Origin: a virus
Lineage: Duplodnaviria > Heunggongvirae > Uroviricota > Caudoviricetes
Reading direction: 5' to 3' (one strand)
DNA: 64,000 nucleotides
IMG/VR virus record: IMGVR_UViG_3300027301_000002
Positions 1-64,000 of the stretch are shown here, piece after piece. How positions within the stretch are numbered: the first letter of the stretch is position 1; every line of letters starts with the position of its first letter. Made by a program: the position numbers and the translations under genes. The notes below the pieces were generated by a model. It was not told the origin of the DNA. It searched no databases and was given only the letters and a program-made list of their open reading frames with translations.

Positions 1-285
1 GAAACTTCCACCTACTTTCTCTGGTGCTCCTTCCAAAGATGTGAGGGAGTTGTTGGAGCAAAAGAAATGCCCACCTACTTTCTTTGGTGCTCCTTCCAAG
101 GATGTGAGGGAGTTGTTGGAGCAATAGAAATGCCCACCCACTTCCATTGGTGCTCCTTCCAAAGATGTGAGAGAGTTGTTGGTGCAATAGAACTCACCCT
201 TTACTATCACATCTTCGAGAAAATCTGGCAATCGGTCTAGGTGCAAACTCCTAAGATCGACATCTTCTTGAATCACTTTTGGCAT
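1..285 (-). CDS. LRR-like 22-residue repeat protein, paralog 1 (truncated by window edge)
   Basis: Minus-strand ORF starting at CAT 283-285 (MPKVIQEDVDLRSL...). Same repeat units (NNSLTSLEGAP.KVGG.F.C) and same N-terminus as the four downstream paralogs. Confidence 0.6.
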   Translation of the reverse strand, partial: MPKVIQEDVDLRSLHLDRLPDFLEDVIVKGEFYCTNNSLTSLEGAPMEVGGHFYCSNNSLTSLEGAPKKVGGHFFCSNNSLTSLEGAPEKVGGSF

Positions 286-308
286 ACAATACTATAGCTT
301 AGGGCGTC
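286..308 (-). repeat. conserved intergenic element upstream of LRR paralog (copy 1)
   Basis: acaatactatagcttagggcgtc... is near-identical to copies at 936-958 and 1337-1358. In gene sense it reads ..GACGCCCTAA(G/T)CTATAGTATTGT then ATG. Confidence 0.6.
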
Positions 309-935
309 TTATTCTTCAAGGATATAAACATACTCTTTGATCTTAGATACTTTTCTAATTTCCTCTTCTGTGAAATAGATTCCTTTTGCAAAAGAGATCC
401 AAAGATTTCCACCAATCTCTTTAGGTAGGCCTTCTAAGGAAGTGAGAGAGTTGTAGCACGAGAAATCACCGCCTACTTTCTCTGGAGCACCTTTCAGGGA
501 AGCCAGAGAGTTGTTGTAGCAATAGAAATCACCACCTACTTCCATTGGTGACCCTTCTAGAGAAGTGAGAGGGTTTTGGTCACAAAAGAAATCGCCTTCT
601 ACTTTCTCTGGAGCACCTTCCAAGGAAGTGAGAGAGTTGTTGTAGCAATGGAAACTGCCTCCTACTTTCTCTGGTGCTCCTTTCAGGGAAGTCAGAGAGT
701 TGTTGTAGCAATGGAAATAACGTCCTACTTCCTTTGGCGCCCCTTTCAGAGAAGTGAGGGAGTTGTTGGTGCAAGAGAAATGACCTTCTACTTTCTCTGG
801 CGCCCCTTCCAAGGATGTGAGGGAGTTGTTGTAGCAAAGGAAATTACCCTTCACTATCACATCTTCCAAGAAATCTGGCAATCGGTCTAGGTACAAAGCA
901 CTAAGATCGACGTTTTCTTGAATCACTTTGATCAT
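309..935 (-). CDS. LRR-like 22-residue repeat protein, paralog 2
   Basis: 208 aa ORF with about 7 tandem units of a 22-aa motif (F.CYNNSLTSLEGAPEKVGG.F). N-terminus MIKVIQENVDLS is shared with the paralogs. Confidence 0.75.
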   Translation of the reverse strand: MIKVIQENVDLSALYLDRLPDFLEDVIVKGNFLCYNNSLTSLEGAPEKVEGHFSCTNNSLTSLKGAPKEVGRYFHCYNNSLTSLKGAPEKVGGSFHCYNNSLTSLEGAPEKVEGDFFCDQNPLTSLEGSPMEVGGDFYCYNNSLASLKGAPEKVGGDFSCYNSLTSLEGLPKEIGGNLWISFAKGIYFTEEEIRKVSKIKEYVYILEE

Positions 936-958
936 ACAATACTATAGATTAGGGCGTC
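936..958 (-). repeat. conserved intergenic element (copy 2)
   Basis: acaatactatagattagggcgtc; identical to copy 1 except one base. Confidence 0.6.
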
Positions 959-1336
959 TTATTCTTCAATGATATAAACTCTCCCTTTGATCTTGGATAC
1001 TTTTCTGATTTCCTCTTCTGTGAAATGGATCCCTTTTGCAAAAGAGATCCAAAGAATTCTACCAATCTCTTTAGGTAAACCTTCTAAAGATGTAAGTTTG
1101 TTGTCGTGGCAAAAGAAATTACCACCTACTTTCTCCGGTGCTCCTTCTAAGGATGTGAAAGAGTTGTAGGGGCAATAGAAATTACCACCTACTTTCTTTG
1201 GAGCCCCTTCTAAGGATGTGAGAGAGTTGTTGCCGCAAAAGAAATCACCCTTCACTATCACATCTTCCAAGAAATCTGGTAGTTTCTCGAGGTACAAATC
1301 ACTAAGATCGACATCTCCTTGGATCACTTTGATCAT
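959..1336 (-). CDS. LRR-like 22-residue repeat protein, paralog 3
   Basis: 125 aa with the same N-terminus (MIKVIQGDVDLS) and 3-4 repeat units. Confidence 0.7.
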   Translation of the reverse strand: MIKVIQGDVDLSDLYLEKLPDFLEDVIVKGDFFCGNNSLTSLEGAPKKVGGNFYCPYNSFTSLEGAPEKVGGNFFCHDNKLTSLEGLPKEIGRILWISFAKGIHFTEEEIRKVSKIKGRVYIIEE

Positions 1337-1358
1337 ACAATACTATAGCTTAGGGCGT
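1337..1358 (-). repeat. conserved intergenic element (copy 3)
   Basis: acaatactatagcttagggcgt directly upstream (gene sense) of the 959..1336 start codon. Confidence 0.55.
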
Positions 1359-1371
1359 AGTCGATCTCAAC

Positions 1372-1872
1372 TTATACATTGATGATTCTGCCTTTAATAT
1401 TTGACACTTTTCTAATTTCCTCCTTCGTGAAATAGATCCCTTTAGCAGAAGAGATATAAAGATCTTCACCAATCTTTTTAGGTAATCCTTCTAGTGAAAT
1501 GAGAGGATTGTAAATACAACTGAAATTTCCTCCTACTTCCTCTGGAGCACCTTCTAAGGAAGTGAGAGAGTTATAAGAGCAATCAAAATATCCATATACT
1601 TTGGCTGGAGCTCCATTTAGGGTCTTGAGACTGTTATATGTACAGTTGTAATTTCCACCTACTTTCTCTGGGGCTCCTTCTAAGGATGTGAGGGAGTTGT
1701 TGTAGCAATAGAAACCACGACCTACTTTCTCTGGAGCACCTTCTAGAGAGGATAGGAAGTTGAAAGCGCAATGGAACATGCCATGTACAACCATAACCTC
1801 TTTCATGAAGTCTGGTATTTTAGTGATGTATAATTTACTAACATTAACACTTCCATGAATTTCTTTCGACAT
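1372..1872 (-). CDS. LRR-like 22-residue repeat protein, paralog 4
   Basis: 166 aa with repeat units (YNSLTSLEGAPEKVGG, YNSLKTLNGAPAKVYG). Same architecture; C-terminus KGIYFTKEEIRKVSNIKG is conserved. Confidence 0.7.
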   Translation of the reverse strand: MSKEIHGSVNVSKLYITKIPDFMKEVMVVHGMFHCAFNFLSSLEGAPEKVGRGFYCYNNSLTSLEGAPEKVGGNYNCTYNSLKTLNGAPAKVYGYFDCSYNSLTSLEGAPEEVGGNFSCIYNPLISLEGLPKKIGEDLYISSAKGIYFTKEEIRKVSNIKGRIINV

Positions 1873-1887
1873 ATAAAAATATTCGGA

Positions 1888-2517
1888 TTACCGGTCCTTA
1901 ATATATTTAACAAACCCTCGGATTTTCGACCGTTTCCTAATTTCTGTTTCTGGGAAAAATTCTTTCAATTTCAAAGGAATATAAAAATCTTCGCCAATTT
2001 CTGATGGTATGCCCTCTAATGAAACCAGAGGATTGTCAATGCATGAAAATGAATATTTTACTATTCTCGGTGCACCTTTCAAAGAGGTGAGATTGTTGTT
2101 ATAGCAATAGAAATCCCCACCTACTCTCTTAGGAGCTCCCTCTAGTGTAGAAAGTTTATTATCATTGCAATAGAAAATCCCATCTACTTCATCGGGGGCT
2201 CCTTCTAATGACACGAGTGAGTTAATACCACAATCGTAATCTGTCCCTACTTCTATTGGACCTCCTTCTAGAGTAGTGAGAGAGTTGCAAGAGCAGTCAA
2301 AGGATCCTTTTACTTTCTCGGGGCCTCCTTTTAATGATTTAAGCCTATTTGAATAACAATCAAATGTTTGTACTACTCTTGGGCTATTCTCTAATGTATA
2401 AAGATAATTTTCTATACATGAAAACATCCCATTGACTACAGCACCATTGAGAAATTCCGGCAATTTAAAAAGAACCAATTCATCAAGAATTACATTGCCG
2501 TTAATAACCTTCTCCAT
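1888..2517 (-). CDS. LRR-like 22-residue repeat protein, paralog 5 (more divergent)
   Basis: 209 aa with units such as CNSLTTLEGGPIEVG, INSLVSLEGAPDEVDG and NNNLTSLKGAPRIV. Same conserved C-terminal tail motif. Confidence 0.7.
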   Translation of the reverse strand: MEKVINGNVILDELVLFKLPEFLNGAVVNGMFSCIENYLYTLENSPRVVQTFDCYSNRLKSLKGGPEKVKGSFDCSCNSLTTLEGGPIEVGTDYDCGINSLVSLEGAPDEVDGIFYCNDNKLSTLEGAPKRVGGDFYCYNNNLTSLKGAPRIVKYSFSCIDNPLVSLEGIPSEIGEDFYIPLKLKEFFPETEIRKRSKIRGFVKYIKDR

Positions 2518-2547
2518 AGTATATTATAAATCAGTGCTCTCTATTCA

Positions 2548-2883
2548 TCAAGCGTTATATTCGTCATTCCATCGTTTGATTTGTGACTCTCGAAAGATAT
2601 TAGTACTTTTGACTAAGTTTAGGAACTGAGGCCAATTCTCCTTTGGTCTTTTGCTCTGTGCTAAATAGTCTACTGCTTTTGCTAATACGTATTCGTGTGC
2701 AGTTGGTTCGGGTGGAATAACGGCTGGATCGTGGTCGTACCACTTATACCCACAATTGCTACACTGACCTTTTGGTTCGCCCATCGAATCACAAATGAAT
2801 GGATCTTCTACGTAGTTCTTACAATTTGTCTTCATTGTGTTGCTTGGGCTTTTCCCAAAAGACAATAAAGTCTTCCGCGGCAT
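2548..2883 (-). CDS. hypothetical protein (Cys-containing)
   Basis: 111 aa ORF in the minus block; no recognisable motif. The true start may be the internal Met (MKTNCK). Confidence 0.45.
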   Translation of the reverse strand: MPRKTLLSFGKSPSNTMKTNCKNYVEDPFICDSMGEPKGQCSNCGYKWYDHDPAVIPPEPTAHEYVLAKAVDYLAQSKRPKENWPQFLNLVKSTNIFRESQIKRWNDEYNA

Positions 2884-3022
2884 CTACCCCATCTTGAAAT
2901 TTATCCCAATACTCTGCACCATATTCTTTTTCATTCTTTTCGACATAAACGGCAACCATCCGTTCGATCAAATGGAAAAAATGGTTCTTTTTAAATTTAC
3001 TGTCTAAAGTGCTGGACTCCAT
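2819..3022 (-). CDS. hypothetical protein
   Basis: 67 aa ORF; overlaps the next gene by 65 nt, so one of the two starts is uncertain. Confidence 0.35.
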   Translation of the reverse strand: MESSTLDSKFKKNHFFHLIERMVAVYVEKNEKEYGAEYWDKFQDGVDAAEDFIVFWEKPKQHNEDKL

Positions 3023-3027
3023 ACTTC

Positions 3028-3885
3028 TTACTTGATCATTTTTTTGATTTTCTCGAATGCCTCATTTTGGCGAGGAATAATTTCAGTCTCGTAAACCTTC
3101 GCAAATTCTTCGGAATTTTTAAAGTAGTACACATTATCAAAAGAAACCATTCCAAGGTTCTCCCCATCACGGGTGACCTTATATTTCTCGCTCTGGATGA
3201 AGTCAACGATATATTGTTTATACTTTTCAACTGGCGCCCGGTTTTGTTTGCCTTTGATTTGCACAATGGTCTTTGAGGATGGTGGGGAGAGTTCCATAGT
3301 AACGTGAGGATTATTACCTCGATCCCATAGGCTGATGATTGAAGTTGGCTTGACTTTGTACGATTCATTTTTCGCACAGTGGCCCATTGACTCTCCCTCA
3401 TATTGACACACCTTTGCGGTAAGAGCACCGATGATCTTATGTCCGTTTTCAAACACATGGATCACCTTATAGTCGACACCCTCGACCAATTGATTCTTAT
3501 CGACAGACGCCCCGGAGTTAGCCATCTGCTCGTCCCAGACTTCAATCTCATTGCAGTAGATATCTTCTGGAGTCTTCTTGTAGAGCTTCGACAAATATTT
3601 TTCATCTTTGGTCAAGAGGAAGTCGCACACATGAAGAAGGAAATCAATGCGACCATTATCATATACCACGACATAAGCATTCTTTTTCCAATCCTCGTCG
3701 CCTTTCGCTGGATTGTATTTACGTACAATGTTTTGCAATTCATGTCGGCACATTTCGCCGGAACTTTCGAAGAAGCGCTTCTCCGCCTTGACCAGCCATT
3801 GAGTGATCACTTCATTGTCAATGCCTTTGATTTTGGTGACTTTATTAACTGCTTCGATGATTGGCTCGATTGAGATAAGATTCAT
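3028..3885 (-). CDS. hypothetical protein
   Basis: 285 aa ORF with good coding composition; no motif recognised. Confidence 0.55.
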   Translation of the reverse strand: MNLISIEPIIEAVNKVTKIKGIDNEVITQWLVKAEKRFFESSGEMCRHELQNIVRKYNPAKGDEDWKKNAYVVVYDNGRIDFLLHVCDFLLTKDEKYLSKLYKKTPEDIYCNEIEVWDEQMANSGASVDKNQLVEGVDYKVIHVFENGHKIIGALTAKVCQYEGESMGHCAKNESYKVKPTSIISLWDRGNNPHVTMELSPPSSKTIVQIKGKQNRAPVEKYKQYIVDFIQSEKYKVTRDGENLGMVSFDNVYYFKNSEEFAKVYETEIIPRQNEAFEKIKKMIK

Positions 3886-3947
3886 AATTAAGTGCGTTGG
3901 TGTTTATAACTATACCACTTGGTGTTTGTTCGATCAACCGATATGTG

Positions 3948-4466
3948 TTACTGATTTGCTAAAATAAATTTGCGAACTTCGTCGTCGATGATTGGTTTGC
4001 CTTCGTGAAGAATACTCACAATGATTTTGTATAATTCAAATGCTTTCTTTTCGAAAAAGGCGGTCGCTGCTTCGAATCCCATTGTCTCGATCCAACAATT
4101 CATTTGAGGATATTGAGGCGCAAAGTGTGCTATTGAACCATTATGGAAATTACCAATCCAGCAGAGAAGAAATATCGCTCCTTTCACATTCTTGTCACTA
4201 ACCATGTATTCGAAGAACACTGCTCTTTCTTCCGGGGCCTTGCCTACATATCTATTAAGCTTCGTGATATACTCGCCGTCGAGAAAGACAATAGATCTTC
4301 CTTTGGTGGTAGCATGTTCTTTCAGTGCATCTACATTCGCATCATTAAGATATGCCTTGCGAATTGTTGGCCATTTAACATTAGTACCTCTACAGGCAAA
4401 GATAGAAGAAGATTTCAAAGGTTGCCTATTCATAGACACCTTAGTGTTCTTACGCAGATCGATCAT
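3948..4466 (-). CDS. hypothetical protein
   Basis: 172 aa ORF; no motif recognised. Confidence 0.5.
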   Translation of the reverse strand: MIDLRKNTKVSMNRQPLKSSSIFACRGTNVKWPTIRKAYLNDANVDALKEHATTKGRSIVFLDGEYITKLNRYVGKAPEERAVFFEYMVSDKNVKGAIFLLCWIGNFHNGSIAHFAPQYPQMNCWIETMGFEAATAFFEKKAFELYKIIVSILHEGKPIIDDEVRKFILANQ

Positions 4467-4540
4467 AGTTATTATATGCTTTGGTTGTTAATAACTATAC
4501 AACGTGGTGTTTGTTTACTCAACTGCTTATGTTAGTGATA

Positions 4541-4823
4541 TGGTAGGGGCGGAGGGATTCGAACCCACAATCAACCGATTATGCTTACCACTACGGCTTT
4601 CGCCGCCTGTATAGTTTGTGGTCTGGACTATCCCTTAATCTTCGACATGACTCGGTAAGATTGAACTATTATAGTCTCTGCACGTTCCTCTTTCGAGGCT
4701 TCGCTCAGGATTGGCATCGGCATTATCCGTTAAGCGTTCCCTGAATTTAAGTTCTGCTAACTTACTATTTCTAATAAGAAGACCCGTTAAAGTCGGCTGC
4801 TTTGACCCTTAAGCTACACCCCC
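4541..4823 (-). tRNA. tRNA (anticodon CAU; Met/fMet/Ile2) interrupted by a group I intron in the anticodon loop
   Basis: On the minus strand the 5' exon GGGGGTG-TA-GCTT-AAGGGTCA-AAGC-A-GCCGA-CU and the 3' exon CAUAA-UCGGU-UGAUU-GUGGG-UUCGAAU-CCCUC-CGCCCCU-A-CCA give a full cloverleaf (acceptor GGGGGUG/CGCCCCU, anticodon stem GCCGA/UCGGU, loop CU|CAUAA). The roughly 207-nt insert carries group I core elements. Confidence 0.7.
4584..4790 (-). ncRNA. group I self-splicing intron (ORF-less), approximate boundaries
   Basis: Minus-strand P4/Q-like UUCAGGGAA ... AAUCCUGAG, R-like GUGCAGAGACUAUAA and S-like GGAUAGUCC (plus 4625-4633, 4670-4683, 4704-4712, 4737-4745). A G precedes the 3' exon and a U ends the 5' exon. 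No ORF inside. Confidence 0.6.
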
Positions 4824-4841
4824 ATAAATTTTTTCTAAAGA

Positions 4842-5348
4842 TTACTCAAACTGGATGCTTTCAAATTCAACAATGTATCCCCCGGATTTATTTTGGTTTT
4901 CGTTCAACACTACCTTATATTCATCACCCCTGATCCCTACTACATACATCCCCTTATATGTTCCACTGGTAATGCACTTACTTCCTACAATATTTTCCGG
5001 TATGATTAAATTGTTTTCAGTGGTCCACTTGAGAACAGCAGCCCGATGATGTGACCGTGCAATATCTGGTGCATCATCGAGGATTTCTACTAGATTAGAA
5101 TCTCCTGTTAAATATAGATGGTCTTCCATGTACTTAGCCAGACTGAAGCCATCATCAGTAAATACCCCATATCTTGAGATCCTTCCGAAAACCTTTTTTA
5201 TATCAGAGATGCATTCTTCATCAGAAGAACCTTCATTGCAAGCATCTAGCCAATCACAATACCTACCAATGAGCCTCTGAACATCAGGGGCAGTATAATC
5301 AATTTGATCTTCGCTGAACTTTGGTCTCTTGATTGTGGTTGCTTGCAT
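4842..5348 (-). CDS. hypothetical protein
   Basis: 168 aa ORF. Confidence 0.5.
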   Translation of the reverse strand: MQATTIKRPKFSEDQIDYTAPDVQRLIGRYCDWLDACNEGSSDEECISDIKKVFGRISRYGVFTDDGFSLAKYMEDHLYLTGDSNLVEILDDAPDIARSHHRAAVLKWTTENNLIIPENIVGSKCITSGTYKGMYVVGIRGDEYKVVLNENQNKSGGYIVEFESIQFE

Positions 5349-5383
5349 ATATTATTATCAATGATGGTGTGTATAGATTCAAC

Positions 5384-5416
5384 AAAAAAGCACACTGTTT
5401 TAGTGTGCTTTTTTGC
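5384..5416. terminator. rho-independent terminator (bidirectional-looking)
   Basis: AAAAAAGCACACT-gtttt-AGTGTGC-TTTTTTG: 7-bp GC-containing stem flanked by an A-run and a T-run, between two minus-strand genes. Confidence 0.6.
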
Positions 5417-5449
5417 TATGAAATATGATTCGGAAAATGAATTTGAATC

Positions 5450-5974
5450 TTATGGTGTTCTCATTGCATTCATCGCGCCTTTAGTAAAGCCGTCTGCCTG
5501 GGCTGCGCCTGCTGACGCTGCGGTCGATCCTACAATACTTGATGCTGCGTCATTCAAATCATCAAGAGAAAGACTTGTATTTAGAAGACCTTCCCAATTA
5601 CTGTCAAGACTCACTAATTTTTGAATAATTTGATCTGCTTGTGTTAAAAGTTTGGTCAGTTGTCTTGCCTGTGCCTTCGCCTCTGCTGCAGCTGCCCCCG
5701 TCTTGGCAATATTGCTAATGTTTGCACCGACTTGCGCAGCACCTCTTCCTACTGCCTTCGCCGCGCTCCCTACTGCACTTCCTGCAGCACTTCCCAAGCC
5801 ACTAACAGCGCCCTTGAGTTTATCCCACCAAGCTTCATCGATTCTTGATGGATCAGCAATGTATTGCTCAATGAGTTGTCTAATTTGTCCCGCATAAAGC
5901 TCTCTTGCTTCTGCGATCTGTACAGTCTGGGAGTATGATTCCCAAAGACGATTGTTCTCGGTATAATGTCTCAT
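5450..5974 (-). CDS. hypothetical protein with Gly/Ala-rich central segment
   Basis: 174 aa; low-complexity GSAAGSAVGSAAKAVGRGAAQVGAN region. Confidence 0.5.
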   Translation of the reverse strand: MRHYTENNRLWESYSQTVQIAEARELYAGQIRQLIEQYIADPSRIDEAWWDKLKGAVSGLGSAAGSAVGSAAKAVGRGAAQVGANISNIAKTGAAAAEAKAQARQLTKLLTQADQIIQKLVSLDSNWEGLLNTSLSLDDLNDAASSIVGSTAASAGAAQADGFTKGAMNAMRTP

Positions 5975-6331
5975 GGATAATACTTACTTATGTTTATTCG
6001 TCGTGCTGTTCGAATAATTGCTTTTCAATTTTTTCCCGGATGTCATCTTTGAGGTTTAACGCAAGAAGTGCAACGATTGCAATCCATTCTTTAACGGGCA
6101 AGCTAATTGAAATTTTATTTTTCATGTGATAAGTATTAATAATGATTACTGAATATTGGATTGAACGACGAGATCACATGGACGATTGGAAACCTATTGA
6201 CAAGGCTTATAGCCATCGTGAAGCAAAAGAATTATATGATTCACATGCATCAAGAGTTTGTGGGGAGCTTGGTAGTAGCAGTGACATTCGCGTACTTAAA
6301 GTAACTTGGGAGGTTATATCGTTTCGATAAA

Positions 6332-6403
6332 TGGTAGCCACGGTCGGACTCGAACCGACACTCTACGGATTTTAAGTCCGTTGCCTCTGCCATTGGACTA
6401 CGT
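6332..6403 (-). tRNA. tRNA with anticodon UAA (Leu UUR decoding) but class I (short variable arm), A73, CCA encoded
   Basis: Minus strand: GGCCACG-UA-GUCC..-A-ACGGA-CUUAAAA-UCCGU-AGAGU-GUCGG-UUCGAGU-CCGAC-CGUGGCU-A-CCA. Confidence 0.65.
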
Positions 6404-6425
6404 GGCCATGTTTCGTGTGATAGAT

Positions 6426-6851
6426 TTATTTATTTGAGTCGAGAAGATAAAGCAATGATTTCATATACTTTAGTACTTGGTCCTCTGTTGGGCTATCACT
6501 AAGATTTGCTAGCATGTCTGCAATTTTGACTTCTGTTGCGAATCGGTTCGACGCAATGGTTTTAATATACTCGTCGTATGGAATGTCTTTCTTTTTTGTC
6601 AACATGATGACGATATCGATGATTTGGTTCGAAATCCCTTGATCTCGTAGATCTTCGACTGTCACTGACGTATCTTCCAGAACATCATGAAGCCATGCCA
6701 CTGCTTCGACACCTGGATTGTCTGTGAGTCTCGATGCAACAGCTTCGGGATGTTTAATATAAGGAGTAACACCATCTCGCCGAAATTGCCCTTCGTGAGC
6801 CTTTATTGCAATGCGTTTGGCAATCTCTACGATATCGTTTGTTGGTGTCAT
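6426..6851 (-). CDS. small alarmone hydrolase, RelA/SpoT-type HD domain ((p)ppGpp hydrolase-like)
   Basis: AHEGQFRRDGVTPYIKHPEAVASRL ... AVAWLHDVLEDT matches the SpoT/Mesh1 hydrolase HD signature (AH.GQ.R..G.PY..HP..VA ... LLHDv.EDT). Confidence 0.75.
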   Translation of the reverse strand: MTPTNDIVEIAKRIAIKAHEGQFRRDGVTPYIKHPEAVASRLTDNPGVEAVAWLHDVLEDTSVTVEDLRDQGISNQIIDIVIMLTKKKDIPYDEYIKTIASNRFATEVKIADMLANLSDSPTEDQVLKYMKSLLYLLDSNK

Positions 6852-7088
6852 GTGTATAATACAATACCTCGTGGTTGTTATCTAATCAAATATTGTTTAG
6901 TTTGTCAGATAATATTTCTTGAGGATTTTATACCATATCGATTCATCGTCTTCACTCAGCGAGAATCTAGATTCCAACCAAGTTCTTTCGAAATCAGTAA
7001 GATGAAAGGTTTCCATTAAGAATTGGCTTATGCTTTCGTAATCCATATACTGTTACTTAACAGCATGGCGACTAGCTAAGCACAATTC

Positions 7089-7391
7089 TCAATCTGACGA
7101 TTTCGTCAGCGGCCTCCACCCGACATTCATGCAGAAGTATTTAACGCCATTGACCACTACAGCATCGCCAATTGATACCGAACGCAACGGACGATACTCT
7201 CTCGCGATCGCAGCCCATTCCTCACTTAGTGCATCTTCGGGTGCATTAGTAATGGCAAATGCAGCTTCGCAAGCGTCTTCTCCATCATATTTGGCAGGAA
7301 GATTAAACTCAAATTCCTGCGTCACAATCTGGTAGTCTCTTTGATTTTCTTCGTAGACTTTGTTGTTGAGAATGATGCGGATGTTTGTCAT
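7089..7391 (-). CDS. hypothetical protein
   Basis: 100 aa ORF. Confidence 0.5.
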   Translation of the reverse strand: MTNIRIILNNKVYEENQRDYQIVTQEFEFNLPAKYDGEDACEAAFAITNAPEDALSEEWAAIAREYRPLRSVSIGDAVVVNGVKYFCMNVGWRPLTKSSD

Positions 7392-7421
7392 GTTATATTA
7401 TAATAGTGGGTTGTGTTTTAA

Positions 7422-7793
7422 TCAATCCTCATCTTCTGTTTCTTCGTCGACAGCTTCATTTGTGATTTCTTGCATGTCATCGTCATCAGTAACGAGGTAT
7501 GAGTACGGGTCCATAAAGGTTACCATCATGAATTTAAGATCTGGCATTGCATCTCGAAGCCATTCAAAGAATGGATGGCGACGATACTTACTTTCTTTTA
7601 GGGTTTGTGGATCACAATAGAGTGTTCCTGTTTCAGCAAGATGGTTAATAAATTTGCGAGACATTTCATCTCGACCAATTGTCGGCACTGGATCGAAAAT
7701 GGTGTAAGCAAATTCGCCATTTACCTTTTGACCGAGATAACGAAATGCGTTATCGACACCGTCTCTAGCATAATCAACAGGATCGTATTTCAT
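7422..7793 (-). CDS. hypothetical protein, acidic C-terminal tail
   Basis: 123 aa ending ...EAVDEETEDED. Confidence 0.5.
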   Translation of the reverse strand: MKYDPVDYARDGVDNAFRYLGQKVNGEFAYTIFDPVPTIGRDEMSRKFINHLAETGTLYCDPQTLKESKYRRHPFFEWLRDAMPDLKFMMVTFMDPYSYLVTDDDDMQEITNEAVDEETEDED

Positions 7794-8044
7794 ATTGGAT
7801 TGGCTATTACCGCTTCGTATGTTTGGATTTCGACTGGTTCTATATTAACGACATCTACTTCACCAGAGCGGATCATCTCGAGCATGTTTGCGTTTATCAA
7901 AGTCAGTAATGCCCACTGCATGATCTGGTCTGCCTTCTCACCTCGAATCTCGTATTTATCAATGTCCTTCTTGAGTTTTGTCGTAAGTTCTTTGCCTATC
8001 AATTCCTCAGTTGTAAACACCTTTGCATCATTCATATTATTCAT
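7790..8044 (-). CDS. hypothetical protein (start trimmed to internal Met MNNMNDAK)
   Basis: The ORF-track call 7790..8233 has a 5' extension that overlaps the next gene in another frame. The internal start removes the overlap. Confidence 0.4.
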   Translation of the reverse strand: MNNMNDAKVFTTEELIGKELTTKLKKDIDKYEIRGEKADQIMQWALLTLINANMLEMIRSGEVDVVNIEPVEIQTYEAVIANPI

Positions 8045-8048
8045 ATTA

Positions 8049-8303
8049 TTAAATACTGGCTGTGGATCTAGAAACACGGTGAAGCCCCGATCCACGACCA
8101 GTATACCGACCACAAGGATTATACTTTCGATAATCCTGAAATGCCTCTTGAGAGACAATCTGGATTTCTCCGGCGGTCTTGTGACCGTACAACATAATGC
8201 CGCGAGGTCGCTCTTGAGGTTGACTTCGAGCACATCGGACGCAGGTGCTCAATTTGAATTCAAGACGCTCTTGTTCGATTGGATTGCCGCAGTTGCATTT
8301 CAT
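8049..8303 (-). CDS. zinc-ribbon-like small protein (CNCG...CVRCA)
   Basis: 84 aa with C-N-C-G and C-V-R-C pairs spaced as a 4-Cys treble-clef. Confidence 0.4.
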   Translation of the reverse strand: MKCNCGNPIEQERLEFKLSTCVRCARSQPQERPRGIMLYGHKTAGEIQIVSQEAFQDYRKYNPCGRYTGRGSGLHRVSRSTASI

Positions 8304-8334
8304 ATAACAAATATACTACGTGGTGTGTTGTTGC

Positions 8335-9402
8335 TCAACTATCAAATTGGCGACCACAATCTTCTTCCTCTTCCTTCATGCTATCGATGATAGCACGGAG
8401 GGGATTCTTATCGCATTCAGCTGTAAAGATTTCCTTGATCTCATCCGAATCCAGTGTAATGAGCATCTGCTGAAACGCTGGGACCACGTATTTCAATTCG
8501 TCTTCCTTGATATATTTGCGGAACAGGTTAGCAATTTCAGGCCCCACGATGATATCGTTGATTTCCGAAGCTACATCTCCTTCTTCTGCATCACGCAATC
8601 CATCCGTCAAAGAAACATATTGATAAATACCTTTGACAATTTCTTGAAGGAGTACTGGGAAGATCACACCACGGGCTTTGATCACATACGTCCCTTCTTC
8701 ATCTTCTGCCACATCGACTTGACCGCCTTGTTCGGCTCCCATAGGAGGCATTCCATCTGGCATGGTGTAATACAGCAGTGTTGCGTATGACATGACAAAC
8801 CCATATACATTCGGTGAAGCACAACCAAGCCGTTCTAGTTCATCTTCAACCAAGTGAAACGCATATTGTGTATTGAGTGCTGAGCCTTGAGCAATGCTGT
8901 TTGCGAGGACTTTCCGAGCTTTCCGCTCATCATCATCAAACATCACTTCCGCCAGACTAAACCGAATCTCCGGATCTTCTTCTTTCTCCGGAAGTTCATC
9001 CATGTCAGCATTGATATCGAGTGCATCCATATCTACAAGCTTCGCATCGATCTTGAGATCTCCATCCTGAATCATATCCCGAATGAACTTGAACTCTTCC
9101 ATGTTTAGAATCGTATTCAATGCAAGTCGAGAAAGCTCATCACGATGTTCCTTCTCTCGATCGTAAGCGATCTTGACTCCATTCTTCATCTGGAAAAGCA
9201 TTTCCATGAGATTGATGCTTGGAGCCTTCGAGTAGTGTAGAACTTTATTGACGAGATCGGTGTAATGCTTCGACGCCATCAGCATAGGATCAATCCCGTA
9301 GCGCTTGGACTCGTGTTCGGAAACAAGAGCCAGCCGCTCGCTGTTTGCATAACTATACTTGACGTTAGTGGTCATCGACTCAAATGTATTTTTAGTATTC
9401 AT
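8335..9402 (-). CDS. hypothetical protein
   Basis: 355 aa ORF with acidic stretches; no motif recognised. Confidence 0.55.
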   Translation of the reverse strand: MNTKNTFESMTTNVKYSYANSERLALVSEHESKRYGIDPMLMASKHYTDLVNKVLHYSKAPSINLMEMLFQMKNGVKIAYDREKEHRDELSRLALNTILNMEEFKFIRDMIQDGDLKIDAKLVDMDALDINADMDELPEKEEDPEIRFSLAEVMFDDDERKARKVLANSIAQGSALNTQYAFHLVEDELERLGCASPNVYGFVMSYATLLYYTMPDGMPPMGAEQGGQVDVAEDEEGTYVIKARGVIFPVLLQEIVKGIYQYVSLTDGLRDAEEGDVASEINDIIVGPEIANLFRKYIKEDELKYVVPAFQQMLITLDSDEIKEIFTAECDKNPLRAIIDSMKEEEEDCGRQFDS

Positions 9403-9564
9403 TACGCTTTTGGTTTCGGGTGTTGCCCTGGGCTTGGTTTACGGATTGGATTGAACGGTTTCGCTGGTTTAGTTGGTGCCGGCGGCTTTGTTGGTATTGT
9501 GGTTGGCATTGCTTTTCTGTTTAATACAATACAATCGGGTTTGCTTATCAGCAAACATTTATGC

Positions 9565-10590
9565 TTATTTGTTTGAGTCGTAATCGAGATTGATGATCTT
9601 GAACGAACCTTTGCTGTGTCGAACTACTACACCTTCAAAGGGTTTGCCATCGATTTGATTGATTCCTTTTTGGTAGAAGTTAATCATATCTTCGGATAGC
9701 AACGGCCTCACAGAGTGTTCAAAGTCAACAGTGTAATTGTCGTTTACAAACGGCACATGAGGAATTTGTAATACAGCCGCCACGTTCGGGGAGTAATCAG
9801 CGTCGCCTTCCTTTTCATACTTCAGGGTATTAAGATTGAAGACACTGAATACGGCAAAGTCCAAGGGACCTTTGCTGTGTGGGTTCTTGCTGAAATTTTG
9901 GATATTGCCTCCATAGATTTCACCTCGAAGAGCAAGTGATACGTCGTTCCGTTTGCAATACTCAAGAAGCTTCTCGAGAATATTGTATTTCTTCACGATC
10001 TTGGTATAGTTGTTATTAGTTTCTGGTTTGATTTCTAGATTGCGACTAGTAACACCAGTAGACCATTCTCCGGTCGACGGATCTTTGCGTGCGTAGTAAG
10101 TAGCACTTTGCCCATCAATCTTCAGGGTGACATCAACCTTTTCACCATACGGGAGAAACCCGATAAGGTTCTGGAATCGTTCTTCGTCAGTCTTCACCAG
10201 ACTATACGGCAGATTCCCTTTAGCATCCAGAGAGGTTGGAGCAGGTGGGTCGTACTTATATACCCCAATATGGGAACTAATCTCAGTACCAACTTCGACA
10301 TTTTGAAGATCGAATAACGAGTCTACTTCGGTAAGTCCCATGATAATACCAAACGACCATTCGCCTCGAAGCTTGATAGCTTTGACTCGCGACGACTTTT
10401 TCTTAAAGATTTCAGCCCAGGGCTTATCTGGAAGAACAGTATCGGGCTGGATAAAGACTACACGATCACCTACCTTATATTTGTCTTTAAGAGTGATGCA
10501 TTCATATCCTAGAACTCCAACGAGATCCAACGAATCTGCATTGGGATGATGTTTGACAGCAGCGATGGTTTCAATAGAGGCGAGCTTCAT
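9565..10590 (-). CDS. ATP-dependent RNA ligase-like nucleotidyltransferase with N-terminal tRNA-binding (Myf/Trbp111-type OB) domain
   Basis: The N-terminus AAVKHHPNADSLDLVGVLGYECITLKDKYKVGDRVVFIQPDTVLPD matches the tRNA-binding OB domain found at the MetRS C-terminus and in CsaA. It is followed by the ligase motif I KIDGQS (KxDG). A separate DNA ligase lies at 25869..27005. The start is placed at the internal Met (MKLASIE) because the 5' extension has poor composition. Confidence 0.6.
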   Translation of the reverse strand: MKLASIETIAAVKHHPNADSLDLVGVLGYECITLKDKYKVGDRVVFIQPDTVLPDKPWAEIFKKKSSRVKAIKLRGEWSFGIIMGLTEVDSLFDLQNVEVGTEISSHIGVYKYDPPAPTSLDAKGNLPYSLVKTDEERFQNLIGFLPYGEKVDVTLKIDGQSATYYARKDPSTGEWSTGVTSRNLEIKPETNNNYTKIVKKYNILEKLLEYCKRNDVSLALRGEIYGGNIQNFSKNPHSKGPLDFAVFSVFNLNTLKYEKEGDADYSPNVAAVLQIPHVPFVNDNYTVDFEHSVRPLLSEDMINFYQKGINQIDGKPFEGVVVRHSKGSFKIINLDYDSNK

Positions 10591-10630
10591 GTAGTTAATA
10601 TAGCTCGAGGTGTGATGTGTATCAACTATT

Positions 10631-10981
10631 TTAGCATTTAAGCCAGCGCCATCTTTTATGTCGAACTGCCCATTTTCGTGGGATCCATGACAAAATTTTA
10701 TTGACAAACGACATGACAACTTTGTTGTATTTATACTCAGTTGCATCCCCTTGTTTCCATACGACGATATGGTCGGGCACCACTGTTGGTCTGTTATTGC
10801 CTATGCGATAGACTCGATTCCAATATACAATATCTCTATATGGAGACACCCAGCCTTGGAACCTATCATATCGTGCTGTTAATGTGTCGTAGCTTCTTCT
10901 GGAGAAACTTCGTTCGGCATAGTGCCCATCTTCATGATAGACATATATCGTTGCATTTCCGAAATCATTAAGGGGATTCAT
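10631..10981 (-). CDS. hypothetical protein
   Basis: 116 aa, Trp/Arg-rich. Confidence 0.5.
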   Translation of the reverse strand: MNPLNDFGNATIYVYHEDGHYAERSFSRRSYDTLTARYDRFQGWVSPYRDIVYWNRVYRIGNNRPTVVPDHIVVWKQGDATEYKYNKVVMSFVNKILSWIPRKWAVRHKRWRWLKC

Positions 10982-11153
10982 TGAAGTATTTAATTATTTG
11001 TATTTTTTCATTATGGTGAAAATTGTCATTCAAACAATCGTAAACCTGTTTGTTTGTTTCAGACAATTTGTTGTATTCCATTTTATGGATAGCACTACAA
11101 CTGGTTAGGAAAAATAAAATCGAAGCAAGGAAAAGTTTCATTATAGAAACTAC

Positions 11154-11609
11154 TTACTTCCGTCGAATCTTGGATAATATGCGTTCGTACATTATTCTAC
11201 AATGTCTATATCTAAGGCGTGATTTCAGGATATCTGCGGATGCTTTTAGGCTACCCCATTTAAGCACTTTGATATTAAAGAACTTTACACCCCATCGGCG
11301 CATAGCACTTTTTGAAGGCTGATAGATATCAACCACTGGCGTTGCGCCAACAGGCTTTACCAATGCAGACCCATAGTCGGTGATGACATATCTTTTATTG
11401 TCAATCAATAAAATAGTTCCTGCTGGAAAGACAGACCAGTCAGATGCAGCAGATGTAACGCCAAGAGGAGTTCCTAATGCTGTTTTACTTTTGTACCTAA
11501 TATGATCCTTTTCTGTATGAGTATACGCAGTCGTCTTAATGTGGATATCAGCTCCGTTGCATGACAGCGAAGATATCGCCAACACTAATGATAATAATAT
11601 ACTCTTCAT
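11154..11609 (-). CDS. secreted/lipoprotein with 3D (MltA-like) domain
   Basis: Signal peptide MKSILLSLVLAISSLSCNG. ...FPAGTILLIDNKRYVITDYGSALV...VVDIY...AMRRWG resembles the 3D domain. Confidence 0.5.
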   Translation of the reverse strand: MKSILLSLVLAISSLSCNGADIHIKTTAYTHTEKDHIRYKSKTALGTPLGVTSAASDWSVFPAGTILLIDNKRYVITDYGSALVKPVGATPVVDIYQPSKSAMRRWGVKFFNIKVLKWGSLKASADILKSRLRYRHCRIMYERILSKIRRK

Positions 11610-11614
11610 AATTT

Positions 11615-12151
11615 TTAATCATATTTGAAATCTGGAGACGTTTCATTAAACAGTCTGTAGCTGCGGATAGGTGCTATGTCAGTTAACGTAACTGCTTGAA
11701 CCTCAACACCCCATTTCTTTGCTTCTGACGCTGCATGTTTTGTAAGCTGCCGATCAATAGTATTACTGAAACATTCGTCTAGATTCGATTCTGTAAGAAC
11801 TCTTTTAATAATACCTTGTGTCACATCAGCGAGTGCATCCTTCGCGGCGTTCGCTGTTAAGAAGAATGTTTTGCCATCGACAATTTTATATTTTATAACA
11901 CCCTTGACAACTAAATTTGTTTTACTTTTTTGAATGAAAAGGGATTGGGGTGGCAAACTAATTGTAGTGATGACAGTGTAGTACTCATGTATTTCATCAA
12001 TTACGGGGAACTTAAAGTGTATTCCGGGTTTGAGTGTTCTGTGATATTTCCCTAAACGAAATACAACTGCTTCGCTGTACGCAGGTATAACTACCGCTGG
12101 CTTTAGATAATACCAGCAACTTATTAGGGCGTCAATTAGGCGTTCTAACAT
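11615..12151 (-). CDS. SPFH/band-7 (prohibitin/HflK-like) domain protein
   Basis: N-terminal hydrophobic segment, then AVVFRLGKYHRTLKPGIHFKFPVIDEI...TKDN-like...WGVEV. The overall pattern fits an SPFH domain. Confidence 0.6.
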   Translation of the reverse strand: MLERLIDALISCWYYLKPAVVIPAYSEAVVFRLGKYHRTLKPGIHFKFPVIDEIHEYYTVITTISLPPQSLFIQKSKTNLVVKGVIKYKIVDGKTFFLTANAAKDALADVTQGIIKRVLTESNLDECFSNTIDRQLTKHAASEAKKWGVEVQAVTLTDIAPIRSYRLFNETSPDFKYD

Positions 12152-12195
12152 TTATTTATTTGCACCTGTCATCAAATGTCTTTATAACATTTAAT

Positions 12196-12471
12196 TCACT
12201 TGGTGGGAAGTGGAAGCGGATCTTCTGGCAGAGGGGTGATTGCTTTTGGAATCCATGAGAACCCAATGCCGATATTAAAGTATGGCTTGACCCGATAAAT
12301 CTTTGTAGATGCACCAACTGATGCACCGTATCCATTATCTGTCTGTCCTATCTTCGCATCGATCGATCCGTTGACCTTTGCTTCGTCGGCGAGTCCCTCG
12401 ACTGTTGGTTTAATAGTGTTACAACTTGACAATGTCAGTGCAGTGATTAGCATCAGAATTAGCTTGCTCAT
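12196..12471 (-). CDS. small lipoprotein
   Basis: MSKLILMLITALTLSSCNT lipobox (L-S-S-C). Confidence 0.5.
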   Translation of the reverse strand: MSKLILMLITALTLSSCNTIKPTVEGLADEAKVNGSIDAKIGQTDNGYGASVGASTKIYRVKPYFNIGIGFSWIPKAITPLPEDPLPLPTK

Positions 12472-12521
12472 ATGTTTACTTACTATAAATTGTGGTTGTT
12501 TTCAAATCAACAGGTGTTTGC

Positions 12522-13280
12522 TCAGTCCTCAACAACTTTGCCATCTGCATTTTTGATGGTAGCCCCCTTGCTTGTTTTGAATGGAATCCGAACATTATTG
12601 TATGTGTTACTATCCTTTACTTCTAGAATTCCTTTGGAAACATTCCATGCAGTATCCGTGCCAATAAACGTGTTCTTACTGCATGTAGCTAAGCTATCGC
12701 TGTTCGCCCAAGACGATTCATGAACTCGAACTCCAGTGATACCACCATAGATTATGTTGTTGTTAATCACTGCACCATCTGCCTGGTTGAGTTGAATTGA
12801 CTTATCTCCTTTGTTGCTGTTCATGAATTCACAATAAGATACTTTGAAGTTCTTTGCTTTGATGCTTGTAGAGACCGCATCTTCGCCTACATTAAGAAAT
12901 GTCACATACTCAATACCTGAATTTGGTTTAGCAAACATCGCCGCATTCTTATTGTTTCGGACGAATCCGTTTTTAACAACAAGAGGGATATTTGCTACAA
13001 ATAGCGGTTCCTGTGTTTCACTTTGTCCTCCATCTCCTCGTTGCTTAGTCCCATCTAAGATACCTCCTTTCAAGTCTAGAATGTATACACCGTCTTTGTT
13101 AATTGCTTTTGTGTCTAATGTTTTTTCTGCTTCTTTCAAATCCCTCGAATCATTAATATGCCACGATGTTGGTTTGTACACCTTCGCTGATGGTGAGGGT
13201 GTACGATACTCTGGTTTTGGGCTTACTGTGCTGCAACCTATTAGAAGCGAGCACAGAAGAAGTGTGAATGTTGATTTCAT
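12522..13280 (-). CDS. lipoprotein, probable right-handed beta-helix fold
   Basis: Lipobox LLIGCSTV. Repetitive NNNIIYGGITGVRVH / VKDSNTYNN segments typical of parallel beta-helix proteins. Confidence 0.5.
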   Translation of the reverse strand: MKSTFTLLLCSLLIGCSTVSPKPEYRTPSPSAKVYKPTSWHINDSRDLKEAEKTLDTKAINKDGVYILDLKGGILDGTKQRGDGGQSETQEPLFVANIPLVVKNGFVRNNKNAAMFAKPNSGIEYVTFLNVGEDAVSTSIKAKNFKVSYCEFMNSNKGDKSIQLNQADGAVINNNIIYGGITGVRVHESSWANSDSLATCSKNTFIGTDTAWNVSKGILEVKDSNTYNNVRIPFKTSKGATIKNADGKVVED

Positions 13281-13513
13281 TTAGGAATAAGCAAATTTGT
13301 GAGGTTCTTTAATTGATCGTTTGTCATGTGAATATATTCAATATCATCTCCATAGTATTCGACATCATTCACCTTTGCTATTTTGATATTTGACAAAATA
13401 AGATCACAAATGGATGCAGATTTTGGATCTGTGTGGTCAATGCGAATTTGTTGAATAATCGCTTCTAACCGATCCAAAGTATCTGCATTCCATTTGTGAA
13501 GTGTGTTTAGCAT
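13277..13513 (-). CDS. hypothetical protein
   Basis: 78 aa ORF. Confidence 0.4.
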   Translation of the reverse strand: MLNTLHKWNADTLDRLEAIIQQIRIDHTDPKSASICDLILSNIKIAKVNDVEYYGDDIEYIHMTNDQLKNLTNLLIPK

Positions 13514-13613
13514 ATATAAATCGTGTCCAACATCTTATCCATGATGGGACCGAAGATACTAATATCCAGAGGACATAGTTGCAAGAGCACGTTCAGTGTT
13601 AGTTCAATCATAA

Positions 13614-14318
13614 TTATTCAGTGTAGTGGTACATATACGCTTCATGGCAATCAACGCAGCGGAATTTGGTATTCTCAACGAATGCGGTTGCTGATTCATG
13701 GAAGTGACCAAAGAACCAATGCTTTGGTTTAGTTAGTTGATACAGCTTATCCATATCTTCATTTTCAATCTTGAGATCCTGTTCCAGATCTTTATCAGCC
13801 ACCATCATCGATTTGACAAAGTTATTAATACCAAAAAGACCCGAGATCGGGGGGCGGGTATGAGTTACTACAGCATCGTATGTTTCGTATGCAAAATTCT
13901 CATTAAGATAGAACGTTTCATTTTTCCACCAAGTAGGAATGCTAGTATTATATCTATCAATCCGATCAATCGATACTGCACCGCCTACAAGAAGAATTTT
14001 CTTACCAAGCAATTCAAGAACAGTATAGTCGGGGAGCAATTCGATATTGTCATACCCTCCTATTGTCTTCCTAGTATTAAAGTATCCTGGGTCATCATGG
14101 TTTCCACGAATGACATACAAGTGACTATTCGATTCAGCAAGGAACTTGTGAAGTGGTTTGAGTAATTTTGGGTACTCATGATCCTCAAAGAAACCAATAC
14201 CAAAATCCCCCACATGGATGATATGAGCATTCTCGATTTGATTTCGCTTAAGCTTAATAGCAAAAAGACCAACATCTCCGTGAATGTCTCCAGCAATAAT
14301 AATTTTATCTTTTGTCAT
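13614..14318 (-). CDS. calcineurin-like metallophosphoesterase
   Basis: AGDIHGD ... HVGDFGIGF ... VIRGNHDD: the canonical DxH(x)nGDxxD(x)nGNH(D/E) motifs. Confidence 0.75.
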   Translation of the reverse strand: MTKDKIIIAGDIHGDVGLFAIKLKRNQIENAHIIHVGDFGIGFFEDHEYPKLLKPLHKFLAESNSHLYVIRGNHDDPGYFNTRKTIGGYDNIELLPDYTVLELLGKKILLVGGAVSIDRIDRYNTSIPTWWKNETFYLNENFAYETYDAVVTHTRPPISGLFGINNFVKSMMVADKDLEQDLKIENEDMDKLYQLTKPKHWFFGHFHESATAFVENTKFRCVDCHEAYMYHYTE

Positions 14319-14319
14319 A

Positions 14320-15111
14320 TCAAGCAGCCAGATTAAGTCGTTTGAAGTTGTTTTTCTTTACCATATCATATACACCGTATCTGTCGAGGATGAGGCGTTC
14401 AAGGATTTCGATATCATGGGCATCCTCGAAATTCCAAAGCATCTTTGAGATGACAGGGCACTCTGCAATGAAAAGATCCCGGATGGCTTCTGCTACTTCA
14501 CGGCATTCTTTTTGTGTAGTCTTGTATAGGCGTTTGTTGAGTGTCGTAATCCAATCTCGCACTTTGCCATTGAAGACAATCTTTGTCTGTGTTGCCTCTG
14601 GCATCACCATTCGTGCACATTCCTTCGCTACTCCATTCTTAATGAGTTCCTGGTATAGCTCTCGTGTTTGGTTGAGATGATCTTCAATCGCTTCTGACGC
14701 ATGTCTACTCTCATCTGTATACATATCATCTGCACTCTTAAACAATACTGGATTGATGAGATCCGTCGATGATTGCCTATTGTTAGTGCATTGCGCTCTA
14801 ATCTCGATTGGTTCGAATTCAGAGACTGCCTTATATCGCTGGCTGAGCTCTTGTGGTTGAAGACTCCAATGACGAAGTAGTTCCCGACCGATTGCTCTGC
14901 TGGTGATGATTTCGATACCCAAGTTTGCCATTGCGAATACCGACCAATGACCTTCTCGGAGACAATGCCTTAGGAGCTTGTGCGGCTCCGTAAACAGTTC
15001 ATTGACTTCTCTTGAAGAGGAGATTCTAGCAATCCCGACAAGGATCTCATCGATGCTCTTGTCTGTGAATTCGGCGACGCCTGTTGTTTTTGTTACAAGT
15101 CTGACTTCCAT
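14320..15111 (-). CDS. thyX: flavin-dependent thymidylate synthase ThyX-like
   Basis: HWSVFAMANLG...TSRAIGRELLRHWSLQPQELSQRY resembles the ThyX (H.SV ... SR....Q..RHR-x7-S.RY) signature, with the third residue of RHR being W here. Confidence 0.6.
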   Translation of the reverse strand: MEVRLVTKTTGVAEFTDKSIDEILVGIARISSSREVNELFTEPHKLLRHCLREGHWSVFAMANLGIEIITSRAIGRELLRHWSLQPQELSQRYKAVSEFEPIEIRAQCTNNRQSSTDLINPVLFKSADDMYTDESRHASEAIEDHLNQTRELYQELIKNGVAKECARMVMPEATQTKIVFNGKVRDWITTLNKRLYKTTQKECREVAEAIRDLFIAECPVISKMLWNFEDAHDIEILERLILDRYGVYDMVKKNNFKRLNLAA

Positions 15112-15161
15112 GAATTAATATAAAATAGGGTTATGTGTGAATCAACAGTTTTTATCATACA

Positions 15162-15404
15162 TCACCAAGCAGATGGATTGCATATATTCCGAAACAGATA
15201 CTGAATATAGAATCGACACTTCAGATATGTGTTGAATAAGAGTTGTTCTTTTTGACTATAGATTTTGTAATCGTCTGGTATTGTATACCAGAAACCATAC
15301 TTCAGGAATGAGTCACTGTCGATATGTTTTCTGATCTTGCGAATTTGTTGGAGGCGAGGATCTTGTGTCATTGTGACATTATTTATTTTACGAACATCTG
15401 CCAA
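15162..15404 (-). CDS. hypothetical protein
   Basis: 80 aa ORF; overlaps the HNH gene start by 22 nt. Confidence 0.35.
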   Translation of the reverse strand: MADVRKINNVTMTQDPRLQQIRKIRKHIDSDSFLKYGFWYTIPDDYKIYSQKEQLLFNTYLKCRFYIQYLFRNICNPSAW

Positions 15405-15982
15405 TCATCACGCAAAATATCAAATACTACACCATCTTTTGGTTTGGTGGGTTTCCATAGCAACTTCAACCCACATTCAGACGGAGTCCTATCTGCTTTA
15501 GCGTTATTCACTTCGCGATCACAGCAGACCAAATTATCCCAAGTGTTGGTACCACCTCTGCTAGAAGGAATGATATGATCAACACTGAGTTCACTCTTTT
15601 GTAGTTTCTTTCCGGTGTATGCACAAGTATAGTTATCTCTCCGAAAAATGTTTTGCTTAGTAGGAAATTTGCCCTTCTTAATGACCATTCGGTCGAATCT
15701 GCTACAGATCACAATGGAGGGCAACCGCACTGGTCCTTTGGATGTTTGTACATAATCATCACAAGGACGAATAGGTAGCTTGATCCATTGCTTCCAGTCC
15801 TTGATTGCGATGAACGATTCTATTTGCGTAGTATCGTACGACCCATCCTCATTCTGGGTGTAGCTAATATCCAGTGGGACAAAAGATTTGGAGAAAATAC
15901 CAACCATGATATCAGACCAACTAGCCGGTTCTAGTGGTTGATAGTTAGCATTGAGCTTTAAAATTGGTCTCTTTGAGATCAT
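15383..15982 (-). CDS. HNH endonuclease
   Basis: C-terminal SVDHIIPSSRGGTNTWDNLVCCDREVNNAKADR is a classic HNH motif. Confidence 0.75.
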   Translation of the reverse strand: MISKRPILKLNANYQPLEPASWSDIMVGIFSKSFVPLDISYTQNEDGSYDTTQIESFIAIKDWKQWIKLPIRPCDDYVQTSKGPVRLPSIVICSRFDRMVIKKGKFPTKQNIFRRDNYTCAYTGKKLQKSELSVDHIIPSSRGGTNTWDNLVCCDREVNNAKADRTPSECGLKLLWKPTKPKDGVVFDILRDDWQMFVK

Positions 15983-16019
15983 ACAATATTATACAGTGTG
16001 GTGACATTTTAATCACTCA

Positions 16020-16988
16020 TTATTTGTTGATTGGGAATTTCCAAACAGCATCCGAACCCGAACCGATCTTCACGAGTTTGTTTTCCTTATTGAGCTTGTA
16101 AAGCATCTGCCGAGCATATGCTTCGCTGACATTCAGTTCTTGAACCACGCGATCGATCGTAATGTTCGGCGGTTCCTTCATAGAAAGGATCTGGTCTTCC
16201 TTGCGTGATTTTTTCGATTTCGCGGACGCGGTAGTGAATGCAGACATATCAGCGAGCGCAGACAAATCGTATCCGCTTGGACTGATTCTCAACACACCAC
16301 TATACGGAGTACCATAACGGTTTTTCGAGGTTTGGATGTCTCGATGATCATCAGATTCATCATTGATGCTGATTGCGATATTACAATCAACCGCATGAGT
16401 AATCACAGTGCTTCCTTTGAAGTTTCCGTTTTTGGTTTGATGGAGGATGATACCAACCGCACATTCGCTCTCTTTGGCTGCGGAGACGATTTTGTTAATT
16501 GCGTCCGCATCTCCCATGCGCTTATCATCGAATTGAAGTGTAGCAAAGCTGTCGACGATCAGAAAGTCCATTTGCTTCATCATCTTGCAGATTTCTTCCA
16601 CATCCGTCTCGTGACATACTTGAACGGATTTCAAACCCAACCGGCGGCAGCTGTACGCGAGCATCGTGGTAGTTTCTTCACCAGTCACGTATCCCGCTTC
16701 ATATCCTTGATCGGCGAGAGCCTCGCAGATTTGAAGCATCAGCGTAGTCTTACCAACTCCTGCGGCGGCGGATAGAGTGAATACCATGCCCGGAAGGATT
16801 CCCTCACCACCAAAAAGTTTATCAACCACTTCAATGCCTGTGTGCATCCGACGGAAGAACACATCAGGAATTTTGATTTCAGAAACACGAACCATGCTGG
16901 ACTTTTGATAACTAAGCTTCATATATTGTTTGTTTGTGTTTGGTGTTTGATTACTCTTTAATATGGATGTGGGTTGTGCTGCAATCAA
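16020..16988 (-). CDS. RadA/Sak4-like RecA-superfamily recombination ATPase
   Basis: Walker A TLSAAAGVGKTTL, Walker B LIVDS, and a RadA-type KNRYG motif. No zinc finger or Lon domain. Confidence 0.7.
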   Translation of the reverse strand: MIAAQPTSILKSNQTPNTNKQYMKLSYQKSSMVRVSEIKIPDVFFRRMHTGIEVVDKLFGGEGILPGMVFTLSAAAGVGKTTLMLQICEALADQGYEAGYVTGEETTTMLAYSCRRLGLKSVQVCHETDVEEICKMMKQMDFLIVDSFATLQFDDKRMGDADAINKIVSAAKESECAVGIILHQTKNGNFKGSTVITHAVDCNIAISINDESDDHRDIQTSKNRYGTPYSGVLRISPSGYDLSALADMSAFTTASAKSKKSRKEDQILSMKEPPNITIDRVVQELNVSEAYARQMLYKLNKENKLVKIGSGSDAVWKFPINK

Positions 16989-17014
16989 CTAGCTTGTGCT
17001 TGATGTTTAACAAC

Positions 17015-17047
17015 AAAAAAAGCCGGAGGTCTCCCTCCGGCTTTTTG
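17015..17047. terminator. rho-independent terminator
   Basis: AAAAAAAGCCGGAGG-tctc-CCTCCGGC-TTTTTG, a perfect 8-bp GC stem with flanking A-run and T-run. Confidence 0.75.
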
Positions 17048-17063
17048 CTTACTTCCGTATGTG

Positions 17064-17285
17064 TTAGAGTGCGTAAATTCCACCCTTGCGCTTGACGTCA
17101 GATGCAAGGTCTCTAACGTCGATCCGCTGACAGATTTGTTCGTGCTGGTTAATGACATTGACAATCTCTGCACCCAAAATTCGATAACCACCATTCGGGG
17201 TTCGTTCGACCTCGAGGTGGAACGTCTTGGGGCGGACGTCGTTGCTATTGTACCATTGGCGATTTAGGTTCTTTCGTGTTTTCAT
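17064..17285 (-). CDS. hypothetical protein (start at internal Met MKTRKN)
   Basis: The ORF-track 17064..17384 is trimmed to avoid overlap with 17320..17577. Confidence 0.4.
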   Translation of the reverse strand: MKTRKNLNRQWYNSNDVRPKTFHLEVERTPNGGYRILGAEIVNVINQHEQICQRIDVRDLASDVKRKGGIYAL

Positions 17286-17319
17286 ATGTGTTTTAATGTA
17301 AAGTGTGGTGCTGTGTATA

Positions 17320-17577
17320 TCAACTAGCAATTGCTGTATTTTTGATTTCTTTAACTGCCTCACCGAGATCAGAAGGTAGTTCATTCACCCTATCAAAACT
17401 ATATGCAATACCAAGAATGTCATTTCGCAATGCTGATAGATAATCTGCTTGATATCCAATAATTTCATCTTTGCTGAAAGCATTAGACGGTAGTTGTAAT
17501 CCTTTGCGATACTCTGCAAGTGTCTCAAGTCCATTATTCCATTTTTGGATTTTGCTTTTGAGTGTTTCAATATTCAT
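17320..17577 (-). CDS. hypothetical protein
   Basis: 85 aa, good composition. Confidence 0.45.
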   Translation of the reverse strand: MNIETLKSKIQKWNNGLETLAEYRKGLQLPSNAFSKDEIIGYQADYLSALRNDILGIAYSFDRVNELPSDLGEAVKEIKNTAIAS

Positions 17578-17933
17578 ACTTCAATTGTTTCAATTTGTTC
17601 TTTGATGTGTCCGGTGCTGCTTGGTTTGTTTTCAATCTCAAAATCTTCAACTAGAGTCTTCCCTTCAAGGAGACTCAAGTAATAAGGCCAGATGGGGGTG
17701 CTGATTGGATCTTCCAAAAGAGCATGGAAATTTTGAACATACGCCAATGCTTTGTCGGCGCTAAGATCATTTGAAACCATAACCTCCTTAATCTCTTTTA
17801 AGCCTTTTTTGGAGATATAGTTATATTTGGCACCTTCGGCTGTGGTTCCCATTTTCTCAAATCTTTTTTCCCATACATCAGGCCTTGCTGAAACCTCGTC
17901 GCCAGTAGCTGCACAATGAATTTTGTACTTCAT
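17574..17933 (-). CDS. hypothetical protein
   Basis: 119 aa. Confidence 0.5.
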   Translation of the reverse strand: MKYKIHCAATGDEVSARPDVWEKRFEKMGTTAEGAKYNYISKKGLKEIKEVMVSNDLSADKALAYVQNFHALLEDPISTPIWPYYLSLLEGKTLVEDFEIENKPSSTGHIKEQIETIEV

Positions 17934-18163
17934 GAATATTTAACTTCGTTTGTTTGGACGATTTGCACGATGCTTTCCTTCATGATTTTTTCTGGGAGAA
18001 TCACCATGTCACCATCTTCATCGATTACTGAAAAATTGCCTTCACCAATCGCCTTGCGAAGATCGAATCTAAATTGGGCATATTTTTCTGGTTCAATTTT
18101 CTCAAGCCGAGAAACGATTACAGCACCTCCTGGCGTCGTGACTTTAATTGCGAATTCAATCAT
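17930..18163 (-). CDS. hypothetical protein
   Basis: 77 aa. Confidence 0.45.
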   Translation of the reverse strand: MIEFAIKVTTPGGAVIVSRLEKIEPEKYAQFRFDLRKAIGEGNFSVIDEDGDMVILPEKIMKESIVQIVQTNEVKYS

Positions 18164-18201
18164 AATTGAATATCGCGGGCGGTGTGTATGTAATCAAGTG
18201 G

Positions 18202-18669
18202 TTACTCTGAAAAATCTTTAGCCGAATTCAAAAAGATTTGCGTAAGCTGTTCATCCATTTTAAAGCGAATGGTATTTTTCTCAATGCTTGTTAAAATGTT
18301 CCCATTTTTTGTGCGCTTAGTTGCTGCAACCCAGTCAGCGAACATTTCAATAATATCCACCAAATTCATATCATTTACACCACCAGCGAAGTGTTCTGGG
18401 TGATGCCTATTGTTCTTGTAATGGTGATCAATCGCCAGTTTTACTTTGCCTTTCAGTTGGTCGTATTCTGGGGTGCCATATTCGACTTCTTTCAACTCGC
18501 CTTGTGTTGCAGCAAATGCCTCTAACTCTGGTGAACATAGTTTTGATTTGTCGTGATCTAATGCTCTGCCACTTAATTGATTTATCAAACCATAAAGAAC
18601 ATTTCGGACTTGATTGATATGTTCATTGGTCTCATTGATGGTTGCCAATTCGTTTGATATTTTGTTCAT
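18202..18669 (-). CDS. hypothetical protein, possible HD-type metal-dependent phosphohydrolase
   Basis: His/Asp cluster LDHDKSK ... IDHHYKNNRHHPEH; weak. Confidence 0.35.
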   Translation of the reverse strand: MNKISNELATINETNEHINQVRNVLYGLINQLSGRALDHDKSKLCSPELEAFAATQGELKEVEYGTPEYDQLKGKVKLAIDHHYKNNRHHPEHFAGGVNDMNLVDIIEMFADWVAATKRTKNGNILTSIEKNTIRFKMDEQLTQIFLNSAKDFSE

Positions 18670-18788
18670 ATTATCGCAGATTGATCATGTAAAAGTACCA
18701 GCTGTAGACCACCAAGATAAGCAAAATTATAAATGGTGGGAGTATCGGCGGTGGGATTAAGTTGTGCCAGTGTGTTATATTCATCTCA

Positions 18789-19160
18789 TTATTCGTTGTT
18801 GTTTAGTTCTTTCCAAGCATCCCTTACCTCTTCTCTGAATTTAGTAATGTCAGGATGATCAATAATGCCAATGCGAAATCCTGACGACGTAACATAATTA
18901 AGAACTTGGCGAACCTTGATGGGATCTTTCATATTACCTACATACCGTCGCATCGTCCTAATATTTTCTTCTGGCGTATTATTCCATGTGCCGATAAAGC
19001 TATGTCTAATTTTTTGCCACTCGGGTTGTGCGACAACTACTTTAATGTTTGCCGCTCTTACTTCTTTCGGTGTTGGATCTGATTTGCGAAATTCTTTGTG
19101 TTTGTCCCCATACATTCTGAGAGTAATCTCCATTCTTTCCTTTTGAGATAGCTTTTTCAT
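18789..19160 (-). CDS. hypothetical protein
   Basis: 123 aa. Confidence 0.5.
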   Translation of the reverse strand: MKKLSQKERMEITLRMYGDKHKEFRKSDPTPKEVRAANIKVVVAQPEWQKIRHSFIGTWNNTPEENIRTMRRYVGNMKDPIKVRQVLNYVTSSGFRIGIIDHPDITKFREEVRDAWKELNNNE

Positions 19161-19171
19161 TGCTTAATATA

Positions 19172-19696
19172 TTAATTATCGTCTTCGACGCCGGTTTTCA
19201 CAAAGGTAACATACCCATCGTACGTTTCAACCATTTTTCGTTGAACCGCTGGCAGTCGGTACAATGGATGTCGAAACCAGTAATTGATTGATCCATCAGG
19301 CATCCTCCCCAGGCTCTCTATAGGAATTGGGTTGTTGTTGTTTGCTTGTGATACGATCGCTGGTGTTGAATTTTCTTTAATTGGGGCGATTTGCTTATTT
19401 TTTCGACAGTCTGTACAAACATAGTTGGCGTACAGTTTATCGATGCTCCCGTACGATTTGATCCTAGTATTAAAAATTTCCATTGAGGTGTTCCCGCAGA
19501 GTTTGTTGCATGAAGAACATGGAATCTTGTATGGGAATTTACCTTTTTGGTGATCGGCTTTGACTTTGTCAATGTCCAACACGAATGGTTTTGCTTTTTT
19601 CGGCATGCAATAAAATACTATCGGGTGTTGCTGGTGACAACTACATTTTGTGATTTGGTGTTTGATATAATCAGTTGCGGCTTCCAACACCCGCAC
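19172..19696 (-). CDS. Cys-rich (zinc-finger-like) hypothetical protein
   Basis: Multiple CxxC pairs (CSCHQQH, CSSCNKLC, CTDCRKN). Confidence 0.5.
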   Translation of the reverse strand: MRVLEAATDYIKHQITKCSCHQQHPIVFYCMPKKAKPFVLDIDKVKADHQKGKFPYKIPCSSCNKLCGNTSMEIFNTRIKSYGSIDKLYANYVCTDCRKNKQIAPIKENSTPAIVSQANNNNPIPIESLGRMPDGSINYWFRHPLYRLPAVQRKMVETYDGYVTFVKTGVEDDN

Positions 19697-19711
19697 GTAA
19701 TATATTAAATC

Positions 19712-20155
19712 ATGGTCTCACAAATCAATAAAAACATCTTGACTGTTAAAGAGGGAACAATTGTTCATTCCGTCAACTGCATTGGTGCCGTGGGAGGGTT
19801 GGCTGGTGCAATTGGTCGCCTATGGCCTACCAATGTTCGTGTCTATAAAGAAAAAGTCAAACGAGAAGGAAGATCAAAGAGTCTTCTTGGTGATGTCTTG
19901 TGGGTGCAAGTTGCGCCTAAACTTCATATTTGCAATCTATTTGGTCAATATAATATTGGTCTGGGGTCGAGACAAACTGATTACATCGCCCTTGCTAAGG
20001 GATTCCAGCTGATCGAAAAGTCCGCCCATCGTGATATCTACATCCCATATCGGATTGGTTGTGGGCTTGGTGGTGGAGACTGGGATTATGTTCTCGAAAT
20101 GATCACCAAGACATTCGGATCCAGTGGTAAGCAAGTATATATTTGCAGTATCTAA
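19712..20155 (+). CDS. macro domain (ADP-ribose binding/hydrolase) protein
   Basis: VNCIGAVGGLAGAIGRLWP at the N-terminus plus IPYRIGCGLGGGDW; both match macro-domain glycine-rich loops. Confidence 0.6.
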   Translation: MVSQINKNILTVKEGTIVHSVNCIGAVGGLAGAIGRLWPTNVRVYKEKVKREGRSKSLLGDVLWVQVAPKLHICNLFGQYNIGLGSRQTDYIALAKGFQLIEKSAHRDIYIPYRIGCGLGGGDWDYVLEMITKTFGSSGKQVYICSI

Positions 20156-20156
20156 T

Positions 20157-20663
20157 ATGGCTTTTATCAAACTTGAAAATTGCTCTCAGCAAATTTTAAA
20201 GGGGATGCAGGTGTCTGCACCAGAGGGTGCATTTGTATTTGATGCGGTCACTGATGAACCAATTGAAATTACGCAAAGAACCATCTTTCATACAACTGGC
20301 AATAACCGAAAAGGCATTGGTCGTTATCGTATAAATATGACAGGTCCTGATGGTCGAAGTGTCTATTGTATGAATTATATGATGGACGACAATAAAAAGA
20401 AGTATCATGCCATTTGGCGATTAGAACAAGAACCTTACACTGCTGCTGATATATTTCGAATTTATGGGTATCAGGTTACTGATGACCATCAGCGGGCTAA
20501 GAAATATAAACTCACTGGGCGAGTGCGAGCGCACAAAATTGCGAAGGCACTTCGTGACAATAATAGACACGATGAAGCAGATCTCATGATTGACGATATG
20601 AAAGCAGCCATATCTAAGGGCAAAAGATTTATATGCCACTGGCCAAAGGATTTAGTCCATTGA
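20157..20663 (+). CDS. hypothetical protein
   Basis: Start moved to the ATG at 20157 immediately after the macro stop codon; 168 aa. Confidence 0.45.
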   Translation: MAFIKLENCSQQILKGMQVSAPEGAFVFDAVTDEPIEITQRTIFHTTGNNRKGIGRYRINMTGPDGRSVYCMNYMMDDNKKKYHAIWRLEQEPYTAADIFRIYGYQVTDDHQRAKKYKLTGRVRAHKIAKALRDNNRHDEADLMIDDMKAAISKGKRFICHWPKDLVH

Positions 20664-20682
20664 ATGGACTAAATAAAGGTAT

Positions 20683-21036
20683 ATGAAATATCGTGAAAAT
20701 CAATTAATCTTTGAGCAATATCGTAAAGTTCTAAACGAAAGCAACGGCATGTCTGAGCAATATGAATTTGTAGTAGAGGAAATTCCTGGAATGTCTGGAG
20801 GTCCTTTCTATGTAGAGGGTACTGTCGAATACTCCTCTTATTCTGATGAAGGTGGTGGTGGCGAACCATTGAGTGTTCCTGAGTGGCAAGATGGTTCTAT
20901 TGACAGGGTGTATTACTTCGATGATAGTGATAACCCACAAGAGGTAGATGTCACAGGACAAATTACTCCGGAAGTAGAAAAATTTCTACTATCTGAATTG
21001 AAGGATCAATTTGACAACGATCAAGATCTTTACTAA
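20683..21036 (+). CDS. acidic hypothetical protein
   Basis: 117 aa. Confidence 0.45.
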   Translation: MKYRENQLIFEQYRKVLNESNGMSEQYEFVVEEIPGMSGGPFYVEGTVEYSSYSDEGGGGEPLSVPEWQDGSIDRVYYFDDSDNPQEVDVTGQITPEVEKFLLSELKDQFDNDQDLY

Positions 21037-21209
21037 TAGGAATAATTAAGCAATCGAAGAACCATCCTTAAGGGGGCTAGATGAGATATTTTTAGGCAAT
21101 TCTCATCTAGCCCCTTGATTTTTAGATTTCTGTAGTGATAGTAACGATGAAGTCGCTAGGTTCTAAAGCATATGGATAGTATTTTGTTTGTAACTATATA
21201 AATAAGTAT

Positions 21210-21506
21210 ATGAGCAAATCCAAATTCGAAACAATACAGCGCCAGTATCTAGGAACAATCAATGAGGAGGTGGATCTCCAATCCTGTGCCGCCAATGTAG
21301 CTAGCCTTGAAACGACACTCAAGGACGCAATTGACAACACCCAATCCTCTTTGAAACAAATGATGAACCTTTATCAAGACACTGGCGACGGATCCATTGA
21401 TGCCGTTTGGGAAACTTGCACCCAGATGTATAATTTGGCAATGACTACCTTTAATTCTAATAGTGAAGCCTTAAAGAATTTTGAAAAACTTTACTATAAA
21501 GAGTAG
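21210..21506 (+). CDS. hypothetical protein
   Basis: 98 aa. Confidence 0.45.
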   Translation: MSKSKFETIQRQYLGTINEEVDLQSCAANVASLETTLKDAIDNTQSSLKQMMNLYQDTGDGSIDAVWETCTQMYNLAMTTFNSNSEALKNFEKLYYKE

Positions 21507-21904
21507 AAATAGTAAATCTCGAATATAAATAATTTTAACGTGAATACACAGACGCCAGAGATTAATTTCTTTTATACAACTCCAACAGCCAATCGAATGG
21601 CTGCGGGTGGTTGCAAGTGGCGTCTCCTCGATGCTCAGCGATCATCCGCGAGTTGAAAAAAACTTTAAAAAAGACTTGCAGGTGTAACACGCCGCAGTTA
21701 TAATAAAAAAGTTAAAATAAACAACGAGGTTCACGACAAGGGAGCACCTGAAGCGCCCAAGCGATCACAGAAAGTGACATCAGTTAAAAGCTGATAGTGT
21801 ATGAAGTATTTTTACAGATATCAAATGTCTTGATATCAAGGGTCCAGTAAAGCAAATGCTTGATGTTTCCTAGTGTAGTACACTGAATAACATATCTTTT
21901 TTTA

Positions 21905-21993
21905 GGGTTCTTTTCCTGACGGTGGACTGTAAATCCATTGCCGTGTTATGTCAGGCGGTTCGGCAGAAGGTTCAACTCCTTGAGGACCCACCA
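21905..21993 (+). tRNA. tRNA-Tyr (GUA), long variable arm
   Basis: Acceptor GGGUUCU/AGGACCC, anticodon arm GUGGA-CUGUAAA-UCCAU, long extra arm, T-loop UUCAACU, A73-CCA encoded. Confidence 0.7.
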
Positions 21994-22002
21994 ATTTCAA
22001 AT

Positions 22003-22079
22003 GGGGGTGCATGTACTAAGGCTAGCGAGACTGATTTGCAATCAGACTGTTGTGGGTTCGATTCCCACCATCTCCACCA
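22003..22079 (+). tRNA. tRNA-Ala (UGC) with G3:U70
   Basis: Acceptor GGGGGUG/CAUCUCC contains the G3:U70 pair. Anticodon loop UUUGCAA, T-arm GUGGG-UUCGAUU-CCCAC, A73-CCA. Confidence 0.6.
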
Positions 22080-22083
22080 ATTT

Positions 22084-22176
22084 GGATGATTAAGCAGACA
22101 AGCGTGCTGCATCTGTTTGGAAGACAGATTGATCTAGTGATCCTAGGTTGGGGTGCAAGTCCTCATTCATCCGCCA
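22084..22176 (+). tRNA. tRNA-Ser (GGA), class II, T-loop UGCAAGU
   Basis: D-stem GCAG/CUGC, anticodon arm UCUGU-UUGGAAG-ACAGA, long extra arm, T-arm GGGG-UGCAAGU-CCUC, G73-CCA. Confidence 0.6.
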
Positions 22177-22182
22177 CTTTCT

Positions 22183-22258
22183 GGTGTTGTATTTTAATCG
22201 GCAAATTGCTATCCTGTCACGATAGATGATGCGGGTTCGAATCCCGTCAGCACCGCCA
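22183..22258 (+). tRNA. tRNA-Asp (GUC)
   Basis: Acceptor GGUGUUG/CAGCACC, anticodon arm CUAUC-CUGUCAC-GAUAG, T-arm GCGGG-UUCGAAU-CCCGU, G73-CCA. Confidence 0.7.
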
Positions 22259-22264
22259 ATTTAT

Positions 22265-22357
22265 GGGTAGCTAAACAGACAAGCGCGCTGTAACCGCCTT
22301 GAAAGCGGATTGATCTAGTGATCCTAGGTTGGGGTGCAAGTCCTCAGTTACCCGCCA
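22265..22357 (+). tRNA. tRNA-Ser (UGA), class II, T-loop UGCAAGU
   Basis: Paralog of 22084..22176; anticodon loop CUUGAAA; G73-CCA. Confidence 0.6.
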
Positions 22358-22501
22358 ATTAAGCATCAACTATCCACACTTTATGAGGAAATCCTCACAA
22401 GCTATCCCTTATATGGCTCTGGTCAAACATGGGCTTGTGCATGTTTGTAGATGATAACAGTGCTCACTGGAAAATAGCTAACTCTTAGTGGAGCACATTT
22501 C

Positions 22502-22575
22502 GGTCTTTTAGTTTAATGGTAAAACGACGCACTTGTAATGCGTTGATTCCGGTTCGACTCCGGACAGGACCTCCA
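22502..22575 (+). tRNA. tRNA-Thr (UGU)
   Basis: D-arm GUUU-AAUGGUA-AAAC, anticodon arm ACGCA-CUUGUAA-UGCGU, T-arm UCCGG-UUCGACU-CCGGA, CCA encoded. Confidence 0.7.
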
Positions 22576-22584
22576 TTTCTTTTT

Positions 22585-22660
22585 ACGTGCTAATGTCCCA
22601 AGGCAGGCGAGTTGGACTCCAAATCCGACTGGGTCAGTTCGATTCTGACAGCACGTGCCA
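22585..22660 (+). tRNA. tRNA-Trp (CCA)
   Basis: Perfect acceptor ACGUGCU/AGCACGU, anticodon arm UUGGA-CUCCAAA-UCCGA, T-arm GUCAG-UUCGAUU-CUGAC, G73-CCA. Confidence 0.7.
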
Positions 22661-22665
22661 ATTTC

Positions 22666-22739
22666 GGCCTATTAGTTTAGTGGTAAAACAATTTACTCGT
22701 AATGAATAGTCCCCAGCTCAATTCTGGGATAGGCCTCCA
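22666..22739 (+). tRNA. tRNA-Thr (CGU), atypical T-loop CUCAAUU
   Basis: Perfect acceptor GGCCUAU/AUAGGCC, D-arm GUUU-AGUGGUA-AAAC, anticodon arm AUUUA-CUCGUAA-UGAAU, CCA encoded. Confidence 0.65.
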
Positions 22740-22745
22740 TCTTAT

Positions 22746-22822
22746 GCGGTTGTAGCTCAATTTGGTAGAGCGCATCCTTGCCAAGGATATTGTCGCAGGT
22801 TCGAATCCTGTCAGCCGCACCA
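22746..22822 (+). tRNA. tRNA-Gly (GCC)
   Basis: Acceptor GCGGUUG/CAGCCGC, D-arm GCUC-AAUUUGGUA-GAGC, anticodon loop UUGCCAA, T-arm CAGG-UUCGAAU-CCUG, A73-CCA. Confidence 0.75.
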
Positions 22823-22824
22823 AT

Positions 22825-22917
22825 GGGTAGTTAAGCAGACAAGCGTACTGCAACCGTCTCGAAAGCGGATTGATCTAGCGAACCTAGGTTGGGGTGCAAG
22901 TCCTCAGCTACCCGCCA
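22825..22917 (+). tRNA. tRNA-Ser (CGA), class II, T-loop UGCAAGU
   Basis: Third member of the Ser paralog family; anticodon loop CUCGAAA; G73-CCA. Confidence 0.6.
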
Positions 22918-22925
22918 TTTTATAT

Positions 22926-22999
22926 GGTCCTTTAGCATAATGGTAATGCATCGGATTTTGATTCCGACTATGATGGTTCAATTCCATCAGGGACTTCCA
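22926..22999 (+). tRNA. tRNA-Gln (UUG)
   Basis: D-arm GCAU-AAUGGUA-AUGC, anticodon arm UCGGA-UUUUGAU-UCCGA, T-arm GAUGG-UUCAAUU-CCAUC, CCA encoded. Confidence 0.7.
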
Positions 23000-23009
23000 A
23001 TTTCTTTTG

Positions 23010-23084
23010 GCTCGAATAGCACAATGGTGAGTGTATTTCCTTGGTATGGAAGGGATGTGGGTTCGATTCCCACTTTGAGCCCCA
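23010..23084 (+). tRNA. tRNA-Thr (GGU)
   Basis: Acceptor GCUCGAA/UUUGAGC, anticodon arm UUUCC-UUGGUAU-GGAAG, T-arm GUGGG-UUCGAUU-CCCAC, C73-CCA. Confidence 0.65.
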
Positions 23085-23087
23085 CAC

Positions 23088-23159
23088 GCCTCTGTAATTC
23101 AAAAGTAGAATGGTTGTTTCATAAGCAACACGGTGAAGGTGCAAGTCCTTCCGGAGGTA
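23088..23159 (+). tRNA. tRNA-Met (CAU), T-loop UGCAAGU, no encoded CCA
   Basis: Acceptor GCCUCUG/CGGAGGU, D-arm AUUC-AAAAGUA-GAAU, anticodon arm GUUGU-UUCAUAA-GCAAC, T-arm GAAGG-UGCAAGU-CCUUC, A73 followed by CUA. Confidence 0.65.
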
Positions 23160-23168
23160 CTAATTTAT

Positions 23169-23837
23169 ATGCCAAACACTGCAATTTTATTCACAGGAAA
23201 CGTACACGGTGACACCATTGATGTTCTAATTGAACAGACCAAAAATCAGACAAATAAAATAGCATCAATATGGGAAAATGAATCACCTGAATATGTCGAC
23301 AAATTAAAAAACAACAATTTTAAAATCATTTACAATAGTGTAAAACAACAAGAAATATATAAACCACAGTTTATTACTGTACATAATGGGTTGAAGTATC
23401 TTAAAGAAAACGGATATGAATATGTATTAAGGACTCGTTTTGATATACTATGTCAAGATTATGATAGATATTTAGAGATACTGGCGAAGTCGTATCGCGA
23501 AAAGCTAACAGCTATCGCTGGCATAGAGACATCTACCACTTATTTTTTAGATATTATTATAGGTGGGAAAATTGATGAGATGCTTAAATTTTTCGCATTG
23601 CAGCCAAACTATGATGTTAGGTACTATGAAAAATTTTTAATAGAAAATTACTCAAATAAAACAAATCTAACTAAAGAAGAAATAAGAAATATATTGAATT
23701 TCTCGTTAAGTGATTGTGTCAATAACAACATTGAATTCATATGGTACAGGCCAATTTCGTGGAAGTCGCAAACGATCACGTGGCCAGACATGAGAGTAAT
23801 TAATGAGTATTGCAAAAATAATTTTATCTGGATGTAG
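23169..23837 (+). CDS. hypothetical protein (possibly sugar/LPS-related transferase)
   Basis: Start moved to the ATG at 23169 because the ORF-track start at 23133 lies inside the tRNA at 23088..23159. The stop codon overlaps the start of the next tRNA. Confidence 0.5.
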   Translation: MPNTAILFTGNVHGDTIDVLIEQTKNQTNKIASIWENESPEYVDKLKNNNFKIIYNSVKQQEIYKPQFITVHNGLKYLKENGYEYVLRTRFDILCQDYDRYLEILAKSYREKLTAIAGIETSTTYFLDIIIGGKIDEMLKFFALQPNYDVRYYEKFLIENYSNKTNLTKEEIRNILNFSLSDCVNNNIEFIWYRPISWKSQTITWPDMRVINEYCKNNFIWM

Positions 23838-23904
23838 TTCAGCTTGGTAGAACATTTGATTTGGGATCAAAAGGTCGTGGGTTCGAATCCCACCATCCAG
23901 ACCA
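23828..23904 (+). tRNA. tRNA-Pro (UGG)
   Basis: Acceptor CUGGAUG/CAUCCAG, D-arm GUUC-AGCUUGGUA-GAAC, anticodon loop UUUGGGA (G37), T-arm GUGGG-UUCGAAU-CCCAC, A73-CCA. Confidence 0.75.
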
Positions 23905-23961
23905 ATTTATAAATAAACAAGTTGATAACAACACAACCACGTGTTAATATTAACTACACAT

Positions 23962-24036
23962 TGCGGGATAGAGCAGTAGTAGCTCAACTGGCTCATAACC
24001 AGGAGGTCGGTGGTGCAAGTCCATCTCCCGCAACCA
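23962..24036 (+). tRNA. second tRNA with CAU anticodon (Met/fMet/Ile-lysidine), T-loop UGCAAGU
   Basis: Acceptor UGCGGGA/UCCCGCA, D-arm GAGC-AGUAGUA-GCUC, anticodon loop CUCAUAA, T-arm GGUGG-UGCAAGU-CCAUC, A73-CCA. Confidence 0.6.
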
Positions 24037-24050
24037 ATTTCAACATATGT

Positions 24051-24146
24051 GCTCCTGTAGCTCAATTGGTAGAGCGGAAAGCTTATACCTTTCGTATGCC
24101 CCAGATTAGGGCGCGGTTGTCGGTTCGAATCCGGCCAGGAGTACCA
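24051..24146 (+). tRNA. atypical 96-nt tRNA-like gene: canonical D- and T-arms, anticodon-arm-like hairpin with UAU, plus a long extra hairpin
   Basis: Acceptor GCUCCUG/CAGGAGU, D-arm GCUC-AAUUGGUA-GAGC, hairpin GAAAG-CUUAUAC-CUUUC, second hairpin GCCC-CAGAUUA-GGGC, T-arm GUCGG-UUCGAAU-CCGGC, A73-CCA. Identity unresolved. Confidence 0.45.
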
Positions 24147-24164
24147 ATTTCAACGAAAACAAAA

Positions 24165-24488
24165 ATGACTAAAAAAGATCGCAACAAACCCACATATGAG
24201 TGGATTGATGTAAATGCTGGTGAAGCATATTACTCTTTATATGCATATTGTTTAGACAACGCCGATCAACTAAACGGCCATCCTGGAATTCAAATCGGGT
24301 GTTATCATTACGCCATCAGCAGAAAGATGACACCAAAAAAACCATTCAAAGTACATGCTAGGAAAATGAATCAAGGGCATATATGGAGAGGCTGGGGTAG
24401 ATCTTACATTAAAGTAGATCGCGACATTCAGGTAGATAACAAAAAAAGATTCTGGCCTACACACAATCAAATTTCAATAGAAGTTTAA
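24165..24488 (+). CDS. hypothetical protein
   Basis: The ORF-track 23922..24488 runs through two tRNA genes. The plausible start is the ATG at 24165 (MTKKDRNKPTYEW...). Confidence 0.45.
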   Translation: MTKKDRNKPTYEWIDVNAGEAYYSLYAYCLDNADQLNGHPGIQIGCYHYAISRKMTPKKPFKVHARKMNQGHIWRGWGRSYIKVDRDIQVDNKKRFWPTHNQISIEV

Positions 24489-24497
24489 CCTGCACAT

Positions 24498-24572
24498 GCC
24501 TCTGTAATTCAATGGTAGAATAACAGACTTTTAATCTGAAGGTTATGGGTTCGAGTCCCATCGGAGGCACCA
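24498..24572 (+). tRNA. tRNA-Lys (UUU)
   Basis: Acceptor GCCUCUG/CGGAGGC, D-arm AUUC-AAUGGUA-GAAU, anticodon loop CUUUUAA, T-arm AUGGG-UUCGAGU-CCCAU, A73-CCA. Confidence 0.75.
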
Positions 24573-24641
24573 ATTTATACAGTCAACGCTCTGATATATT
24601 GCTATAGTATATAAGTAATAATTTAATTTAATTTTTAATAT

Positions 24642-24716
24642 TCCTCAGTGGCAGACTAGCAATGCACCCGACTGTTAATCGGGATTATGAAGGAGCGTAA
24701 CCTTCCTGAGGAGCCA
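24642..24716 (+). tRNA. tRNA-Asn (GUU), atypical T-loop AGCGUAA
   Basis: Perfect acceptor UCCUCAG/CUGAGGA, anticodon arm CCCGA-CUGUUAA-UCGGG, T-arm GAAGG-AGCGUAA-CCUUC, G73-CCA. Confidence 0.6.
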
Positions 24717-24780
24717 ATTTATAACTGCGATCAAAACACAAAGCAGTTGCTAATAACAACACCCGATGTGAATATATAAC

Positions 24781-25029
24781 ATGAAGAAAACTCAACGCCA
24801 ATGTGCAGACGACTTAGTCAACTACATCATTCGTAAAGAACTTATTCACATCAAGTCAGAATATCTTCTTCGCATTGAAAATAGTGAATGGATGGCATGT
24901 GGCACAGAGGATAAAACCAGAATTGAAGAATTGCAACGGGACATTCAAAGTGCTCGAGAATATATTAGTGTACTGGATGAGTACATCACTAAATTTGAAA
25001 AAGTAGAAACCTCGCCATTGTTCAATTAA
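24781..25029 (+). CDS. hypothetical protein
   Basis: 82 aa. Confidence 0.45.
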   Translation: MKKTQRQCADDLVNYIIRKELIHIKSEYLLRIENSEWMACGTEDKTRIEELQRDIQSAREYISVLDEYITKFEKVETSPLFN

Positions 25030-25317
25030 ATGGAACAACTAATAGAACCATTCTGCTACATTGCAAATGTCAAAGTTACAGATAAAAATGGCAAACAAGG
25101 GAATAGACCGTTAATTAGATTTCAAGCACCTGACTCGGGATTAAATTTTAATACTTATTACGTTGCGTGCGCATGTGCTTCTGTATACAACATGTTCCTT
25201 GATTATATTGCCGAGAAAGATCAAATAGAATTTGAAAAACAATTCAAAGAGATATTCAATAAGCTTATCGATGAAGGTCTAATAGAAATCATGAAAGACA
25301 AACCAATTTCGGGTTGA
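25030..25317 (+). CDS. hypothetical protein
   Basis: 95 aa; the stop codon overlaps the tRNA-Phe 5' end. Confidence 0.45.
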   Translation: MEQLIEPFCYIANVKVTDKNGKQGNRPLIRFQAPDSGLNFNTYYVACACASVYNMFLDYIAEKDQIEFEKQFKEIFNKLIDEGLIEIMKDKPISG

Positions 25318-25386
25318 TAGCAATGATGGTTCATGCGTCTGTCTGAAGAACAGATCATCTCGGTTCGAATCCGAGTCAACCCACCA
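25311..25386 (+). tRNA. tRNA-Phe (GAA)
   Basis: Perfect acceptor GGGUUGA/UCAACCC, anticodon arm UCUGU-CUGAAGA-ACAGA, T-arm CUCGG-UUCGAAU-CCGAG, A73-CCA. Confidence 0.7.
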
Positions 25387-25391
25387 CTTAT

Positions 25392-25466
25392 GTCGCCGTC
25401 GTCTAATGGTTAGGACGGAGGATTTTCATTCCTCAAATGGGGGTTCGATTCCCCTCGGCGATACCA
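25392..25466 (+). tRNA. tRNA-Glu (UUC)
   Basis: Acceptor GUCGCCG/CGGCGAU, D-arm GUC-UAAUGGUUAG-GAC, anticodon arm GAGGA-UUUUCAU-UCCUC, T-arm GGGGG-UUCGAUU-CCCCU, A73-CCA. Confidence 0.75.
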
Positions 25467-25476
25467 ATTTCAATAC

Positions 25477-25571
25477 GGAGTGTAAACCAAACAGGCGCGT
25501 TGGAACTGTTTGCTAAACAGATTGTGGTTTTGCTAAAAAGCCATCTGGTTCGAGTCCAGTGCACTCCGCCA
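25477..25571 (+). tRNA. tRNA-Ser (GCU), class II
   Basis: Acceptor GGAGUGU/GCACUCC, D-stem CCAA/UUGG, anticodon arm ACUGU-UUGCUAA-ACAGA, long extra arm, T-loop UUCGAGU, G73-CCA. Confidence 0.6.
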
Positions 25572-25577
25572 CTTTAT

Positions 25578-25652
25578 TGTCTCGTAGCTCATCGGTAGAG
25601 CACTTCCCTGATAAGGAATAGGTAGCTGGTTCGATTCCAGTCGGGACAACCA
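25578..25652 (+). tRNA. tRNA-Ile (GAU)
   Basis: Acceptor UGUCUCG/CGGGACA, D-arm GCUC-AUCGGUA-GAGC, anticodon loop CUGAUAA, T-arm GCUGG-UUCGAUU-CCAGU, A73-CCA. Confidence 0.7.
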
Positions 25653-25674
25653 ATTTCAATAACCAATACTAAAA

Positions 25675-25902
25675 ATGAAAAGATATCTTTTGATAGCAGG
25701 CCACGACTATTATCCTGGTGCGGGTACAAGCAATTGGGTTGATTCGTATGATTCATACGAAGAGGCTCTCAATATGGTTGAAACAATGGAAGAAAATAAC
25801 TACGGTAGGTGTGGTTATACTATTGGAGATATGCCATGTGATTGGTATGAAATAGTAGATTTAAACGAATGGAGTCCTCGCAATTCAATTTCAACATATT
25901 AA
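25675..25902 (+). CDS. hypothetical protein
   Basis: 75 aa. Confidence 0.4.
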   Translation: MKRYLLIAGHDYYPGAGTSNWVDSYDSYEEALNMVETMEENNYGRCGYTIGDMPCDWYEIVDLNEWSPRNSISTY

Positions 25903-27005
25903 ATCCAATGCAAACACTTTACAAATACAGTACCAAAGGCGCACCTCTTCAGTGGAGCATTGAAGTAGAAGGTGACAAGTATCGAACGATTGAAGGGCAA
26001 GTAGGAGGCAAGCTGACTACTTCGCAATGGACTATTTGTTTCGCAAAGAATGTTGGTAAGGCAAACGCAACTACGGCAGAAGAACAAGCTCTGAAAAAGG
26101 CTGAATCTATCTATCGCAAGAAAAAGGACGCCGGATTCAGCGAGACATTGGAATCATCTGGTGCGAATTTCTTTGAACCGATGCTTGCTCATAAATGGGA
26201 TCAGCACCCTCTAGCACCTGGTACACCATTGGCTCTTCAGCCCAAACTAGACGGACATAGATGCATTGCGTATCTTAAAGATGGTAAAGTATATCTCCAA
26301 AGTCGAAAGGGCAAACAGATCACTTCATGCACCCATATTGAAAATGCTCTTGAAGATTTATTCAAAGAAAATCAATCTTTTATTCTAGATGGTGAGCTTT
26401 ACAATCATACCATTCCGTTTGAAAAGATTTCGGGGTTAGTTCGTCAAATTGAACACACTGCGGAATGCAAAGATATTCAATATCATGTTTATGATCTTGT
26501 TGATCTAAATAACCGACAACTAACTTTCGACGAAAGAAATTGGCAATTGGTTACAAAGCAATTACGGCTTTGTAATAATGAGCATATAAACATGGTTACT
26601 ACATTGTTCGTAAATGGCAGCGATGCTATTGCGGAGTATGAAAGTGAGTGTGTGGAAGATGGATATGAAGGTATCATGATTCGTGATACTACATCTATCT
26701 ATGAGAATAAAAGATCGAAAGGACTTCTGAAACTCAAACAATTCCAAGACGAAGAATTCAATATTGTCGAAATCAAAGAAGGTCAAGGTAATCGCACCGG
26801 ACTAGCCACAGAAGCAGTATTGGCTCTTGAAGACGGTAGAGCTTTTTCTACTGGAGTTATTGGCAACGAAGAATATGCACGTGGCTTATTTAATGACCGC
26901 GAAAAAGTCAAAGGGATGCTAGCCACAGTAAAATACCAAGGAAAGACTGCACAGGGGATTCCTAGATTTGGTAAAATGAAAATCGTAAGATATGAAGGAT
27001 TCTAA
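25869..27005 (+). CDS. ATP-dependent DNA ligase (T7-like, KxDGxR)
   Basis: Motif I PKLDGHRCIAYL (KxDGxR) with downstream nucleotidyltransferase motifs and a C-terminal OB-like region. The start may be the downstream ATG at 25908. Confidence 0.8.
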   Translation: MESSQFNFNILNPMQTLYKYSTKGAPLQWSIEVEGDKYRTIEGQVGGKLTTSQWTICFAKNVGKANATTAEEQALKKAESIYRKKKDAGFSETLESSGANFFEPMLAHKWDQHPLAPGTPLALQPKLDGHRCIAYLKDGKVYLQSRKGKQITSCTHIENALEDLFKENQSFILDGELYNHTIPFEKISGLVRQIEHTAECKDIQYHVYDLVDLNNRQLTFDERNWQLVTKQLRLCNNEHINMVTTLFVNGSDAIAEYESECVEDGYEGIMIRDTTSIYENKRSKGLLKLKQFQDEEFNIVEIKEGQGNRTGLATEAVLALEDGRAFSTGVIGNEEYARGLFNDREKVKGMLATVKYQGKTAQGIPRFGKMKIVRYEGF

Positions 27006-27007
27006 GT

Positions 27008-27400
27008 ATGAATATATCTTTTAATCATTTCCATAAACTATTATCAGATCCAAGGTTTATAGTAAAATACAAGCATCCTGACTGTACTGATGTTCGGGAG
27101 TGTAGATTCAAACAAAACCTTCTTAAATTTTTTAAAGGCACAAACACTCTGTATGTTGATGCTGATCTGTGGTTTCTGGAAGAATACAACAAAGCAATAT
27201 CTTATGACGAAGAATCGGGTTCTTTCATTCTTCGCAAGAAAGAATATGACATGGAAGAAACTGATGAATTTGAAGTAGTCGAGGGGTGGGACGGATATTG
27301 TGAAACGAGACCGATTATAAAAGTACTCGACACATGGAAACTAATTCCGATTACGTTCACATTTTACGCAAGAGCATCAACAAAAGACTTGATAGGCTAA
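27008..27400 (+). CDS. hypothetical protein
   Basis: 130 aa. Confidence 0.45.
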   Translation: MNISFNHFHKLLSDPRFIVKYKHPDCTDVRECRFKQNLLKFFKGTNTLYVDADLWFLEEYNKAISYDEESGSFILRKKEYDMEETDEFEVVEGWDGYCETRPIIKVLDTWKLIPITFTFYARASTKDLIG

Positions 27401-27424
27401 CAGCCCCGTTGTATAATTGTTTAC

Positions 27425-27500
27425 GCGGTAGTAGCTCAATTGGTAGGGCGTCTGACTTCCACTCAGAATGTTGCAGGTTCGAGTCCTGTCTACCGCACCA
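27425..27500 (+). tRNA. tRNA-Gly (UCC)
   Basis: Perfect acceptor GCGGUAG/CUACCGC, D-arm GCUC-AAUUGGUA-GGGC, anticodon arm UCUGA-CUUCCAC-UCAGA, T-arm GCAGG-UUCGAGU-CCUGU, A73-CCA. Confidence 0.75.
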
Positions 27501-27528
27501 CATTCAACCAAATCAACCAAATCAACAT

Positions 27529-27664
27529 AATGGATATAGACTCAATTATCACTACAATACCAAAATTGATTTATTTCACAAGCATTGGATTTTTAGTTAT
27601 ATTGTACTTTGCATTGATTATCAAAGCATTGGTTATCGCACTCGATGCAATCATTGATTTCTAA
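27529..27664 (+). CDS. small hydrophobic (membrane) peptide
   Basis: MDIDSIITTIPKLIYFTSIGFLVILYFALIIKALVIALDAIIDF. The ORF-track calls 27334..27657 and 27440..27664 are rejected upstream because they cross the tRNA. Confidence 0.3.
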
Positions 27665-27667
27665 AAT

Positions 27668-27964
27668 ATGAGTGGAGGGCATTTTGATTACAATCAATTT
27701 CGATTGACTGACATTTCGAGGGAAATCATGTCCCTTATTAATAGCAATGAAGTTCCAAATGAATTCAGGCAGGCTCGGAAGTATCCTACTGATATTTTAG
27801 ATAAGTTTGAAGTAGCAATGATTATATTAGATACTGCTGCAGATATAGTACATCATATCGATTATCTTGTTGAAGGAGATATTGGAGAAGATACATTCAG
27901 GGAACTATATAACAAAGCAATCAAGGATTTTTGTACCAAACTTGCAGAACATCAACTTACTTAA
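27668..27964 (+). CDS. hypothetical protein
   Basis: 98 aa. Confidence 0.45.
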   Translation: MSGGHFDYNQFRLTDISREIMSLINSNEVPNEFRQARKYPTDILDKFEVAMIILDTAADIVHHIDYLVEGDIGEDTFRELYNKAIKDFCTKLAEHQLT

Positions 27965-27978
27965 CCTTAAATACTCTT

Positions 27979-28452
27979 ATGCCCACTAACGACCAATCTC
28001 TCATCTGTGAAGCGTACGCAGATCAAATCGCATCAAATGCATCCGACTCTGAAGAATATTCGATTTTTATCGAAGCAGAACTAACTGCACCAGCGAAGAC
28101 ATCCAAAGCAATTCAAGCATTTGAAAACATTCTCAAACGATATGATCGAAATGGTGCAATAGCATTAACTCCCGGGGGTGTATATACACGACCTTCAGGT
28201 GACAAGACTGTAGTTGAATATGATGCATATATTAAACGAGGGCGAAGATACATCAATCCAGAAGAAGACAATTCGCGTTATCTTCCGTCATATATCGAAT
28301 CAGCTATCTCTGACTTGTATGATGACCTTGAAGGTTATAACGGTACAGATGACATCGAATTGGAAGGCGAAGATGGAGATCCTCCAGAACACGTCTCAAG
28401 CTTCGAGATTCCTGGTGAGAGGGTGACTATCAGATACGTATTGAGCTACTAA
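27979..28452 (+). CDS. acidic hypothetical protein
   Basis: Start at the internal Met MPTNDQS to avoid overlap; acidic composition. Confidence 0.45.
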   Translation: MPTNDQSLICEAYADQIASNASDSEEYSIFIEAELTAPAKTSKAIQAFENILKRYDRNGAIALTPGGVYTRPSGDKTVVEYDAYIKRGRRYINPEEDNSRYLPSYIESAISDLYDDLEGYNGTDDIELEGEDGDPPEHVSSFEIPGERVTIRYVLSY

Positions 28453-28746
28453 TTTAAATTTGGCATGGACGACTAGACGGACGCATGTCGAGGATATCCA
28501 ACATCAGTTCAACTAGTGACTGCGGGAGAGAACCGCACAATTTGGATGGCGACCCGGCTAGTGAAGGGCTACGTCTGCAAAACGTTTGTTGTTGAGTGCG
28601 ATTCTCAAGCCATCCTCCAATTTTAAAACATGCACACTATACATACAACCACTACAAACAATCAATCTAAACAAGAAGAGCCCCAACGCACTTCTTTGAT
28701 GGTAGCTCCTACTAAATTCTATATTTGGTGTAAAAGCAAATTCAAC

Positions 28747-28974
28747 ATGGCACTAATTTTAAGCATCGGGTTCCTTTTAGTGCAGGGAGTTAATGGGCAA
28801 AATTCTTTTCGATTAAATACATTAGGTTCTGACGGGCCTGATGGTATTTGTGTGCGGAATGGAAATCAATGGGATTGCTATGGGCAACATATTAGCGCAC
28901 CCGAACCAACGAACCCAGGAGTCCTGATGACAGCAGCGGGGGTAGCAGTTATGATGAAAAGAAAGAGGCATTAA
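28747..28974 (+). CDS. small secreted protein with PEP-CTERM-like C-terminal sorting signal
   Basis: Signal peptide MALILSIGFLLVQGVNG. C-terminus SAPEPTNPGVLMTAAGVAVMMKRKRH has a PEP motif, a hydrophobic helix and a basic cluster. Confidence 0.45.
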   Translation: MALILSIGFLLVQGVNGQNSFRLNTLGSDGPDGICVRNGNQWDCYGQHISAPEPTNPGVLMTAAGVAVMMKRKRH

Positions 28975-29073
28975 TTTCTTTTGATTTTTAAAAAACAAAC
29001 AATAAGATGTTGATTTAACACACACCACAAAGTATAATATAAACGAAGATAACATCTTCAACAAAATCAAATT

Positions 29074-29562
29074 ATGAAAACAAAACTACTATCACTAGTA
29101 ATGGCACTCGCAACACAAATGGCATTTGCAGGCTCTCCTGTAACACCTCCAACCCCTGCTACACCAGAAGTTGGATCCACAGGATGGGTTTCAAAGGCAT
29201 TCACAACTGTGGTCCTTGACAATGGTGATGAAACAGTCGGTGGAGGTTTGAGTCTTGAAGCTCCAGTTGTAGGCGATCTGAAAGCAGAACTTACTGTTGG
29301 TGTAGCAGATGACCTTTATACCGTAGGTGGTAATCTTCTCTATTACGTCCCCGTAGGAGAGAAGCTTTCTGTATATGGCTTGGCGGGCGGTGCTTATGAA
29401 TTCGATACAGATCAATGGACCGTACGAACCGGTGGCGGTCTAAGTTATAGTCTTACTAATACCCTCAATCTGTTTGCAGATGCAACCTACAATTTCCTTG
29501 TAGAGAATGATGCCAAGGATGGCGTCGTTGCAATTCGAGCAGGTGTTGGGTTTAAGTTCTGA
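29074..29562 (+). CDS. outer-membrane beta-barrel protein (OmpX/Lom/OMP_b-brl-like)
   Basis: Signal peptide MKTKLLSLVMALATQMAFA, alternating amphipathic strands, C-terminal ...GVGFKF ending in Phe. Confidence 0.55.
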   Translation: MKTKLLSLVMALATQMAFAGSPVTPPTPATPEVGSTGWVSKAFTTVVLDNGDETVGGGLSLEAPVVGDLKAELTVGVADDLYTVGGNLLYYVPVGEKLSVYGLAGGAYEFDTDQWTVRTGGGLSYSLTNTLNLFADATYNFLVENDAKDGVVAIRAGVGFKF

Positions 29563-29634
29563 TTATACTGATCTGAATAGGCGAACGCCACCTGGTAAAG
29601 TGCGTGACAGCCGGAGAGACGGCCTCGTTAATTT

Positions 29635-29709
29635 GGGTGGTTCGTATAACGGATAGTACGCAACGCTACGGACGTTGAGACAGGGGTTCGATTCCTCTAC
29701 TGCCCACCA
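29635..29709 (+). tRNA. tRNA-Arg (ACG)
   Basis: Acceptor GGGUGGU/ACUGCCC, anticodon arm CAACG-CUACGGA-CGUUG, T-arm AGGGG-UUCGAUU-CCUCU, A73-CCA. Confidence 0.65.
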
Positions 29710-29712
29710 TAT

Positions 29713-29787
29713 GCCCAGTTCGTTCAACGGATAGGACAGCGGTCTTCTAAACCGCGAATAGAGGTTCGATTCCTCTACTGGGTACCA
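29713..29787 (+). tRNA. tRNA-Arg (UCU)
   Basis: Acceptor GCCCAGU/ACUGGGU, anticodon arm GCGGU-CUUCUAA-ACCGC, T-arm AGAGG-UUCGAUU-CCUCU, A73-CCA. Confidence 0.7.
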
Positions 29788-29797
29788 TTTTCCATAT

Positions 29798-29874
29798 AGC
29801 CACGTGATGTAATTGGTAAACGTGACGGTCTCAAAAACTGTTTTCTATGGGTTCGAGTCCCATCGTGGCTACCA
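29798..29874 (+). tRNA. tRNA with anticodon CAA (Leu UUG), class I (short variable arm), A73
   Basis: Perfect acceptor AGCCACG/CGUGGCU, D-arm AUGU-AAUUGGUAA-ACGU, anticodon arm ACGGU-CUCAAAA-ACUGU, 5-nt variable loop, T-arm AUGGG-UUCGAGU-CCCAU, A73-CCA. Confidence 0.65.
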
Positions 29875-29875
29875 T

Positions 29876-29952
29876 GCCCTGTGTAGCATATTTAGTTAAT
29901 GTCTTCGCCTGTGAAGCGAACGAAGATGGTGCAATTCCATCCCAGGGAACCA
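29876..29952 (+). tRNA. tRNA-His(GUG)-like gene with imperfect acceptor stem (possible pseudo-tRNA)
   Basis: Anticodon arm UUCGC-CUGUGAA-GCGAA and T-arm GAUGG-UGCAAUU-CCAUC are clean, but the 5'/3' acceptor pairing (GCCCUGU vs CCAGGGA) has terminal mismatches. A-CCA follows. Confidence 0.35.
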
Positions 29953-29954
29953 AT

Positions 29955-30100
29955 TCGCGAATAGTTAATGGTATCGTTCGAAAGATACTAAAGACTAACT
30001 GAGACCCCCATTTCGAAGTTTATAGGTTGAACACCGCAGTTAATCGGTGCGGGAGGTGTGTTCGAGTGCACACGATGGATCAGGTCTCGACAATTTACAT
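29955..30100 (+). ncRNA. irregular structured segment inside the tRNA array (tRNA-like fragments; not a clean cloverleaf)
   Basis: Begins GCGAAUAGUUAAUGGUAUCG (tRNA 5'-like). Contains hairpins GUAUC-GUUCGAAA-GAUAC and CACCG-CAGUUAAU-CGGUG and a T-arm-like GUGUG-UUCGAGUG-CACAC, with no matching acceptor 3' strand. Confidence 0.3.
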
Positions 30101-30102
30101 AT

Positions 30103-30176
30103 GCCCGCATAGCCCAATCGGTAGAGGCACTTGACTTAGGATCAAGAGGTTGGGGGTTCGAATCCCTCTGCGGGTA
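30103..30176 (+). tRNA. tRNA with anticodon UAG (Leu CUN), class I, A73, no encoded CCA
   Basis: Acceptor GCCCGCA/UGCGGGU, anticodon arm CUUGA-CUUAGGA-UCAAG, variable AGGUU, T-arm GGGGG-UUCGAAU-CCCUC, A73 followed by CUU. Confidence 0.6.
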
Positions 30177-30184
30177 CTTTTTAT

Positions 30185-30265
30185 GGGAGTGTTAGCGTAG
30201 CGGCCGAACGCACCAGTTTTACACACTGGCAATCATCACAGGTTCGAATCCTGTCGCTCCTACCA
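30185..30265 (+). tRNA. tRNA-Val (UAC), slightly oversized D and variable regions
   Basis: Acceptor GGGAGUG/CGCUCCU, anticodon arm CCAGU-UUUACAC-ACUGG, T-arm ACAGG-UUCGAAU-CCUGU, A73-CCA; 81 nt. Confidence 0.55.
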
Positions 30266-30271
30266 TTTCAT

Positions 30272-30348
30272 GGCTATATGACGTAATTGGTAAACGTATT
30301 GCATTGAGGATGCAAGTTTTGCAGGTTCGAGTCCTGTTATAGCCACCA
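30272..30348 (+). tRNA. tRNA with anticodon GAG (Leu CUY), class I, A73
   Basis: Perfect acceptor GGCUAUA/UAUAGCC, D-arm ACGU-AAUUGGUAA-ACGU, anticodon arm UUGCA-UUGAGGA-UGCAA, 4-nt variable loop, T-arm GCAGG-UUCGAGU-CCUGU, A73-CCA. Confidence 0.65.
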
Positions 30349-30397
30349 TTTTACTTCATACACTTATATCCTTCTATTTGTGGCATAAGTATTTTAC

Positions 30398-30979
30398 ATG
30401 CCATTTATACCAGCAAGCAGACCTCAAATCACGAAGGAAGAGCTACTAAGCCAAGTAGCTGCAAAGTATCCAGACTTCAAACCAGGAGATAATCTGTGGT
30501 TTTGCGGAGTTCGAGGTTACTATAAGAAGACTATGGGTAATCCATTATCAAACGATCGAGGAATCTATGATGATGCTATTTTCATCATTTCTCCTAATGT
30601 ATTTGCTTCATACAACGCAAATACTGACCCATCAGTCTATCGCAAGCAAACACGCACACGTAAAGGGATTGCTGTGCTGCAACCAGGGGTGTGGCCTGTA
30701 TATGCCTTTGATACACACAATGGAAGTAGACCACATCCAGCGATCTGCCAACGCAGGGGTGAGGTAACAGTTAAAAGAGATGGTGGTGTATTGGACACTG
30801 GATGGTTTGGAATCAACATTCATAGGGGAGGTATTAATGGAACGTCATCCGAAGGATGTCAAACATTTCCACCTAGCCAATGGACTGCGTTCTATAATGC
30901 GGCCAAAACAGAAGCGATCCGCTTATATGGACAAGACTTTGCAAAAGAAACATTTACGTATGTGCTGATTGAGAATTGA
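30398..30979 (+). CDS. YkuD/L,D-transpeptidase-fold protein (possible peptidoglycan L,D-peptidase or endolysin)
   Basis: GINIHRGGINGTSSEGCQTF resembles the YkuD catalytic H...S.GC motif. Confidence 0.45.
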   Translation: MPFIPASRPQITKEELLSQVAAKYPDFKPGDNLWFCGVRGYYKKTMGNPLSNDRGIYDDAIFIISPNVFASYNANTDPSVYRKQTRTRKGIAVLQPGVWPVYAFDTHNGSRPHPAICQRRGEVTVKRDGGVLDTGWFGINIHRGGINGTSSEGCQTFPPSQWTAFYNAAKTEAIRLYGQDFAKETFTYVLIEN

Positions 30980-31014
30980 GTTGATTGCGTACACGCCAGC
31001 GGCGATATTAAAAC

Positions 31015-32031
31015 ATGCAAATCATCGACGACCTCAAATCAGAAATCAAATCCTACAACGTTCGGCCATTCAGTGCGGCAGATCTTAATTGCAGCAAAGA
31101 TGGCGTTTACATCCACGACAATAAGATCAATACGACACAGTTCAACGATCTCATGGATGTGATTGGCCTTCGAGCTCGCCTTACTAATGGTGTGCTCAAG
31201 GAACCAGATCAAAATTGGAAGCCGTTGCAAGAGGCTCTGCAGACCATCGATCGCAACAAGCGGTTTGGTTATATTGCGGACAAGAAAGAGAATATTACCT
31301 GTGTGATCAAAGACGGACCATCTGAAGCGACCCAGCTAGACTACGATGATCGTATTGATGATTTGGTGAATAGCATCATCGCCTCTGAAAATAGCATTAG
31401 CCGTGCCTATTTCAGTCCAGAGAATGCAACCTTCTTCATTGACACTACTGGATCTGATGAAATCAATTGTGGTGATGGTGATCTTTGGAAATTTGGTGTG
31501 ACTACTCAGATCGGTCTCGTATCACAGAAATATTCAAATTATTTCCTCCGTTTGCTGTGCACGAATGGGATGACAACTCGTGAGAATCTTGTTTACCGCC
31601 AAGCCCATAAAACAAAGAATGTTGGGCGTCAGTTCCTTAACTTCATCAAAGAAAACAATGCATCTTCTTTGATTGCCCCGCGGGTAGAAAAGATGAAGAA
31701 CCATCGTGCATCATTCTACGAAATGGAAGCAGTTGCTGATGTATTGACTACAGACCAACAAGATGTCCTGATGCCTGATTGGTATCTCGATACTATCATC
31801 GAACATAAGAATCGTGGTATCGATCTTAGCGAAATGCCAGCAAAGCAACAGCGTTTGGTTTATACGAAAGTCAATAACTACGATGTCTTCAATTTGGCTA
31901 CGGCTCTCTCGAGCCATCACCGAGATGAAATTGGCACCAATACCGCGTTGGGTCTTAATAAGGTTGCTGGCGAAATGTTCATCAACGGACCACAACTCCT
32001 GCACAATGTGATCAATATTTACGATAATTGA
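31015..32031 (+). CDS. hypothetical protein
   Basis: 338 aa. Confidence 0.55.
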   Translation: MQIIDDLKSEIKSYNVRPFSAADLNCSKDGVYIHDNKINTTQFNDLMDVIGLRARLTNGVLKEPDQNWKPLQEALQTIDRNKRFGYIADKKENITCVIKDGPSEATQLDYDDRIDDLVNSIIASENSISRAYFSPENATFFIDTTGSDEINCGDGDLWKFGVTTQIGLVSQKYSNYFLRLLCTNGMTTRENLVYRQAHKTKNVGRQFLNFIKENNASSLIAPRVEKMKNHRASFYEMEAVADVLTTDQQDVLMPDWYLDTIIEHKNRGIDLSEMPAKQQRLVYTKVNNYDVFNLATALSSHHRDEIGTNTALGLNKVAGEMFINGPQLLHNVINIYDN

Positions 32032-32081
32032 TATGGCGAGCCAAATAGTTATCAATACCTTAAATAAGTATTGATAATAAA

Positions 32082-32411
32082 ATGGATACAGAAAAAACTA
32101 TTGTTGATCGATTCGCCGAAGGCGGTTGGATTGTTTCTCTCATAGGAGCCGGTGGTATGCTGGCTAGAATCTTACACAGCAATGCAAAGTATAGCATCGG
32201 TTCTTATGTGAGAAAAATCCTTGCCGCTGGAATTTCAAGTAGCATTTCATGGTTCATACTCGAGCAATCAGATTTCAGTAGCTTTACTAAAGCATTAATT
32301 TACGGCATAGTTGGGGTTGTAAGCCCCGAGGTAATTGAAGGAGTGATTTTGATTTTCAAAAAATTCTTCGAAAAGCCCCAATTAATCATTGATTTCATTT
32401 TGAGACGTTAG
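32082..32411 (+). CDS. membrane protein, holin-like
   Basis: 109 aa with 2-3 predicted TM segments (GGWIVSLIGAGGMLARIL; ALIYGIVGVVSP). Confidence 0.4.
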   Translation: MDTEKTIVDRFAEGGWIVSLIGAGGMLARILHSNAKYSIGSYVRKILAAGISSSISWFILEQSDFSSFTKALIYGIVGVVSPEVIEGVILIFKKFFEKPQLIIDFILRR

Positions 32412-32562
32412 TAATATAACATATGAGCAAATTTCAAGCAGGCAAAGGACCAAAGCGACGTAAAGGAGAAAATCCTAAAAAGTTTAGCAACGGCTGGGAT
32501 TTGATTAATTGGTCTTCAAAAAATAAAAAAGACATGAATGAACCAGGAGGCAGCGTCAAACC

Positions 32563-42268: not shown

Positions 42269-42724
42269 TTACTTACACGTATTATCCAAATCTTTATCTG
42301 TGATGATAATAAATTTCATGCCGTACTTGTTTGCAAAGCCTTTTGCTGCTTCCCATTTGGCATTGTTTACCACCCATGTTGCATGCTCATGAATGATAGT
42401 TGATTCTTTTTTCTTTTTAGTAATAGTAGGCTGAATGGTTTGCTTATAAGGCTTGATTTCAATGAGGTATTTGCAGATCTTATCGCGTTCGCGGACTTTA
42501 ACGTACATATCGACGATATAACGATGAACTGCATTATCAATAGGAGAAACGTACGGGACTATCACATTCTCAGAGCCCCATTCAATGACATTGGCGTTCT
42601 TATCACACCAGATCATAAATTTTCTTTCCAGAAAACTACGGTAGATAATATTACCAGAGTTTGTGCACTTCGCCCTGTTAAGTGGTTTATATACTCCTTG
42701 TTTGAATTGTGCGTATTTTTTCAT
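42269..42724 (-). CDS. hypothetical protein, possible PD-(D/E)xK nuclease fold
   Basis: ...RYIVDMYVKV...YLIEIKP gives a D-x(n)-E-x-K arrangement; weak. Confidence 0.35.
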   Translation of the reverse strand: MKKYAQFKQGVYKPLNRAKCTNSGNIIYRSFLERKFMIWCDKNANVIEWGSENVIVPYVSPIDNAVHRYIVDMYVKVRERDKICKYLIEIKPYKQTIQPTITKKKKESTIIHEHATWVVNNAKWEAAKGFANKYGMKFIIITDKDLDNTCK

Positions 42725-43200
42725 CAGTTCTCCAAACGAGACTGGAAGTCATCCTCTATCTGCTGCTTAGTTACATATGTATGGAATTTTGAATTCTGGT
42801 AAAACTTAGCATCCGTTTCTGTTCTAATAAGGAGCTTTCGGTAAAATTGCAACATTTCTTCCATTGGCTCATCCACCCAAGGCAATTGGTCTTTTTCGTA
42901 TTGGATCAGTAAGGTGTTGATAATATTCATCAATACGTATACTGGTTCGAATTTTCGGAAAAAGACATCATACATTTGCTTTTGCAAATCGACTTCCGAT
43001 ATCTTAAACGGCTGTTGGCTTTTGTCTACAAATTGGCCATCATCATAATCTCCTATCCATTCGTATGCGTCTAGATTAAAGCCTCCCTCTATTTCAATCT
43101 TTCGATATAATGAGCCGGGTGGCAAATTTTCACTACCAATAGAAAAGCATACAAATTTTTTATTTGTTTTATTGAAAAGGGCGTATAAGTTATTATCCAT
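42724..43200 (-). CDS. hypothetical protein
   Basis: 158 aa. Confidence 0.5.
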   Translation of the reverse strand: MDNNLYALFNKTNKKFVCFSIGSENLPPGSLYRKIEIEGGFNLDAYEWIGDYDDGQFVDKSQQPFKISEVDLQKQMYDVFFRKFEPVYVLMNIINTLLIQYEKDQLPWVDEPMEEMLQFYRKLLIRTETDAKFYQNSKFHTYVTKQQIEDDFQSRLEN

Positions 43201-43205
43201 AATCT

Positions 43206-43685
43206 TTATTCGGCTATAACTAATGAATATCTTTCATAATTGCAAGTGGGTACAAAGTGCACGGCGTCGTATTCAAATTCGATTTTTGCACCCGCTTCGT
43301 CGTCTATGCGGTGCAAACGATCGTCCTCAAAGACGTAGAATCCGTTACTTTGACTTGTGGTAAGGCATACGAGATGCAATTTTTTAATTGCATACTTGTC
43401 TTGGTGTGGTGCAATATAATCGCCCGGCATGTAACGTTGAATTTGAATAAACTGATAGAAGTCCTTCAGGTCTTCATCCCATCCGCCCCCTGAAAAGATT
43501 AAATTAACTAATTCTTTTGGCATGTCTTCACTTAGAAGACTAGAGAATCGTGAGCTATGGCCATAGGTATCTCCGTGAGAAAGATGACCTTCTCTTGGTC
43601 TAAAAAGTTCTGCTATATGCGGTTGTTGGACATATGCCACGATGGCGTCTGCGTTACGTTGAAATTTTGGAATAGTAAGAGGCAT
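43206..43685 (-). CDS. 2OG-Fe(II) oxygenase superfamily protein (prolyl-hydroxylase/AlkB-like core)
   Basis: HxD...H triad: YIAPHQDKY ... EFEYDAVHFVP. Small (159 aa) double-stranded beta-helix core. Confidence 0.55.
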   Translation of the reverse strand: MPLTIPKFQRNADAIVAYVQQPHIAELFRPREGHLSHGDTYGHSSRFSSLLSEDMPKELVNLIFSGGGWDEDLKDFYQFIQIQRYMPGDYIAPHQDKYAIKKLHLVCLTTSQSNGFYVFEDDRLHRIDDEAGAKIEFEYDAVHFVPTCNYERYSLVIAE

Positions 43686-44338
43686 TAGAGTTCTAGTATA
43701 TGTTGTAATGTATTATCACCAAGCATGATGTCTTTGGTCGAGTTATAATAGTGTTCAGGTACATTATATCTATTCAGATAAAGAGGATTATCAATTTTAT
43801 TGTTTGCCACAGATCCACTAATAACAGATTCCGATACATCCGTAAATTCCTTAATGTATTTGGATGGATCTTTAACGTATCTCGCTACATCAAATTGAAG
43901 AGCAAACGACAAATCAAAAACACCAGTTCTGCTTGCTTGTTCGAATTGAGATTTCCAACTTCTTACATGCGAATCATTCGTCAAAATAAACCGATTAATA
44001 TCCTGAAGAGACAAAGATGCACTTTGCATTGATTCAATGGTCTTGTATAGAATATAATCATAAATGCTATATTTCAAATAAATCAATGTATATCGAAAAT
44101 CTCCAGGAGGCAACTTTGAAAACACAGGCAACATATTGAGAGGATATGCTGGTAGATATACTGCTGTATGCGGAGATGCTTTGATTCTCTCTTTGATATT
44201 GATAACAGTACCAACATCTAATGATTCTGCCGGAGTACCAATAATATTAGTAGAACTAGCCACATTGCTTAGTGATCCAAATATGTTTAATATTCGGTCG
44301 GACATGTAAGTTGGTAATCCGAAAAATATATATTTCAT
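43685..44338 (-). CDS. hypothetical protein
   Basis: Start set at the internal Met (MKYIFFGLPTYMS) to abut the upstream gene. Confidence 0.45.
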   Translation of the reverse strand: MKYIFFGLPTYMSDRILNIFGSLSNVASSTNIIGTPAESLDVGTVINIKERIKASPHTAVYLPAYPLNMLPVFSKLPPGDFRYTLIYLKYSIYDYILYKTIESMQSASLSLQDINRFILTNDSHVRSWKSQFEQASRTGVFDLSFALQFDVARYVKDPSKYIKEFTDVSESVISGSVANNKIDNPLYLNRYNVPEHYYNSTKDIMLGDNTLQHILEL

Positions 44339-45063
44339 AATTCTGTTGCCTCCTGAATATATTTTAGGGTGTCTGTGTAATATGACTGCGAATATAATCG
44401 CGAAACCACCGCACGACACCTATAAGCGAATCGAATCAGGTTATTATAATTTTTCTCAACAACGCCAAACAATCCTGCGTAACATTCTTCACAAGGCACA
44501 AAATTTTCAGGACCATCCATATTCTTGGTCTTGAAAAACAAGCTATTGTCGTCAGTCAAAAATTGCATACTGCCTCCAGAAGGGGATGATAAAATCGGCA
44601 CAGAAAACATAGCGGCTTCTGCTAGATACCTACCAGAATAATTAGTACGATGATTAGAACAAATTAAATGACTATTTTGTAACAGTCCATAATATTCCTC
44701 TGTCGGAAGCTTGCCAATATATCTAATATTAGCAATTGGCATAGTTTTTACAATATTAGGATGCGGATCGTAATTGAATTTAAATGTGACTGTATATTTT
44801 TGAGATAAGCCTGATTTTAAAATATATTTAATCAGCGCCAAAGTGTCGCTAGTGTCGTAATATTCTTCCTTTTGGAATAAAAACGTAATATTAAAGGTGT
44901 GCTTAGAGTCGATATAAGACGAATTATAATTTTTTTGAAATACTGTGGGGTCAAAAGGTTTTATGAGCGTGAAAGAATTGGGATAGTCGGATTCCCAATA
45001 GCTAGATGGTATGACATGAATATTTTTTTCTTTTAAATATTCTTCATATTGTACGATATCCAT
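44335..45063 (-). CDS. glycosyltransferase, GT-B (GT1/GT4-like) C-terminal motif
   Basis: GRYLAEAAMFSVPILSSPSGGSMQFLTDDNSLFF resembles the GT4 E-x7-E donor-binding motif region. Confidence 0.45.
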   Translation of the reverse strand: MDIVQYEEYLKEKNIHVIPSSYWESDYPNSFTLIKPFDPTVFQKNYNSSYIDSKHTFNITFLFQKEEYYDTSDTLALIKYILKSGLSQKYTVTFKFNYDPHPNIVKTMPIANIRYIGKLPTEEYYGLLQNSHLICSNHRTNYSGRYLAEAAMFSVPILSSPSGGSMQFLTDDNSLFFKTKNMDGPENFVPCEECYAGLFGVVEKNYNNLIRFAYRCRAVVSRLYSQSYYTDTLKYIQEATEL

Positions 45064-45121
45064 GATGCTATTTAGAACAGCAGGTATACATATTCAAATC
45101 AAAATTCTTTTCCAATTTTAG

Positions 45122-46375
45122 TTACAATTTACCTATTATTCTTCTACACCATCCTTTTGATTTTGAATGAGGATGAACAGCCCAATATGCGGGTTTTGTG
45201 TCTGTTGAAAATTCGCGCCATATTTTACAATACCCGTCGGGATCTCTTCGCATTAATGCGATTTCATCTATATTGGCATCGCTGCGATAAAGGACGTCGT
45301 TATTTGTGCTGTGGAATGTAATCGACCAAAAATCATAATCGTCTTCGGCGAACTGACTGCAACTAATATCAATACAATGCTTAAAAATCGATTTAAAGCT
45401 ATCGAGCCATAATTTCTCACTGATATACTCAGTTGGGTCTGGTGGATTATGTTTTTCTAAAGTATGCTTCTGTACAGATCTTTTTTCAAAAAGAATACCT
45501 GCATATTTTTCATAATCTCTCAGAGTTCTTGATTTGCCAAATCCGTATACACCATCATGACCTTCTTGCGTGATGCCGTCTATACCAAACAGTTTGCGAT
45601 TGGTGGCATGTGATTTAATATTCTTTTCGGCCCATTTTTTATCATCGTCCCAATGCTTTGTTCTTTCTTTTCTCGTATATTCGTGCCATATCAATACCCG
45701 ATGTGGGTGAAACAAATCATACCCGTGAGTATACGCCCTTGCTGCTATTGAAATTTCTTCTCCGTGAAAATAGTAATCGGGGTTATGTTGTACTACCTTT
45801 GCAAATTCGCCAGACGTGAAGCAAAAATGAGCGGAGTAAAATCTTGCGGGGACTGGTTCTTTTAGTTTTTCCCAATCAGGCATCACCTCCGGCACGAAGA
45901 ATACAACACCTTCTGGGGAAAATCTGTCAAATGACATTCGCCAAGGCACACGCACTCTTCCCTCAGGGTCATTGGCGGGATTAAATGATGACGCATATGC
46001 GGTTAATAGAGGTTTTTTATATCCTCTTTTCTTTAAATCTTCTATCATTTCTATCATTTCGAAATCCCAATTCTTTTCAAACCGCATATGAGAATCAATT
46101 TGCAAAGTATATTCTTCCGAATCATAAAGTTGCTGTACTGAATTGCGCGCCCAGCACACACCCTTTGATTGTTCATATGGAATATCTATAATTTTAAAGC
46201 GAGTATCGTTTTTATACTCACTCAAATCATCGAATTTGTCCGCAGGATGATATTGCCGTGCGATTGCAAATACTAAATTTTCAGGAAATTTTGAATTGTC
46301 GATACACGATTTAAGGGTATGGCGCAATTGAGGGTCTCTATACGACGCTATCTGAATAAAAATGCGACTAGACAT
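45122..46375 (-). CDS. glycosyltransferase, GT-A fold (GT2/GlcNAc-transferase-like)
   Basis: N-terminal VFAIARQY..RFKIIDIPYEQSKGVCWARNSVQQLYDSEEYTLQIDSHMRF fits the nucleotide-sugar binding and DxD/DxH region of GT-A enzymes. Confidence 0.5.
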   Translation of the reverse strand: MSSRIFIQIASYRDPQLRHTLKSCIDNSKFPENLVFAIARQYHPADKFDDLSEYKNDTRFKIIDIPYEQSKGVCWARNSVQQLYDSEEYTLQIDSHMRFEKNWDFEMIEMIEDLKKRGYKKPLLTAYASSFNPANDPEGRVRVPWRMSFDRFSPEGVVFFVPEVMPDWEKLKEPVPARFYSAHFCFTSGEFAKVVQHNPDYYFHGEEISIAARAYTHGYDLFHPHRVLIWHEYTRKERTKHWDDDKKWAEKNIKSHATNRKLFGIDGITQEGHDGVYGFGKSRTLRDYEKYAGILFEKRSVQKHTLEKHNPPDPTEYISEKLWLDSFKSIFKHCIDISCSQFAEDDYDFWSITFHSTNNDVLYRSDANIDEIALMRRDPDGYCKIWREFSTDTKPAYWAVHPHSKSKGWCRRIIGKL

Positions 46376-46433
46376 GATAGTATATTAAATTATATTCAAT
46401 ATATTCTATTTCACTCTAAATTATTCTGCTGAG

Positions 46434-49049
46434 TTACACGGGCGTCGGGGTAGGTGTCGGCGACGGTGATGTAGTTACTTCTACTGATGTGTATCCGCCA
46501 GGACCAACCTCATTTACTGCGCGGACGTAAATCGTGTATACACCATAGCTTCCTACATCAATAAGTAGAGGAGGTTCAGTCTCCACTGCATCTGTCCAAA
46601 TTGTATAAGGATCAAGTGGATCACTTAGTGTGTATTGGTATATTGTGATCGGCGATCCGCCATCATATGGTACTGTGAAGTAAAGTGCAGCTAAAGTATT
46701 GCTAGTATCGTATGTTATTGACGGTATCGTCGTTGGGATTGTAGGCACAATTGGTACAATTGGTACAACTGGCGTGGCTGTTGGTGTGGCGGTTGGCGTA
46801 ATCAAGACATCATTGCAATACGAGTTATATGTTGCGCTATCGATGATAGTAGTATTTCCTGTTGTCAGGGTTATGATGGTAGCGATATCTGAGCGCAATC
46901 CATATGTAACGGCGTAATATTCACCGTTATAAATAAGATACTGACCGCTGTATACAAATCCATCTGCTGCATCTACCCCGTATTTGATAGTAGAGCCGCA
47001 CATTTGCATAACTAAAATTTCACCACAATCACCAAATCCAACACTAGCATTGGTTATAGTTGCTGGATATAATGTAACCGGACCGATATAAGCAATTGAA
47101 TCTGTTTCTTCTCCGTATAATTGGTTTCTTGAACCTCTCAATGTTTTGCGATACCTTTTAAACTCGACTTCAATTTCAAAATAGAGATTATTTTCTTTTA
47201 GGTATGTATCGGTCTCTGATGCAGTTTTACCCATTACAATGGATGCTAATTCGTCTAATTGATCGTTTGCAAAATTAAACCACGAATCCCCTACATACCA
47301 TTCATCTAATATTTTCGAATAATTTTCAACATAGTTAAAATTCCAGCTTCTTGATTTTTGGGCATCAGCGGCAAATGTTTGTGAGCTTAATACATTAGCA
47401 ACGGCAATATTCCAAAATGAATATCTGCGCTTACATGTTTCTACTGGCTTATTAGTATAGTTGATATTAGGACGAACATAATACTCGGCACCTCTAACGC
47501 TGTAATCAGGCAGTGCAGATACAGAGAATAGAACAGTGGCTTGTTTTATTTTTTCGCCTGCTTGATATTCTGGTAATTCATATCCATATTGATATACATC
47601 TATTATGGTGACATTTTCAATCAACTGGGATGTTTGAGGAACTATCGACACATAATAGTAATTTCGATTATCGAGATTGATATATACGACAGATCCTAGA
47701 TATGGTTTGAGTAATGGATTCTTAGAATACAATACAGTCTTTGATGTATTAAAACACGACGGTGTTAATTTGTAAAGCAGTGTATCTTTAGGTTTTGGGA
47801 TTTCTTGTGAATTACAATCTTCATAAAGATCTACAACAGTATACTCTTCTGTTATCTGCTGATTATCGTAAACTACCTTTTCAATATACCATCTTACTCC
47901 TGGATACTCTGCAAGAGTAACAGCCTTGCCTGGGATTAAAATGCGTTTATTATCAATGACAAATAATTCTTTTCGAAGAGTTCCGTTAACAACATCTGGG
48001 CATGGCTGATATTTCCAACAGCAATTTGTCAATTTGATTATAACGGGTGCTGCTCTATTGATTCTATATTCACACCCACATTCGCAATCTTCAGATGATG
48101 CTACTACAGTCCAGTCACCAGCAAGACCATCTATTTGCACTGTAGTATCAGATCCAGCATAAAATTGGAATTCATCATTTGTTGCTACGATTTTTTCCTG
48201 AGTAAACGTATTGGTTAGGATATAACAAGTATCACTACAACCTTTCTTTGTTGTGAAAATAGGATTAAGATTTGTAGTGATTGCTTTATCTGCAACCGAT
48301 ACTTTACTTACTAAGAATCTTTGATCTGGGTATTTGTCCAGAACAACCCCAAGACCTACTAAATGGCTATAATCATTAGATGAATAAAAAGCAAGACCAG
48401 GAACTGAACAAGATGCAAATTTATAATAATAGCTAAAACCTTCTGGTTCTGGTTCACAAACCTCAATGACGGACTCTGGGCAATAAAAAGGATTCATTGT
48501 AGGCCAGTATTCCCATTTGAGTATGGGGTATCCTGTCTTGATAAATCGACCCATTAAGAATCTTTCGTTATTGTTAACCGCATTAAATTTGGATACAAAA
48601 TACGGTGCCAGGATAGGATTCGGTCTATTTGTTTCATCTGCATATTGTCTTAATGCAAATACATATAAATCATTCAAACGGCAGTCTGCAGATTCTGCTG
48701 GAAACGTAGTTTCGAGCCATTTTGAAATAGTTGTTGCGAAGGTGGACCGGTCTGTTATTTTGATTGGGCAAAATACTGTTACAGGCTTTACTGCGAAACA
48801 TGAAGTCGATCTGGTTATCGACACCATATCGTTTAACGATTTGTATTTTTCTTTACCTGTAGATGTATCAAGCAAATATGCAGTTGTTGCTACAATATCC
48901 TGCAGAATCGGAACAGCTTCAGATATTTTTTTTGTCTGTGTGTATATAACACCCGTTTGTTTATCTATCCACTTAAAATGATCATTGATAAGCACAATGG
49001 CCGAACCTGCGCTTTCAGTGTCTTTAATTTGTGGATACGAACATGACAT
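46434..49049 (-). CDS. large virion structural protein (fibre/baseplate-like) with Pro/Thr-rich linker and FN3 domain
   Basis: 871 aa. C-terminal PTATPTATPVVPIVPIVPTIPTTIPS linker and GGSPITIYQYTL...YTIYVRAVNEVGPGG FN3-like domain. Confidence 0.6.
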   Translation of the reverse strand: MSCSYPQIKDTESAGSAIVLINDHFKWIDKQTGVIYTQTKKISEAVPILQDIVATTAYLLDTSTGKEKYKSLNDMVSITRSTSCFAVKPVTVFCPIKITDRSTFATTISKWLETTFPAESADCRLNDLYVFALRQYADETNRPNPILAPYFVSKFNAVNNNERFLMGRFIKTGYPILKWEYWPTMNPFYCPESVIEVCEPEPEGFSYYYKFASCSVPGLAFYSSNDYSHLVGLGVVLDKYPDQRFLVSKVSVADKAITTNLNPIFTTKKGCSDTCYILTNTFTQEKIVATNDEFQFYAGSDTTVQIDGLAGDWTVVASSEDCECGCEYRINRAAPVIIKLTNCCWKYQPCPDVVNGTLRKELFVIDNKRILIPGKAVTLAEYPGVRWYIEKVVYDNQQITEEYTVVDLYEDCNSQEIPKPKDTLLYKLTPSCFNTSKTVLYSKNPLLKPYLGSVVYINLDNRNYYYVSIVPQTSQLIENVTIIDVYQYGYELPEYQAGEKIKQATVLFSVSALPDYSVRGAEYYVRPNINYTNKPVETCKRRYSFWNIAVANVLSSQTFAADAQKSRSWNFNYVENYSKILDEWYVGDSWFNFANDQLDELASIVMGKTASETDTYLKENNLYFEIEVEFKRYRKTLRGSRNQLYGEETDSIAYIGPVTLYPATITNASVGFGDCGEILVMQMCGSTIKYGVDAADGFVYSGQYLIYNGEYYAVTYGLRSDIATIITLTTGNTTIIDSATYNSYCNDVLITPTATPTATPVVPIVPIVPTIPTTIPSITYDTSNTLAALYFTVPYDGGSPITIYQYTLSDPLDPYTIWTDAVETEPPLLIDVGSYGVYTIYVRAVNEVGPGGYTSVEVTTSPSPTPTPTPV

Positions 49050-49050
49050 G

Positions 49051-49851
49051 TTAGCTACTTAAAGGAGTGGTCGTAACATACTGCCAGCGAGATCCGCTAT
49101 TGTTTACAAATTTATAGTAATTTTGGTAAACGGCTGGAATGTAATTCACTATAGATGAATTCAGATTTTCAAGACCTGCAATTTGCGCTAATAATGATAC
49201 CGAGGTGCCTCCTGCTGCATCAAATCCTGTAGCTTTATTATCGCGTCTGCTTGCCACGTTATTGCGGTCATGGCCGATTACTGTTCTTGTATTAGTTACG
49301 CAACGACCTCGAATACTGCAGCTACGATAGCTCCAGGTAACAGCAGCTCGGCACTTAGCTGTCAGGTATCTTGTATCTGGTGCGATTGTTTCTAGATCTT
49401 TATAGAACCCCAATGTAAAGACAAATATTTCTTGGCCTTTGCAATAATTCGTTACTGTATTCGAATCAATAGTAGCCGTAACAGGGAAGTTAGAATTTAA
49501 CCACGATGAAATGCTGTTAATGAATGTAGTTTGATTAATGGCATTATTATCTGGTGTCAATGGGAAAATAAGAGATATTGGTCTTAACCAACAAGCACTA
49601 TATGAAGATACGGTGGTATACGCATCGTTCCAATTTGCAGAGTTTGATTTTACAACAGTTGCAACATCCGCCCATGTGCTGGAAGTCTCTTTGGCTATTG
49701 TGTATAAAGCATTCCAATATAAATCAGCCGATAGAGAAATATTGGTTAGCTTGTAATCAAGCAACGCAAAATTTTGATTAATTGTCGACAGGGTATTGCC
49801 TGCACAGATGCGCGGGTCAATTGATGTAATAGATTCGCTAAATGTCGGCAT
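49051..49851 (-). CDS. virion structural protein (hypothetical)
   Basis: 266 aa, Ser/Thr/Asn-rich, between the fibre-like genes. Confidence 0.5.
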   Translation of the reverse strand: MPTFSESITSIDPRICAGNTLSTINQNFALLDYKLTNISLSADLYWNALYTIAKETSSTWADVATVVKSNSANWNDAYTTVSSYSACWLRPISLIFPLTPDNNAINQTTFINSISSWLNSNFPVTATIDSNTVTNYCKGQEIFVFTLGFYKDLETIAPDTRYLTAKCRAAVTWSYRSCSIRGRCVTNTRTVIGHDRNNVASRRDNKATGFDAAGGTSVSLLAQIAGLENLNSSIVNYIPAVYQNYYKFVNNSGSRWQYVTTTPLSS

Positions 49852-50152
49852 AAAATTATAATGGGGATTGTCGGGCGCTCGTGGATAGAGTATTGCTAAG
49901 TCGGCTCACCATCTAGTCTCTGCACCTTTCTAATAATACTGGGACTTTTATTAGAGTTGGCTCAAGATTGACTCCGAAGAGTTGTCCCTTGAATTCACCC
50001 GATATGGGCCGTGATAACCCTGCGCAGCAGCAAGTATTGTTATCGCAAAGCCGTTTAAACTTTGCTTCTACATGTCGCCATGCAGTTCGGACTATTTCTT
50101 CAATCCCCATATAACCTATTTACCGGGTGTCTTTATTTTATTGCCACCTATA

Positions 50153-52426
50153 TTATAAAATTAATTGGTAATATGTTTTCTCCCAAGAACCTACTGGTTT
50201 GGCGTTAGTAATCCATGTGCCTGAACTCGTTGATTGCCTATATCCATTGAAAACTTGACCGGATCCAGACGGAGGATACACCCCAGGTGCAGTAGAAGCA
50301 GGAACATATGCAATTCCTCTCGAATATCGACAAATTCGGCTGTTGTACTCCGCATAATTGCTGCCGCCACCCCCATACCCAGGGATATCAATGCCATATT
50401 GTAAATCTCTCAAAAGATATTGAGTATAGCCTGCTAGGTTAGTTATATCGATAGTCGAAAACTGATTATTAGGATATGTACTGATAAATGCGGCATATTC
50501 AAATGAAGTACCGATTGTAACTAATGCACTATATCTAAATAGGTAAGAACCTAAATCAGAGAAAAATCCATTATTAACAGAAGATAAGTGATTAAGGTAT
50601 CCAAAAGATTGCTGGGTCATTTGTGTAGCTAAAGGCACTATCTTGGATGACAGTGGAATTAAAGCTTGTCTGTCTGTATCAGTCACACCAAAGTCCATCA
50701 ATCGTTCGCTCTCCAATGAAGCAAGTCTGGTCATTGAACCTCCATCGTTTGTTGTTCCTATATGAATACCAGTGCCCATGCCCTCGAAATGGACGCTGTC
50801 CACAGACACCCCGTCACCTTGATAAATTAATATTCCAAATAATGGCCAAGTTCTTATGTATGGGAAAGATGCAGTTAGCGCTGCTGATGTGGTAGAACAA
50901 TCTATTGTCCCAGTTTTAATATTACAAACTGATGTATTTTTATTAATAAAGATAGGTATCGCTCCACGACGGGTTGCTTCTTTAATCCAGAAATTCTGAA
51001 TTTGCAATCCATTGATAATACCACCATCTTGTTTCGTCGCGTCGCCAGCATTACGCCAAGTGTCATACATGCCGCCGCCAATTCCCATGCCGGAAAAATA
51101 CTGAATATCCACATCACGGATAATAGTATTCTCTTCGACATTATGTTTCCATGAAATTCCGCTAATTCTTTTAGTTGGATTATTAATTGTAGCCTCCGCA
51201 GCAACGATGGTCATGCCTTCTACACCACTCCAGTATCGCGCCCCGCCCCCACCAGACATCGGAGCTACCCCAGACCAGTAGCTCCCGTTTCCACCCCCAA
51301 TCCAAAATAGAGAAGAAGCACAGCTGGCTGTTTCCATTTCAGTATCTAATGTGATTGGTGTGGCGAATCCTGTAGTTGTACCTACAAATGTAGTCCCAGA
51401 AAGAACTATTGATGTTAATGCCACTGCTGCTGTTGTACCGCTAACTGTATGGGTGCCGTTATACAGTGGCGAATTTGTTATGCGTGCCTGGCCGCCGCTT
51501 AAAAATTCAAATGAGCCACCGGTTGGGGTAATTAATTTAGTGCCACCAGGGACAGAACATGCAGCAGTAAAGTTGGTAGTCCCGCTGTATTTCATGAAAT
51601 TACTCCAAAATCTGAATCGGGTCGTTGGTTGCCAAGTATCAGATGTCCATAATTTGGATGCGATTATTTTAGTAGCATTAGAACCAGCACCCTTAAATCG
51701 AATTGCTAATTCTGTAGCATCTAGCGGCCTTCCGACATAATAAATACCAGCAGCAAAGCTGATAGTTCTGCCGATACTAAAGGACGGATCTGATGTACGA
51801 ATAGCGCAATTTATTGCAATATCATGTCTACCGTCGTGCACTGTAGACCCCTGTAGACCCCACCACTCCGGAAATATTTCACTATTTCTCATTGTGCCTT
51901 TTATAGTACTAGCCGGCCAGTTGCTAAATATTTGCACCCGAGGGGCTACCACCTCGCCCTCGATAAACAAAATAGTTAAACCTGTTCTGATGAACTTATA
52001 TCCATTAAAAATGATAGAACATCGCGCTGGAATTGAAAGATTGCCCGGCGCGCTAAAGGAAATATCTTTGCCTAGAATTATAGTCTGAATTGATGAGTTG
52101 TTTTTAGCTGCTATGAGTTCGTCATACGTCGTAACAAATGCCTGCGACCCGCCGGCCCAAAAGCTAGAATTAGAACTAACTAACGAAAATAGAGGCAGAC
52201 TATTATTTAAATTCAACAATGTAACTCGACCAAATCCATCTGCCCCTGGCTGGCCATTATCACGATAAATCAACATCTGGGCCGATGAGGACAAAGACGC
52301 TAACGAAGATAGATCCGTAAAATTAACAATACATGCCATATAATTGTATTTACTTAATGGATTAGCTTGACAAAGAATAAAGTGACAAAATACTAGAATT
52401 ACCACCCAAGGAAAGAACAGACCCAT
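50153..52426 (-). CDS. large structural protein, probable beta-helix/fibre
   Basis: 757 aa, Gly/Ser/Thr/Asn-rich with repetitive beta-rich segments. The N-terminus overlaps the upstream giant ORF by 65 nt in another frame. Confidence 0.5.
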   Translation of the reverse strand: MGLFFPWVVILVFCHFILCQANPLSKYNYMACIVNFTDLSSLASLSSSAQMLIYRDNGQPGADGFGRVTLLNLNNSLPLFSLVSSNSSFWAGGSQAFVTTYDELIAAKNNSSIQTIILGKDISFSAPGNLSIPARCSIIFNGYKFIRTGLTILFIEGEVVAPRVQIFSNWPASTIKGTMRNSEIFPEWWGLQGSTVHDGRHDIAINCAIRTSDPSFSIGRTISFAAGIYYVGRPLDATELAIRFKGAGSNATKIIASKLWTSDTWQPTTRFRFWSNFMKYSGTTNFTAACSVPGGTKLITPTGGSFEFLSGGQARITNSPLYNGTHTVSGTTAAVALTSIVLSGTTFVGTTTGFATPITLDTEMETASCASSLFWIGGGNGSYWSGVAPMSGGGGARYWSGVEGMTIVAAEATINNPTKRISGISWKHNVEENTIIRDVDIQYFSGMGIGGGMYDTWRNAGDATKQDGGIINGLQIQNFWIKEATRRGAIPIFINKNTSVCNIKTGTIDCSTTSAALTASFPYIRTWPLFGILIYQGDGVSVDSVHFEGMGTGIHIGTTNDGGSMTRLASLESERLMDFGVTDTDRQALIPLSSKIVPLATQMTQQSFGYLNHLSSVNNGFFSDLGSYLFRYSALVTIGTSFEYAAFISTYPNNQFSTIDITNLAGYTQYLLRDLQYGIDIPGYGGGGSNYAEYNSRICRYSRGIAYVPASTAPGVYPPSGSGQVFNGYRQSTSSGTWITNAKPVGSWEKTYYQLIL

Positions 52427-55400
52427 TCGGAGAAAGTGCCATATAACCTTGATGTATTTCTGGAATGCGTGTGCCGCTAAGTGTTACCACTTCGCAACAA
52501 CCACTACCAACAGATGACATCTGTTCCCATGTTCTACCACCAATACCAGGACTATCTGATCTCAATTCAATAAATGAGATTGGATTTACGATACAATTCT
52601 TTTTAACTGGATCATAAGATCCCATCGATGCCCAAGACCAGCACCAGCTATTTTTACACATATCAGATCCAATGATTGTGTCAAGAGATACTCTTAGTTT
52701 ATCAAGATTTGCATACAGATGCTTAATTACCCGATTGATAACGTCTGTAAATACAAGCTCATTTTGTCCAATGAAACATTGGCTGAAATCGAATTGCGGT
52801 AGTTCTGCTGTCAACATCGGTTCCATATCAATAGATATATTACCAGCAAGATCGATGCTTCTCACATATTTGGAATGTATGTTTTTGGCGAGCAATTCGA
52901 AATTATCTTTGATTCTGTTAAATACGACATTATATACCCAGTCTTGAATCAAATCTTGTTCTTCGATCAAAATATCATCAGCTTTCCATAGTGCACCTTC
53001 AATATCATTTATAATGCTCTTGATTGAAACAAAATCTGTATTTTTATAGATTGATCGGGTGTCGATAATATAAACGCCTCTACCATACTGACAGATGCTA
53101 TTGAGTTGAGTTACATATGGCGTATATAAAGGCATAAAATATCCGAGATAATACCCCTGAGACGTAATCTTGGATATGTGTGTATTATATACGATATAAA
53201 TTATACCATCATCAATATTATTAGCATGTATTTTAACAGGAGTGCCTGCAAAAGGATTGGCGATGCCTGATATTGTGCTAACATATTCGCCTGTGTTATT
53301 GAATGTGTATATCTGGCCATCTGCTGTTAATACATATACATTCGCTGCAGTATCTGTAGTGATGGATACTAAATTATTCTTCATTACCCATTCCCCGTGA
53401 GAAATGTTATAGAAGTATTGCATCTTATCATTATAAACTTTAATGACATCATTATTCTTGTCAATCACGTATATCTTGCCTAGATTATAATGGATATCAG
53501 TCGGGGTGTTAAATCGATATGGGCGATGAGCATTGCCCAAACCACCGATTTTGTTTAAAAATGTAAACGTTCCAGTACTATATTCGATGCTGTAGACATA
53601 TACGCAATGATTCGCGGTGTCTGTTATGTATATTTCTCCATCGTCATTAATAGCAATGGAGTCTAGCTTCCCTACGTAATCTTTTTCTCCGACGAGATTA
53701 GTATCGTTTAATTTTCTCGAAAGTCGATCCAAATCATATATTTTAATACTATCCGTGATTGTATTATCTGTATTCCGATCAATTACAATTAATCTATCAT
53801 TGTATATCTTGGCATCTTGTACGTCATGAAATTCAGTAGCGTCGAATTCTGGGAAAACATTAACCCAATCTGATTCGGATACATCATTCCAACGATGGCC
53901 TTTGCTATTCTCCGCTCCTAACCATTTATTAAACAATACTGGCAACTTGGTATCATTAAGTTTTGATTTATTGATCAAATAATCAAAATTAGCAAGCAAT
54001 TTCTTGAGTGAACTATTAATATTATTAGCATTGGCAATCTCGTTTGGTGCTACATAGATTTGATCCAAACTATAAGGGAATATTAATTGTTCGTTGTATG
54101 TTCGTGCATTTTTGTCAAACGTGTCAAATGCATTAACTACATTGATAGCTCTATCATATTTCGATTCAATTGTCGTTTGAATTGATGATAGGAGCCCGTA
54201 TGTATTCGCAGATACGGAGATAGAATATACACCAATGTCATTAAGGTTGTTAAACGCAAACGTTTCAGTTGATGCTGGATATACTTGTGTCTGGCCATTA
54301 AATGTTATTGATATCGAGCCCAATCCATAATCAGCACCACCACAGTTTGTATTTTTGTAATAATTTTTGATTGTCAATGCAGACCCAATAGCATAATAAT
54401 CTTCATCCCAGAATAGATTGAATGTTGGTATCTTAATCGCCGTAATTGTGTCTACTCTTGTAGATGTTGTTGTTTTACCAATTTCTACAGAATTGTACGC
54501 ATTAGTTACTATTGTATCTGTAGATGTGATAGCCAAGACGGCACAGTTGTATGAGTCTGGATCTGTGATGATATTATCAGGAATTGTAATGGTGTTATTG
54601 TTAAATCCAGAGACTAAGCTATACTCAATCGGTCCATATGTTATTGATTGTTGTGTATCCAGACTACGAATGTTTACATATGAGGTAGTAGTACCCCCAA
54701 CAACATATTCGCCTTTATTATTTGAAGTAAATACAGCTGCATCATATAAACTACTAATTGAATCCGAATAAAAATATACATCTGCAGGCTCTGCTGATAT
54801 CACAGGCGTTGCCAAATCGATAAATTGCAATGGCTTGAAATAATCAGACGTGACGCTAGAGTTTGCTGTATAAATTACATTATTGCGATCTTGTAGTAAG
54901 TTAATTGCATTTTTAACATTGACATATGCAGTTTTATTATCATCATAATCCGCTCTCGATGTAAGAGCAGTTAATGAAGGGACTACATCTAGCTGTAGAT
55001 AATACCCCTTGACAGATATAGCAGATAATGTACCCGCAGTTCCTTTGATTGTGGCTGATGCAATTGGTGAATTGGTTACATATTCCTTTTCGTTTCCAAT
55101 GGTCCATGCATATGTTTTATATCGTGTTCCGAACGAGCTTAACACAAGTGTTTCTGTATGGCCATTTCCAACGGTTGTTAATTGTGTATTAACTGTTATT
55201 GAGTTTAGAGTGTTGACTGCTGACGGTCCTTGGTTGGTAAATGTATTAACCGTCCACACCTTTGCACTGAGCTCATTGACAGATGCTTGTGGTGATACAT
55301 ATACATAGAGTGGTTTTGACTTCAGAATAGCATACTCTCCATTTTGATATGTAAATTTTGATGATAAATTAAACGTACCAATGCCGGCGGATAATCCAGA

Positions 55401-58400
55401 TAGTGTAGAGGATGTAAATACCAATTTTTGCGTCGCAGATGCGACTGAGTATGTAGTAGATAATGCAGATGTTGATATCCATCCATGTTCGACTTGTGGT
55501 ACAGTCAACGGAGTTAATTCTGCTGTAAATGGTTGTGTTATTGAGCTCAATACGACAAGCGTATTAATTGTATCAATATTGCCAATATAGAATGCAGATC
55601 CGGCAGTACCTGCGATTGCAATATTAAATTTAGAATAGAATATATCTTGACTTGGGAAATAATTAACTGGCAATTGTATTACTTGCGTTGGTGCAATACA
55701 TGCTGGGGTGTGGAATGTTTGAATAGTAAGTCGATCTTTTTCTGGTGCAACTACATTGAGAGTTTTAGGCATCAATGTTTTGACTTTGTAATAGGCCGTG
55801 TTTCTATTGTCAACACCCAAAGGAATTTCTTGCTCATTATTTCCGTTATTGTCACATTTAAATAAAAGCGAAACACCTCGGATGCTGTCGACATTAAATG
55901 TGGTATTCTCGTATACTGGCGGATTATAGATTCTATTGTTTTTGATGAAGTAGTTTCTTAATAGAAGACTATTATCAATATCACTATCATATGATACAAC
56001 ACTAAGTCTGCTAACAACAGTACTGCTGTAACTGTATTGAGGTGTTAATAGATTTGTTGTGTTGTCTTGACCTAAATCCGGGTAATATATCATTTGCCCT
56101 GTCAAGATATTATTAGTAACTCCATAGTTTGACAAGGAAGCTCCTGTAACAGAAACACTGACAGTTATTGGATTAACTCCAATTTTATCAATTATAATTT
56201 CATTAGCATATGTTGCTTGTGTTTTGCTATGCGATGCAATTGTTTTTACAATTGGTGTTCTGGTGAATGTATTTGGTATTTCTGTAGGCTCGAGCGCATA
56301 CTCTACAACATTAGTGTATAGAGGTAATGTTTGGAAACTTACATATGGCATCGCAGACATATTCACTACATTTGATGTGCCTGCTGCTGCGGTTATTGGT
56401 ATAAATTTCGTTGTTGCATACGTTCCGTCAATATCTAAGAATTGAACATTCCAAATAATAGAGCACGCGCTCGCACTACTGGATGCAAGCATATCTTCGA
56501 TCGCAGGTAATGCTTTAATTCTGACAGAGTCCGTAGCATCATCATCTGTTGTATGATAAAAATTCAACACCATTGAATTATATGCTGCTGTTGGATACAC
56601 AGTAAACGGATCCGCTCTATATTGTAGCTGTCTGCCTAATTTAGGTGATTTATAGATATATGTTTTTGATTCTTTGATTGGTGTGGTGATATCATCATAT
56701 TGGCATCCAATAACTTGTGAGTACATCTTCAATTCATAATCAACTTCTACTGGCGAATCTGGTGGTGTGATGATGCAGAATTTAGATGATAGAGGGACAA
56801 GCGCGGAGGTGAATCGATGTGTTTGTGGGTTGAGTGTTAAAATTCTGCCGTCATATGGCTCAATAGTCGCGCCTATGGTTTTGTCGTAAATTGTATTGCC
56901 TGTCGAATAACGAATATTCAGCATACCGACTTTATTATCGATCAGGTTAAAATTGCGGAAAAAGTTATTAAATACAGTCTCATTCGCATTGGTGTTAAAT
57001 GCATATACATACTCAAACAATGTGCCAAGTTCTTTTTCTGCAGTTGCAAGATAATACGCAATCGATATGTAATTTGTGCTACTATAATTTGGATTCAACG
57101 TCCCTTTGATTAGCGTTGGATAATCAATCGCAGTTTTGATTAGCGATATCTCATAATTGAATCTAGCGTAGTTTTGATCGGCGTAGTATTTAAGAATTTC
57201 GTCATATTTCGTTTGTGTTATGGCACCGCGGCGCAGTGTGTCTTTAAATGCCTTGACATACAAATCAAATACAGTCTCAAGACCAAGACTGAATATCAAT
57301 TTAACAATATTCAAATTGGTACCCAAATATGCAGGATTACTTAATGTTAATGACGAAGCAACATCATATGCGGCAGGCCAGGCTGCAAAGACAAAGCTCT
57401 TGGTCAACAAATCTATGATAACGTTATATTCCTCTGCAGTAATACTTGTGCTTCCGATTAATTTGCCAATACTGAATAAATCATTTGTCAATACAAAGCT
57501 GAGAGTATCATTTCCAGTAGACCCTGCAGCTGCTAGAGATGAGAGAACGGGGCTCAGTTCCGCACACAGACTTTCAATTGGAGTCTTAAATTCATTCGCA
57601 GTACTACTCGACGTCGACTGCAAGATATATGCACGACACTCTTCATTAAACGTGGTCTGTACATTTTTGAAATAATTGCCTGTTGTGGTGAGCTTGTAGA
57701 ATATTTCAGTATCGAAATCATCCAGGGATATGCTCGATCTCGATACTCCAGCCAATTCTTTTATTGTTTGCTGTATGAGATTAATGAATACTTTAGCACC
57801 GCCATTAATAAATGATATAGATTGATCAAATATAGATGTTTTAATTGCGGTATTTAATCCGTACAATTGTAATGCAATTTTATTATCATCGTATAAATCA
57901 GATGCATCTGTTTCATAGAACAATGCAACATCTCTTAATGACATTGACAGATCTCCTGACAAGAATGCAGTTTGAGCTGAAATCGCACTAGTTTCGACTT
58001 GATATGTTTGGTTTGCAGATCTTCTTAGTTCGTATGGATATGTTATGTCATACACATTCATAGACACTTCATATGGTGTTAATTGCCCGTTTGATTCAAT
58101 TTTATATACAGATAGAGTCGGTGTTTGAGTTCTATTGTCTACTTTAGTAACCGCACCCAAGCAATTGAATTGCAAGTAGCCATAATATGCATCGCTTGAA
58201 GCGAATGGTAGTATTGTAGTGCCGTAATTGCTAACTATATGTGGTGTAATAAAAGCAGAATTGCTTGTCACAGCTGTTCTAGCACTTAGGGTGTTAAACA
58301 CCATTTGAAGCCCGTTGACTTTTGATGTATTGGTATTTGAAGTTATTGTACTTGTGTATGTGAATAGCCACAGTGGCGTATTTGTCGAGCTGAATGAAAT

Positions 58401-59834
58401 CGACGAAACGGCATTAAATGAAGTTAATGCATTCAAACCAATTTGTATCGATGATGCGTAATTATACGCCTTAATCGATGTGATTGTTGATGGATATGTT
58501 GGGTAGTCGTTTCTGTCTACAATCGATGACAAATTATATACGCTAACATCGTATCTTGCAAATACATTATTGCCTACAGTTCGTACACTTTTATCAATCA
58601 GGCTCAATTCATGATCGTTAGGAGATTGGCCAATTACTTGATACGTAGGATAGCCAGCAAAATCGTCATACTTGTTATCGTAAAATCCACGCAACAGCGC
58701 ATTTCCTGTAAGTTTATATCCCGTGTTTAAGAAAAGAGCAAACGCACCAGTTTGATAATTAATAACACTTGTTGCGCTGTTAACAAAATATTCATTGAAA
58801 ATTGGGTCCCTCCCTACAAGGTTACCAGAGACTGGATTAGCTCCCGTCATAGGAATGTCCCGCACAAATGCAGTTCCAGAGCTGATAACAGGGACTGTAA
58901 CGGATGACAATTCTTTTAGCAATGTTTCGCGATATCCCGAACTATATCCATATGTTGCAGGTATTTCATCGAACGTATACTCACTATCTTTATAGAGAGG
59001 GCTGTCGTATGAAAATTCTAGAACAATGCTACCAGGCAGCAATTCTTCGCCTAGTGATTGTGACGCACCTGCTACTGATAATAAGTTATTCGAGAAAGAC
59101 GACGCACCGTCTACTGTGGTTGCTACATTTACATCAACATGGCGATATACTTTTGGTGTGTTGATAATAGCACTTAACGCACTGATTTGATTCGTTGTAA
59201 TTGGTGTATAAGATGCAGGCGAAACTGCATAATTCAAAAATGCAAAATTATATGGCGATGTATTTGCTTGGCCTGTTTCTAAAGTGCTACTTGTAAATAA
59301 GTCATATTCCCAATTTCTTAATCTCGCAGATAAATCGAGACGACCCGATGCAATAATTGCTGATGGTTCCCTATTGTCTGTATATGTTAAATGCGATGGT
59401 ATAATGTAATATGCAGACCCTGCCGTTAGTGCCATAGATGCCAACTGATCTTGTTGCTGCCCTTCTGTTCCTGAAAATGTAAATATCGATTTATTAAATA
59501 TTCTACTAGTAAAAGTCGAATGATCGTTAAACGGCAAATAAAGCCCGCTTGTTGTTGATTTGATTGTAAACGACGGCACCCCAGATAGTGTTGACTGTGC
59601 CAATTCTGTAATAACAGCTTCGACTGTTGCACCTGTTGTATATGTAAGTCGCGGCACAATTACTGCATTTAAAGATGCGGAATTGTGTATTCCGTCAATA
59701 TTAATCGCAATCGTAAGAGGCGTATATCCCGCAATTGAATAAATGGGGCCCGAACCAGTAGTCGATAGTGCTGAATGCGTTACTCTGAACGATTCATTTG
59801 GCCAAGCAGTTAATGTCGAAACTTCTACAAACAT
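52362..59834 (-). CDS. giant (2490 aa) virion fibre/structural protein with NHL-like beta-propeller repeats
   Basis: Continuous 7.5-kb ORF with Thr/Ser/Asn/Tyr-rich beta composition and NHL-type repeats (GEIYITDTANHCVYVY; GRGVYIIDTRS). Confidence 0.7.
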   Translation of the reverse strand: MFVEVSTLTAWPNESFRVTHSALSTTGSGPIYSIAGYTPLTIAINIDGIHNSASLNAVIVPRLTYTTGATVEAVITELAQSTLSGVPSFTIKSTTSGLYLPFNDHSTFTSRIFNKSIFTFSGTEGQQQDQLASMALTAGSAYYIIPSHLTYTDNREPSAIIASGRLDLSARLRNWEYDLFTSSTLETGQANTSPYNFAFLNYAVSPASYTPITTNQISALSAIINTPKVYRHVDVNVATTVDGASSFSNNLLSVAGASQSLGEELLPGSIVLEFSYDSPLYKDSEYTFDEIPATYGYSSGYRETLLKELSSVTVPVISSGTAFVRDIPMTGANPVSGNLVGRDPIFNEYFVNSATSVINYQTGAFALFLNTGYKLTGNALLRGFYDNKYDDFAGYPTYQVIGQSPNDHELSLIDKSVRTVGNNVFARYDVSVYNLSSIVDRNDYPTYPSTITSIKAYNYASSIQIGLNALTSFNAVSSISFSSTNTPLWLFTYTSTITSNTNTSKVNGLQMVFNTLSARTAVTSNSAFITPHIVSNYGTTILPFASSDAYYGYLQFNCLGAVTKVDNRTQTPTLSVYKIESNGQLTPYEVSMNVYDITYPYELRRSANQTYQVETSAISAQTAFLSGDLSMSLRDVALFYETDASDLYDDNKIALQLYGLNTAIKTSIFDQSISFINGGAKVFINLIQQTIKELAGVSRSSISLDDFDTEIFYKLTTTGNYFKNVQTTFNEECRAYILQSTSSSTANEFKTPIESLCAELSPVLSSLAAAGSTGNDTLSFVLTNDLFSIGKLIGSTSITAEEYNVIIDLLTKSFVFAAWPAAYDVASSLTLSNPAYLGTNLNIVKLIFSLGLETVFDLYVKAFKDTLRRGAITQTKYDEILKYYADQNYARFNYEISLIKTAIDYPTLIKGTLNPNYSSTNYISIAYYLATAEKELGTLFEYVYAFNTNANETVFNNFFRNFNLIDNKVGMLNIRYSTGNTIYDKTIGATIEPYDGRILTLNPQTHRFTSALVPLSSKFCIITPPDSPVEVDYELKMYSQVIGCQYDDITTPIKESKTYIYKSPKLGRQLQYRADPFTVYPTAAYNSMVLNFYHTTDDDATDSVRIKALPAIEDMLASSSASACSIIWNVQFLDIDGTYATTKFIPITAAAGTSNVVNMSAMPYVSFQTLPLYTNVVEYALEPTEIPNTFTRTPIVKTIASHSKTQATYANEIIIDKIGVNPITVSVSVTGASLSNYGVTNNILTGQMIYYPDLGQDNTTNLLTPQYSYSSTVVSRLSVVSYDSDIDNSLLLRNYFIKNNRIYNPPVYENTTFNVDSIRGVSLLFKCDNNGNNEQEIPLGVDNRNTAYYKVKTLMPKTLNVVAPEKDRLTIQTFHTPACIAPTQVIQLPVNYFPSQDIFYSKFNIAIAGTAGSAFYIGNIDTINTLVVLSSITQPFTAELTPLTVPQVEHGWISTSALSTTYSVASATQKLVFTSSTLSGLSAGIGTFNLSSKFTYQNGEYAILKSKPLYVYVSPQASVNELSAKVWTVNTFTNQGPSAVNTLNSITVNTQLTTVGNGHTETLVLSSFGTRYKTYAWTIGNEKEYVTNSPIASATIKGTAGTLSAISVKGYYLQLDVVPSLTALTSRADYDDNKTAYVNVKNAINLLQDRNNVIYTANSSVTSDYFKPLQFIDLATPVISAEPADVYFYSDSISSLYDAAVFTSNNKGEYVVGGTTTSYVNIRSLDTQQSITYGPIEYSLVSGFNNNTITIPDNIITDPDSYNCAVLAITSTDTIVTNAYNSVEIGKTTTSTRVDTITAIKIPTFNLFWDEDYYAIGSALTIKNYYKNTNCGGADYGLGSISITFNGQTQVYPASTETFAFNNLNDIGVYSISVSANTYGLLSSIQTTIESKYDRAINVVNAFDTFDKNARTYNEQLIFPYSLDQIYVAPNEIANANNINSSLKKLLANFDYLINKSKLNDTKLPVLFNKWLGAENSKGHRWNDVSESDWVNVFPEFDATEFHDVQDAKIYNDRLIVIDRNTDNTITDSIKIYDLDRLSRKLNDTNLVGEKDYVGKLDSIAINDDGEIYITDTANHCVYVYSIEYSTGTFTFLNKIGGLGNAHRPYRFNTPTDIHYNLGKIYVIDKNNDVIKVYNDKMQYFYNISHGEWVMKNNLVSITTDTAANVYVLTADGQIYTFNNTGEYVSTISGIANPFAGTPVKIHANNIDDGIIYIVYNTHISKITSQGYYLGYFMPLYTPYVTQLNSICQYGRGVYIIDTRSIYKNTDFVSIKSIINDIEGALWKADDILIEEQDLIQDWVYNVVFNRIKDNFELLAKNIHSKYVRSIDLAGNISIDMEPMLTAELPQFDFSQCFIGQNELVFTDVINRVIKHLYANLDKLRVSLDTIIGSDMCKNSWCWSWASMGSYDPVKKNCIVNPISFIELRSDSPGIGGRTWEQMSSVGSGCCEVVTLSGTRIPEIHQGYMALSPNGSVLSLGGNSSILSLYSLSS

Positions 59835-59859
59835 CTCTAATATTTAGATGACGTATTGT

Positions 59860-62800
59860 TTATTCCCACACGATTTTGTTTAGTTTAGCACCAACGGGTG
59901 TTATCTTCGTCAATGCCTTGCAAATAGCGTCCTCAATTGATTCTTTTAAATCTTCACTATCCAAGTCGCTATTCAAAATGCGTATGTTGAAAATATTTGA
60001 CTTAAACCCAGGAGTCCTGTGCGTATTGAACCTATCAATCGTCTCTATATATTGCCTTGTCGGTGCCGTGACGTTAAATTCGACTGGGGTGAATTTAAGT
60101 TTCTTTCTAGATAACACCAAGACATCTCTTTCAGATAGTGCGCAGGAATAAACTCTAATGTCATCGATCTTGCCCACCATAGTTGGTTTTTTATCTAAAA
60201 GCCATGTATATTCCTTTGTATCGTGACTATCGTTTGTGTTGCCAATATAAAATGTATTTTTATTAGTATAATCCAACATGTATTGGCCCTCCGCAAATGA
60301 AATACTATCTATTGTTTGCCCATCGACATATAGTCTGGCGACTCCATTAGCAGAATCAAAAGTAAGTGCTAAGTGGTGCCATCCTCTCGACAATGCGTTT
60401 GTAGGTGCTATAAGTTCTTTTGCCGATACGGATGTTCCGTTTGTAATTTTGAAATTGGCTGTAATATAATTTTTGTCATCCAAGCCAGGATTTAACAATT
60501 TGGCATCGCGATAAAAATTATATTTTGTGCAATATTTTGCGAAAGTCAAATTCAATTTGTTACGATCTCTGCCTGGATAATTGCCTGTGCTGAAATAATC
60601 GGTTGGTTTAATTATTTTCTCAAATCTGCCAGACGAAGAATATTTTATGATCGATTGTTTGTCCATAACCCAAATGAAATCCTTCCAACCAGAATTGGTG
60701 AGTTCACGAGTTATTGCTAATTTTTTAGGCCCGGAGGATATATACGGGTATGTTCTTTTTAGTAAAATACTACCGTCTTTGTCAAAATGGTAAAGTGTAT
60801 CATCTTTGATCATCCACAAATTAAGATCACCATCTACTTTCAGATCGTCTGGTGATGTAATATGCAAAATGTAATTAATGTTATTTTTGATCAGGTTGCT
60901 TCCAAAATGATGCCAGTAGTTCCCGCTTAAATCCTCAAATGCTGTAGTACCAATATATGGTTGTATATTTGATGCACTGTCTATAAAAAATCCAGTAATA
61001 TCAAATCCCTGCAGTGTTGATAATGGCAAGAAAGTATTTGTGAGAAATGCTAAAGGTTTAGTAGTCAGAAGGTCGCCATTTCGGTCATATTTTTTAAATA
61101 CCTTGTTACTGCTATACACGTAAAAATTGTTGTATTTGTCATGTCTGGCATATTTGTATGTCGTTGCCGGGAGGTCAATAATATTCTCAAATACATTATT
61201 AATTGGATTATAGACAAATATTTTATTCTGATTATCGTCCAATATCCAAGCACGTCCTTCGCCATCAACGCTCATATCTGTAACCGCTGCATTTGTGCCT
61301 GGAATTGCTTTATCAAAAAGATATCTTCCTTCTGTATTTGTTACGAAAATATGACCGTATGTGCTATCAGTATAAATCAAGAAATCATCTTTAATTCCTG
61401 TGTGATATGATAAACCATAACCACCATTATAATAATTTCCAATTATTTGATCTGCTGCTGCATTTGACCAGTTGTCAAAATAAACCCACGCAGCCACGGT
61501 CAGGTTGTATTTTGCAAAGAATGATTCGCTTGCGGAATACGAAATATACTCACTGCCTGTAAATGTAAATTCCGAGTTATTAAACCTTGTATAGGTTATG
61601 TTATCTTCGGTACTATTTGTTGCGTTTTCAAGATTGGCTTTAGTCCAATTTTTAATTTCAAGGACCTTGTCACAATTATTGAAATCAGCATCTTCAATTA
61701 GCTTTAAGCTATACTCTGCGCCGATATGAAAATATTTGTACAAAACACCAGCCTCGAATGTCAATGTTGATGGCGCGTCTGAAATATACGGATTTGGTTC
61801 ATCTGCAGTTAGTGCTAGCTTATATTCAATCTGTTGTGGATTATACCATCTATCAACCCATATAGACTGACAATTATTGCCACTCAGCCAACTGCAAAGC
61901 CATGTGCCGTTTCGTGTTGTAGAATTGCCATTGTTTGTGCTCGTTTCGTATCCGAATTGTGATTTCCAAATACGATCTGCTTTTATAGGAGATAGGCCAG
62001 CTATAGCACCAGCTTCAATCAAACCAGATGACGAAATTGGTACCGTTGATGTACCATATGGATAATGGAAGTATGTCAGCTTATCTGGTTCTAAATTAAA
62101 TTGTTTCGTTGATGCACTATATGATGTAGTGACTTTATTATAAGCGTCATCGACAATATTATCACCTAGAGTAACTGTTTGGTAGTCCCGATTTAACACT
62201 ACATCATTTCTTTTACTATATTTGTATTCTGGTGTGAAAAGATTCTTTAGAGATACCGCATTTGATTTTAGCTGTCCTGTATAGTCTGTGGTTGGTGTGT
62301 ATGTGCCACTATCTTTGAACGATGTGGCGATTAAATAGTTATTAGGAAACGATTGACTCGATGCGATTTCCATGTCTCCGTAAATTGTGTCATTATTATC
62401 AATTACACTTTCATATTTTACATAGCGGCTCGAATTTAATGTATATGGCTTGATAGACAAATCTACATTTTTAAGCTTGAACAAATATGAATAGCAGCTA
62501 TTGGCAGATAATGGGTTGTAGGTTTCAAAGGTCACCAATGATGTTCCTGGTGTTGATTCGTCATATGAAACCACACGATACCCACTAGTGTCGCACGTGC
62601 TACAAAATAATACAAGAGTGTTTGTGTCTGTATTCAGAATATATTTGAATTTTTGAAGATGTTCTATGTCGGAGTTATATACATCAAAATAAGCACATGC
62701 TCCAGTGGCGTCGACTGTTAGATATAAGCGCTGATTTAAATCTTCCGAAACAATGCTTAGTGCATCATCGTTTGTGTCAAACTCTAATTGGAATATATTA

Positions 62801-63132
62801 TTCGTAGATTCCGCAGATGTTGCGATATTTGCAGAATCATACCGAGTTCTTGTTAAATAATACCCACTCGCTGAGGTCATAATACAGTTGCGTATTAAAT
62901 TGTTTTGGTATTTGACCTCATCTCTTTTTGTTTCAATGGTTGGTGCCTCTATAAGATCAGTTAAAAATACAAGACTATTTTCGTTAAAATCCAAACTACG
63001 AATACATGATGCAAGATTATTTTCTGAGAAAATTAACCCATCGCTGGTACCAATAACGGCATCGCTTAAATCTAGCTTATTATTGATATAGCTAACGCTA
63101 ACTGGTTTCCAGTCGATGTATTTTACTGCCAT
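59860..63132 (-). CDS. large (1090 aa) structural protein with NHL-like repeats and C-terminal LamG/ConA-like lectin domain
   Basis: GRYLFDKAIPGTNAAVTDMSVDGEGRAWILDDNQNKIFVYNP (NHL-like) and SRGWHHLALTFDSANGVARLYVDGQTIDS...YIGN (LamG signature). Confidence 0.65.
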   Translation of the reverse strand: MAVKYIDWKPVSVSYINNKLDLSDAVIGTSDGLIFSENNLASCIRSLDFNENSLVFLTDLIEAPTIETKRDEVKYQNNLIRNCIMTSASGYYLTRTRYDSANIATSAESTNNIFQLEFDTNDDALSIVSEDLNQRLYLTVDATGACAYFDVYNSDIEHLQKFKYILNTDTNTLVLFCSTCDTSGYRVVSYDESTPGTSLVTFETYNPLSANSCYSYLFKLKNVDLSIKPYTLNSSRYVKYESVIDNNDTIYGDMEIASSQSFPNNYLIATSFKDSGTYTPTTDYTGQLKSNAVSLKNLFTPEYKYSKRNDVVLNRDYQTVTLGDNIVDDAYNKVTTSYSASTKQFNLEPDKLTYFHYPYGTSTVPISSSGLIEAGAIAGLSPIKADRIWKSQFGYETSTNNGNSTTRNGTWLCSWLSGNNCQSIWVDRWYNPQQIEYKLALTADEPNPYISDAPSTLTFEAGVLYKYFHIGAEYSLKLIEDADFNNCDKVLEIKNWTKANLENATNSTEDNITYTRFNNSEFTFTGSEYISYSASESFFAKYNLTVAAWVYFDNWSNAAADQIIGNYYNGGYGLSYHTGIKDDFLIYTDSTYGHIFVTNTEGRYLFDKAIPGTNAAVTDMSVDGEGRAWILDDNQNKIFVYNPINNVFENIIDLPATTYKYARHDKYNNFYVYSSNKVFKKYDRNGDLLTTKPLAFLTNTFLPLSTLQGFDITGFFIDSASNIQPYIGTTAFEDLSGNYWHHFGSNLIKNNINYILHITSPDDLKVDGDLNLWMIKDDTLYHFDKDGSILLKRTYPYISSGPKKLAITRELTNSGWKDFIWVMDKQSIIKYSSSGRFEKIIKPTDYFSTGNYPGRDRNKLNLTFAKYCTKYNFYRDAKLLNPGLDDKNYITANFKITNGTSVSAKELIAPTNALSRGWHHLALTFDSANGVARLYVDGQTIDSISFAEGQYMLDYTNKNTFYIGNTNDSHDTKEYTWLLDKKPTMVGKIDDIRVYSCALSERDVLVLSRKKLKFTPVEFNVTAPTRQYIETIDRFNTHRTPGFKSNIFNIRILNSDLDSEDLKESIEDAICKALTKITPVGAKLNKIVWE

Positions 63133-63153
63133 AGATTTATTTAGGGGTATAGT

Positions 63154-63705
63154 TTAATCATTGAAATACTTTGCACATAAAGAGCGATATGTGCTGTCTG
63201 AAGTAATCGAACTGTCAAAATTTGGATCTGCTATTACTGTATATATTTTCCCTGTTGTTTGATTTTCAAAAACTAAGAGCATTTCATTTTTGTTGATGTA
63301 CCTTGTTTTGATTAGTCTTGTTGTGCTTCCATTGATAGATGATGCTGAATCTAGACGTATCGGGCCCACCGGCACGGCGTATGCGGTTGGTTGGAAAGTA
63401 GTGACGCTGTATGCAGAAATGCGGACCGTGAATGTTTTTTGATCTAATATGCTCTGTCTTGTATATGTTTTGGAAATATTATAATTACGCACATTCCCGG
63501 GATCTGCCGAAACTGGAAGTGCTGAGACGGCCGAAGCAGGTGCAGACGAAGCAAACCAAAAAACGGTCCTAGACGAACCATCCCCAAAATCAAAATATAC
63601 CTTTGCAAGATTTGCGGGTGGAAGTGTGGACATTAAGAACGTTACAGTTATAGGCGACGTCCCACTGATTGCTGATATGCTTGTTAGATTGACATTTGCT
63701 GTCAT
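63154..63705 (-). CDS. hypothetical structural protein
   Basis: 183 aa, first gene of the minus-strand structural block. Confidence 0.5.
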   Translation of the reverse strand: MTANVNLTSISAISGTSPITVTFLMSTLPPANLAKVYFDFGDGSSRTVFWFASSAPASAVSALPVSADPGNVRNYNISKTYTRQSILDQKTFTVRISAYSVTTFQPTAYAVPVGPIRLDSASSINGSTTRLIKTRYINKNEMLLVFENQTTGKIYTVIADPNFDSSITSDSTYRSLCAKYFND

Positions 63706-63742
63706 ACAAATATTTACGTTGCAAATCTTTTAAACAAAGATT

Positions 63743-64000
63743 ATAATATTGCATGAAATATTTAATTTTAGGAATTGCGGGCAAAGCGACGTCAGGTAAA
63801 GATACTTTTTACGAAATATTGAAAAATTCTTTACCGGAATACCAAGTGCGGAGAGTCTCGATTGGTGATTATATTCGTATCGACATAAATCATCTTGGGT
63901 ACTTTGCTAGTAACAATCTTAATGTTTTTAACTTTACGCCTGCGGAAAAAGAGGAAATCCGGCCGCTAATGGTGGAATATGCCAACCTAGTTCGCAGCAA
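63743..64000 (+). CDS. P-loop kinase, T4 gp1 (dNMP kinase)-like; truncated by window end
   Basis: MKYLILGIAGKATSGKDTFYEIL has a Walker A resembling T4 dNMP kinase (GVKRSGKDT). Confidence 0.5.

What the first reader, a model, noticed from the sequence alone, without database searches (positions are those of the whole stretch)
1..2517. Tandem array of at least five paralogous genes made of 22-residue LRR-type repeats, each with a conserved 23-nt upstream element
Five consecutive minus-strand genes, the first truncated by the window edge, encode proteins built almost entirely of tandem 22-aa units. The consensus is roughly F-x-C-x-N-N-S-L-T-S-L-E-G-A-P-E-K-V-G-G-x-F, a leucine-rich-repeat-like periodicity reminiscent of BspA-type or FNIP-type repeats. 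They share conserved N-termini (MIKVIQ.DVDLS.LYL..LPDFLEDVIVKG) and C-termini (..ISFAKGI.FTEEEIRKVSKIK). Repeat number varies (about 3 to 8). Copies 1-4 carry an identical 23-nt intergenic element (ACAATACTATAG(C/A)TTAGGGCGT) before the start codon, which may be a promoter or simply recent duplication. Copy 5 is more divergent. The array pattern suggests rapid evolution, such as a host-interaction, receptor-binding or anti-defence decoy function, and the array may continue upstream of the window.
Basis: seen in the sequence. Interest (0 to 1): 0.6.

Follow-up and report, generated by a model that had tools for sequence, protein, structure and literature searches.

The report
Hypervariable LRR gene array in phage
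An uncultured phage of about 195 kb carries a tandem array of 9-13 small leucine-rich-repeat genes, five of them in this window. Each core copy has its own early-type promoter, sequence variation is concentrated on the predicted binding face, and the array lies next to a PcfJ-like protein that is fused to the same repeat type in other organisms. Together this suggests a set of interchangeable host-protein binders, which as far as I could find has not been described for phages.

Summary
The five minus-strand genes are real, but three details need correcting. The repeat is 21 aa (63 nt), not 22. The conserved spacer occurs three times in the window, not four. The repeats are not BspA- or FNIP-like: they are a Cys-ladder variant of the short bacterial LRR found in IpaH/SspH/YopM and InlJ. 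The AF2 model has pLDDT 97.8.

Metagenome contigs of the same ~195-kb phage show the array continues to 9-13 genes. A fusion junction supported by reads and repeat-number variants indicate ongoing recombination. Variation is concentrated on four positions per repeat (21, 2, 4, 5), which by LRR convention face the concave surface (pN 0.38 vs pS 0.04; scaffold 0.07 vs 0.35).

The "23-nt element" is the spacer and -10 part of a phage-wide sigma70-like promoter class, TTGA-N9-ACACC-N5-TATAGT. There are about 25 such sites, all in the non-structural 36 kb, and two precede tRNA genes. The -10 usually ends 5 nt before the ATG, which suggests leaderless mRNAs.

Best model: early cytoplasmic LRR targeting modules that work with a PcfJ-like effector. 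The function itself is inferred.

The parts
1..285 (-). LRR gene, copy 1. It is 5'-complete and truncated at its 3' end by the window edge. The full-length gene in contigs of the same phage is 167 aa with 5 repeats.
   Evidence: Translation. It is identical to the first 95 aa of the 167-aa gene at L002/L004 11052-11555.
286..308 (-). 23-nt intergenic spacer that holds the -10 box TATAGT (296-291). The -35 box TTGAAG (319-314) lies in the last codons of copy 2. The -10 box ends 5 nt before the ATG, and there is no Shine-Dalgarno sequence.
   Evidence: The PWM built from non-array promoters scores it 17.0 bits.
309..935 (-). LRR gene, copy 2: 208 aa, 7 repeats of 21 aa, with an N-cap and a C-cap.
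   Evidence: AF2 pLDDT 97.8, pTM 0.91. Foldseek matches SspH1/IpaH LRR domains.
936..958 (-). 23-nt spacer and promoter: -35 TTGAAG at 969-964, -10 TATAGT at 946-941.
   Evidence: PWM score 16.8 bits. The RNA fold is no more stable than shuffles (z +1.2).
959..1336 (-). LRR gene, copy 3: 125 aa, 3 repeats.
   Evidence: The identical protein was found on 24 contigs that were read, and the index lists it in 76 blocks of the collection.
1337..1371 (-). 35-nt spacer containing the same element: -35 TTGAGA at 1370-1365, -10 TATAGT at 1347-1342.
   Evidence: 10 of 12 consensus positions. PWM score 18.4 bits.
1372..1872 (-). LRR gene, copy 4: 166 aa, 5 repeats, divergent. It is preceded by a 15-nt spacer with no promoter match, so it is probably co-transcribed with copy 5.
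1888..2517 (-). LRR gene, copy 5: 209 aa, 7 repeats, the most divergent copy and the first gene of the array.
   Evidence: It has its own sigma70-like promoter, TTGATG-17-TATAAT, at 2551-2523 (10 of 12), with 5 nt between the -10 box and the ATG.
2548..3022 (-). Two small ORFs (111 aa or a shorter 95-aa form, and 67 aa) between the PcfJ-like gene and the array. No family matches above noise.
   Evidence: The 67-aa ORF has a 64-aa counterpart in the related contig L022. The 111-aa ORF is not conserved in synteny.
3028..3885 (-). PcfJ-like protein, 285 aa, the proposed constant partner of the LRR paralogues. It has its own promoter of the same class at 3937-3909.

Best explanation
The window holds the first five genes of a 9-13-gene tandem family of small cytoplasmic LRR solenoids in an uncultured phage of about 195 kb. 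Each protein has an N-cap, 3-7 repeats and a C-cap.

The repeat is 21 residues, F-x-C-x-x-N-S-L-T-S-L-E-G-A-P-E-K-V-G-G-x. It is a Cys-ladder relative of the IpaH/SspH/YopM 'LPX' repeat. The scaffold is under purifying selection. The four positions that by LRR convention face the concave beta-sheet (21, 2, 4, 5) are hypervariable and rich in Tyr, Ser, His, Asp and Asn. Each paralogue therefore presents a different binding surface.

Unequal recombination between repeats and between genes keeps changing gene number and repeat number.

Each core gene carries its own copy of the phage's early-type sigma70-like promoter. The -35 box lies in the previous gene's last codons and the -10 box lies in the 23-nt spacer, 5 nt before the ATG. 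This probably gives leaderless mRNAs.

The LRR proteins most likely act with the PcfJ-like protein encoded just upstream. The model is one constant module, possibly a GNAT-fold acyltransferase, served by many exchangeable LRR modules that select targets. The targets would be host proteins during early takeover or counter-defence, by analogy with LRR + NEL in IpaH/SspH effectors.

Shown: gene structure, fold, variability pattern, array size and variants, promoter-class membership, and PcfJ-LRR fusion and synteny. Inferred: early timing, leaderless initiation, physical interaction with PcfJ, any enzymatic activity, and host targets.
For: Fold and family:
- AF2 pLDDT 97.8.
- Foldseek matches the LRR domains of SspH1, IpaH1.4/7.8/2.5 and YopM.
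- phmmer matches InlJ and SspH2, and the alignment extends into the N-cap.

Array size:
- 9 genes in L002.
- 13 genes from L004 + L006.
- All core genes are separated by the 23-nt spacer.

Variability:
- Entropy is 2.2-3.2 bits at positions 21, 2, 4 and 5, and at most 1.9 bits elsewhere.
- NG86 over 35 unique units gives pN 0.382 / pS 0.044 at the variable codons and pN 0.074 / pS 0.348 at scaffold codons.

Recombination:
- The same gene has 3, 4, 5 or 7 repeats in four contigs, and the last gene is 170 or 212 aa.
- The 9-gene haplotype is a fusion of gene 8 and gene 12 across only 81 identical nt. That is shorter than the assembler's k-mer of 141, so reads must span the junction.
- Blocks at 97-99% identity occur between genes 5 and 9.

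Promoter:
- EM motif search finds the motif upstream of 19 ORFs.
- A PWM built without the array sites gives 27 hits above 12 bits, against 1.5 in shuffles.
- About 25 of these hits look genuine. All lie below 36 kb and point in the gene direction.
- Two precede tRNA genes, and the array spacers score 16.8-18.4 bits.
- The spacer is more conserved (0.97) than the flanking coding DNA (0.88-0.91) across 12 junctions.

PcfJ link:
- PcfJ is the only recurrent non-LRR Pfam domain in 81 long relatives, in 8 of 81.
- My HMM finds 9 fusions among 143 top relatives.
- The window protein aligns with the fusion protein up to the point where the LRR N-cap begins.
- A second PcfJ-like paralogue sits beside the second LRR subfamily.
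- Related phages keep PcfJ-like followed by LRR arrays.
- PcfJ fusions with ankyrin repeats and with another LRR-like repeat exist.
- Some DGR target genes in CPR bacteria carry a PcfJ-like motif upstream of the variable region (PMC5758913).

GNAT-like fold:
Against: - There is no expression, interaction or activity data.
- LRR cap subtype does not track PcfJ clade cleanly.
- Other phages with arrays of this LRR type (L016, L017) and Vibrio phage TDDLMA have no PcfJ-like gene within the flanks fetched.
- Only about 6% of top LRR relatives are PcfJ fusions.
- The synteny evidence comes from relatives of one phage lineage, so it is not independent.
- The pN/pS contrast comes from paralogous repeats subject to gene conversion, and pS at the variable codons rests on few synonymous sites.
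- Repeat-number variants in JGI contigs could still be assembly effects, because the k-mer size used there is unknown.
- A -10 box 5 nt from the ATG is 1 nt closer than the canonical spacing for starting transcription at the A.
Confidence: 0.5

Rival explanations
1. The LRR paralogues are stand-alone stoichiometric binders that act without the PcfJ-like protein. They would be inhibitors, decoys or sponges for host proteins, for example nucleases or defence sensors, in the way ribonuclease inhibitor (an LRR protein) blocks RNases. The PcfJ adjacency would then be only conserved gene order.
For: - Arrays of the same LRR type occur without a nearby PcfJ-like gene in the 735-kb phage LR756501 (L016), in a 343-kb contig (L017) and as a single gene in Vibrio phage TDDLMA.
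- Most relatives are not PcfJ fusions.
- The hypervariable concave face and early-type promoters fit this model equally well.
- The phage invests in RNA ligase and 29 tRNA genes, which is consistent with conflict over RNA damage. This last point is speculative.
Against: - PcfJ is the only recurrent fusion partner of this LRR type.
- A second PcfJ-like paralogue sits next to the second LRR subfamily in the same phage population.
- The PcfJ domain also pairs with ankyrin repeats and with DGR variable regions.
Confidence: 0.25
2. The proteins are effectors aimed at a eukaryote, such as a grazer or the animal or protist host of the bacterium. This would resemble phage ankyrins in sponge symbionts, or bacterial IpaH/YopM effectors.
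For: - The closest solved structures are type III effectors that target eukaryotic proteins.
- Similar LRRs are abundant in giant viruses of protists.
- A PcfJ-LRR fusion lies beside a giant ankyrin protein in a MAG.
Against: - No signal peptide or secretion domain is visible.
- The phage encodes no delivery route that I could see.
- The early-type promoter class points to action inside the infected bacterium.
Confidence: 0.07
3. The proteins are virion-associated host-recognition or adhesion accessories, as in the first reader's receptor-binding idea.
For: - LRRs can bind surface glycans and proteins.
- Variable repeat proteins are common in phage receptor-binding loci.
Against: - The genes are 125-212 aa, cap to cap, with no fibre, tail or anchoring domain.
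- They lie about 39 kb from the structural module (41-64 kb), among small early-type genes.
- They use the promoter class that is absent from the structural region.
Confidence: 0.05
4. The variability is produced by a programmed mutagenesis system, either a diversity-generating retroelement or a similar mechanism, rather than by ordinary mutation, recombination and selection.
For: - At the variable codons only the first two bases vary and the third is almost fixed (NNT, NNC, NNC, NNT), giving NNY-coded residues as in DGR targets.
- PcfJ-like domains occur in some DGR target genes.
Against: - Scaffold codons contain many adenines that do not vary, for example AAC at Asn6 in 35 of 35 units. The variable sites are not A-templated.
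- Scaffold synonymous sites differ between units, so the units are not copies of one template.
- No ORF of 200 aa or more in the 64 kb has a Y/F-x-DD reverse-transcriptase motif.
- Relatives use K, E, W and R at the same positions.
- The rest of the genome was not examined.
Confidence: 0.03

Closest known systems
LRR ('LPX') domains of the type III effectors IpaH, SspH1/2, SlrP and YopM
   Same: - These are the best structural and sequence matches.
- They share a short repeat with the ...N-x-L-T-S-L-P... core.
- The homologous N-terminal cap is 'L-x-x-LPD-x-L...' (alignment).
- From the published complexes, as I recall them, substrates bind the concave face.
- The LRR acts as the targeting arm of a separate catalytic module.
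   Different: - The unit is 21 residues rather than 20 or 22.
- It has E-G-A-P where LPX repeats have P-x-L-P, and Phe/Cys in place of Leu/Val in the core.
- There is no NEL ubiquitin-ligase domain and no secretion signal.
- The genes are phage-encoded, 125-212 aa, and occur in a tandem array.
- The candidate partner is a PcfJ-like domain, not NEL.
Internalin J (InlJ) cysteine-ladder LRR of Listeria
   Same: - It is the top PDB sequence hit (3bz5, E 4e-12).
- It has a 21-residue unit with Cys replacing the Leu at core position 6, which forms a Cys ladder.
   Different: InlJ is a large surface protein attached to the cell wall, with a signal peptide and further domains. The variable half of its repeat differs (L-D-V-x-x-L rather than L-E-G-A-P-x-x-V).
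Variable lymphocyte receptors of lampreys and hagfish, and clustered plant NLR LRR genes
   Same: - Diversity is focused on concave beta-strand residues of an otherwise constant LRR scaffold.
- Diversity is generated by shuffling LRR cassettes, unequal crossing-over or gene conversion.
- VLRs appear among the weaker Foldseek hits.
   Different: - There is no somatic assembly here. The repertoire is germline, about 10-16 genes, in a virus.
- The direction of the arms race is reversed, because the parasite holds the repertoire.
- This is a comparison of how it works, not a claim of membership.
Repeat-protein multigene families of giant viruses (LRR/FNIP, ankyrin, BTB) and LRR proteins annotated in uncultured phages
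   Same: - Viral genomes expand repeat-protein families.
- BFVD hits include Marseillevirus LCMAC102 (34% identity) and 'Leucine-rich repeat [uncultured Caudovirales phage]'.
- Four-gene tandem arrays of the same 21-aa type occur in a 735-kb phage and in a 343-kb contig.
   Different: - FNIP repeats (reported as LxxLxFGxxFNQxIxENVLPxx in PMC9525666, listed) are a different subtype, and no FNIP hit was found.
- The library searches found no description of a phage LRR array, of its variability pattern or of a PcfJ link.
PcfJ-like domain proteins (Pfam PF14284), including DGR target proteins of CPR bacteria
   Same: The neighbouring gene meets the Pfam threshold. The PcfJ-like domain lies N-terminal to a diversified binding module in DGR targets, as it does in the PcfJ-LRR and PcfJ-ankyrin fusions.
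   Different: - In this phage the two parts are separate genes, and the variable part is multiplied into an array.
- Diversification is by recombination and point change, not retro-homing.
- The function of PcfJ is unknown.

Membership tests
Leucine-rich repeat superfamily | Tandem units of 20-30 residues with the conserved segment LxxLxLxxN/CxL | tested here: met
   The unit is 21 aa: (V)-x-G-x-F-x-C-x-x-N-x-L-T-S-L. F1, C3, N6, L8 and L11 are nearly invariant in 61 units.
Leucine-rich repeat superfamily | Curved solenoid with a parallel beta-sheet on the concave side | tested here: met
   AF2 pLDDT 97.8 with short strands every 21 residues. Foldseek probability 1.0 and TM 0.6-0.68 to SspH1/IpaH LRR crystal structures.
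Pfam LRR_4 (PF12799) | Score at or above the gathering threshold (27 bits) | tested here: not met
   Scores are 14.7-17.4 bits for three copies and no hit for the 125-aa copy. Longer relatives do pass.
   None of these families appears in the Pfam scan at E <= 1.
NEL-type E3 ligase effectors (IpaH/SspH/SlrP) | C-terminal NEL catalytic domain after the LRR | tested here: not met
   The proteins end 35 residues after the last repeat. NCBIfam SspH2 scores 40.6 bits against a cut-off of 1243, and only over the LRR.
NEL-type E3 ligase effectors (IpaH/SspH/SlrP) | LPX repeat of 20 or 22 residues (LTSLPxLPxxLxxLxVxxNx) | tested here: inconclusive
   It is alignable and is the best structural match. 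However, the unit is 21 residues, with EGAP where LPX repeats have PxLP and a Phe/Cys core.
Internalins (InlJ class) | 21-residue LRR with a Cys ladder, plus a signal peptide and a cell-wall anchor | tested here: not met
   The repeat type matches. The phage proteins have no signal peptide or anchor (sequences). NCBIfam InlJ scores 20-24 bits against a cut-off of 1700.
Diversity-generating retroelement target | Nearby reverse transcriptase with a template repeat, and variation only at template adenines | tested here: not met
   No RT-motif ORF in the 64 kb. Invariant adenines are common in the scaffold, and synonymous differences exist between units. The rest of the genome was not searched.
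Known anti-phage defence or candidate systems (PADLOC) | Match to a PADLOC model | tested here: not met
   No hit for the four LRR proteins or for four neighbouring proteins at E <= 0.1.
PcfJ-like (PF14284), neighbouring gene 3028-3885 | Score at or above the gathering threshold (25 bits) | tested here: met
   28.2 bits over residues 134-226. 38% identity to the PcfJ domain of P0127.
GNAT acyl-CoA N-acyltransferase fold, for the PcfJ-like domain | GNAT beta-alpha core with the Q/RxxGxG/A CoA-binding loop between beta4 and alpha3 | tested here: inconclusive
Sigma70-type promoter, for the spacer element | -35 TTGACA-like and -10 TATAAT-like hexamers 16-18 nt apart, with transcription starting downstream | tested here: inconclusive
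   Consensus matches are 9-10 of 12 with 17-nt spacing at all three spacers. They belong to a window-wide motif class. Transcription starts cannot be tested with these tools.

The most novel reading that the evidence does not exclude
Phages of this lineage, and possibly many large phages, carry a germline, recombination-diversified repertoire of LRR 'targeting subunits'. These plug into a single PcfJ-like effector enzyme, possibly a GNAT-fold acyltransferase. Early in infection the phage could then modify or neutralise many different, polymorphic host proteins. This would be a viral counterpart of modular immune receptors, and a functional assignment for the orphan PcfJ domain.
Probability: 0.3. 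Interest if true: 0.8.

Novelty: new variant of a known kind. Interest (0 to 1): 0.62.

Why it matters
- LRR proteins in phages are annotated but essentially unstudied. This repeat type is very common: 15,255 clusters at 50% identity match at E <= 1e-3.
- The array shows three features together: a constant scaffold with four hypervariable positions per repeat on the predicted binding face, recombination supported by reads, and a separate early-type promoter for each core copy. That is the signature of an arms-race binder repertoire, held here by the virus.
- The recurrent fusion and adjacency with the PcfJ-like domain gives a testable handle on a domain of unknown function. That domain is widespread on plasmids and phages and also occurs in DGR targets.
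- The small, very regular 21-residue scaffold could also serve as a natural template for designed binders.
- The promoter class, with its fixed 5-nt distance to the ATG, suggests widespread leaderless early mRNAs in a large phage. That would itself be worth testing.

Tried and rejected
- **Relatives in cultured phages.** Megablast of the first 6 kb against cultured phages found nothing. tblastn of the PcfJ-like protein against phages also found nothing.
- **IMG/VR.** A scan with the 125-aa protein and a scan with the spacer pattern both found nothing.
- **Metagenome scan with the spacer.** It gave only 5 short contigs, which were useful only for variant genes.
- **GTDB genomes.** The scan gave one weak Planctomycetaceae hit and was not informative.
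- **First promoter pattern.** My first regular expression was no better than shuffles. I replaced it with EM and a PWM.
- **RNA structure in the spacer.** Rejected: z = +1.2.
- **DGR-type mutagenesis.** Considered because the variable codons are NNY, then rejected.
- **Variation between samples.** Alleles across samples are almost identical, with 3 allele pairs and 9 differences. Population-level point variation therefore could not be assessed.
- **Co-variation of LRR cap subtype with PcfJ clade.** Not seen.
- **PcfJ domain architectures.** The profile search for PcfJ relatives returned only fragments.
- **Sequence-level link from PcfJ to GNAT or any PDB entry.** None found.
- **Literature.** No paper on phage LRR arrays or on PcfJ function turned up. 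Matsushima et al. 2021 (Arch Virol, LRRs in dsDNA viruses) is cited by PMC10945359 but did not turn up in the library search and was not read.
- **Host.** The host could not be identified. The nearest cultured relatives of one structural-region protein are Xanthomonas and Stenotrophomonas jumbo phages at 42-45% identity.

Full report
**1. The observation**

Five consecutive minus-strand ORFs occupy 1-285 (cut by the window edge), 309-935 (208 aa), 959-1336 (125 aa), 1372-1872 (166 aa) and 1888-2517 (209 aa). Tandem Repeats Finder reports 63-nt arrays in four of the five (none in copy 5), so the unit is 21 residues, not 22.

The copies share an N-terminal cap of about 30 residues and a C-terminal cap of about 35 residues. 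Copies 4 and 5 are more divergent.

The conserved spacer ACAATACTATAG(C/A)TTAGGGCGT occurs three times (286, 936, 1337), against none in every one of 100 shuffles. It precedes copies 1-3 only. Copy 4 has a different 15-nt spacer. No other LRR-like ORF exists in the remaining 61 kb. The plus-strand ORFs inside the array are mirror ORFs of the repeats.

**2. What the genes encode**

Pfam gives only sub-threshold LRR_4 matches and nothing for LRR_5/BspA, FNIP or DUF285. NCBIfam gives only matches far below cut-off, to the LRR parts of SspH2, InlJ and SlrP. PADLOC gives nothing.

Against PDB sequences the best hits are internalin J (4e-12), which has a 21-residue Cys-ladder LRR, and the LRR domains of SspH2, SspH1, IpaH7.8 and YopM. 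The SspH2 alignment extends into the N-cap.

An AlphaFold2 model of the 208-aa protein has pLDDT 97.8 and pTM 0.91, with short strands at 21-residue intervals and a C-terminal helix. Foldseek places it with SspH1, IpaH and YopM LRR crystal structures at TM 0.6-0.68. It also matches LRR proteins of giant viruses and of uncultured tailed phages.

The proteins are therefore complete, cap-to-cap LRR solenoids of a Cys-ladder, LPX-like subtype. They have no signal peptide and no further domain.

**3. The array beyond the window**

The 125-aa protein is encoded, residue for residue, on many metagenome contigs of 193-196 kb. Many of these contigs start or end inside the array.

- L002 carries the complete array as 9 genes: 209, 166, 125, 208, 167, 146, 125, 125 and 170 aa.
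- L004 joined to L006 gives 13 genes: 209, 166, 125, 208, 167, 146, 125, 167, 146, 188, 188, 125 and 170 aa.
- Every core gene is preceded by the 23-nt spacer.

The gene at position 8 has 3, 4, 5 or 7 repeats in four different contigs. The last gene is 170 or 212 aa.

The 9-gene form is a fusion of genes 8 and 12 across only 81 identical bases. That is shorter than the k-mer of 141 implied by the MEGAHIT contig name, so reads spanning the junction must exist. Blocks of 300 nt at 97-99% identity link genes 5 and 9.

A second LRR subfamily (N-terminus MKII..., C-cap ...FTEEQVRAVC...) appears on other contigs, including hybrids with core genes (L003, L012). Those hybrids could be real recombinants or assembly joins.

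Alleles of the same gene in different samples are nearly identical, so point variation within the population could not be judged.

**4. Where the variation sits**

Among 61 unique units, entropy is highest at positions 4 (3.2 bits), 21 (2.7), 2 (2.6) and 5 (2.2). All other positions are at or below 1.9 bits, and F1, C3, N6, L8, L11, G13 and P15 are almost invariant.

In the LRR core LxxLxLxxN these four positions are x3, x5, x7 and x8. By established LRR structure these are the residues exposed on the concave sheet, and in the published IpaH/SspH-substrate complexes (as I recall them) they form the binding face.

Among 35 unique core units, the variable codons have pN 0.382 and pS 0.044. Scaffold codons have pN 0.074 and pS 0.348. 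The nonsynonymous distance at the variable codons (0.53) is about equal to the scaffold synonymous distance (0.47).

The residues used are mostly Tyr, Ser, His, Asp, Asn, Phe, Pro and Thr. This pattern fits diversifying selection on a binding surface over a conserved scaffold. It is not a formal test, because the units are paralogous and exchange sequence.

A DGR-like process was considered because only the first two bases of the variable codons change. I rejected it for four reasons:
- Invariant adenines are common in the scaffold.
- Units differ at synonymous sites.
- No ORF with a reverse-transcriptase motif exists in the window.
- Relatives use Lys, Glu, Trp and Arg at the same positions.

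**5. The 23-nt element**

A sigma70-type scan places a -35 hexamer (TTGAAG or TTGAGA) in the last codons of the upstream copy, 17 nt from TATAGT in the spacer, at all three spacers.

An EM search of the regions upstream of 87 window ORFs found a shared motif, TTGAtt-N7-aCACC(C/A)-N5-TATAaTAT, before 19 of them.

A 30-column PWM built only from the 16 sites outside the array finds 27 sites above 12 bits, against 1.5 on average in shuffles:
- About 25 of these sites look genuine. All lie below 36 kb and point in the direction of the downstream gene.
- Two precede tRNA genes (23922, 27389), which argues for a transcription signal.
- The three array spacers score 16.8-18.4 bits.

Across 12 distinct junctions the spacer is more conserved (0.97) than the flanking coding DNA (0.88-0.91; third codon positions 0.83-0.91). 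The spacer RNA has no unusual structure.

In about half of the sites, including all array sites and copy 5, the -10 hexamer ends exactly 5 nt before the ATG, and no Shine-Dalgarno sequence is present. Leaderless or nearly leaderless mRNAs are the simplest reading, but this is an inference.

Genes of the structural region (41-64 kb) lack this motif and often carry TAAATA or TAAGTA just before the ATG. I therefore regard the array genes as members of the early or non-structural class. That too is inferred.

**6. The PcfJ link**

A full HMMER scan of 1.84 billion representatives with the 125-aa copy found 15,255 relatives at E <= 1e-3 and 1,388 at E <= 1e-30. Many are long proteins.

Among 81 relatives of 400-900 aa, the only recurrent non-LRR Pfam domain is PcfJ (PF14284), in 8 of 81. 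A domain HMM finds 9 fusions among the 143 new top hits.

The window encodes a stand-alone PcfJ-like protein (3028-3885; 28.2 bits against a cut-off of 25) immediately upstream of the array, with its own promoter of the same class. It aligns at 38% identity (E 8e-19) with the fusion protein P0127, up to the residue where that protein's LRR N-cap begins.

Further observations fit this link:
- Related phages whose PcfJ-like protein is 79% or 54% identical also have arrays of small LRR genes directly downstream (L022, L019-L021). This is one lineage, so it is not independent evidence.
- A second PcfJ-like paralogue (308 aa, 44% identity) lies beside the second LRR subfamily on L003.
- Other homologues join the PcfJ domain to ankyrin repeats (P0271) or to a different LRR-like repeat (P0270).
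- Wu et al. 2018 report a PcfJ-like motif upstream of the variable region in some DGR target genes of CPR bacteria (PMC5758913).

The domain thus recurs next to diversified binding modules.

Points against a strict partnership:
- Arrays of this LRR type in other large phages have no PcfJ-like gene within the flanks fetched.
- Cap subtype does not follow PcfJ clade.

**7. Most likely mechanism and rivals**

Best model, confidence about 0.5 overall. The array is an early-expressed, recombining repertoire of small cytoplasmic LRR binders whose concave faces differ. They work with the adjacent PcfJ-like protein as exchangeable targeting modules against host proteins.

My confidence differs between the parts:
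- Structural and evolutionary parts: about 0.9.
- Coupling to PcfJ: about 0.6.
- Host-takeover or counter-defence role: about 0.4.

Rivals:
- Stand-alone inhibitors or decoys (0.25).
- Effectors aimed at a eukaryote (0.07).
- Virion or receptor-binding accessories (0.05).
- Programmed mutagenesis (0.03).

**8. Comparison and novelty**

In how it works, the array resembles the LRR arm of IpaH/SspH effectors and the variable concave faces of VLRs and plant NLR clusters.

It is not a member of the NEL, internalin, BspA or FNIP families, and it does not reach the Pfam LRR_4 threshold.

LRR proteins in phages and giant viruses are already annotated, and four-gene arrays of the same type exist in other large phage genomes. 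I found no description of such arrays, of their variability pattern or of a PcfJ connection.

I rate it a new variant of a known kind, with interest 0.62.

Noticed in passing
window 6332-6407 and 22003-30348: There are 29 tRNA genes, 28 of them in one plus-strand cluster. Two of them (tRNA-Met at 23962 and tRNA-Gly at 27425) lie directly behind promoter-motif sites at 23922 and 27389.
   Followed up: partly
window 1-36000, about 25 sites (e.g. 29010+, 4522-, 7425-, 3937-, 12510-, 16016-, 19640-, 19675+): A phage-wide promoter-like motif, TTGAtt-N7-aCACC(C/A)-N5-TATAaT. In about half of the sites the -10 box ends exactly 5 nt before the ATG and there is no Shine-Dalgarno sequence. This suggests many leaderless early mRNAs. 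The conserved C-rich block in the spacer is unexplained.
   Followed up: partly
window 41000-64000 and scattered elsewhere (e.g. upstream of 52362-59834, 59860-63132, 63154-63705, 46434-49049): Twenty-one of 87 ORFs have TAAATA or TAAGTA within 20 nt of the ATG, where roughly one would be expected by my estimate. This includes the large structural-region genes. It looks like a T4-late-type promoter class. Only a few genes have AGGAGG-type ribosome-binding sites.
   Followed up: partly
window 52362-59834 and 59860-63132 (minus strand): Two very large ORFs of 2490 aa and 1090 aa. The 1090-aa ORF had no PHROG match. The 2490-aa ORF was not scanned.
   Followed up: no
window 45122-46375 (minus strand): A 417-aa protein matches PHROG 24687 ('glycosyltransferase', E 6e-154). 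Its only cultured relatives are the Xanthomonas jumbo phages XacN1 and Xoo-sp13 and the Stenotrophomonas phages CM1 and RAS14 (42-45% identity). This is the only clue to the lineage or host of this phage.
   Followed up: partly
L003 11052-12794; L012 68-1772: A second LRR subfamily (MKII... N-terminus, ...FTEEQVRAVC... C-cap, genes overlapping by 4 nt) and a second PcfJ-like paralogue. Hybrids between the two subfamilies are present. The L003 contig is about 31 kb shorter than L002, as expected if recombination or an assembly shortcut joined the two loci.
   Followed up: partly
L017 6685-10593: Four tandem LRR paralogues on a 343-kb phage-like contig all end in an acidic tail, ...GDLDD(I/V)GF. 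From memory, this resembles the C-terminal tip of bacterial SSB (DDDIPF).
   Followed up: no
L026 2285-9556 (MAG GCA_965319495.1): Three consecutive large genes (783, 870 and 760 aa) lie near a giant ankyrin-repeat protein. The 870-aa gene is the PcfJ-LRR fusion P0177. A 760-aa PcfJ-LRR fusion (P0178) has the same length as the third gene, but I did not check that they are the same protein. This may be an effector cluster in a bacterium.
   Followed up: no
window 9565-10746 (minus strand): An RNA ligase gene (PHROG 968, E 8e-52) lies about 7 kb from the array. Together with the large tRNA set, it hints at conflict with host enzymes that damage RNA.
   Followed up: no

Follow-up and report, generated by a model that had tools for sequence, protein, structure and literature searches.

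Does a tRNA gene of a large, uncultured phage-like genome contain a self-splicing group I intron in its anticodon loop, and can such a split gene still give rise to a functional tRNA? The question is raised by positions 4541–4823 (minus strand) of a 64,000-nt stretch of viral DNA (Caudoviricetes, IMG/VR record IMGVR_UViG_3300027301_000002), the whole of which is referred to below as the window. In a review by Hausner et al. (2014), the phage group I introns then known were all in protein genes, though phages carry many tRNA genes. The literature searched, the coverage of which mostly excludes subscription journals, contained no description of such an intron within a tRNA gene of a phage. As judged from the sequence, the locus very probably encodes a functional, elongator-type tRNA(CAU) in split form, for which we propose self-splicing by an IC3-type intron.

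Anatomy of the split tRNA(CAU) gene

Direct reading of the minus strand located the gene at 4541–4823, corresponding to a pre-tRNA of 283 nt. Default ARAGORN misses the gene; when introns were allowed, it returned the same span with a 207-nt intron (c[4541,4823]) and a misplaced boundary. The 33-nt 5′ exon (GGGGGUGUAGCUUAAGGGUCAAAGCAGCCGACU, 4791–4823, tRNA positions 1–33) contains the 5′ strand of the acceptor stem, the D arm, the 5′ strand of the anticodon stem, C32, and U33 (4791), which occupies position −1 relative to the 5′ splice site. The terminal base of this exon is U in all homologues. The IC3-like intron (207 nt, 4584–4790), which was assigned by RF00028, an nhmmer profile, and covariation, begins with UUAACGGGUC and finishes with GUGGUAAG; its last nucleotide, ωG (4584), directly precedes C34. 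The 43-nt 3′ exon (CAUAAUCGGU...CGCCCCUACCA, 4541–4583, tRNA positions 34–76) starts with the anticodon CAU (4583–4581), followed by A37 and A38, and holds the 3′ strand of the anticodon stem, the variable loop, the T arm, the 3′ strand of the acceptor stem, the discriminator A, and an encoded CCA (4543–4541). The insertion lies between U33 and C34 (...GCCGACU|intron|CAUAAUCGGU), and the joined exons form a 76-nt tRNA(cat) that ARAGORN calls a canonical cloverleaf.

The largest ORF on the intron strand comprises only 31 aa (4628–4723), so that the intron is ORF-less for practical purposes. The opposite strand has an ORF of 42 aa, and neither an ORF of ≥50 aa nor a homing-endonuclease ORF was found inside the 207 nt. 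An earlier note on this DNA had described a CAU tRNA with exons of 33 and 43 nt, split in the anticodon loop by an ORF-less group I insert of about 207 nt and with a G before the 3′ exon (G4584). This description agrees with the data in every coordinate, including the group I core motifs that it listed, UUCAGGGAA (4745–4737), AAUCCUGAG (4712–4704), GUGCAGAGACUAUAA (4682–4668), and GGAUAGUCC (4633–4625). The intron-containing tRNAs that ARAGORN (option -i) called at 22502–22999, 24051–24572, and 29368–30175 are artefacts in which neighbouring tRNA genes were joined.

Among the boundaries that yield a 7-nt anticodon loop, only 33/34 combines U at −1 with ωG, and the motif GGUAAG|CAUAA is conserved in homologues retrieved by a search pattern limited to the core. 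ARAGORN -i reported 'tRNA-Stop (tta) i(37,207)' instead, a boundary after position 36 that would create the anticodon UUA and thus an ochre-suppressor tRNA. Although the loop has 7 nt under either choice, splicing after position 36 would put A at −1 and U at ω, and it would give the orthologues unrelated anticodons (CGA in L036, UAG in L088), whereas the 33/34 boundary provides U−1, ωG, the U·G wobble of P1, and CAU in all orthologues. Achromobacter phage Motura contains an intron-less homologous tRNA with the predicted junction. It reads CGACU-CAUAAUCG, which contradicts the position-36 boundary, and CGACUCAUAAUCG is uninterrupted both in this tRNA and in E. coli tRNA-Ile(CAU). ARAGORN and tFind make the same kind of boundary shift (PMC13011429). 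On the basis of the U−1/ωG rule, the orthologues, and the intron-less homologue, the ARAGORN boundary was rejected, and a suppressor tRNA at this locus is regarded as extremely improbable.

Homology of the insert to group I introns

The Rfam model for group I introns, RF00028, matched over its full length at 40.3 bits. The significant match that the earlier note had expected was borne out by the E value (1e-8 for the region, 8.2e-7 over the whole window) but not by the current gathering score of 50 bits, and a default Rfam scan at gathering thresholds therefore reports nothing for the locus. Klebsiella phage relatives scored 104 and 90 bits with the same model. An nhmmer profile built from only 10 bacterial tRNA introns of PMC13011429 (nine entries labelled IC3 in Table S5 and the Anabaena tRNA-Leu intron of Table S4) matched 4585–4764 on the minus strand with 80.8 bits (E = 1.4e-24), and its envelope (4584–4792) approximated the predicted intron. 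Pairwise blastn to Ile2 33/34 introns gave E values of 4e-10 to 2e-8. Introns from phage records exhibited core identities of 76–81% over about 75 nt, among them those of Pseudoalteromonas phage RIO-1 (80.5%, annotated 'group I mobile intron'), Staphylococcus phage StB12 (80.8%), and Vibrio phage pVa5 (78.2%). At the level of sequence comparison, the match to group I introns is well beyond chance. The homology to IC3-labelled entries, together with the absence of P7.1/P7.2 and P5abc, points to subgroup IC3.

A tmRNA, which the earlier note had named as an alternative model, is not favoured: RF00023 reached 13.3 bits compared with a gathering score of 47, and the match spans only the tRNA-like 3′ half. 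The tmRNA, mascRNA, and plastid-UTR matches at the locus are weak, reflect the 3′ half of the tRNA, and were rejected. For the pre-tRNA, minimum-free-energy folding was not distinctive (z = −1.46) and gives no information on a ribozyme with a pseudoknot.

Secondary structure and covariation of the intron

A hand-drawn P1–P9 structure was placed on a MAFFT alignment of 12 homologues. Pairing was observed in 95.4% of the pairing cells, compared with 31–43% when the partners were slid by 1–3 columns, and 39 of 60 pairs were changed on both sides. The covariation score was 0.611 (0.08–0.14 in the slid versions), and none of 500 shuffles matched the observed covariation. Because the homologues were mostly gathered with patterns derived from the window, the lack of variation in the 3′ strand of P7 and at the 3′ junction follows from the way of sampling.

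The window copy has all helices from P1 to P9 as well as the P3/P7 pseudoknot and the bulged P7 nucleotide, and each of its core helices pairs perfectly. In P1 (4781–4794, loop UUAACG), the exon nucleotides GACU (4794–4791) pair with the internal guide GGUC (4784–4781), with a wobble between U33 and G; the guide covaries with the exon at position −3 (G-C in eight sequences, A-U in four). The P2 hairpin (CUUAUUA-GAAA-UAGUAAG, 4761–4778) showed changes on both sides in 7 of 7 pairs among the homologues. P3 is formed by GAACU (4750–4754) and, as identified by the covariation analysis, AGUUC (4667–4663), with compensatory changes in all five pairs, for example, GAAUG/CAUUC in L088. P4 (4704–4745), which corresponds to the 'P4/Q-like' pair of the earlier note, combines UUCAGGG (4745–4739) with UCCUGAG (4710–4704) and encloses P5 (4735–4714); it pairs in 100% of cells, and three of its seven pairs covary. 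In the P6/P6a hairpin (CG-AAG-CCUC-GAAA-GAGG-AA-CG, 4683–4703), the second P6 pair switches from G-C to C-G.

The P7 helix, which binds guanosine in group I introns and is predicted to do so here, consists of G-(A bulge)-GACUA (4672–4678) and UAGUCC (4630–4625) and forms a pseudoknot with P3. It does not vary among the 12 aligned sequences, with pairing in 100% of cells; its 3′ strand is part of a conserved GGGAUAGUCCAGACCAC block, which published bacterial IC3 tRNA introns have in identical form. P8 (AAUCUU/AAGAUU with inner CGA/UCG, 4637–4662) was changed on both sides in nine of nine pairs, and its inner stem reads CGA/UCG, CAG/CUG, or UGG/CCA across the phage alleles. The P9 domain (4588–4621) comprises P9.0 (CCAC/GUGG, 4621–4618 with 4591–4588), the mini-hairpin CU-AUAC-AG, and P9b (GCGGC-GAAA-GCCGU), in which four of five pairs covary. 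P10 is weak.

Identity of the spliced tRNA

A CAU anticodon may belong to an initiator, an elongator tRNA-Met, or a lysidine-containing tRNA-Ile, and the earlier note had named all three. The initiator was excluded: judged by a 1:72 mismatch, G29–G31:C39–C41, and A11:U24, tRNA-fMet is incompatible with the G1·U72 pair, the GCCGA/UCGGU anticodon stem, and the C11:G24 pair of the spliced tRNA, which leaves the elongator-type identities Ile2 and Met. The two further CAU tRNAs that had been noticed in the window were found at 23088–23160 and 23962–24036; the latter is a separate, initiator-like tRNA with A11:U24 and 77% identity to the E. coli initiator.

The spliced tRNA is of the elongator type and is probably the lysidine tRNA-Ile2 that reads AUA, to which it is most similar in sequence. 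Its identity to four labelled Ile2 references was 0.66–0.75 versus 0.57–0.64 to fMet/Met, a weak margin. In its anticodon arm (G27·U43, then CGACUCAUAAUCG), it does not differ from E. coli tRNA-Ile2 or from a second tRNA-Ile(CAU) of E. coli. A match was present in 5424 of 5426 E. coli genomes; among the E. coli matches listed, the genes are annotated as tRNA-Ile, not tRNA-Met, and the representative fetched has the anticodon CAT. For the orthologous split tRNAs L036 and L088, the resemblance to Ile2 is clear (0.70–0.82 versus ≤0.67). AUA accounts for 15.2 per 1000 codons and 20% of the Ile codons in the window. If the tRNA is indeed tRNA-Ile2, AUA would be read after conversion of C34 to lysidine by the TilS of the host.

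A less likely alternative is an elongator tRNA-Met, which would involve the same intron and splicing but retain an unmodified C34 and read AUG. The E. coli TilS reportedly uses C4:G69 and C5:G68 as determinants. The window tRNA has G4:C69 and G5:C68 instead, and so differs from E. coli ileX, in which both determinants are present, and from L036 and L088, in which they are present in part (C4:G69 with U5·G68). As the determinants vary among bacteria, this difference makes the Ile2 assignment less probable but does not overturn it. A separate tRNA with the anticodon UAU is encoded in the window and could read AUA, which weakens the need for a tRNA-Ile2. The other non-initiator CAU tRNA (23088–23160) is not clearly a tRNA-Met either, and the label 'tRNA-Met' in the ARAGORN output and in the Motura record derives from the anticodon only. 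Set against the anticodon arm, the E. coli annotations, and the orthologues, these points make tRNA-Met a somewhat unlikely though sizeable possibility.

Split tRNA genes in other phages

The same split tRNA was found in 14 viral contigs of IMG/VR. In isolated Klebsiella jumbo phages, a CAU tRNA is split at site 36/37, and this gene is unannotated in the four records that have annotation (Muenster, phiKp_21, KP13-7, and RCIP0023); phage tRNAs for Asn, Asp, and Leu-UAA are likewise split. For the remark of the earlier note that 'a few phages' have tRNA introns of this kind, the literature searched offered no published precedent; the cases found here are unannotated. The CAU-tRNA intron occurs in at least four allele groups on otherwise unrelated large phage contigs. 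Between allele groups with exons of only 75% identity, the introns are 89–92% identical, and the flanking genes are unrelated.

An exact search of IMG/VR with the exon–intron junction of the window gave no match. Megablast of window positions 1–25000 against 50,697 phage records likewise gave none, so the source phage is without a close sequenced relative. When the whole window was compared by tblastx with the flanks of the split-tRNA loci, only the tRNA itself, a tRNA-Leu, and a weak patch (15482–15625) were recovered, and no synteny was detected. No homing endonuclease was found in the two flanking ORFs (Pfam, PHROG) or in nine ORFs of the tRNA cluster. An RNA ligase gene is located 4.7 kb from the split tRNA, and a search for other contigs encoding this ligase yielded only one Logan contig of 2.8 kb, from which no further context was gained. 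A gene of the window is present on a Logan contig from SRR8437740.

Proposed splicing pathway and fate of the locus

In the proposed pathway, the minus strand would be transcribed, probably together with the ORF that terminates 18 nt upstream, and the 207-nt intron would fold into a compact IC3-type ribozyme with P1–P9, in which P3 and P7 form a pseudoknot and P2, P6, and P9b are capped by GAAA tetraloops. The guide GGUC would pair with the last four exon nucleotides GACU, by which U33 would form the U·G wobble that marks the 5′ splice site. Free guanosine would attack after U33, ωG would next occupy the G-binding site in P7, and the 3′ OH of U33 would attack after ωG, with ligation of the exons to the anticodon loop CU-CAU-AA and release of the intron. 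End processing would then give the 76-nt tRNA, the CCA of which is encoded. In the simplest view, this intron without an endonuclease gene may be a phenotypically neutral selfish element that is inherited or occasionally transferred.

Two other fates of the locus have to be considered. If the intron or the tRNA had decayed, the locus would be a pseudogene without a functional tRNA. The RF00028 score below the gathering threshold would fit such a decay, as would the fact that the window allele occurs only once among the collections searched and that the loop of the P9a mini-hairpin is non-GNRA in the window and GNRA in the phage relatives. The T-stem mismatch U50:U64 and the acceptor wobbles G1·U72 and U6·G67 of the spliced tRNA could also mean that the gene is weakened; wobble pairs, however, are common in phage tRNAs. 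The differences between the window and its relatives sit in stems as compensatory pairs, and U−1, ωG, P7 with its bulged A, and the J8/7–P7 block are intact. Together with the perfect pairing of the core helices, this makes a decayed locus very improbable.

The intron might instead be non-neutral. It could label the tRNA gene or make it immune to a free-standing homing endonuclease, a variant that amounts to collaborative homing in phage–phage competition, or it could hold back the anticodon loop or protect it from anticodon nucleases of the host. Consistent with this, Klebsiella phage OU509535 has an HNH_3 endonuclease gene (E = 4e-19) that begins 18 nt beyond the split tRNA(CAU), and in L139 the split tRNA adjoins a weak HNH ORF. 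For PhiPA3, an intron endonuclease that serves in phage competition has been published (PMC11620839). The high identity of the introns relative to the exons amid unrelated flanks would also be in line with it, but ribozyme constraint alone can explain the higher conservation of the intron. Next to the window tRNA and in the tRNA-cluster ORFs scanned, no endonuclease domain was detected, and nothing connects the RNA ligase gene, which could be taken as a further hint, with the split tRNA. A non-neutral role of the intron in the window thus appears improbable, and the neutral selfish element is retained as the working model. For phages in general, tRNA genes may, at somewhat less than even odds, be a genuine niche of group I introns that has gone undescribed; the free-standing HNH gene that adjoins the split tRNA in some of them would then suggest intron spread or immunity in phage–phage competition.

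Comparison with known group I introns

The kind of intron described here is known from bacterial CAU tRNAs split at 33/34; the new part is the phage setting, and no new mechanism is involved. The split phage tRNA loci contradict the generalisation that phage group I introns occur only in protein-coding genes (Hausner et al. 2014). The gene was missed both by default tRNA finders and at the Rfam gathering threshold, and where split tRNA genes are missed in annotation, phage tRNA repertoires and the codon-usage arguments built on them are incomplete. The loci connect the bacterial and phage pools of tRNA introns and offer a means of transport that would suit the patchy occurrence of these introns among bacterial phyla. 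As a compact natural IC3 ribozyme of 207 nt with compensatory natural variants, the intron should be useful for ribozyme and RNA-circularisation work.

Group I introns in phage protein genes (T4 td, nrdB, and nrdD, Twort, SPO1, the RIO-1 primase/helicase, and pVa5 thyA) likewise reside in phage genomes and mostly belong to subgroup IA2 (PMC11835236). They interrupt mRNAs, often with homing-endonuclease ORFs, whereas the intron in the window interrupts a tRNA, contains no ORF, lacks P7.1/P7.2, and has a P9 domain of the bacterial tRNA IC3 type.

Much closer are the bacterial IC3 introns at 33/34, catalogued in tRNA-fMet of cyanobacteria and Bacteroidota and in tRNA-Ile2 of Acidobacteriota and Bacillota_B (PMC13011429 Table S5). 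As this position in CAU tRNAs is the classical bacterial fMet/Ile2 site, the kind is neither rare nor new in bacteria, and the rarity claimed in the earlier note does not hold for them. These introns share with that of the window the U33|C34 site, the CAU anticodon, the architecture, and the conserved blocks GGGAUAGUCCAGACCACAAAC and (G)GUAAG|CAUAA. They are mostly ORF-less and 200–300 nt long, and the 207 nt of the window intron are at the short end of this range. The host genome differs in that it is not a bacterium but a phage-like element, in which about 30 tRNA genes are encoded, and the phage alleles represent a type of their own, with UUCAGGG in P4 where the bacterial introns have UUCGGGG, GUGCAGAGACUAUAAU in place of GUGUAGAGACUAGAYGG, and a minimal P9a. 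Intron homologues were also found in MAGs of Acidobacteriota, Planctomycetota, Chloroflexota, and Patescibacteria.

The Azoarcus intron, which interrupts a tRNA-Ile with a CAU anticodon, resembles that of the window in its small size (about 200 nt), the lack of an ORF, its IC3 type, and its location in the anticodon loop, and GAAA tetraloops cap peripheral helices in both. It is inserted after the anticodon (36/37) and has the guide GUG against the exon sequence CAU, whereas the window intron is inserted before the anticodon (33/34) and has GGUC against GACU; the Klebsiella jumbo-phage introns L001 and L002 share the Azoarcus site. The Anabaena tRNA-Leu intron, which self-splices in vitro, is also an IC3 intron in a tRNA anticodon loop with the same overall architecture, but its insertion site is 34/35 instead of 33/34. 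This tRNA-Leu 34/35 class, too, has phage-borne members, namely the introns of L055, L061, and the 595-kb phage LR756511.

Anatomy of the split tRNA gene

Direct reading of the minus strand (4400–4950) reproduced the exon/insert layout described in the earlier note: a 33-nt 5' exon (4823–4791; GGGGGUGUAGCUUAAGGGUCAAAGCAGCCGACU) is followed by a 207-nt insert (4790–4584) that begins UUAACGGGUC and finishes GUGGUAAG, and by a 43-nt 3' exon (4583–4541; CAUAAUCGGUUGAUUGUGGGUUCGAAUCCCUCCGCCCCUACCA). All motifs quoted there were found in the minus-strand sequence, and the insert was indeed ORF-less, its longest own-strand ORF being 31 aa. The locus was not called by ARAGORN in default mode; with introns allowed, the program placed a tRNA at c[4541,4823] and gave its intron a length of 207 nt. 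The joined exons were called as tRNA(cat) of 76 nt (ARAGORN); the cloverleaf is canonical and contains the wobble pairs G1.U72, U6.G67 and G27.U43 and a single mismatch, U50:U64.

Identification of the insert as a group I intron

The proposed Rfam check was borne out in part: nothing was reported for the locus at the gathering threshold, but below it the group I intron family RF00028 gave a full-length match at 4814–4606 (minus strand) with 40.3 bits (current gathering score 50; E = 1e-8 in the regional scan, 8.2e-7 when all families were run on the whole window). Low scores have been remarked to be frequent among bacterial tRNA introns. Because the score fell below the gathering score, a sequence profile was built from 10 bacterial tRNA introns of the PMC13011429 supplement, none of them chosen via the window (nine labelled IC3, Table S5, and the Anabaena tRNA-Leu intron, Table S4). 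This profile matched 4585–4764 (minus strand; E = 1.4e-24), and its envelope, 4584–4792, is nearly that of the predicted intron. In blastn searches, the intron core showed 76–81% identity over approximately 75 nt to introns in phage records, among them that of Pseudoalteromonas phage RIO-1, which is annotated 'group I mobile intron'.

The intron fold was drawn by inspection on the minus strand. P1 is formed by exon GACU and guide GGUC and includes the U33.G wobble; P2 is capped by a GAAA loop, P3 pairs GAACU with AGUUC, P4 pairs UUCAGGG with UCCUGAG, and P6/P6a again ends in a GAAA loop. In P7, G-(bulged A)-GACUA pairs with UAGUCC, and the helix forms a pseudoknot with P3; P5 and P8 are present, and the P9 domain comprises CCAC/GUGG, a mini-hairpin and GCGGC-GAAA-GCCGU, with omega-G, the last intron nucleotide, at 4584. 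P7.1/P7.2 and P5abc were absent from the inspected fold.

For covariation analysis, 12 homologues were aligned with MAFFT and this structure was mapped on the alignment. Four of the homologues are phage-type; a fifth, the short metagenome contig L158, has a phage-type core; the other seven are of initiator type and come from bacterial MAGs (L127, L129) and from metagenome contigs without assignment. Standard pairs occupied 95.4% of the cells versus 31–43% when partners were slid by 1–3 columns, and changes on both sides were found in 39 of the 60 pairs. The covariation score was 0.611 (0.08–0.14 for the slid versions), a value reached by 0 of 500 shuffles. All pairs covaried in P2 (7/7), P3 (5/5) and P8 (9/9), and the P1 guide covaried with the anticodon stem of the host tRNA. 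P7 and P9.0 showed no variation across the 12 homologues, most of which had been collected with window-derived patterns; this way of selection in itself fixes the 3' strand of P7 and the 3' junction. RF00028, the intron profile, the structure and covariation all support the group I reading of the insert. Published tRNA introns labelled IC3 have an identical J8/7-P7-P9.0 block (GGGAUAGUCCAGACCAC), and the insert probably belongs to this subgroup.

Assignment of the splice sites

Only a boundary between tRNA positions 33 and 34 combines U-1 (the last 5'-exon nucleotide), omega-G, the P1 U.G wobble and a CAU anticodon in every orthologue. Achromobacter phage Motura contains an intron-less tRNA with 85.9% identity to the joined exons, in which CGACUCAUAAUCG is uninterrupted. 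The boundary proposed by ARAGORN (intron after position 36, anticodon UUA, 'Stop' tRNA) was rejected: it puts A instead of U at -1 and U instead of G at omega, and the anticodons of the orthologous loci L036 and L088 would be unrelated (CGA and UAG, respectively). The same kind of boundary slip is made by ARAGORN and tFind (PMC13011429).

Identity of the split tRNA

We consider tRNA-Ile2, with moderate confidence, to be the tRNA encoded by the split gene. The joined exons matched in 5424 of 5426 E. coli genomes, the genes being annotated tRNA-Ile among the matches listed, and a representative E. coli match has the anticodon CAT, as in ileX. Identity of the spliced tRNA was 0.66–0.75 to four labelled Ile2 references versus 0.57–0.64 to fMet/Met references, its anticodon arm is that of E. 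coli tRNA-Ile2, and in L036 and L088 the orthologous split tRNA clearly resembles Ile2 (0.70–0.82). In 43 long ORFs of the window, 20% of the Ile codons are AUA, a frequency of 15.2 per 1000 codons; a reader of this codon would therefore be useful. Against Ile2, and in favor of an elongator tRNA-Met, which we regard as rather unlikely, stand two observations: pairs 4:69 and 5:68 are G:C in the split tRNA, unlike the C:G pairs that are TilS determinants at these positions in E. coli, and a UAU-anticodon tRNA is also present in the window. An initiator is highly improbable, as the spliced tRNA has G1.U72 and C11:G24 and is without G29-31:C39-41.

The two further CAU tRNAs of the earlier note were recovered at 23962–24036 (+) and 23088–23160 (+). 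The former is initiator-like (A11:U24, U1:A72, 76–78% identity to labelled fMet references, 77% to the E. coli initiator sequence); the latter reached ≤0.60 to all Met, fMet and Ile2 references and is without an encoded CCA. The tRNA(UAU) at 24051–24146 (+; 96 nt, Rfam tRNA 58 bits) has the anticodon for Ile AUA and a class II-like hairpin variable arm of ~25 nt, unusual for tRNA-Ile; it is possibly a second AUA decoder in the same genome. At 24642–24713 (+), a tRNA not called by ARAGORN (Rfam 47.9 bits) has an odd T loop and an anticodon loop, CU-GUU-AA, that indicates Asn.

Genomic context

We regard the window as a segment of a large uncultured phage; comparison with 50,697 phage records revealed no near relative. 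The window contains ~30 tRNA genes, both ribonucleotide reductase subunits (NrdA ≤49% identical to cyanophage proteins) and a DNA ligase. A same-strand ORF stops 18 nt before the split tRNA begins, and the two are probably co-transcribed; the ORFs on either side of the tRNA gave no family match and no endonuclease domain. Within 6 kb of the split tRNA lie two minus-strand genes that could serve RNA repair: an RNA ligase at 9565–10746 (PHROG 968, E = 8e-52; Pfam RNA_ligase together with the PHA02142 OB domain) and, at 6426–6851, a phosphohydrolase with an HD domain.

A second group I intron candidate was found at 49870–50005 (minus strand). It matches RF00028 over model positions 47–158 only, with E = 1.3e-8 and 46.3 bits where the gathering score is 50, and the bacterial tRNA-intron profile weakly (E = 4e-4). 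It lies in the gap 49050–50152 between the large minus-strand ORFs 46434–49049 and 50153–52426, neither with a PHROG match; the two may be parts of a single intron-interrupted gene. Very large minus-strand ORFs follow at 52362–59834 (2490 aa) and 59860–63132 (1090 aa, no PHROG match).

Relatives and further split tRNAs in phages

A core-only pattern scan of IMG/VR yielded at least 118 loci with this core type, ~10 of them inside tRNA genes (ARAGORN, introns allowed); L036, L060 and L088 are tRNA(CAU) genes with a 33/34 intron of 207–215 nt. The junction pattern occurred in 14 IMG/VR contigs (three allele groups, contigs up to 174 kb), 41 metagenome contigs and 10 bacterial MAG contigs (Acidobacteriota, Planctomycetota, Chloroflexota, Patescibacteria and others); in eight of the latter it lay in a split CAU tRNA of initiator or Ile2 type, the other two not being tRNA genes. 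The window allele represents a fourth phage type, its whole pre-tRNA being ~87% identical to the L139 group; the locus flanks of all these relatives showed no relation to the window. Between the window/L139 and L036 groups, introns are 89–92% identical and exons 75%, which fits lateral spread or stronger ribozyme constraint alike. In L139, the closest relative (138.7-kb viral contig; split tRNA 692–974, minus strand), an ORF at 305–697 (+) extends just to where the opposite-strand split tRNA has its 3' end; this ORF contains a CxxC...CxxC motif and matches HNH weakly (E = 5e-4, short of the Pfam cut-off).

In Klebsiella jumbo phage Muenster, a tRNA(CAU) missing from the annotation is split at 36/37 by an intron with guide GUG (L001 1414–1724; MT708547 ~302826–303136; RF00028 104 bits, above the gathering score); the exons of this tRNA begin GGCCCCU, as in E. 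coli tRNA-Ile2. Record OU509535 likewise has a 36/37 split tRNA(CAU) (L002 1496–1797; 90 bits, above the gathering score), with an HNH_3 endonuclease gene (E = 4e-19) beginning 18 nt downstream. In phiKp_21, KP13-7 and RCIP0023, the core is matched at the corresponding position, where no gene is annotated, which indicates that these phages would share the split gene. The Klebsiella carriers are isolated jumbo phages (Alcyoneusvirus).

The same core type was found in IMG/VR contigs of 77–361 kb in split tRNAs for Asn GUU (L009, L018, L069), Asp GUC (L075), Leu UAA (L055, L061) and CAU at 36/37 (L073). By the U-1/omega-G rule their sites are 33/34, 34/35, 35/36 or 36/37; ARAGORN labels were wrong for several (Thr, Gln, others). 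In the uncultured 595-kb phage LR756511.1, a group I intron of 700 nt interrupts tRNA-Leu(UAA) at 34/35, the classical position (L174 519–1305), and encodes an HNH-like ORF (motif HHIDGDRKNN...CPNCH).

Comparison with known tRNA introns

Overall, the finding of the earlier note is real and its interpretation supported. According to the 2014 review by Hausner et al., the group I introns known from phages by then all interrupt protein genes; no later description of a phage tRNA gene with such an intron was found in the full-text literature searched, which includes few subscription journals. Isolated phages already contain such introns, unannotated. The finding has consequences for annotation and provides a modest evolutionary lead. 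The Muenster and OU509535 introns share the site of the Azoarcus intron (36/37). Bacterial tRNA group I introns are catalogued in PMC13011429 (mSystems 2026) and Williams 2020, in whose surveys 33/34 is the classical tRNA-fMet site, and 33/34 IC3 introns in Ile2(CAT) are listed for Acidobacteriota and Bacillota_B (PMC13011429 Table S5); the kind is therefore already known. Mechanistically the intron would be an ordinary tRNA intron, probably IC3, and the split phage tRNA shows a known kind of intron in a setting unreported in the literature searched.

Follow-up and report, generated by a model that had tools for sequence, protein, structure and literature searches.

The locus examined here raises the question of whether a viral RNA ligase and a metallophosphoesterase (MPE) encoded nearby form a module that repairs tRNAs cleaved by host defenses. 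A sequence-only reading had proposed such a module, with an unusual fusion in which a tRNA-binding domain sits on the ligase itself. The window, the 64-kb stretch of DNA that was analyzed, belongs to a contig of ~194 kb, of which about 128 kb lies beyond it. Its relevant features are listed in Table 1.

Table 1. Features of the window relevant to the ligase and the MPE
Feature	Coordinates	Strand	Evidence or remarks
tRNA-Leu, outside the array	6332..6407	-	
Rnl5-family ATP-dependent RNA ligase gene, 341 aa + stop	9565..10590	-	PF21189 + PF09414, TIGR02306, NgrRnl 5COT, PHROG 968
Nucleotidyltransferase (adenylyltransferase) domain, C-terminal appendage absent	9565..10224	-	PF09414
Motif I KIDGQS, Lys157 the predicted AMP-accepting nucleophile	10105..10122	-	direct translation; aligned to NgrRnl KLDGSS, Lys170
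N-terminal OB domain (residues 1-122), Rnl5 signature module of the tRNA_bind structural class	10225..10590	-	
Seven intervening co-directional ORFs	10631..13513	-	ORF listing, Pfam
Metallophosphoesterase, 234 aa, active-looking binuclear phosphoesterase	13614..14318	-	PF00149, fold nearest Dbr1/CWF19L1 branch
ThyX	14320..15111	-	Pfam
80-aa ORF	15162..15404	-	
HNH endonuclease	15383..15982	-	Pfam
tRNA gene array, 28 ARAGORN calls + one Rfam-only call	21905..30348	+	
Separate ATP-dependent DNA ligase	25869..27005	+	PF01068 4e-24

By its sequence, the ligase gene product is a standard Rnl5-family ATP-dependent RNA ligase. The reading frame is open over 9565..10746, and homologs and metagenome gene callers place the start at 10590 (MKLASIE...). 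Residues 3-84 match the Pfam family PF21189 (PHA02142 OB-fold, 1e-14) and residues ~150-330 match PF09414 (RNA_ligase, 3e-14). The NCBIfam profile TIGR02306 (RNA_lig_DRB0094) is covered at positions 2-256 of 341 with 139.9 bits, under the cut-off of 151.15, and JGI labels relatives 52-78% identical to the ligase as members of this family. The protein also matches PHROG 968 'RNA ligase' (9e-52), and phmmer aligns its residues 2-284 to residues 6-287 of NgrRnl (PDB 5COT) with an E-value of 2.4e-26. R138, K157, D159 (motif I), E224 (motif III), E319 (motif IV, FEGVVV) and K331 (motif V) are invariant across 12 diverse Rnl5 sequences. The chain ends 10 residues past motif V. The OB domain precedes the nucleotidyltransferase domain and no C-terminal module follows, as in the Rnl5 architecture. 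The earlier reading had correctly recognized an N-terminal OB domain, a KxDG ligase motif and an RNA rather than DNA ligase; the fusion it called unusual is the signature of the family. A DNA ligase or mRNA capping enzyme was rejected on the N-terminal position of the OB domain and the lack of a match to PF01068 and PF01331. An Rnl1 (T4 RnlA-type) ligase was likewise rejected, as PF09511 and the Rnl1-specific C-terminal domain were not found in the protein.

The three-dimensional fold of the N domain is of the Trbp111/CsaA/PheRS-B2 class, in agreement with the proposed Trbp111-type tRNA-binding OB fold. The assignment holds for the fold class and fails at the level of a sequence match: PF01588 (tRNA_bind) scores 14.2 bits against a gathering score of 27 (E 0.048). 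Sub-threshold matches to PF01588 also occur in 14 of 31 ligase homologs (best 8.8e-4), and an NCBIfam model gives a weak match to the B2 region of PheT. The tRNA_bind OB-fold family comprises Trbp111/YgjH, CsaA, PheRS beta B2, MetRS-C and EMAP II/Arc1p, whereas Pfam places the ligase N domain in a family of its own, PF21189. The likeness of the Rnl5 OB domain to that of PheRS B2 was recorded in 2004/2007 (PMC1807946, PMC7261155). In contrast to the tRNA_bind proteins, the known action of the Rnl5 OB domain is to position ATP: in NgrRnl it contacts the γ-phosphate for lysine adenylylation, with Arg4, Asp53 and Lys121 engaging the γ-phosphate and metal, and tRNA binding is not reported for Rnl5 N domains (PMC7261155). 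Asp53 and Lys121 correspond to D50 and K112 of the phage ligase, which are invariant and at least 90% conserved, respectively, in an Rnl5 alignment.

The ligase and the MPE might constitute a dedicated tRNA-repair module, in which the MPE would remove 2',3'-cyclic or 3'-phosphates and the OB-guided ligase would reseal the cuts of anticodon nucleases. The OB fold of a tRNA-binding class and the ~30 tRNA genes in the window favor this proposal, and the catalytic role of the OB domain argues against it.

The MPE is a calcineurin-type phosphoesterase, as had been proposed: it matches PF00149 at 9.5e-14, and its metal-binding residues are all present and invariant among 46 homologs. It is probably an active phosphodiesterase with a nucleic-acid or nucleotide substrate. 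Its fold is closest to the Dbr1/CWF19L1 branch, with 17-19% identity in an alignment confined to the 185-residue MPE core. A lambda Ser/Thr phosphatase or Pnkp-type phosphatase was rejected because the nearest fold is Dbr1 instead, and a position outside the lambda/Pnkp branch speaks against a module with the ligase. Dbr1, the RNA lariat 2'-5' phosphodiesterase, is characterized by a Cys in motif I, a lariat-recognition loop and a C-terminal domain. The MPE was also rejected as a debranching enzyme, since its motif I bears an Asp (GDIHGD) in place of the Cys typical of Dbr1, the alignment covers the core only, and 234 residues are too few to hold a Dbr1-type C-terminal domain.

The MPE gene lies 2.9 kb upstream of the ligase gene on the same strand. 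The seven ORFs in between encode a 116-aa protein of unknown type, two lipoprotein-like proteins (57 and 91 aa), a 3D-domain protein, an SPFH/Band 7 protein, a pectate-lyase-like protein and a 78-aa unknown. The six that are 60 aa or longer are singletons that adjoin no other Rnl5 gene among 73 viral loci; the 57-aa ORF falls under the size limit of the neighbor clustering. The seven ORFs have no part in any repair function, and their position between the two genes argues against a module. Nor is the pairing kept in the closest relatives: in three of them with both genes, the MPE is 12.6 kb, 16.9 kb and at least 33 kb away from the ligase.

The MPE is part of a block of its own, HNH-ThyX-MPE. 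Its subfamily recurrently has HNH, ThyX and DSPc as neighbors: among 59 MPE-anchored loci, 13 contain HNH and 10 ThyX, and the HNH/ThyX/MPE order is the same in loci L018 and L019. ThyX and HNH are the block that travels with the subfamily. The same subfamily does adjoin an OB-ligase in L008 (116 nt) and lies 2.4-6.7 kb from one in L036, L009 and L070, and 7 of the 59 loci contain an OB-type RNA ligase; these cases favor a module. By the organism tallies alone, cultured-phage matches differ, with mostly Pseudomonas and Aeromonas phages for the ligase and mostly Streptomyces and Mycobacterium phages for the MPE, which speaks against one. The proximity of the two genes looks less like a conserved two-gene module than like shared membership of an accessory-gene region, and a partnership of the MPE with the ligase is doubtful.

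The neighborhoods of the ligase family were surveyed in 73 dereplicated viral Rnl5 loci, with statistics that ignore phylogenetic relatedness. MPEs are the commonest neighbors, found within 10 kb in 31 loci and within 3.5 kb in 20, which favors a module. By family, an MPE of ~200 aa comes first (19 loci), followed by an Rnl1-type ligase (17), cRec (9), a second MPE (8), two AAA_33 kinases (7 and 6) and HAD_SAK_2 (6). The usual ligase-adjacent MPE is, against a module, of a different subfamily from that in the window, where it is absent. At least one repair-type gene lies within 10 kb of the ligase in 34 loci, some of which hold complete repair clusters (e.g., L071 and L053), and a recognizable repair neighbor is absent in 39. 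Repair genes are densest beside the ligase: 42 lie within 2 kb and 21 between 5 and 10 kb, which gives a rate ratio of 4.2 with kinship ignored. This tight clustering makes an RNA-repair role credible at the family level.

Few repair genes accompany the ligase in the 64-kb window. A tblastn search for T4-type Pnkp, two AAA_33 kinase HMMs run on the six-frame translation and an Rnl1-type neighbor HMM gave no match there, and HAD, cRec, Rnl1 and RtcB were not found. A scan for the canonical Walker A pattern (GxxxxGK[ST]) returned a single P-loop-like match (41528..42268), similar to PhoH-type ATPases; the pattern is lacking in a KaiC/RecA-like ATPase at 16020..16988. [quoted passage not shown] As no 5' kinase was found in the window, a heal-and-seal pathway for the latter ends is not fully visible there, and a module of ligase and MPE could not seal 5'-OH ends. 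A dedicated module is unlikely. The sequence-only reading is partly supported: the RNA ligase stands, from a family with repair-rich neighborhoods, and the pairing with the MPE is doubtful.

The reading favored here, with moderate confidence, is that the Rnl5 ligase seals RNA breaks against host ribonuclease damage and that the MPE sits in a separate block. Following the mechanism of NgrRnl and DraRnl (PMC7261155, PMC4408790, PMC1807946), Lys157 would react with ATP to form ligase-AMP, while the OB domain, through Asp50 and Lys112, would position the pyrophosphate leaving group. AMP would then move from the ligase to the 5'-phosphate end, and attack by the RNA 3'-OH would seal the break, preferably with the ends held in a duplex. 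The neighborhoods of viral relatives suggest that the ligase most likely performs the sealing step of RNA-break repair, which would reverse the damage that host ribonuclease defenses inflict on the translation apparatus; tRNA would be the most plausible substrate. Phage RNA ligases, end-healing enzymes and tRNA sets acting as counter-defense are a published concept (PMC7824862). Characterized Rnl5 enzymes seal duplex nicks. Anticodon-loop repair is not known for them, and the literature calls the substrates on which they act in the cell uncharted (PMC5397189). The preference for duplex nicks sits uneasily with a repair role, as classic anticodon nucleases cut loops.

It is rather improbable that the ligase serves DNA transactions instead, sealing nicks with an RNA 3' end (ribonucleotide patches, primer remnants, RNA:DNA hybrids) during phage replication or repair and complementing the phage DNA ligase. 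DraRnl and NgrRnl carry out Mn-dependent sealing of 3'-OH/5'-PO4 nicks and need RNA only on the 3'-OH strand, accepting DNA elsewhere (PMC5397189, PMC4408790). Recovery from ionizing radiation and genome reassembly is the only phenotype of DraRnl (PMC5397189); without this enzyme, reassembly of the irradiated genome is delayed (PMC5397189, PMC4408790). In 11 of the 73 loci, Rnl5 has a DNA ligase gene within 10 kb, and the window region contains ThyX, with RNR genes further on. However, the genes crowding viral Rnl5 are of RNA-repair types (Rnl1, cRec, HAD_SAK, AAA_33 kinases), not replication genes, and the phage's own DNA ligase is 15 kb away on the opposite strand. The latter had been correctly predicted as a separate enzyme; it matches an HMM of DNA ligases neighboring Rnl5 loci at 2e-91 and, below threshold, PF14743, a family of C-terminal OB domains of DNA ligases (1.7e-4; 22 bits, cut-off 28).

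The large tRNA set noted in the sequence-only reading is present: ARAGORN predicts 29 tRNA genes in the window, and Rfam adds one at 24642..24713. A role of the ligase in maturation or aminoacylation of these tRNAs, as proposed for 'DRB0094 family' ligases of theta-ribozyme phages, is favored by two observations: gut phages whose theta ribozymes are associated with tRNAs show a 140-fold enrichment of that family (PMC10879173), and tRNA genes lie within 10 kb of Rnl5 in 24 of the 73 loci. It is nevertheless very improbable. Searches of the window at gathering and at relaxed thresholds gave no HDV-like or theta ribozyme, and the array tRNAs encode CCA and are spaced by 3-10 nt (~4 kb of array read directly). 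The active site of the protein is that of a full ligase, with lysine as the nucleophile, and not that of a synthetase. Ligation is the activity shown biochemically for family members (PMC4408790); DraRnl and NgrRnl ligate but do not aminoacylate.

Naegleria gruberi NgrRnl and Deinococcus radiodurans DraRnl (DR_B0094) have the same domain order and size of ~340 aa as the phage ligase. Sequence identity is only about 26-30%, and the phage ligase retains the residues of motifs I, III, IV and V and the equivalents of Arg149, Asp53 and Lys121. It differs from NgrRnl at Arg4, the position of which is taken by the initiator Met. In the bacterial Pnkp/Hen1 system, Clostridium thermocellum Pnkp contains a lambda-phosphatase-like MPE domain, and healing of ends with 2',3'-cyclic or 3'-phosphates is conceivable for a calcineurin-superfamily enzyme. 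The MPE in the window, in contrast, is a stand-alone protein that lacks a fused kinase or ligase domain, and Hen1 is absent. Phage T4 reverses PrrC cleavage of tRNA-Lys with Pnkp and Rnl1. The phage ligase is not an Rnl1 and lacks the C-terminal tRNA-specificity domain of that enzyme, and T4-type Pnkp occurs in relatives of the MPE block rather than in the window; the proposed logic, by which a phage reseals host-made RNA breaks, is shared. Phage RNA-repair clusters (Burroughs & Aravind 2016; Iyer et al. 2021, PMC7824862) combine RNA ligases with kinases, HAD, calcineurin-like or cRec phosphoesterases and tRNA sets, whereas of these enzymes the window has just the ligase and, at a distance, an MPE from a different subfamily. 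The likeness to these clusters lies in an RNA ligase carried by a large, tRNA-rich phage, and relatives of the ligase are found inside clusters of this type (e.g., L071, L053, L025 and L087).

The interval flagged by the sequence-only reading lies within a long block of minus-strand genes. Its ligase occupies an ORF of 393 open codons (9565..10746, minus strand), and every homologue, together with the metagenome gene calls of the identical protein, starts at the methionine at 10590 (MKLASIE...), giving 341 residues. The protein scores 139.9 bits against the NCBIfam model TIGR02306 ('RNA ligase, DRB0094 family'), slightly under the cut-off of 151.15, and falls into PHROGs family 968 ('RNA ligase', 9e-52). 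Among all PDB sequences it matches solely the Naegleria gruberi RNA ligase (NgrRnl) entries, 5COT and mutants; the alignment (E 2.4e-26) pairs residues 2 to 284 with 6 to 287 and covers both domains. With tblastn, 342 phage records show a relative, in most cases under the annotation 'RNA ligase'; Pakpunavirus, BcepSauron, cyanophages and huge phages are among them. None of 50,697 phage records matches 9000..15200 by megablast. The phage is known solely from metagenome contigs, and the identical ligase occurs on ENA contigs that reach 193.6 kb; ena:ERZ27251674:k141_431229 measures 193,575 bp.

When twelve diverse Rnl5 relatives are aligned, residues D50, R138, K157, D159, E224, E319 and K331 are invariant, and at least 90% of the sequences carry K112. 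These residues correspond to Asp53, Arg149, Lys170, Asp172, Glu227, Glu312, Lys326 and Lys121 of NgrRnl, respectively, which form its two-metal adenylylation site (PMC7261155). Arg4 is the sole residue of that set without a counterpart. Because all the others match, the active site is predicted to be intact. By homology, the protein is an Rnl5 ligase, predicted to be catalytically competent, in a tRNA-rich phage, and its family is already known.

Features of the window and their coordinates
Feature	Coordinates	Strand	Evidence or remark
Five tandem paralogous ORFs	1..285, 309..935, 959..1336, 1372..1872, 1888..2517 (1..2517)	-	Grouped by BLAST
Flanking ORFs	8335..9402, 10631..10981, 19712..20155		No Pfam match
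Rnl5 ligase: OB domain, then RNA ligase domain	9565..10590	-	PF21189 (PHA02142 OB-fold domain), PF09414 (RNA_ligase), Pfam
Motif I, KIDGQS	10105..10122	-	Contains K157 and D159
Motifs III (E224), IV (E319) and V (K331)			In ligase; invariant, twelve relatives
Region ahead of ligase ATG	10591..10640	-	Promoter-like TTGATA-17-TATATT
Seven co-directional ORFs between MPE and ligase	10631..13513	-	Lipoprotein-like, SPFH/Band 7, 3D-domain, pectate-lyase-like, unknowns
Lipoprotein-like ORF, 91 aa	12196..12471
Metallophosphoesterase (MPE)	13614..14318	-	PF00149 (Pfam)
KaiC/RecA-like ATPase	16020..16988		Pfam
Strong terminator	17046..17017	-	Upstream of gene block
Weak tRNA-like match	21905..21989		Rfam
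tRNA-Ile (anticodon TAT)	24051..24146	+	96 nt
tRNA gene	24642..24713		Rfam alone
DNA ligase, ATP-dependent	25869..27005		Distinct from Rnl5 ligase
Rv2179c-like 3'-5' exoribonuclease	34588..35127	+	PF16473, 2e-42
RNR large-subunit ORF	35865..39745	+	Ends in intein-splicing domain match PF14890, below gathering cut-off
RNR small subunit	39718..40809
P-loop-like match	41528..42268		Resembles PhoH-type ATPase

The promoter-like sequence ends 6 nt before the ligase ATG, and no Shine-Dalgarno-like sequence is found in the same region; speculatively, initiation in the host may be SD-independent. A scan of promoters and terminators stays close to chance level, with the strong terminator as the one exception.

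The N-terminal domain does resemble tRNA-binding OB folds. A sub-threshold PF01588 match is found in the window ligase and in 14 of 31 homologous N domains, and the B2 region of PheT gives a weak NCBIfam match. This likeness has been published for DraRnl, the Deinococcus radiodurans enzyme, in 2004 and 2007 (PMC1807946). The fusion of such a domain to a ligase had been called unusual, but exactly this layout, an N-terminal OB module and a C-terminal nucleotidyltransferase with no further domain after it, defines Rnl5 (PMC4408790, PMC7261155), a family spread over bacteria of ten phyla, bacteriophages, archaea, amoebae and fungi (PMC7261155). What has been demonstrated for the OB domain is a part in lysine adenylylation, in which it touches the ATP gamma-phosphate and sets the orientation of the pyrophosphate; its deletion abolishes step 1 and spares step 3 (PMC7261155, PMC4408790). 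A domain that resembles tRNA-binding OB folds is the normal Rnl5 design, and the OB domain alone is therefore no argument for a new anti-anticodon-nuclease device. In itself, the ligase gene is ordinary.

At the family level, RNA-repair neighbourhoods are the home of viral Rnl5 ligases. Eighty viral loci, fetched by an Rnl5 profile together with those found earlier, were dereplicated by ligase identity to 73, and all ORFs within 10 kb of Rnl5 were clustered into families. The commonest neighbour families are an MPE of about 200 residues (PF12850; cluster c1) in 19 of the 73 loci, an Rnl1-type RNA ligase (PF09511) in 17, HNH endonuclease in 13, DNA ligase in 11, the cRec cyclic-phosphate-processing domain (PF20274) in 9, a second MPE family in 8, two AAA_33 kinase families in 7 and 6, and the HAD_SAK_2 phosphatase (PF18143) in 6. 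At least one repair-type gene is present in 34 loci; an MPE lies within 10 kb in 31 and within 3.5 kb in 20. The repair setting is supported by these neighbour families, crowding near the ligase (42 repair-type genes at up to 2 kb versus 21 at 5-10 kb, a rate ratio of 4.2 from raw counts that ignore relatedness), complete repair clusters in the relatives L071 (Rnl1 - MPE - kinase - Rnl5 - HAD - HAD - cRec), L053 and L025, and, for 24 of the 73 loci, tRNA genes at a distance of 10 kb or less, sometimes in arrays of 19-25. The best PDB relative of the c1 MPE is the uncharacterised aq_1665, which gave no functional lead. In another locus (L007 10001..12553, IMGVR_UViG_3300023174_000197), Rnl5 breaks off right after motif I (TLKVDG, then CLKGNTKV...) and resumes about 1.5 kb downstream; the interruption looks like an intein at the active-site lysine motif.

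The repair context of the window is thinner than in many of these relatives. All six reading frames of the 64 kb were searched with HMMs of the kinase, HAD, cRec and Rnl1 clusters and of the two common MPE clusters; the one match is marginal, that of the c1 model to the window's own MPE (E 2.8e-4). T4-type Pnkp gives no tblastn match in the window. A Walker A scan finds a sole canonical P-loop-like match, the one that resembles a PhoH-type ATPase, and the KaiC/RecA-like ATPase falls outside the canonical pattern. The run between MPE and ligase looks like lineage-specific cargo. All six of its ORFs of at least 60 aa are singletons among the 73 neighbourhoods, and a 57-aa ORF is below the clustering size limit. 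The separate DNA ligase noted before is indeed encoded, as are ThyX and ribonucleotide reductase (RNR). Further ORFs lie between the RNR large-subunit ORF and the small subunit, and an intein may interrupt the RNR gene.

The metal ligands of the MPE (D11, H13, D38, N73, H74, H153, H205 and H207) are all kept across 46 homologues. PDB sequences give just weak LpxH matches (E 0.002), and a fold search was used for this reason. The best structural neighbours are Dbr1, the RNA debranching enzyme, and CWF19L1. The substrate is probably a nucleic-acid or nucleotide phosphodiester. The structural analogy raises the idea of a candidate 2'-5' phosphodiesterase, with branched RNA/msDNA or 2'-5'-linked signals as conceivable targets.

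Neighbourhoods were also compared for 59 dereplicated loci anchored on the window's MPE subfamily. Their recurrent neighbours are two unknown families (in 20 and in 14 loci), YopX (16), HNH (13), ThyX (10), a DSPc-like phosphatase (10, mostly adjacent), T4-type Pnkp (9), OB-type RNA ligases (7, counting the window) and UvdE (7); the 91-aa lipoprotein-like ORF is near this MPE type in 7. The HNH - ThyX - MPE order of the window fits a recurrent block. In L018 (2557..3465), L019 (3242..4129) and a third contig, whose MPEs are 46-49% identical to the window's, the block reads T4-type Pnkp - HNH - (ThyX) - DSPc-like phosphatase - MPE. In the window, by contrast, the KaiC/RecA-like ATPase lies just upstream of HNH, roughly in the place of Pnkp, which sits further upstream in the relatives; the window has no DSPc gene. 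The exoribonuclease family of the window also occurs near the MPE block of one relative. Among the commonest neighbours are two clusters without a Pfam match, of about 185-200 aa, one in 20 of the 59 MPE loci and the other in 7 of the 73 Rnl5 loci. Their representatives carry 'IKEKFGxLRFY' (e.g. L105 13929..14525, L062 479..1033), and this shared motif, judged by eye, suggests kinship.

A two-gene tRNA-repair module, with ligase and MPE acting together, is unlikely. A few loci do place a window-type MPE beside an OB-ligase, such as L008 at 116 nt, but the closeness of the two genes in the window (2.9 kb) does not represent a conserved pairing, because MPE subfamily, neighbours and distances differ among relatives. 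In the three closest relatives with both genes on one contig, the distance is 16.9 kb (L110/L013), 12.6 kb on opposite strands (L113/L021) and at least 33 kb (L108/L020); same-contig status was checked by overlapping sequence for the first two. The ligase-adjacent MPEs of the closest relatives, 38 nt (L013) and 1 kb (L014) upstream, belong to another subfamily, and just the GD...GNHD core aligns with the window MPE. In an organism tally of cultured phages that counts each gene separately, the ligase is mostly from Pseudomonas and Aeromonas phages, and the MPE from Streptomyces and Mycobacterium phages. The MPE is at best a facultative helper. The interpretation proposed earlier is partly supported: its sequence observation is confirmed and the Rnl5 family does live in repair neighbourhoods, but the searches of the window found no kinase and the pairing is not conserved.

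Next in rank comes a DNA-linked role, the sealing of RNA-terminated nicks as suggested for DraRnl, which we consider improbable. The Rnl5 enzymes characterised so far join 3'-OH/5'-PO4 nicks in duplexes with RNA on the 3'-OH strand, and the one known Rnl5 phenotype, in Deinococcus, is sensitivity to radiation with delayed reassembly of the genome (PMC5397189).

The window carries a large tRNA set, as first read, with 29 genes found by ARAGORN and one by Rfam alone; the array reaches to 30348. In the approximately 4 kb read directly (21900..25900), many genes are merely 3-10 nt apart, and the encoded CCA is followed by a conserved ATTT(C/A/T), which may be a shared processing signal. By eye, the tRNA-Ile has an extra arm of about 25 nt that separates its anticodon arm from its T arm, an uncommon feature in isoleucine tRNAs. 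A link to theta/HDV-like ribozymes, prompted by PMC10879173, was rejected for the window, with tightly packed, CCA-encoding tRNAs in the stretch read directly and no ribozyme at the Rfam gathering threshold, nor, within 21500..31000, when the limit was relaxed to E 5. A role of the ligase in tRNA maturation or aminoacylation is very improbable, given the lack of theta ribozymes in the window and the CCA already encoded in the directly read tRNAs.

For the repair reading, which we consider the most likely, family biochemistry suggests that Lys157 would be adenylylated with the OB domain assisting, that AMP would be handed to a 5'-phosphate end, and that an RNA 3'-OH would close the break, preferably within a duplex. 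The neighbourhoods of relatives suggest that the phage would reseal RNA cut by host nucleases, with tRNA as the likeliest target. Metal-dependent nucleases leave 3'-OH/5'-phosphate ends. Cuts of this kind could be reversed by the ligase alone; 5'-OH/2',3'-cyclic phosphate ends would require a kinase, and none is found in the 64-kb window. A more specific idea, to which we give a low probability, below the two-gene and DNA-linked roles, is that the Rnl5 OB domain kept the tRNA binding of its Trbp111/PheRS-B2 relatives and steers the ligase to broken tRNAs, with kinase-free reversal of metal-dependent tRNase cuts and unconventional end or branch processing by the Dbr1-like MPE. If true, Rnl5 would gain its first physiological substrate.

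The physiological substrates of Rnl5 have been called 'uncharted' (PMC5397189), and this question is where the main value of the finding now lies. Phage systems of this sort offer a possible tractable route to it, because viral Rnl5 genes are embedded among RNA-repair genes, often near tRNA arrays. The window phage, with its minimal repair context, would serve poorly as an example; the cluster-rich relatives L071, L053 and L025 are better test cases. Published work describes the RNA ligases of phages, together with end-healing enzymes and tRNA sets, as a counter to host attack on translation, and the family-level picture of Rnl5 neighbourhoods agrees with this counter-defence view (PMC7824862).

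Follow-up and report, generated by a model that had tools for sequence, protein, structure and literature searches.

Four short leucine tRNAs in a phage tRNA array

The window (the whole stretch of DNA analysed, 64,000 nucleotides) is part of a phage genome of ~176 kb with some T4-like genes, and four genes with leucine anticodons lie in or near its near-complete array of more than 30 tRNA genes. The array, at 21.9-30.4 kb, comprises 28 tRNAs called by ARAGORN, a tRNA-Asn and a Tyr-like element. The leucine genes are tRNA-Leu(UAA) (6332..6407, minus strand; Rfam tRNA score 62.3 bits), tRNA-Leu(CAA) (29798..29874, plus strand; 57.9 bits), tRNA-Leu(UAG) (30103..30177, plus strand; 66 bits) and tRNA-Leu(GAG) (30272..30348, plus strand; 65.4 bits). 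ARAGORN and Rfam RF00005 (57.9-66 bits) agreed on all four, in keeping with an earlier note on this DNA that had described them as class I tRNAs; for the UAA gene, that note gave 6332..6403 and named no strand, whereas the gene covers 6332..6407 on the minus strand. With 58-66 bits in Rfam, the four rank among the better-scoring tRNAs of the array.

tRNA-Leu(UAA) consists of 73 nt plus an encoded CCA, with a D-stem of 3 bp, the D-loop CAAUGGCAGA, the variable loop AGAGU, A37 and A73. tRNA-Leu(CAA) has 74 nt plus CCA, U8 and G9, a 4-bp D-stem (AUGU/ACGU), the D-loop AAUUGGUAA, the variable loop UUUCU, A37 and A73, and tRNA-Leu(GAG), likewise of 74 nt plus CCA with U8 and G9, has the 4-bp D-stem ACGU/ACGU, the same D-loop AAUUGGUAA, the variable loop GUUUU, G37 and A73. 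In tRNA-Leu(UAG), which has 74 nt and does not encode CCA, a 3-bp D-stem is combined with the D-loop CAAUCGGUAGA, the variable loop AGGUU, G37 and A73. Measuring 73-74 nt to the discriminator and 75-77 nt with the encoded CCA, the four genes are too short to house a long arm. The variable loop, put at 4-5 nt in the earlier note, is indeed short and by standard numbering has 5 nt in all four; a loop of 4 nt appears only in ARAGORN's drawing of the CAA tRNA, because positions 26 and 44 are paired there. The possibility that a long arm had been misfolded was not borne out, since a permissive Rfam search found neither a class II tRNA-Leu nor a hidden long arm within these 64 kb of the ~176-kb genome. 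All stems are intact, and G18G19, the T-loops (UUCGA(G/A)U) and the anticodon loops are canonical, the latter having 7 nt with U33 (CUUAAAA, CUCAAAA, CUUAGGA and UUGAGGA for UAA, CAA, UAG and GAG, respectively). The anticodons form a non-redundant set that covers all six leucine codons by standard wobble, as had been claimed, and position 37 fits the bacterial rule (A37 in readers of UUR codons, G37 in readers of CUN codons).

Four class II tRNA-Ser were called by ARAGORN in the array (22084-22176, 22265-22357, 22825-22917 and 25477-25571, plus strand), with extra arms of 19-22 nt and G73. The predicted fold of a candidate tRNA-Tyr(GUA) at 21905..21993 (plus strand) combines a degenerate D-arm with a long extra region; the candidate scored 26 bits (E=0.1) with the Rfam tRNA-Sec model and 10.3 bits with a home-made Tyr profile, and was not called by ARAGORN even with a relaxed threshold. 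The earlier statement that the Ser and Tyr tRNAs keep their long arms thus holds for Ser and applies tentatively to Tyr.

The window also encodes an RNA ligase (9565-10746), a metallophosphoesterase (13614-14318) and an HNH endonuclease (15383-15982), and its tRNA cluster has the make-up of a mobile long array (L-array: a dense cluster of ~20 or more tRNAs for most amino acids, associated with homing or HNH endonucleases and with horizontal transfer). Roughly 98 assemblies carry this phage. In a search for close relatives, the tRNA region had no megablast hit in INPHARED, and IMG/VR yielded only a 17.6-kb fragment that begins downstream of the tRNAs. The ribonucleotide reductase was 47-49% identical to cyanomyophage NrdA, the lysozyme-like ORF had ~50% matches in Flavobacterium and Dyadobacter, a helicase-like ORF matched only distant RadA-like genes, and an 871-aa ORF had no match among phages. 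Two further routes gave no close relative: homologues of the downstream 193-aa lysozyme-like ORF led to unrelated phages without a syntenic tRNA array, and the DNA ligase led to one distant contig with no Leu tRNA.

Leucine identity elements and codon meaning

The determinants of Escherichia coli LeuRS (A14, A15:U48, G18G19, A20a and A73) are kept in all four tRNAs, as is the U8-A14 pair, the A73 confirming what had been noted earlier, and G18G19 is preceded by 3-4 nt and followed by 3 nt in the D-loop. The E. coli enzyme requires A73, A15-U48, G18G19 and A20a, and the long arm is dispensable (PMC9976931). The window's Leu tRNAs accordingly lack the long arm of canonical class II tRNA-Leu (>10 nt, stem-loop) and carry the arm-independent LeuRS set. 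Class II tRNA-Leu of bacteria and T4-type phages share with them A73, A14, A15:U48, the G18G19 spacing, A20a, and A37 or G37 by codon box, but have an extra stem-loop of 10-17 nt where the window's tRNAs have 5 nt. The pair A15:U48 with A73 was rejected as a Leu signature, both features being present in several non-Leu tRNAs of the phage as well; the whole Leu-type core, including A20a and the D-loop spacing, was found among the window's tRNAs only in the four Leu tRNAs.

Isotype was assessed with home-made per-isotype profiles in which the anticodons were masked; these were trained on loci rich in class I Leu and reached an accuracy of only ~68% on controls. A Leu profile ranked first for all four tRNAs, with margins over the best non-Leu profile of about 20 (UAA), 21 (UAG), 8 (CAA) and 2 bits (GAG). 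The class I Leu profile gave 57.3 and 57.5 bits for the UAA and UAG tRNAs (runners-up 37.5 and 36.2 bits, respectively), while the CAA tRNA scored highest with the class II Leu profile (41.7 bits), followed by class I Leu (34.4 bits), and the ranking for the GAG tRNA was narrow (class I Leu 23.6, class II Leu 22.3, Gln 21.7 bits). None of 25 other window tRNAs had Leu first, and 17 had their own isotype first. Leucine tRNAs also made up 11-15 of the 15 nearest neighbours of the four in a Leu-rich reference set, but this classification was dropped in favour of the profiles because of the bias of that set, Trp and UAU tRNAs also drawing Leu neighbours. Assignment to a non-Leu family, raised in the earlier note, was therefore not observed for any of the four, the margin being ~2 bits for GAG, and they show no sign of being anticodon-shifted tRNAs, in which a non-Leu body carries a Leu anticodon.

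The window's nrdA uses all six leucine codons, each accounting for 9-22% of its Leu codons. In alignments with three cyanophage NrdA sequences, each Leu codon stood opposite Leu at 42-100% of positions, compared with 5.5% for other codons.

Two structural lineages

The four tRNAs fall into two structural lineages. UAA and UAG share A9, a 3-bp D-stem and a D-loop of 11 or 10 nt; in CAA and GAG, a 4-bp D-stem goes with G9 and the D-loop AAUUGGUAA. At two phage loci (L257 and L258), class II tRNA-Leu have a D-arm identical to the one in the CAA/GAG pair, and the D-arm GAYGTAATTGGTAAACGT occurs in nine class I and two class II phage tRNA-Leu. Of 279 class I Leu tRNAs, 247 have 4 nt ahead of G18G19 and 3 nt behind it in the D-loop, as do 19 of 28 class II Leu tRNAs, and in every other isotype only a minority has this spacing. 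A generalised pattern for the Leu D-arm matched 61% of class II Leu tRNAs versus 7.6% of non-Leu tRNAs. By these features the CAA/GAG pair looks like class II tRNA-Leu that lost the arm and, since there are two lineages of which one has a class II D-arm, the arm was probably lost more than once.

Short leucine tRNAs in phages and bacteria

The 19-mer TAGCCCAATYGGYAGAGGC, which is the D-arm of the UAG tRNA, was used as a probe against IMG/VR and GTDB genomes. It occurred 122 times in IMG/VR, on more than 118 phage contigs; 108 instances were called as tRNAs, all with a Leu anticodon (taa 40, tag 39, caa 25, aag 2, gag 1, cag 1), 106 of them being 74-78 nt and two 84 nt long, and the uncalled instances were truncated or broken by an insertion. 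In GTDB the probe was found in more than 120 bacterial genomes, 117 of 123 instances being 74-78-nt tRNAs with Leu anticodons. Across all 225 members of this family the variable loop has 5 nt in more than 90%, and A73 and U48 are conserved in at least 97%, while 127 distinct members have U8, A14, A15, G18, G19, A20a, U48, the T-loop bases U54, U55, C56 and A58, and A73 without exception. With 2-6 canonical pair types in their acceptor and anticodon stems, these 127 members have diverged through compensatory changes; the figure of 100% pairing is partly built in, the members having been selected on ARAGORN's perfect bracket string.

Short-arm tRNA-Leu genes are present in cultured Gordonia and Pseudomonas phages; Gordonia phage Keelan, for example, has an annotated tRNA-Leu(tag) with 84% identity to the window's UAG tRNA. 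Such short genes are found as well on the chromosomes of Nocardia, as a single-copy class I tRNA-Leu(UAA), and of many other Actinomycetota, and a Cylindrospermum array (L198) holds five. The searches thus showed short Leu tRNAs to be abundant in phages, mobile tRNA arrays and Actinomycetota. All 46 Ser tRNAs of the retrieved phage loci were class II, and so were 20 of 25 Tyr tRNAs. Of the Leu tRNAs, 170 belonged to class I and 29 to class II, a ratio that is inflated by the picking of loci with class I probes; 16 of the phage loci had at least three Leu tRNAs, and 13 of these mixed both classes of Leu.

A 2023 review places the long arm on tRNA-Leu in all organisms except animal mitochondria (PMC9976931), and a 2019 Streptomyces paper terms type I tRNA-Leu rare in bacteria (PMC6614811). 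In the literature searched, no report of class I tRNA-Leu in phages was found, nor a paper describing the abundance of the short form across phages, arrays and Actinomycetota, and the L-array papers do not mention short Leu tRNAs. The assertion of the earlier note that bacterial tRNA-Leu is class II proved too absolute, given Streptomyces coelicolor (PMC6614811), the Actinomycetota, the Nostoc trn operon and the more than 118 phage contigs.

Comparison with characterised type I leucine tRNAs

The type I tRNA-Leu(CAA) of S. coelicolor is leucylated in vitro by its own LeuRS (Fan et al. 2019, NAR, PMC6614811), and attempts to delete its gene failed (PMC6614811). In this system, the only type I system tested, a variable loop of 5 nt is the minimum for efficient charging (PMC6614811). 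E. coli LeuRS failed to charge the same tRNA (PMC6614811), so charging competence depends on the host enzyme and is not to be assumed. Like the window's tRNAs, it is a cloverleaf of bacterial type in which a Leu anticodon is combined with U8-A14, G18G19, A73 and a variable loop of 5 nt. The sequence of that loop, ACAGC, is similar to the consensus NCAGU of the family that holds the window's UAA and UAG tRNAs, and a copy in a Streptomyces genome (L200) carries the TAGCCCAATYGGYAGAGGC D-arm 19-mer of the window's UAG tRNA. It differs in having C48 instead of U48, and structurally from the CAA/GAG lineage (G9, 4-bp D-stem). Moreover, the S. coelicolor tRNA is a single chromosomal short isoacceptor beside four class II tRNA-Leu, whereas the window has four short ones that are phage-borne.

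The trn operon of Nostoc/Anabaena PCC 7120, on plasmid delta, is a dense group of ~24-26 tRNAs adjoining an HNH endonuclease gene (PMC8421152). Its Leu tRNAs have the same anticodon set as the window's (CAA, UAG, GAG, UAA), are all 75-78 nt long and include both D-arm types; unlike them, the Tyr and Ser(GCU) tRNAs of the operon retain long arms. Aminoacylation in vivo was reported for 23 of the 26 tRNAs (PMC8421152), so that one or more of the four short Leu tRNAs must be charged; the paper makes no comment on these (PMC8421152). The Nostoc array is plasmid- or chromosome-borne, stress-induced and cyanobacterial, with a different gene order, whereas the window belongs to a lytic phage genome.

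In mitochondrial tRNAs the D and T loops are reduced or aberrant, whereas the window's Leu tRNAs have fully canonical bacterial elbows and are thus not of the animal-mitochondrial type (reduced D/T loops, G18G19-U55C56 elbow lost). What they have in common with animal mitochondrial type I tRNA-Leu is the short variable loop and the determinants A73 and A14 (PMC9976931). Human mt-tRNA-Leu(UUR) has a dedicated LeuRS of its own and cannot be charged by ScoLeuRS (PMC6614811).

Functional interpretation

In view of the structure, the identity elements, the family membership and the standard use of Leu codons described above, we consider it likely that the four genes specify functional, leucine-accepting type I tRNAs of a lineage that circulates in phages, mobile long arrays and some bacterial chromosomes. 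From the sequence we infer expression and leucine charging: the genes would be transcribed and processed like the neighbouring tRNAs, with CCA having to be added to the UAG tRNA and being encoded in the other three. The host LeuRS would read A73, U8-A14, the A15:U48 Levitt pair, G18G19 four nt into the D-loop, A20a and the D/T elbow, and would need neither the anticodon nor the extra arm for leucylation. The products would then decode as leucine UUA/UUG (UAA), UUG (CAA), CUA/CUG(/CUN) (UAG) and CUC/CUU (GAG). Such arm-independent recognition follows from the known leucine identity set (PMC9976931), and a distinctive LeuRS mode in the host came closest among the three explanations offered in the earlier note, in that the arm is not needed, but such a mode is not peculiar to one host. 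As to the reason for arm loss, the loss would be tolerated because bacterial LeuRS can do without the arm. [quoted passage not shown] For the phage, the role of the four tRNAs is probably the ordinary supply of Leu decoding in infection.

A selective reason may supplement this explanation rather than replace it. The armless form, while still accepting leucine, could have been selected to escape cleavage by a nuclease for which the extra arm, or host tRNA-Leu specifically, is the target. Such an enzyme might belong to a host defence or be made by the phage to destroy the tRNAs of its host. Bypass of anticodon nucleases by phage tRNAs is known (PMC10264068, PMC11555353), and human SLFN11 and SLFN14 are reported to cleave type II tRNAs, including Leu, selectively. 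Schlafen nuclease domains occur in 34 bacterial phyla (PMC13056530), but the one bacterial Schlafen for which that paper gives substrates cuts the class I tRNAs Lys, Met and Ala, and type II specificity was looked for there without success (PMC13056530). Nor was a bacterial nuclease specific for type II tRNAs, tRNA-Leu or the Leu extra arm found in the literature searched. [quoted passage not shown] However, the array keeps the arms of Ser and apparently Tyr, which means that a nuclease aimed at the arm would cripple the phage all the same; most phage loci with several Leu tRNAs mix the two classes; the chromosomal Nocardia tRNA-Leu(UAA) shows that the form exists outside a phage context; and the anticodon loops of the four tRNAs are canonical. 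We consider selection for evasion unlikely.

A wider version, by analogy with human SLFN11/14, would make short-arm tRNA-Leu a hallmark of mobile translation kits (phage arrays and stress-induced L-arrays), selected for resistance to some bacterial nuclease or toxin, as yet undescribed, whose target is the extra arm or the body of the class II tRNA-Leu used in housekeeping. Were it true, a complete armless Leu set would keep all six codons decoded after host tRNA-Leu had been destroyed, and Ser and Tyr could not go armless because their synthetases need the arm; we regard it as speculative and rather improbable.

It is very unlikely that the genes are non-functional, either as decaying pseudo-tRNAs or as uncharged decoys that bind a host factor. 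The nearest hints of this are the aberrant T-arm of the GAG Leu gene in the Nostoc trn operon and the three tRNAs of that operon that were undetectable (PMC8421152); decay or decoy function is hard to reconcile with Rfam scores of 58-66 bits, intact stems, canonical T-loops and G18G19, CCA in three genes, compensatory changes across hundreds of diverged family copies, and four non-redundant anticodons covering six codons. Also very unlikely is the recoding or mischarging suggested in the earlier note, whereby tRNAs remoulded from another isotype by anticodon change would read Leu codons and carry another amino acid: the class I shape is unusual for Leu, the Gln profile is only ~2 bits behind Leu for the GAG tRNA and two IMG/VR tRNAs with the CAA/GAG-type D-arm have a UUG anticodon, but Leu profiles lead for all four with anticodons masked, the TAGCCCAATYGGYAGAGGC D-arm is tied to Leu anticodons in 225 of 225 called tRNAs, the CAA/GAG D-arm is also that of class II Leu tRNAs, the LeuRS determinant set is complete, all six nrdA Leu codons align with Leu in homologues, and leucylation in vitro is documented for a related bacterial tRNA (PMC6614811).

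The short Leu tRNAs of this phage are thus a real case and not an exceptional one, the form being known from phages, mobile arrays and some bacteria. With its complete armless set of four isoacceptors, the window is a clean counterexample to the rule that tRNA-Leu has a long arm. Annotation pipelines may report an isotype mismatch for such genes, which very probably encode true tRNA-Leu all the same. The short tRNAs provide a natural test set for the tolerance of arm loss by LeuRS and its leucine-specific domain, and the loss of the arm from Leu only, in arrays that retain the Ser and Tyr arms, amounts to a natural experiment that bears out which synthetases rely on the arm.

Short tRNA-Leu genes of the phage

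ARAGORN called 29 tRNA genes in the window, most of which were confirmed by the Rfam tRNA model; the latter added a tRNA-Asn(GUU) at 24642..24713 (+; 47.9 bits), which ARAGORN missed in its default run and reported only at a relaxed threshold. Four genes carry Leu anticodons: UAA (6332..6407, minus strand; variable loop AGAGU), CAA (29798..29874; UUUCU), UAG (30103..30177; AGGUU) and GAG (30272..30348; GUUUU), all with A73 and all except UAG with an encoded CCA. Each forms a cloverleaf with a 7-bp acceptor stem, 5-bp anticodon and T stems, G18G19, a canonical T-loop (UUCGAGU or UUCGAAU) and a variable loop of 5 nt, and their Rfam scores (57.9-66 bits) lie toward the upper end within the array. 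The earlier note's description of these genes as class I (short variable loop) tRNAs with A73 was thereby confirmed, and its positions stood in the main, apart from slight changes in coordinates and, for UAA, in strand. A misfolded long arm was excluded, since genes of 73-74 nt to the discriminator leave no room for one. No class II (long extra arm) tRNA-Leu was found within the 64-kb window, permissive Rfam search included.

The statement that Ser and Tyr tRNAs retain long arms held for Ser (four genes, extra arms of 19-22 nt, G73) and is weaker for Tyr. At 21905..21993 (+), a tRNA-Tyr-like element combines a GUA anticodon with a well-formed acceptor stem, a long extra region and a CCA encoded in the gene, but its D-arm is degenerate, nearly absent; ARAGORN makes no call there, and model matches are weak (Rfam tRNA-Sec model, 26 bits).

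Other features of the array and its carrier

A tRNA(UAU) (AUA, Ile) of 96 nt at 24051..24146 (+) has A73, an ordinary class I D-arm and a 25-nt extra arm with a GCCC/GGGC stem and a 7-nt loop, CAGAUUA. Long-arm tRNA(UAU) genes recur in unrelated IMG/VR phage contigs (fetched loci L033, 3104-3195, minus strand; L101, 761-854; L258, 2168-2259), the recurrent arm loops, CAGAUUA and CCGAUUA, being anticodon-loop-like and containing GAU, the major tRNA-Ile anticodon. Between tRNA-His and tRNA-Leu(UAG) lies a 150-nt spacer (29953..30102, +) with a stable predicted multi-stem fold (-42.9 kcal/mol, z = -2.67) that includes a T-arm-like hairpin, GUGUG-UUCGAGUG-CACAC; ARAGORN, Rfam and isotype profiles call no tRNA in this spacer, which may represent a tRNA-like element, degenerate or non-canonical. 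The tRNA-His at 29876 has a candidate encoded G-1 opposite A73, ARAGORN drawing another acceptor register. Discriminators of several tRNAs depart from the usual bacterial bases (A73 in both tRNA-Gly, at 22746 and 27425; U73 in tRNA-Gln at 22926), and might help toward host identification.

No nucleotide-level match to the window was found among INPHARED phages. An exact protein match placed it on a 175,870-bp ENA contig (ERZ27251826:k141_302571), so that it spans only about a third of the genome; the locus fetched from that contig (L242) bears the same tRNA array. The matched protein was indexed in 98 assembly-collection blocks, with an identical gene neighbourhood in all 24 contigs inspected. 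The window encodes ribonucleotide reductase (RNR), a T4 Y07C-like ORF, PhoH, DNA ligase, RNA ligase, thymidylate synthase and giant tail-fibre-like ORFs. Some of the genes are T4-like, and the phage is large and has a near-complete tRNA set. The RNR large subunit is split (35865..40809, +) into a 735-aa ORF ending in an intein-splicing-like segment, a 362-aa ORF without family match and a short ORF holding the remaining barrel domain, with the small subunit downstream. An HNH endonuclease lies at 15383..15982. An RNA ligase (9565..10746, minus strand; PHROG 968, Pfam RNA_ligase and PHA02142 OB domain) and a calcineurin-like metallophosphoesterase (13614..14318, minus strand), both within a few kb of tRNA-Leu(UAA), could provide RNA or tRNA repair capacity.

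Distribution and origin of short tRNA-Leu

Class I tRNA-Leu, which the earlier note had contrasted with the class II tRNA-Leu of bacteria, is not peculiar to this phage. Sensitive BLAST of the array matched annotated tRNA-Leu genes of two Gordonia phages, Keelan (tag, 75 nt, 84% identical to the window UAG tRNA) and Sixama (tag, 76 nt; taa, 74 nt). Further cases are an uncultured 636-kb phage, in which class I and class II Leu coexist, and Pseudomonas phage Ep020, a cultured phage whose class I tRNA-Leu(tag) adjoins a class II Tyr. Scanning IMG/VR and one-genome-per-species GTDB contigs with the D-arm of the UAG tRNA (TAGCCCAATYGGYAGAGGC) as probe yielded at least 118 phage contigs (at least 122 instances) and at least 120 bacterial loci. 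All 108 tRNAs called among the IMG/VR matches listed had Leu anticodons (taa 40, tag 39, caa 25, aag 2, gag 1, cag 1), 106 being of 74-78 nt and two of 84 nt; the 14 uncalled instances listed were truncated or insertion-interrupted. Seven IMG/VR loci (L012, L096, L031, L097, L103, L107, L113) have a Leu-type D-arm followed by an insertion of 50 to over 100 nt before the T-arm, which is visible within 130 nt in the first four; ARAGORN calls none, and such copies may be intron-containing short tRNA-Leu genes. Of the 123 GTDB instances listed, 117 were 74-78-nt tRNAs with Leu anticodons, mostly from Actinomycetota (Nocardia, Mycobacterium, Corynebacterium, Gordonia, Arthrobacter and others), some from Planctomycetota, Acidimicrobiia, Myxococcus and one cyanobacterium. 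The tRNA stood alone in 98 of the 120 bacterial loci listed, a few being arrays of 8-26 tRNAs; these lone copies look like ordinary chromosomal genes, and those of Nocardia have 1-5 kb of flanking synteny common to different species. A Planctomycetota MAG (L125, 3550-3912) has three short tandem genes for tRNA-Leu (cag, taa, gag) and, after them, a tRNA-Tyr of 100 nt; in some members of this phylum the short form of tRNA-Leu may be the usual one.

The UAA and UAG tRNAs (A9, 3-bp D-stem) belong to one, widespread lineage. The CAA and GAG tRNAs have another D-arm (U8 G9, GAYGUAAUUGGUAAACGU), which recurs in IMG/VR in nine class I and two class II tRNA-Leu (L257, tag, 87 nt; L258, taa, 85 nt). 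Because this D-arm also occurs in class II tRNA-Leu, the CAA/GAG pair looks like phage class II tRNA-Leu minus the extra stem-loop, and at least two losses of the arm are probable.

In the fetched phage loci, class II structure was found in 46/46 Ser and 20/25 Tyr tRNAs, and Leu comprised 170 class I and 29 class II genes, a count biased by the use of class I probes to pick the loci. From established identity rules, with which this pattern agrees, we infer that arm loss is allowed for Leu and forbidden for Ser. Evasion of a host nuclease, as suggested earlier, is a possible additional selective reason for armless Leu, but the Ser arm is retained, bacteria have chromosomal class I Leu, and mixtures of the two classes are common: of 16 loci with at least three Leu tRNAs, three were all class I, as in the window, and 13 mixed. 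A literature search gave no arm-specific or Leu-specific bacterial nuclease, and the bacterial Schlafen characterised in PMC13056530 cuts class I tRNAs.

Leucine identity

The probe D-arm occurred solely with Leu anticodons, all six of them, in 225 diverged genes among the matches listed, which would be hard to explain unless the tRNA body specified leucine. Across 127 distinct family members, U8, A14, A15, G18, G19, A20a, U48 and A73 are invariant, as are U54, U55, C56 and A58 of the T-loop, and acceptor and anticodon stems use 2-6 canonical pair types. The invariant positions are the determinants given by Giege and Eriani for E. coli LeuRS (A73, A15-U48, G18G19, A20a and D/T tertiary pairs), which does not require the anticodon or the long arm (PMC9976931); the whole set is present in all four window tRNAs. 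As a Leu signature, A15:U48 with A73 alone was not specific in this phage; with D-loop spacing and A20a added, only the four Leu tRNAs were singled out. In the fetched loci, a D-loop with 4 nt before and 3 nt after G18G19 was found in 247/279 class I and 19/28 class II Leu tRNAs and was a minority form in each non-Leu isotype, and a generalised Leu D-arm pattern matched 61% of class II Leu versus 7.6% of 825 non-Leu tRNAs.

In place of tRNAscan-SE isotype models, one home-made profile HMM per isotype was built from about 1,100 tRNAs of the fetched loci, with anticodons masked and the window phage left out. Leu ranked top for all four genes: UAA (class I Leu 57.3 bits, best non-Leu 37.5), UAG (class I Leu 57.5, best non-Leu 36.2), CAA (class II Leu 41.7, class I Leu 34.4, best non-Leu 33.4) and GAG (class I Leu 23.6, class II Leu 22.3, best non-Leu 21.7). 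Among the other 25 window tRNAs, Leu was top in none and the own isotype in 17. In keeping with the bacterial rule, the UUR readers have A37 and the CUN readers G37. All six Leu codons are in use in the phage (each 9-22% of Leu codons), and those of nrdA align with Leu in three cyanophage homologues (each 42-100%; other codons 5.5%), and therefore mean leucine.

Decay or a decoy role is unlikely for genes with intact structures, a non-redundant anticodon set and compensatory changes across the family. Recoding or mischarging, proposed earlier, is also unlikely: the D-arm association, the determinants, the isotype profiles, the nrdA alignment, D-loop geometry, the class II affinity of the CAA/GAG D-arm and position 37 all argue against it.

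Relation to known type I tRNA-Leu

In Streptomyces coelicolor, a single tRNA-Leu(CAA) of type I, its 5-nt variable loop reading ACAGC, accompanies four tRNA-Leu of type II (Fan et al. 2019, PMC6614811). [quoted passage not shown] That study terms type I tRNA-Leu "rare" in bacteria and does not mention phages.

The Nostoc PCC 7120 trn operon (L272; plasmid delta 48056-53593) carries the same four Leu anticodons (caa, tag, gag, taa) in genes of 75-78 nt, short like those of the window, with long Tyr (87 nt) and Ser-GCU (90 nt) genes (ARAGORN). Of the 26 tRNAs in this operon, 23 were found aminoacylated in vivo on induction (Santamaria-Gomez et al. 2021, PMC8421152); since only three went undetected, the charged tRNAs must include one or more of the four short Leu species. 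In the GAG gene the T-arm is aberrant, and this copy may be among the three reported pseudogenes. All five Leu tRNAs of a Cylindrospermum array (L198) are short; they comprise both D-arm types, and the Ser and Tyr tRNAs of the array are long. A literature search covering few subscription journals gave no account of class I tRNA-Leu in phages or in such long mobile arrays.

The finding is thus real and correctly described, a member of a documented kind, type I bacterial tRNA-Leu. Modestly new are the complete four-isoacceptor Leu set, all short, and its drawing on two structural lineages. Among mobile tRNA sets, type I tRNA-Leu is far more common than published work implies.
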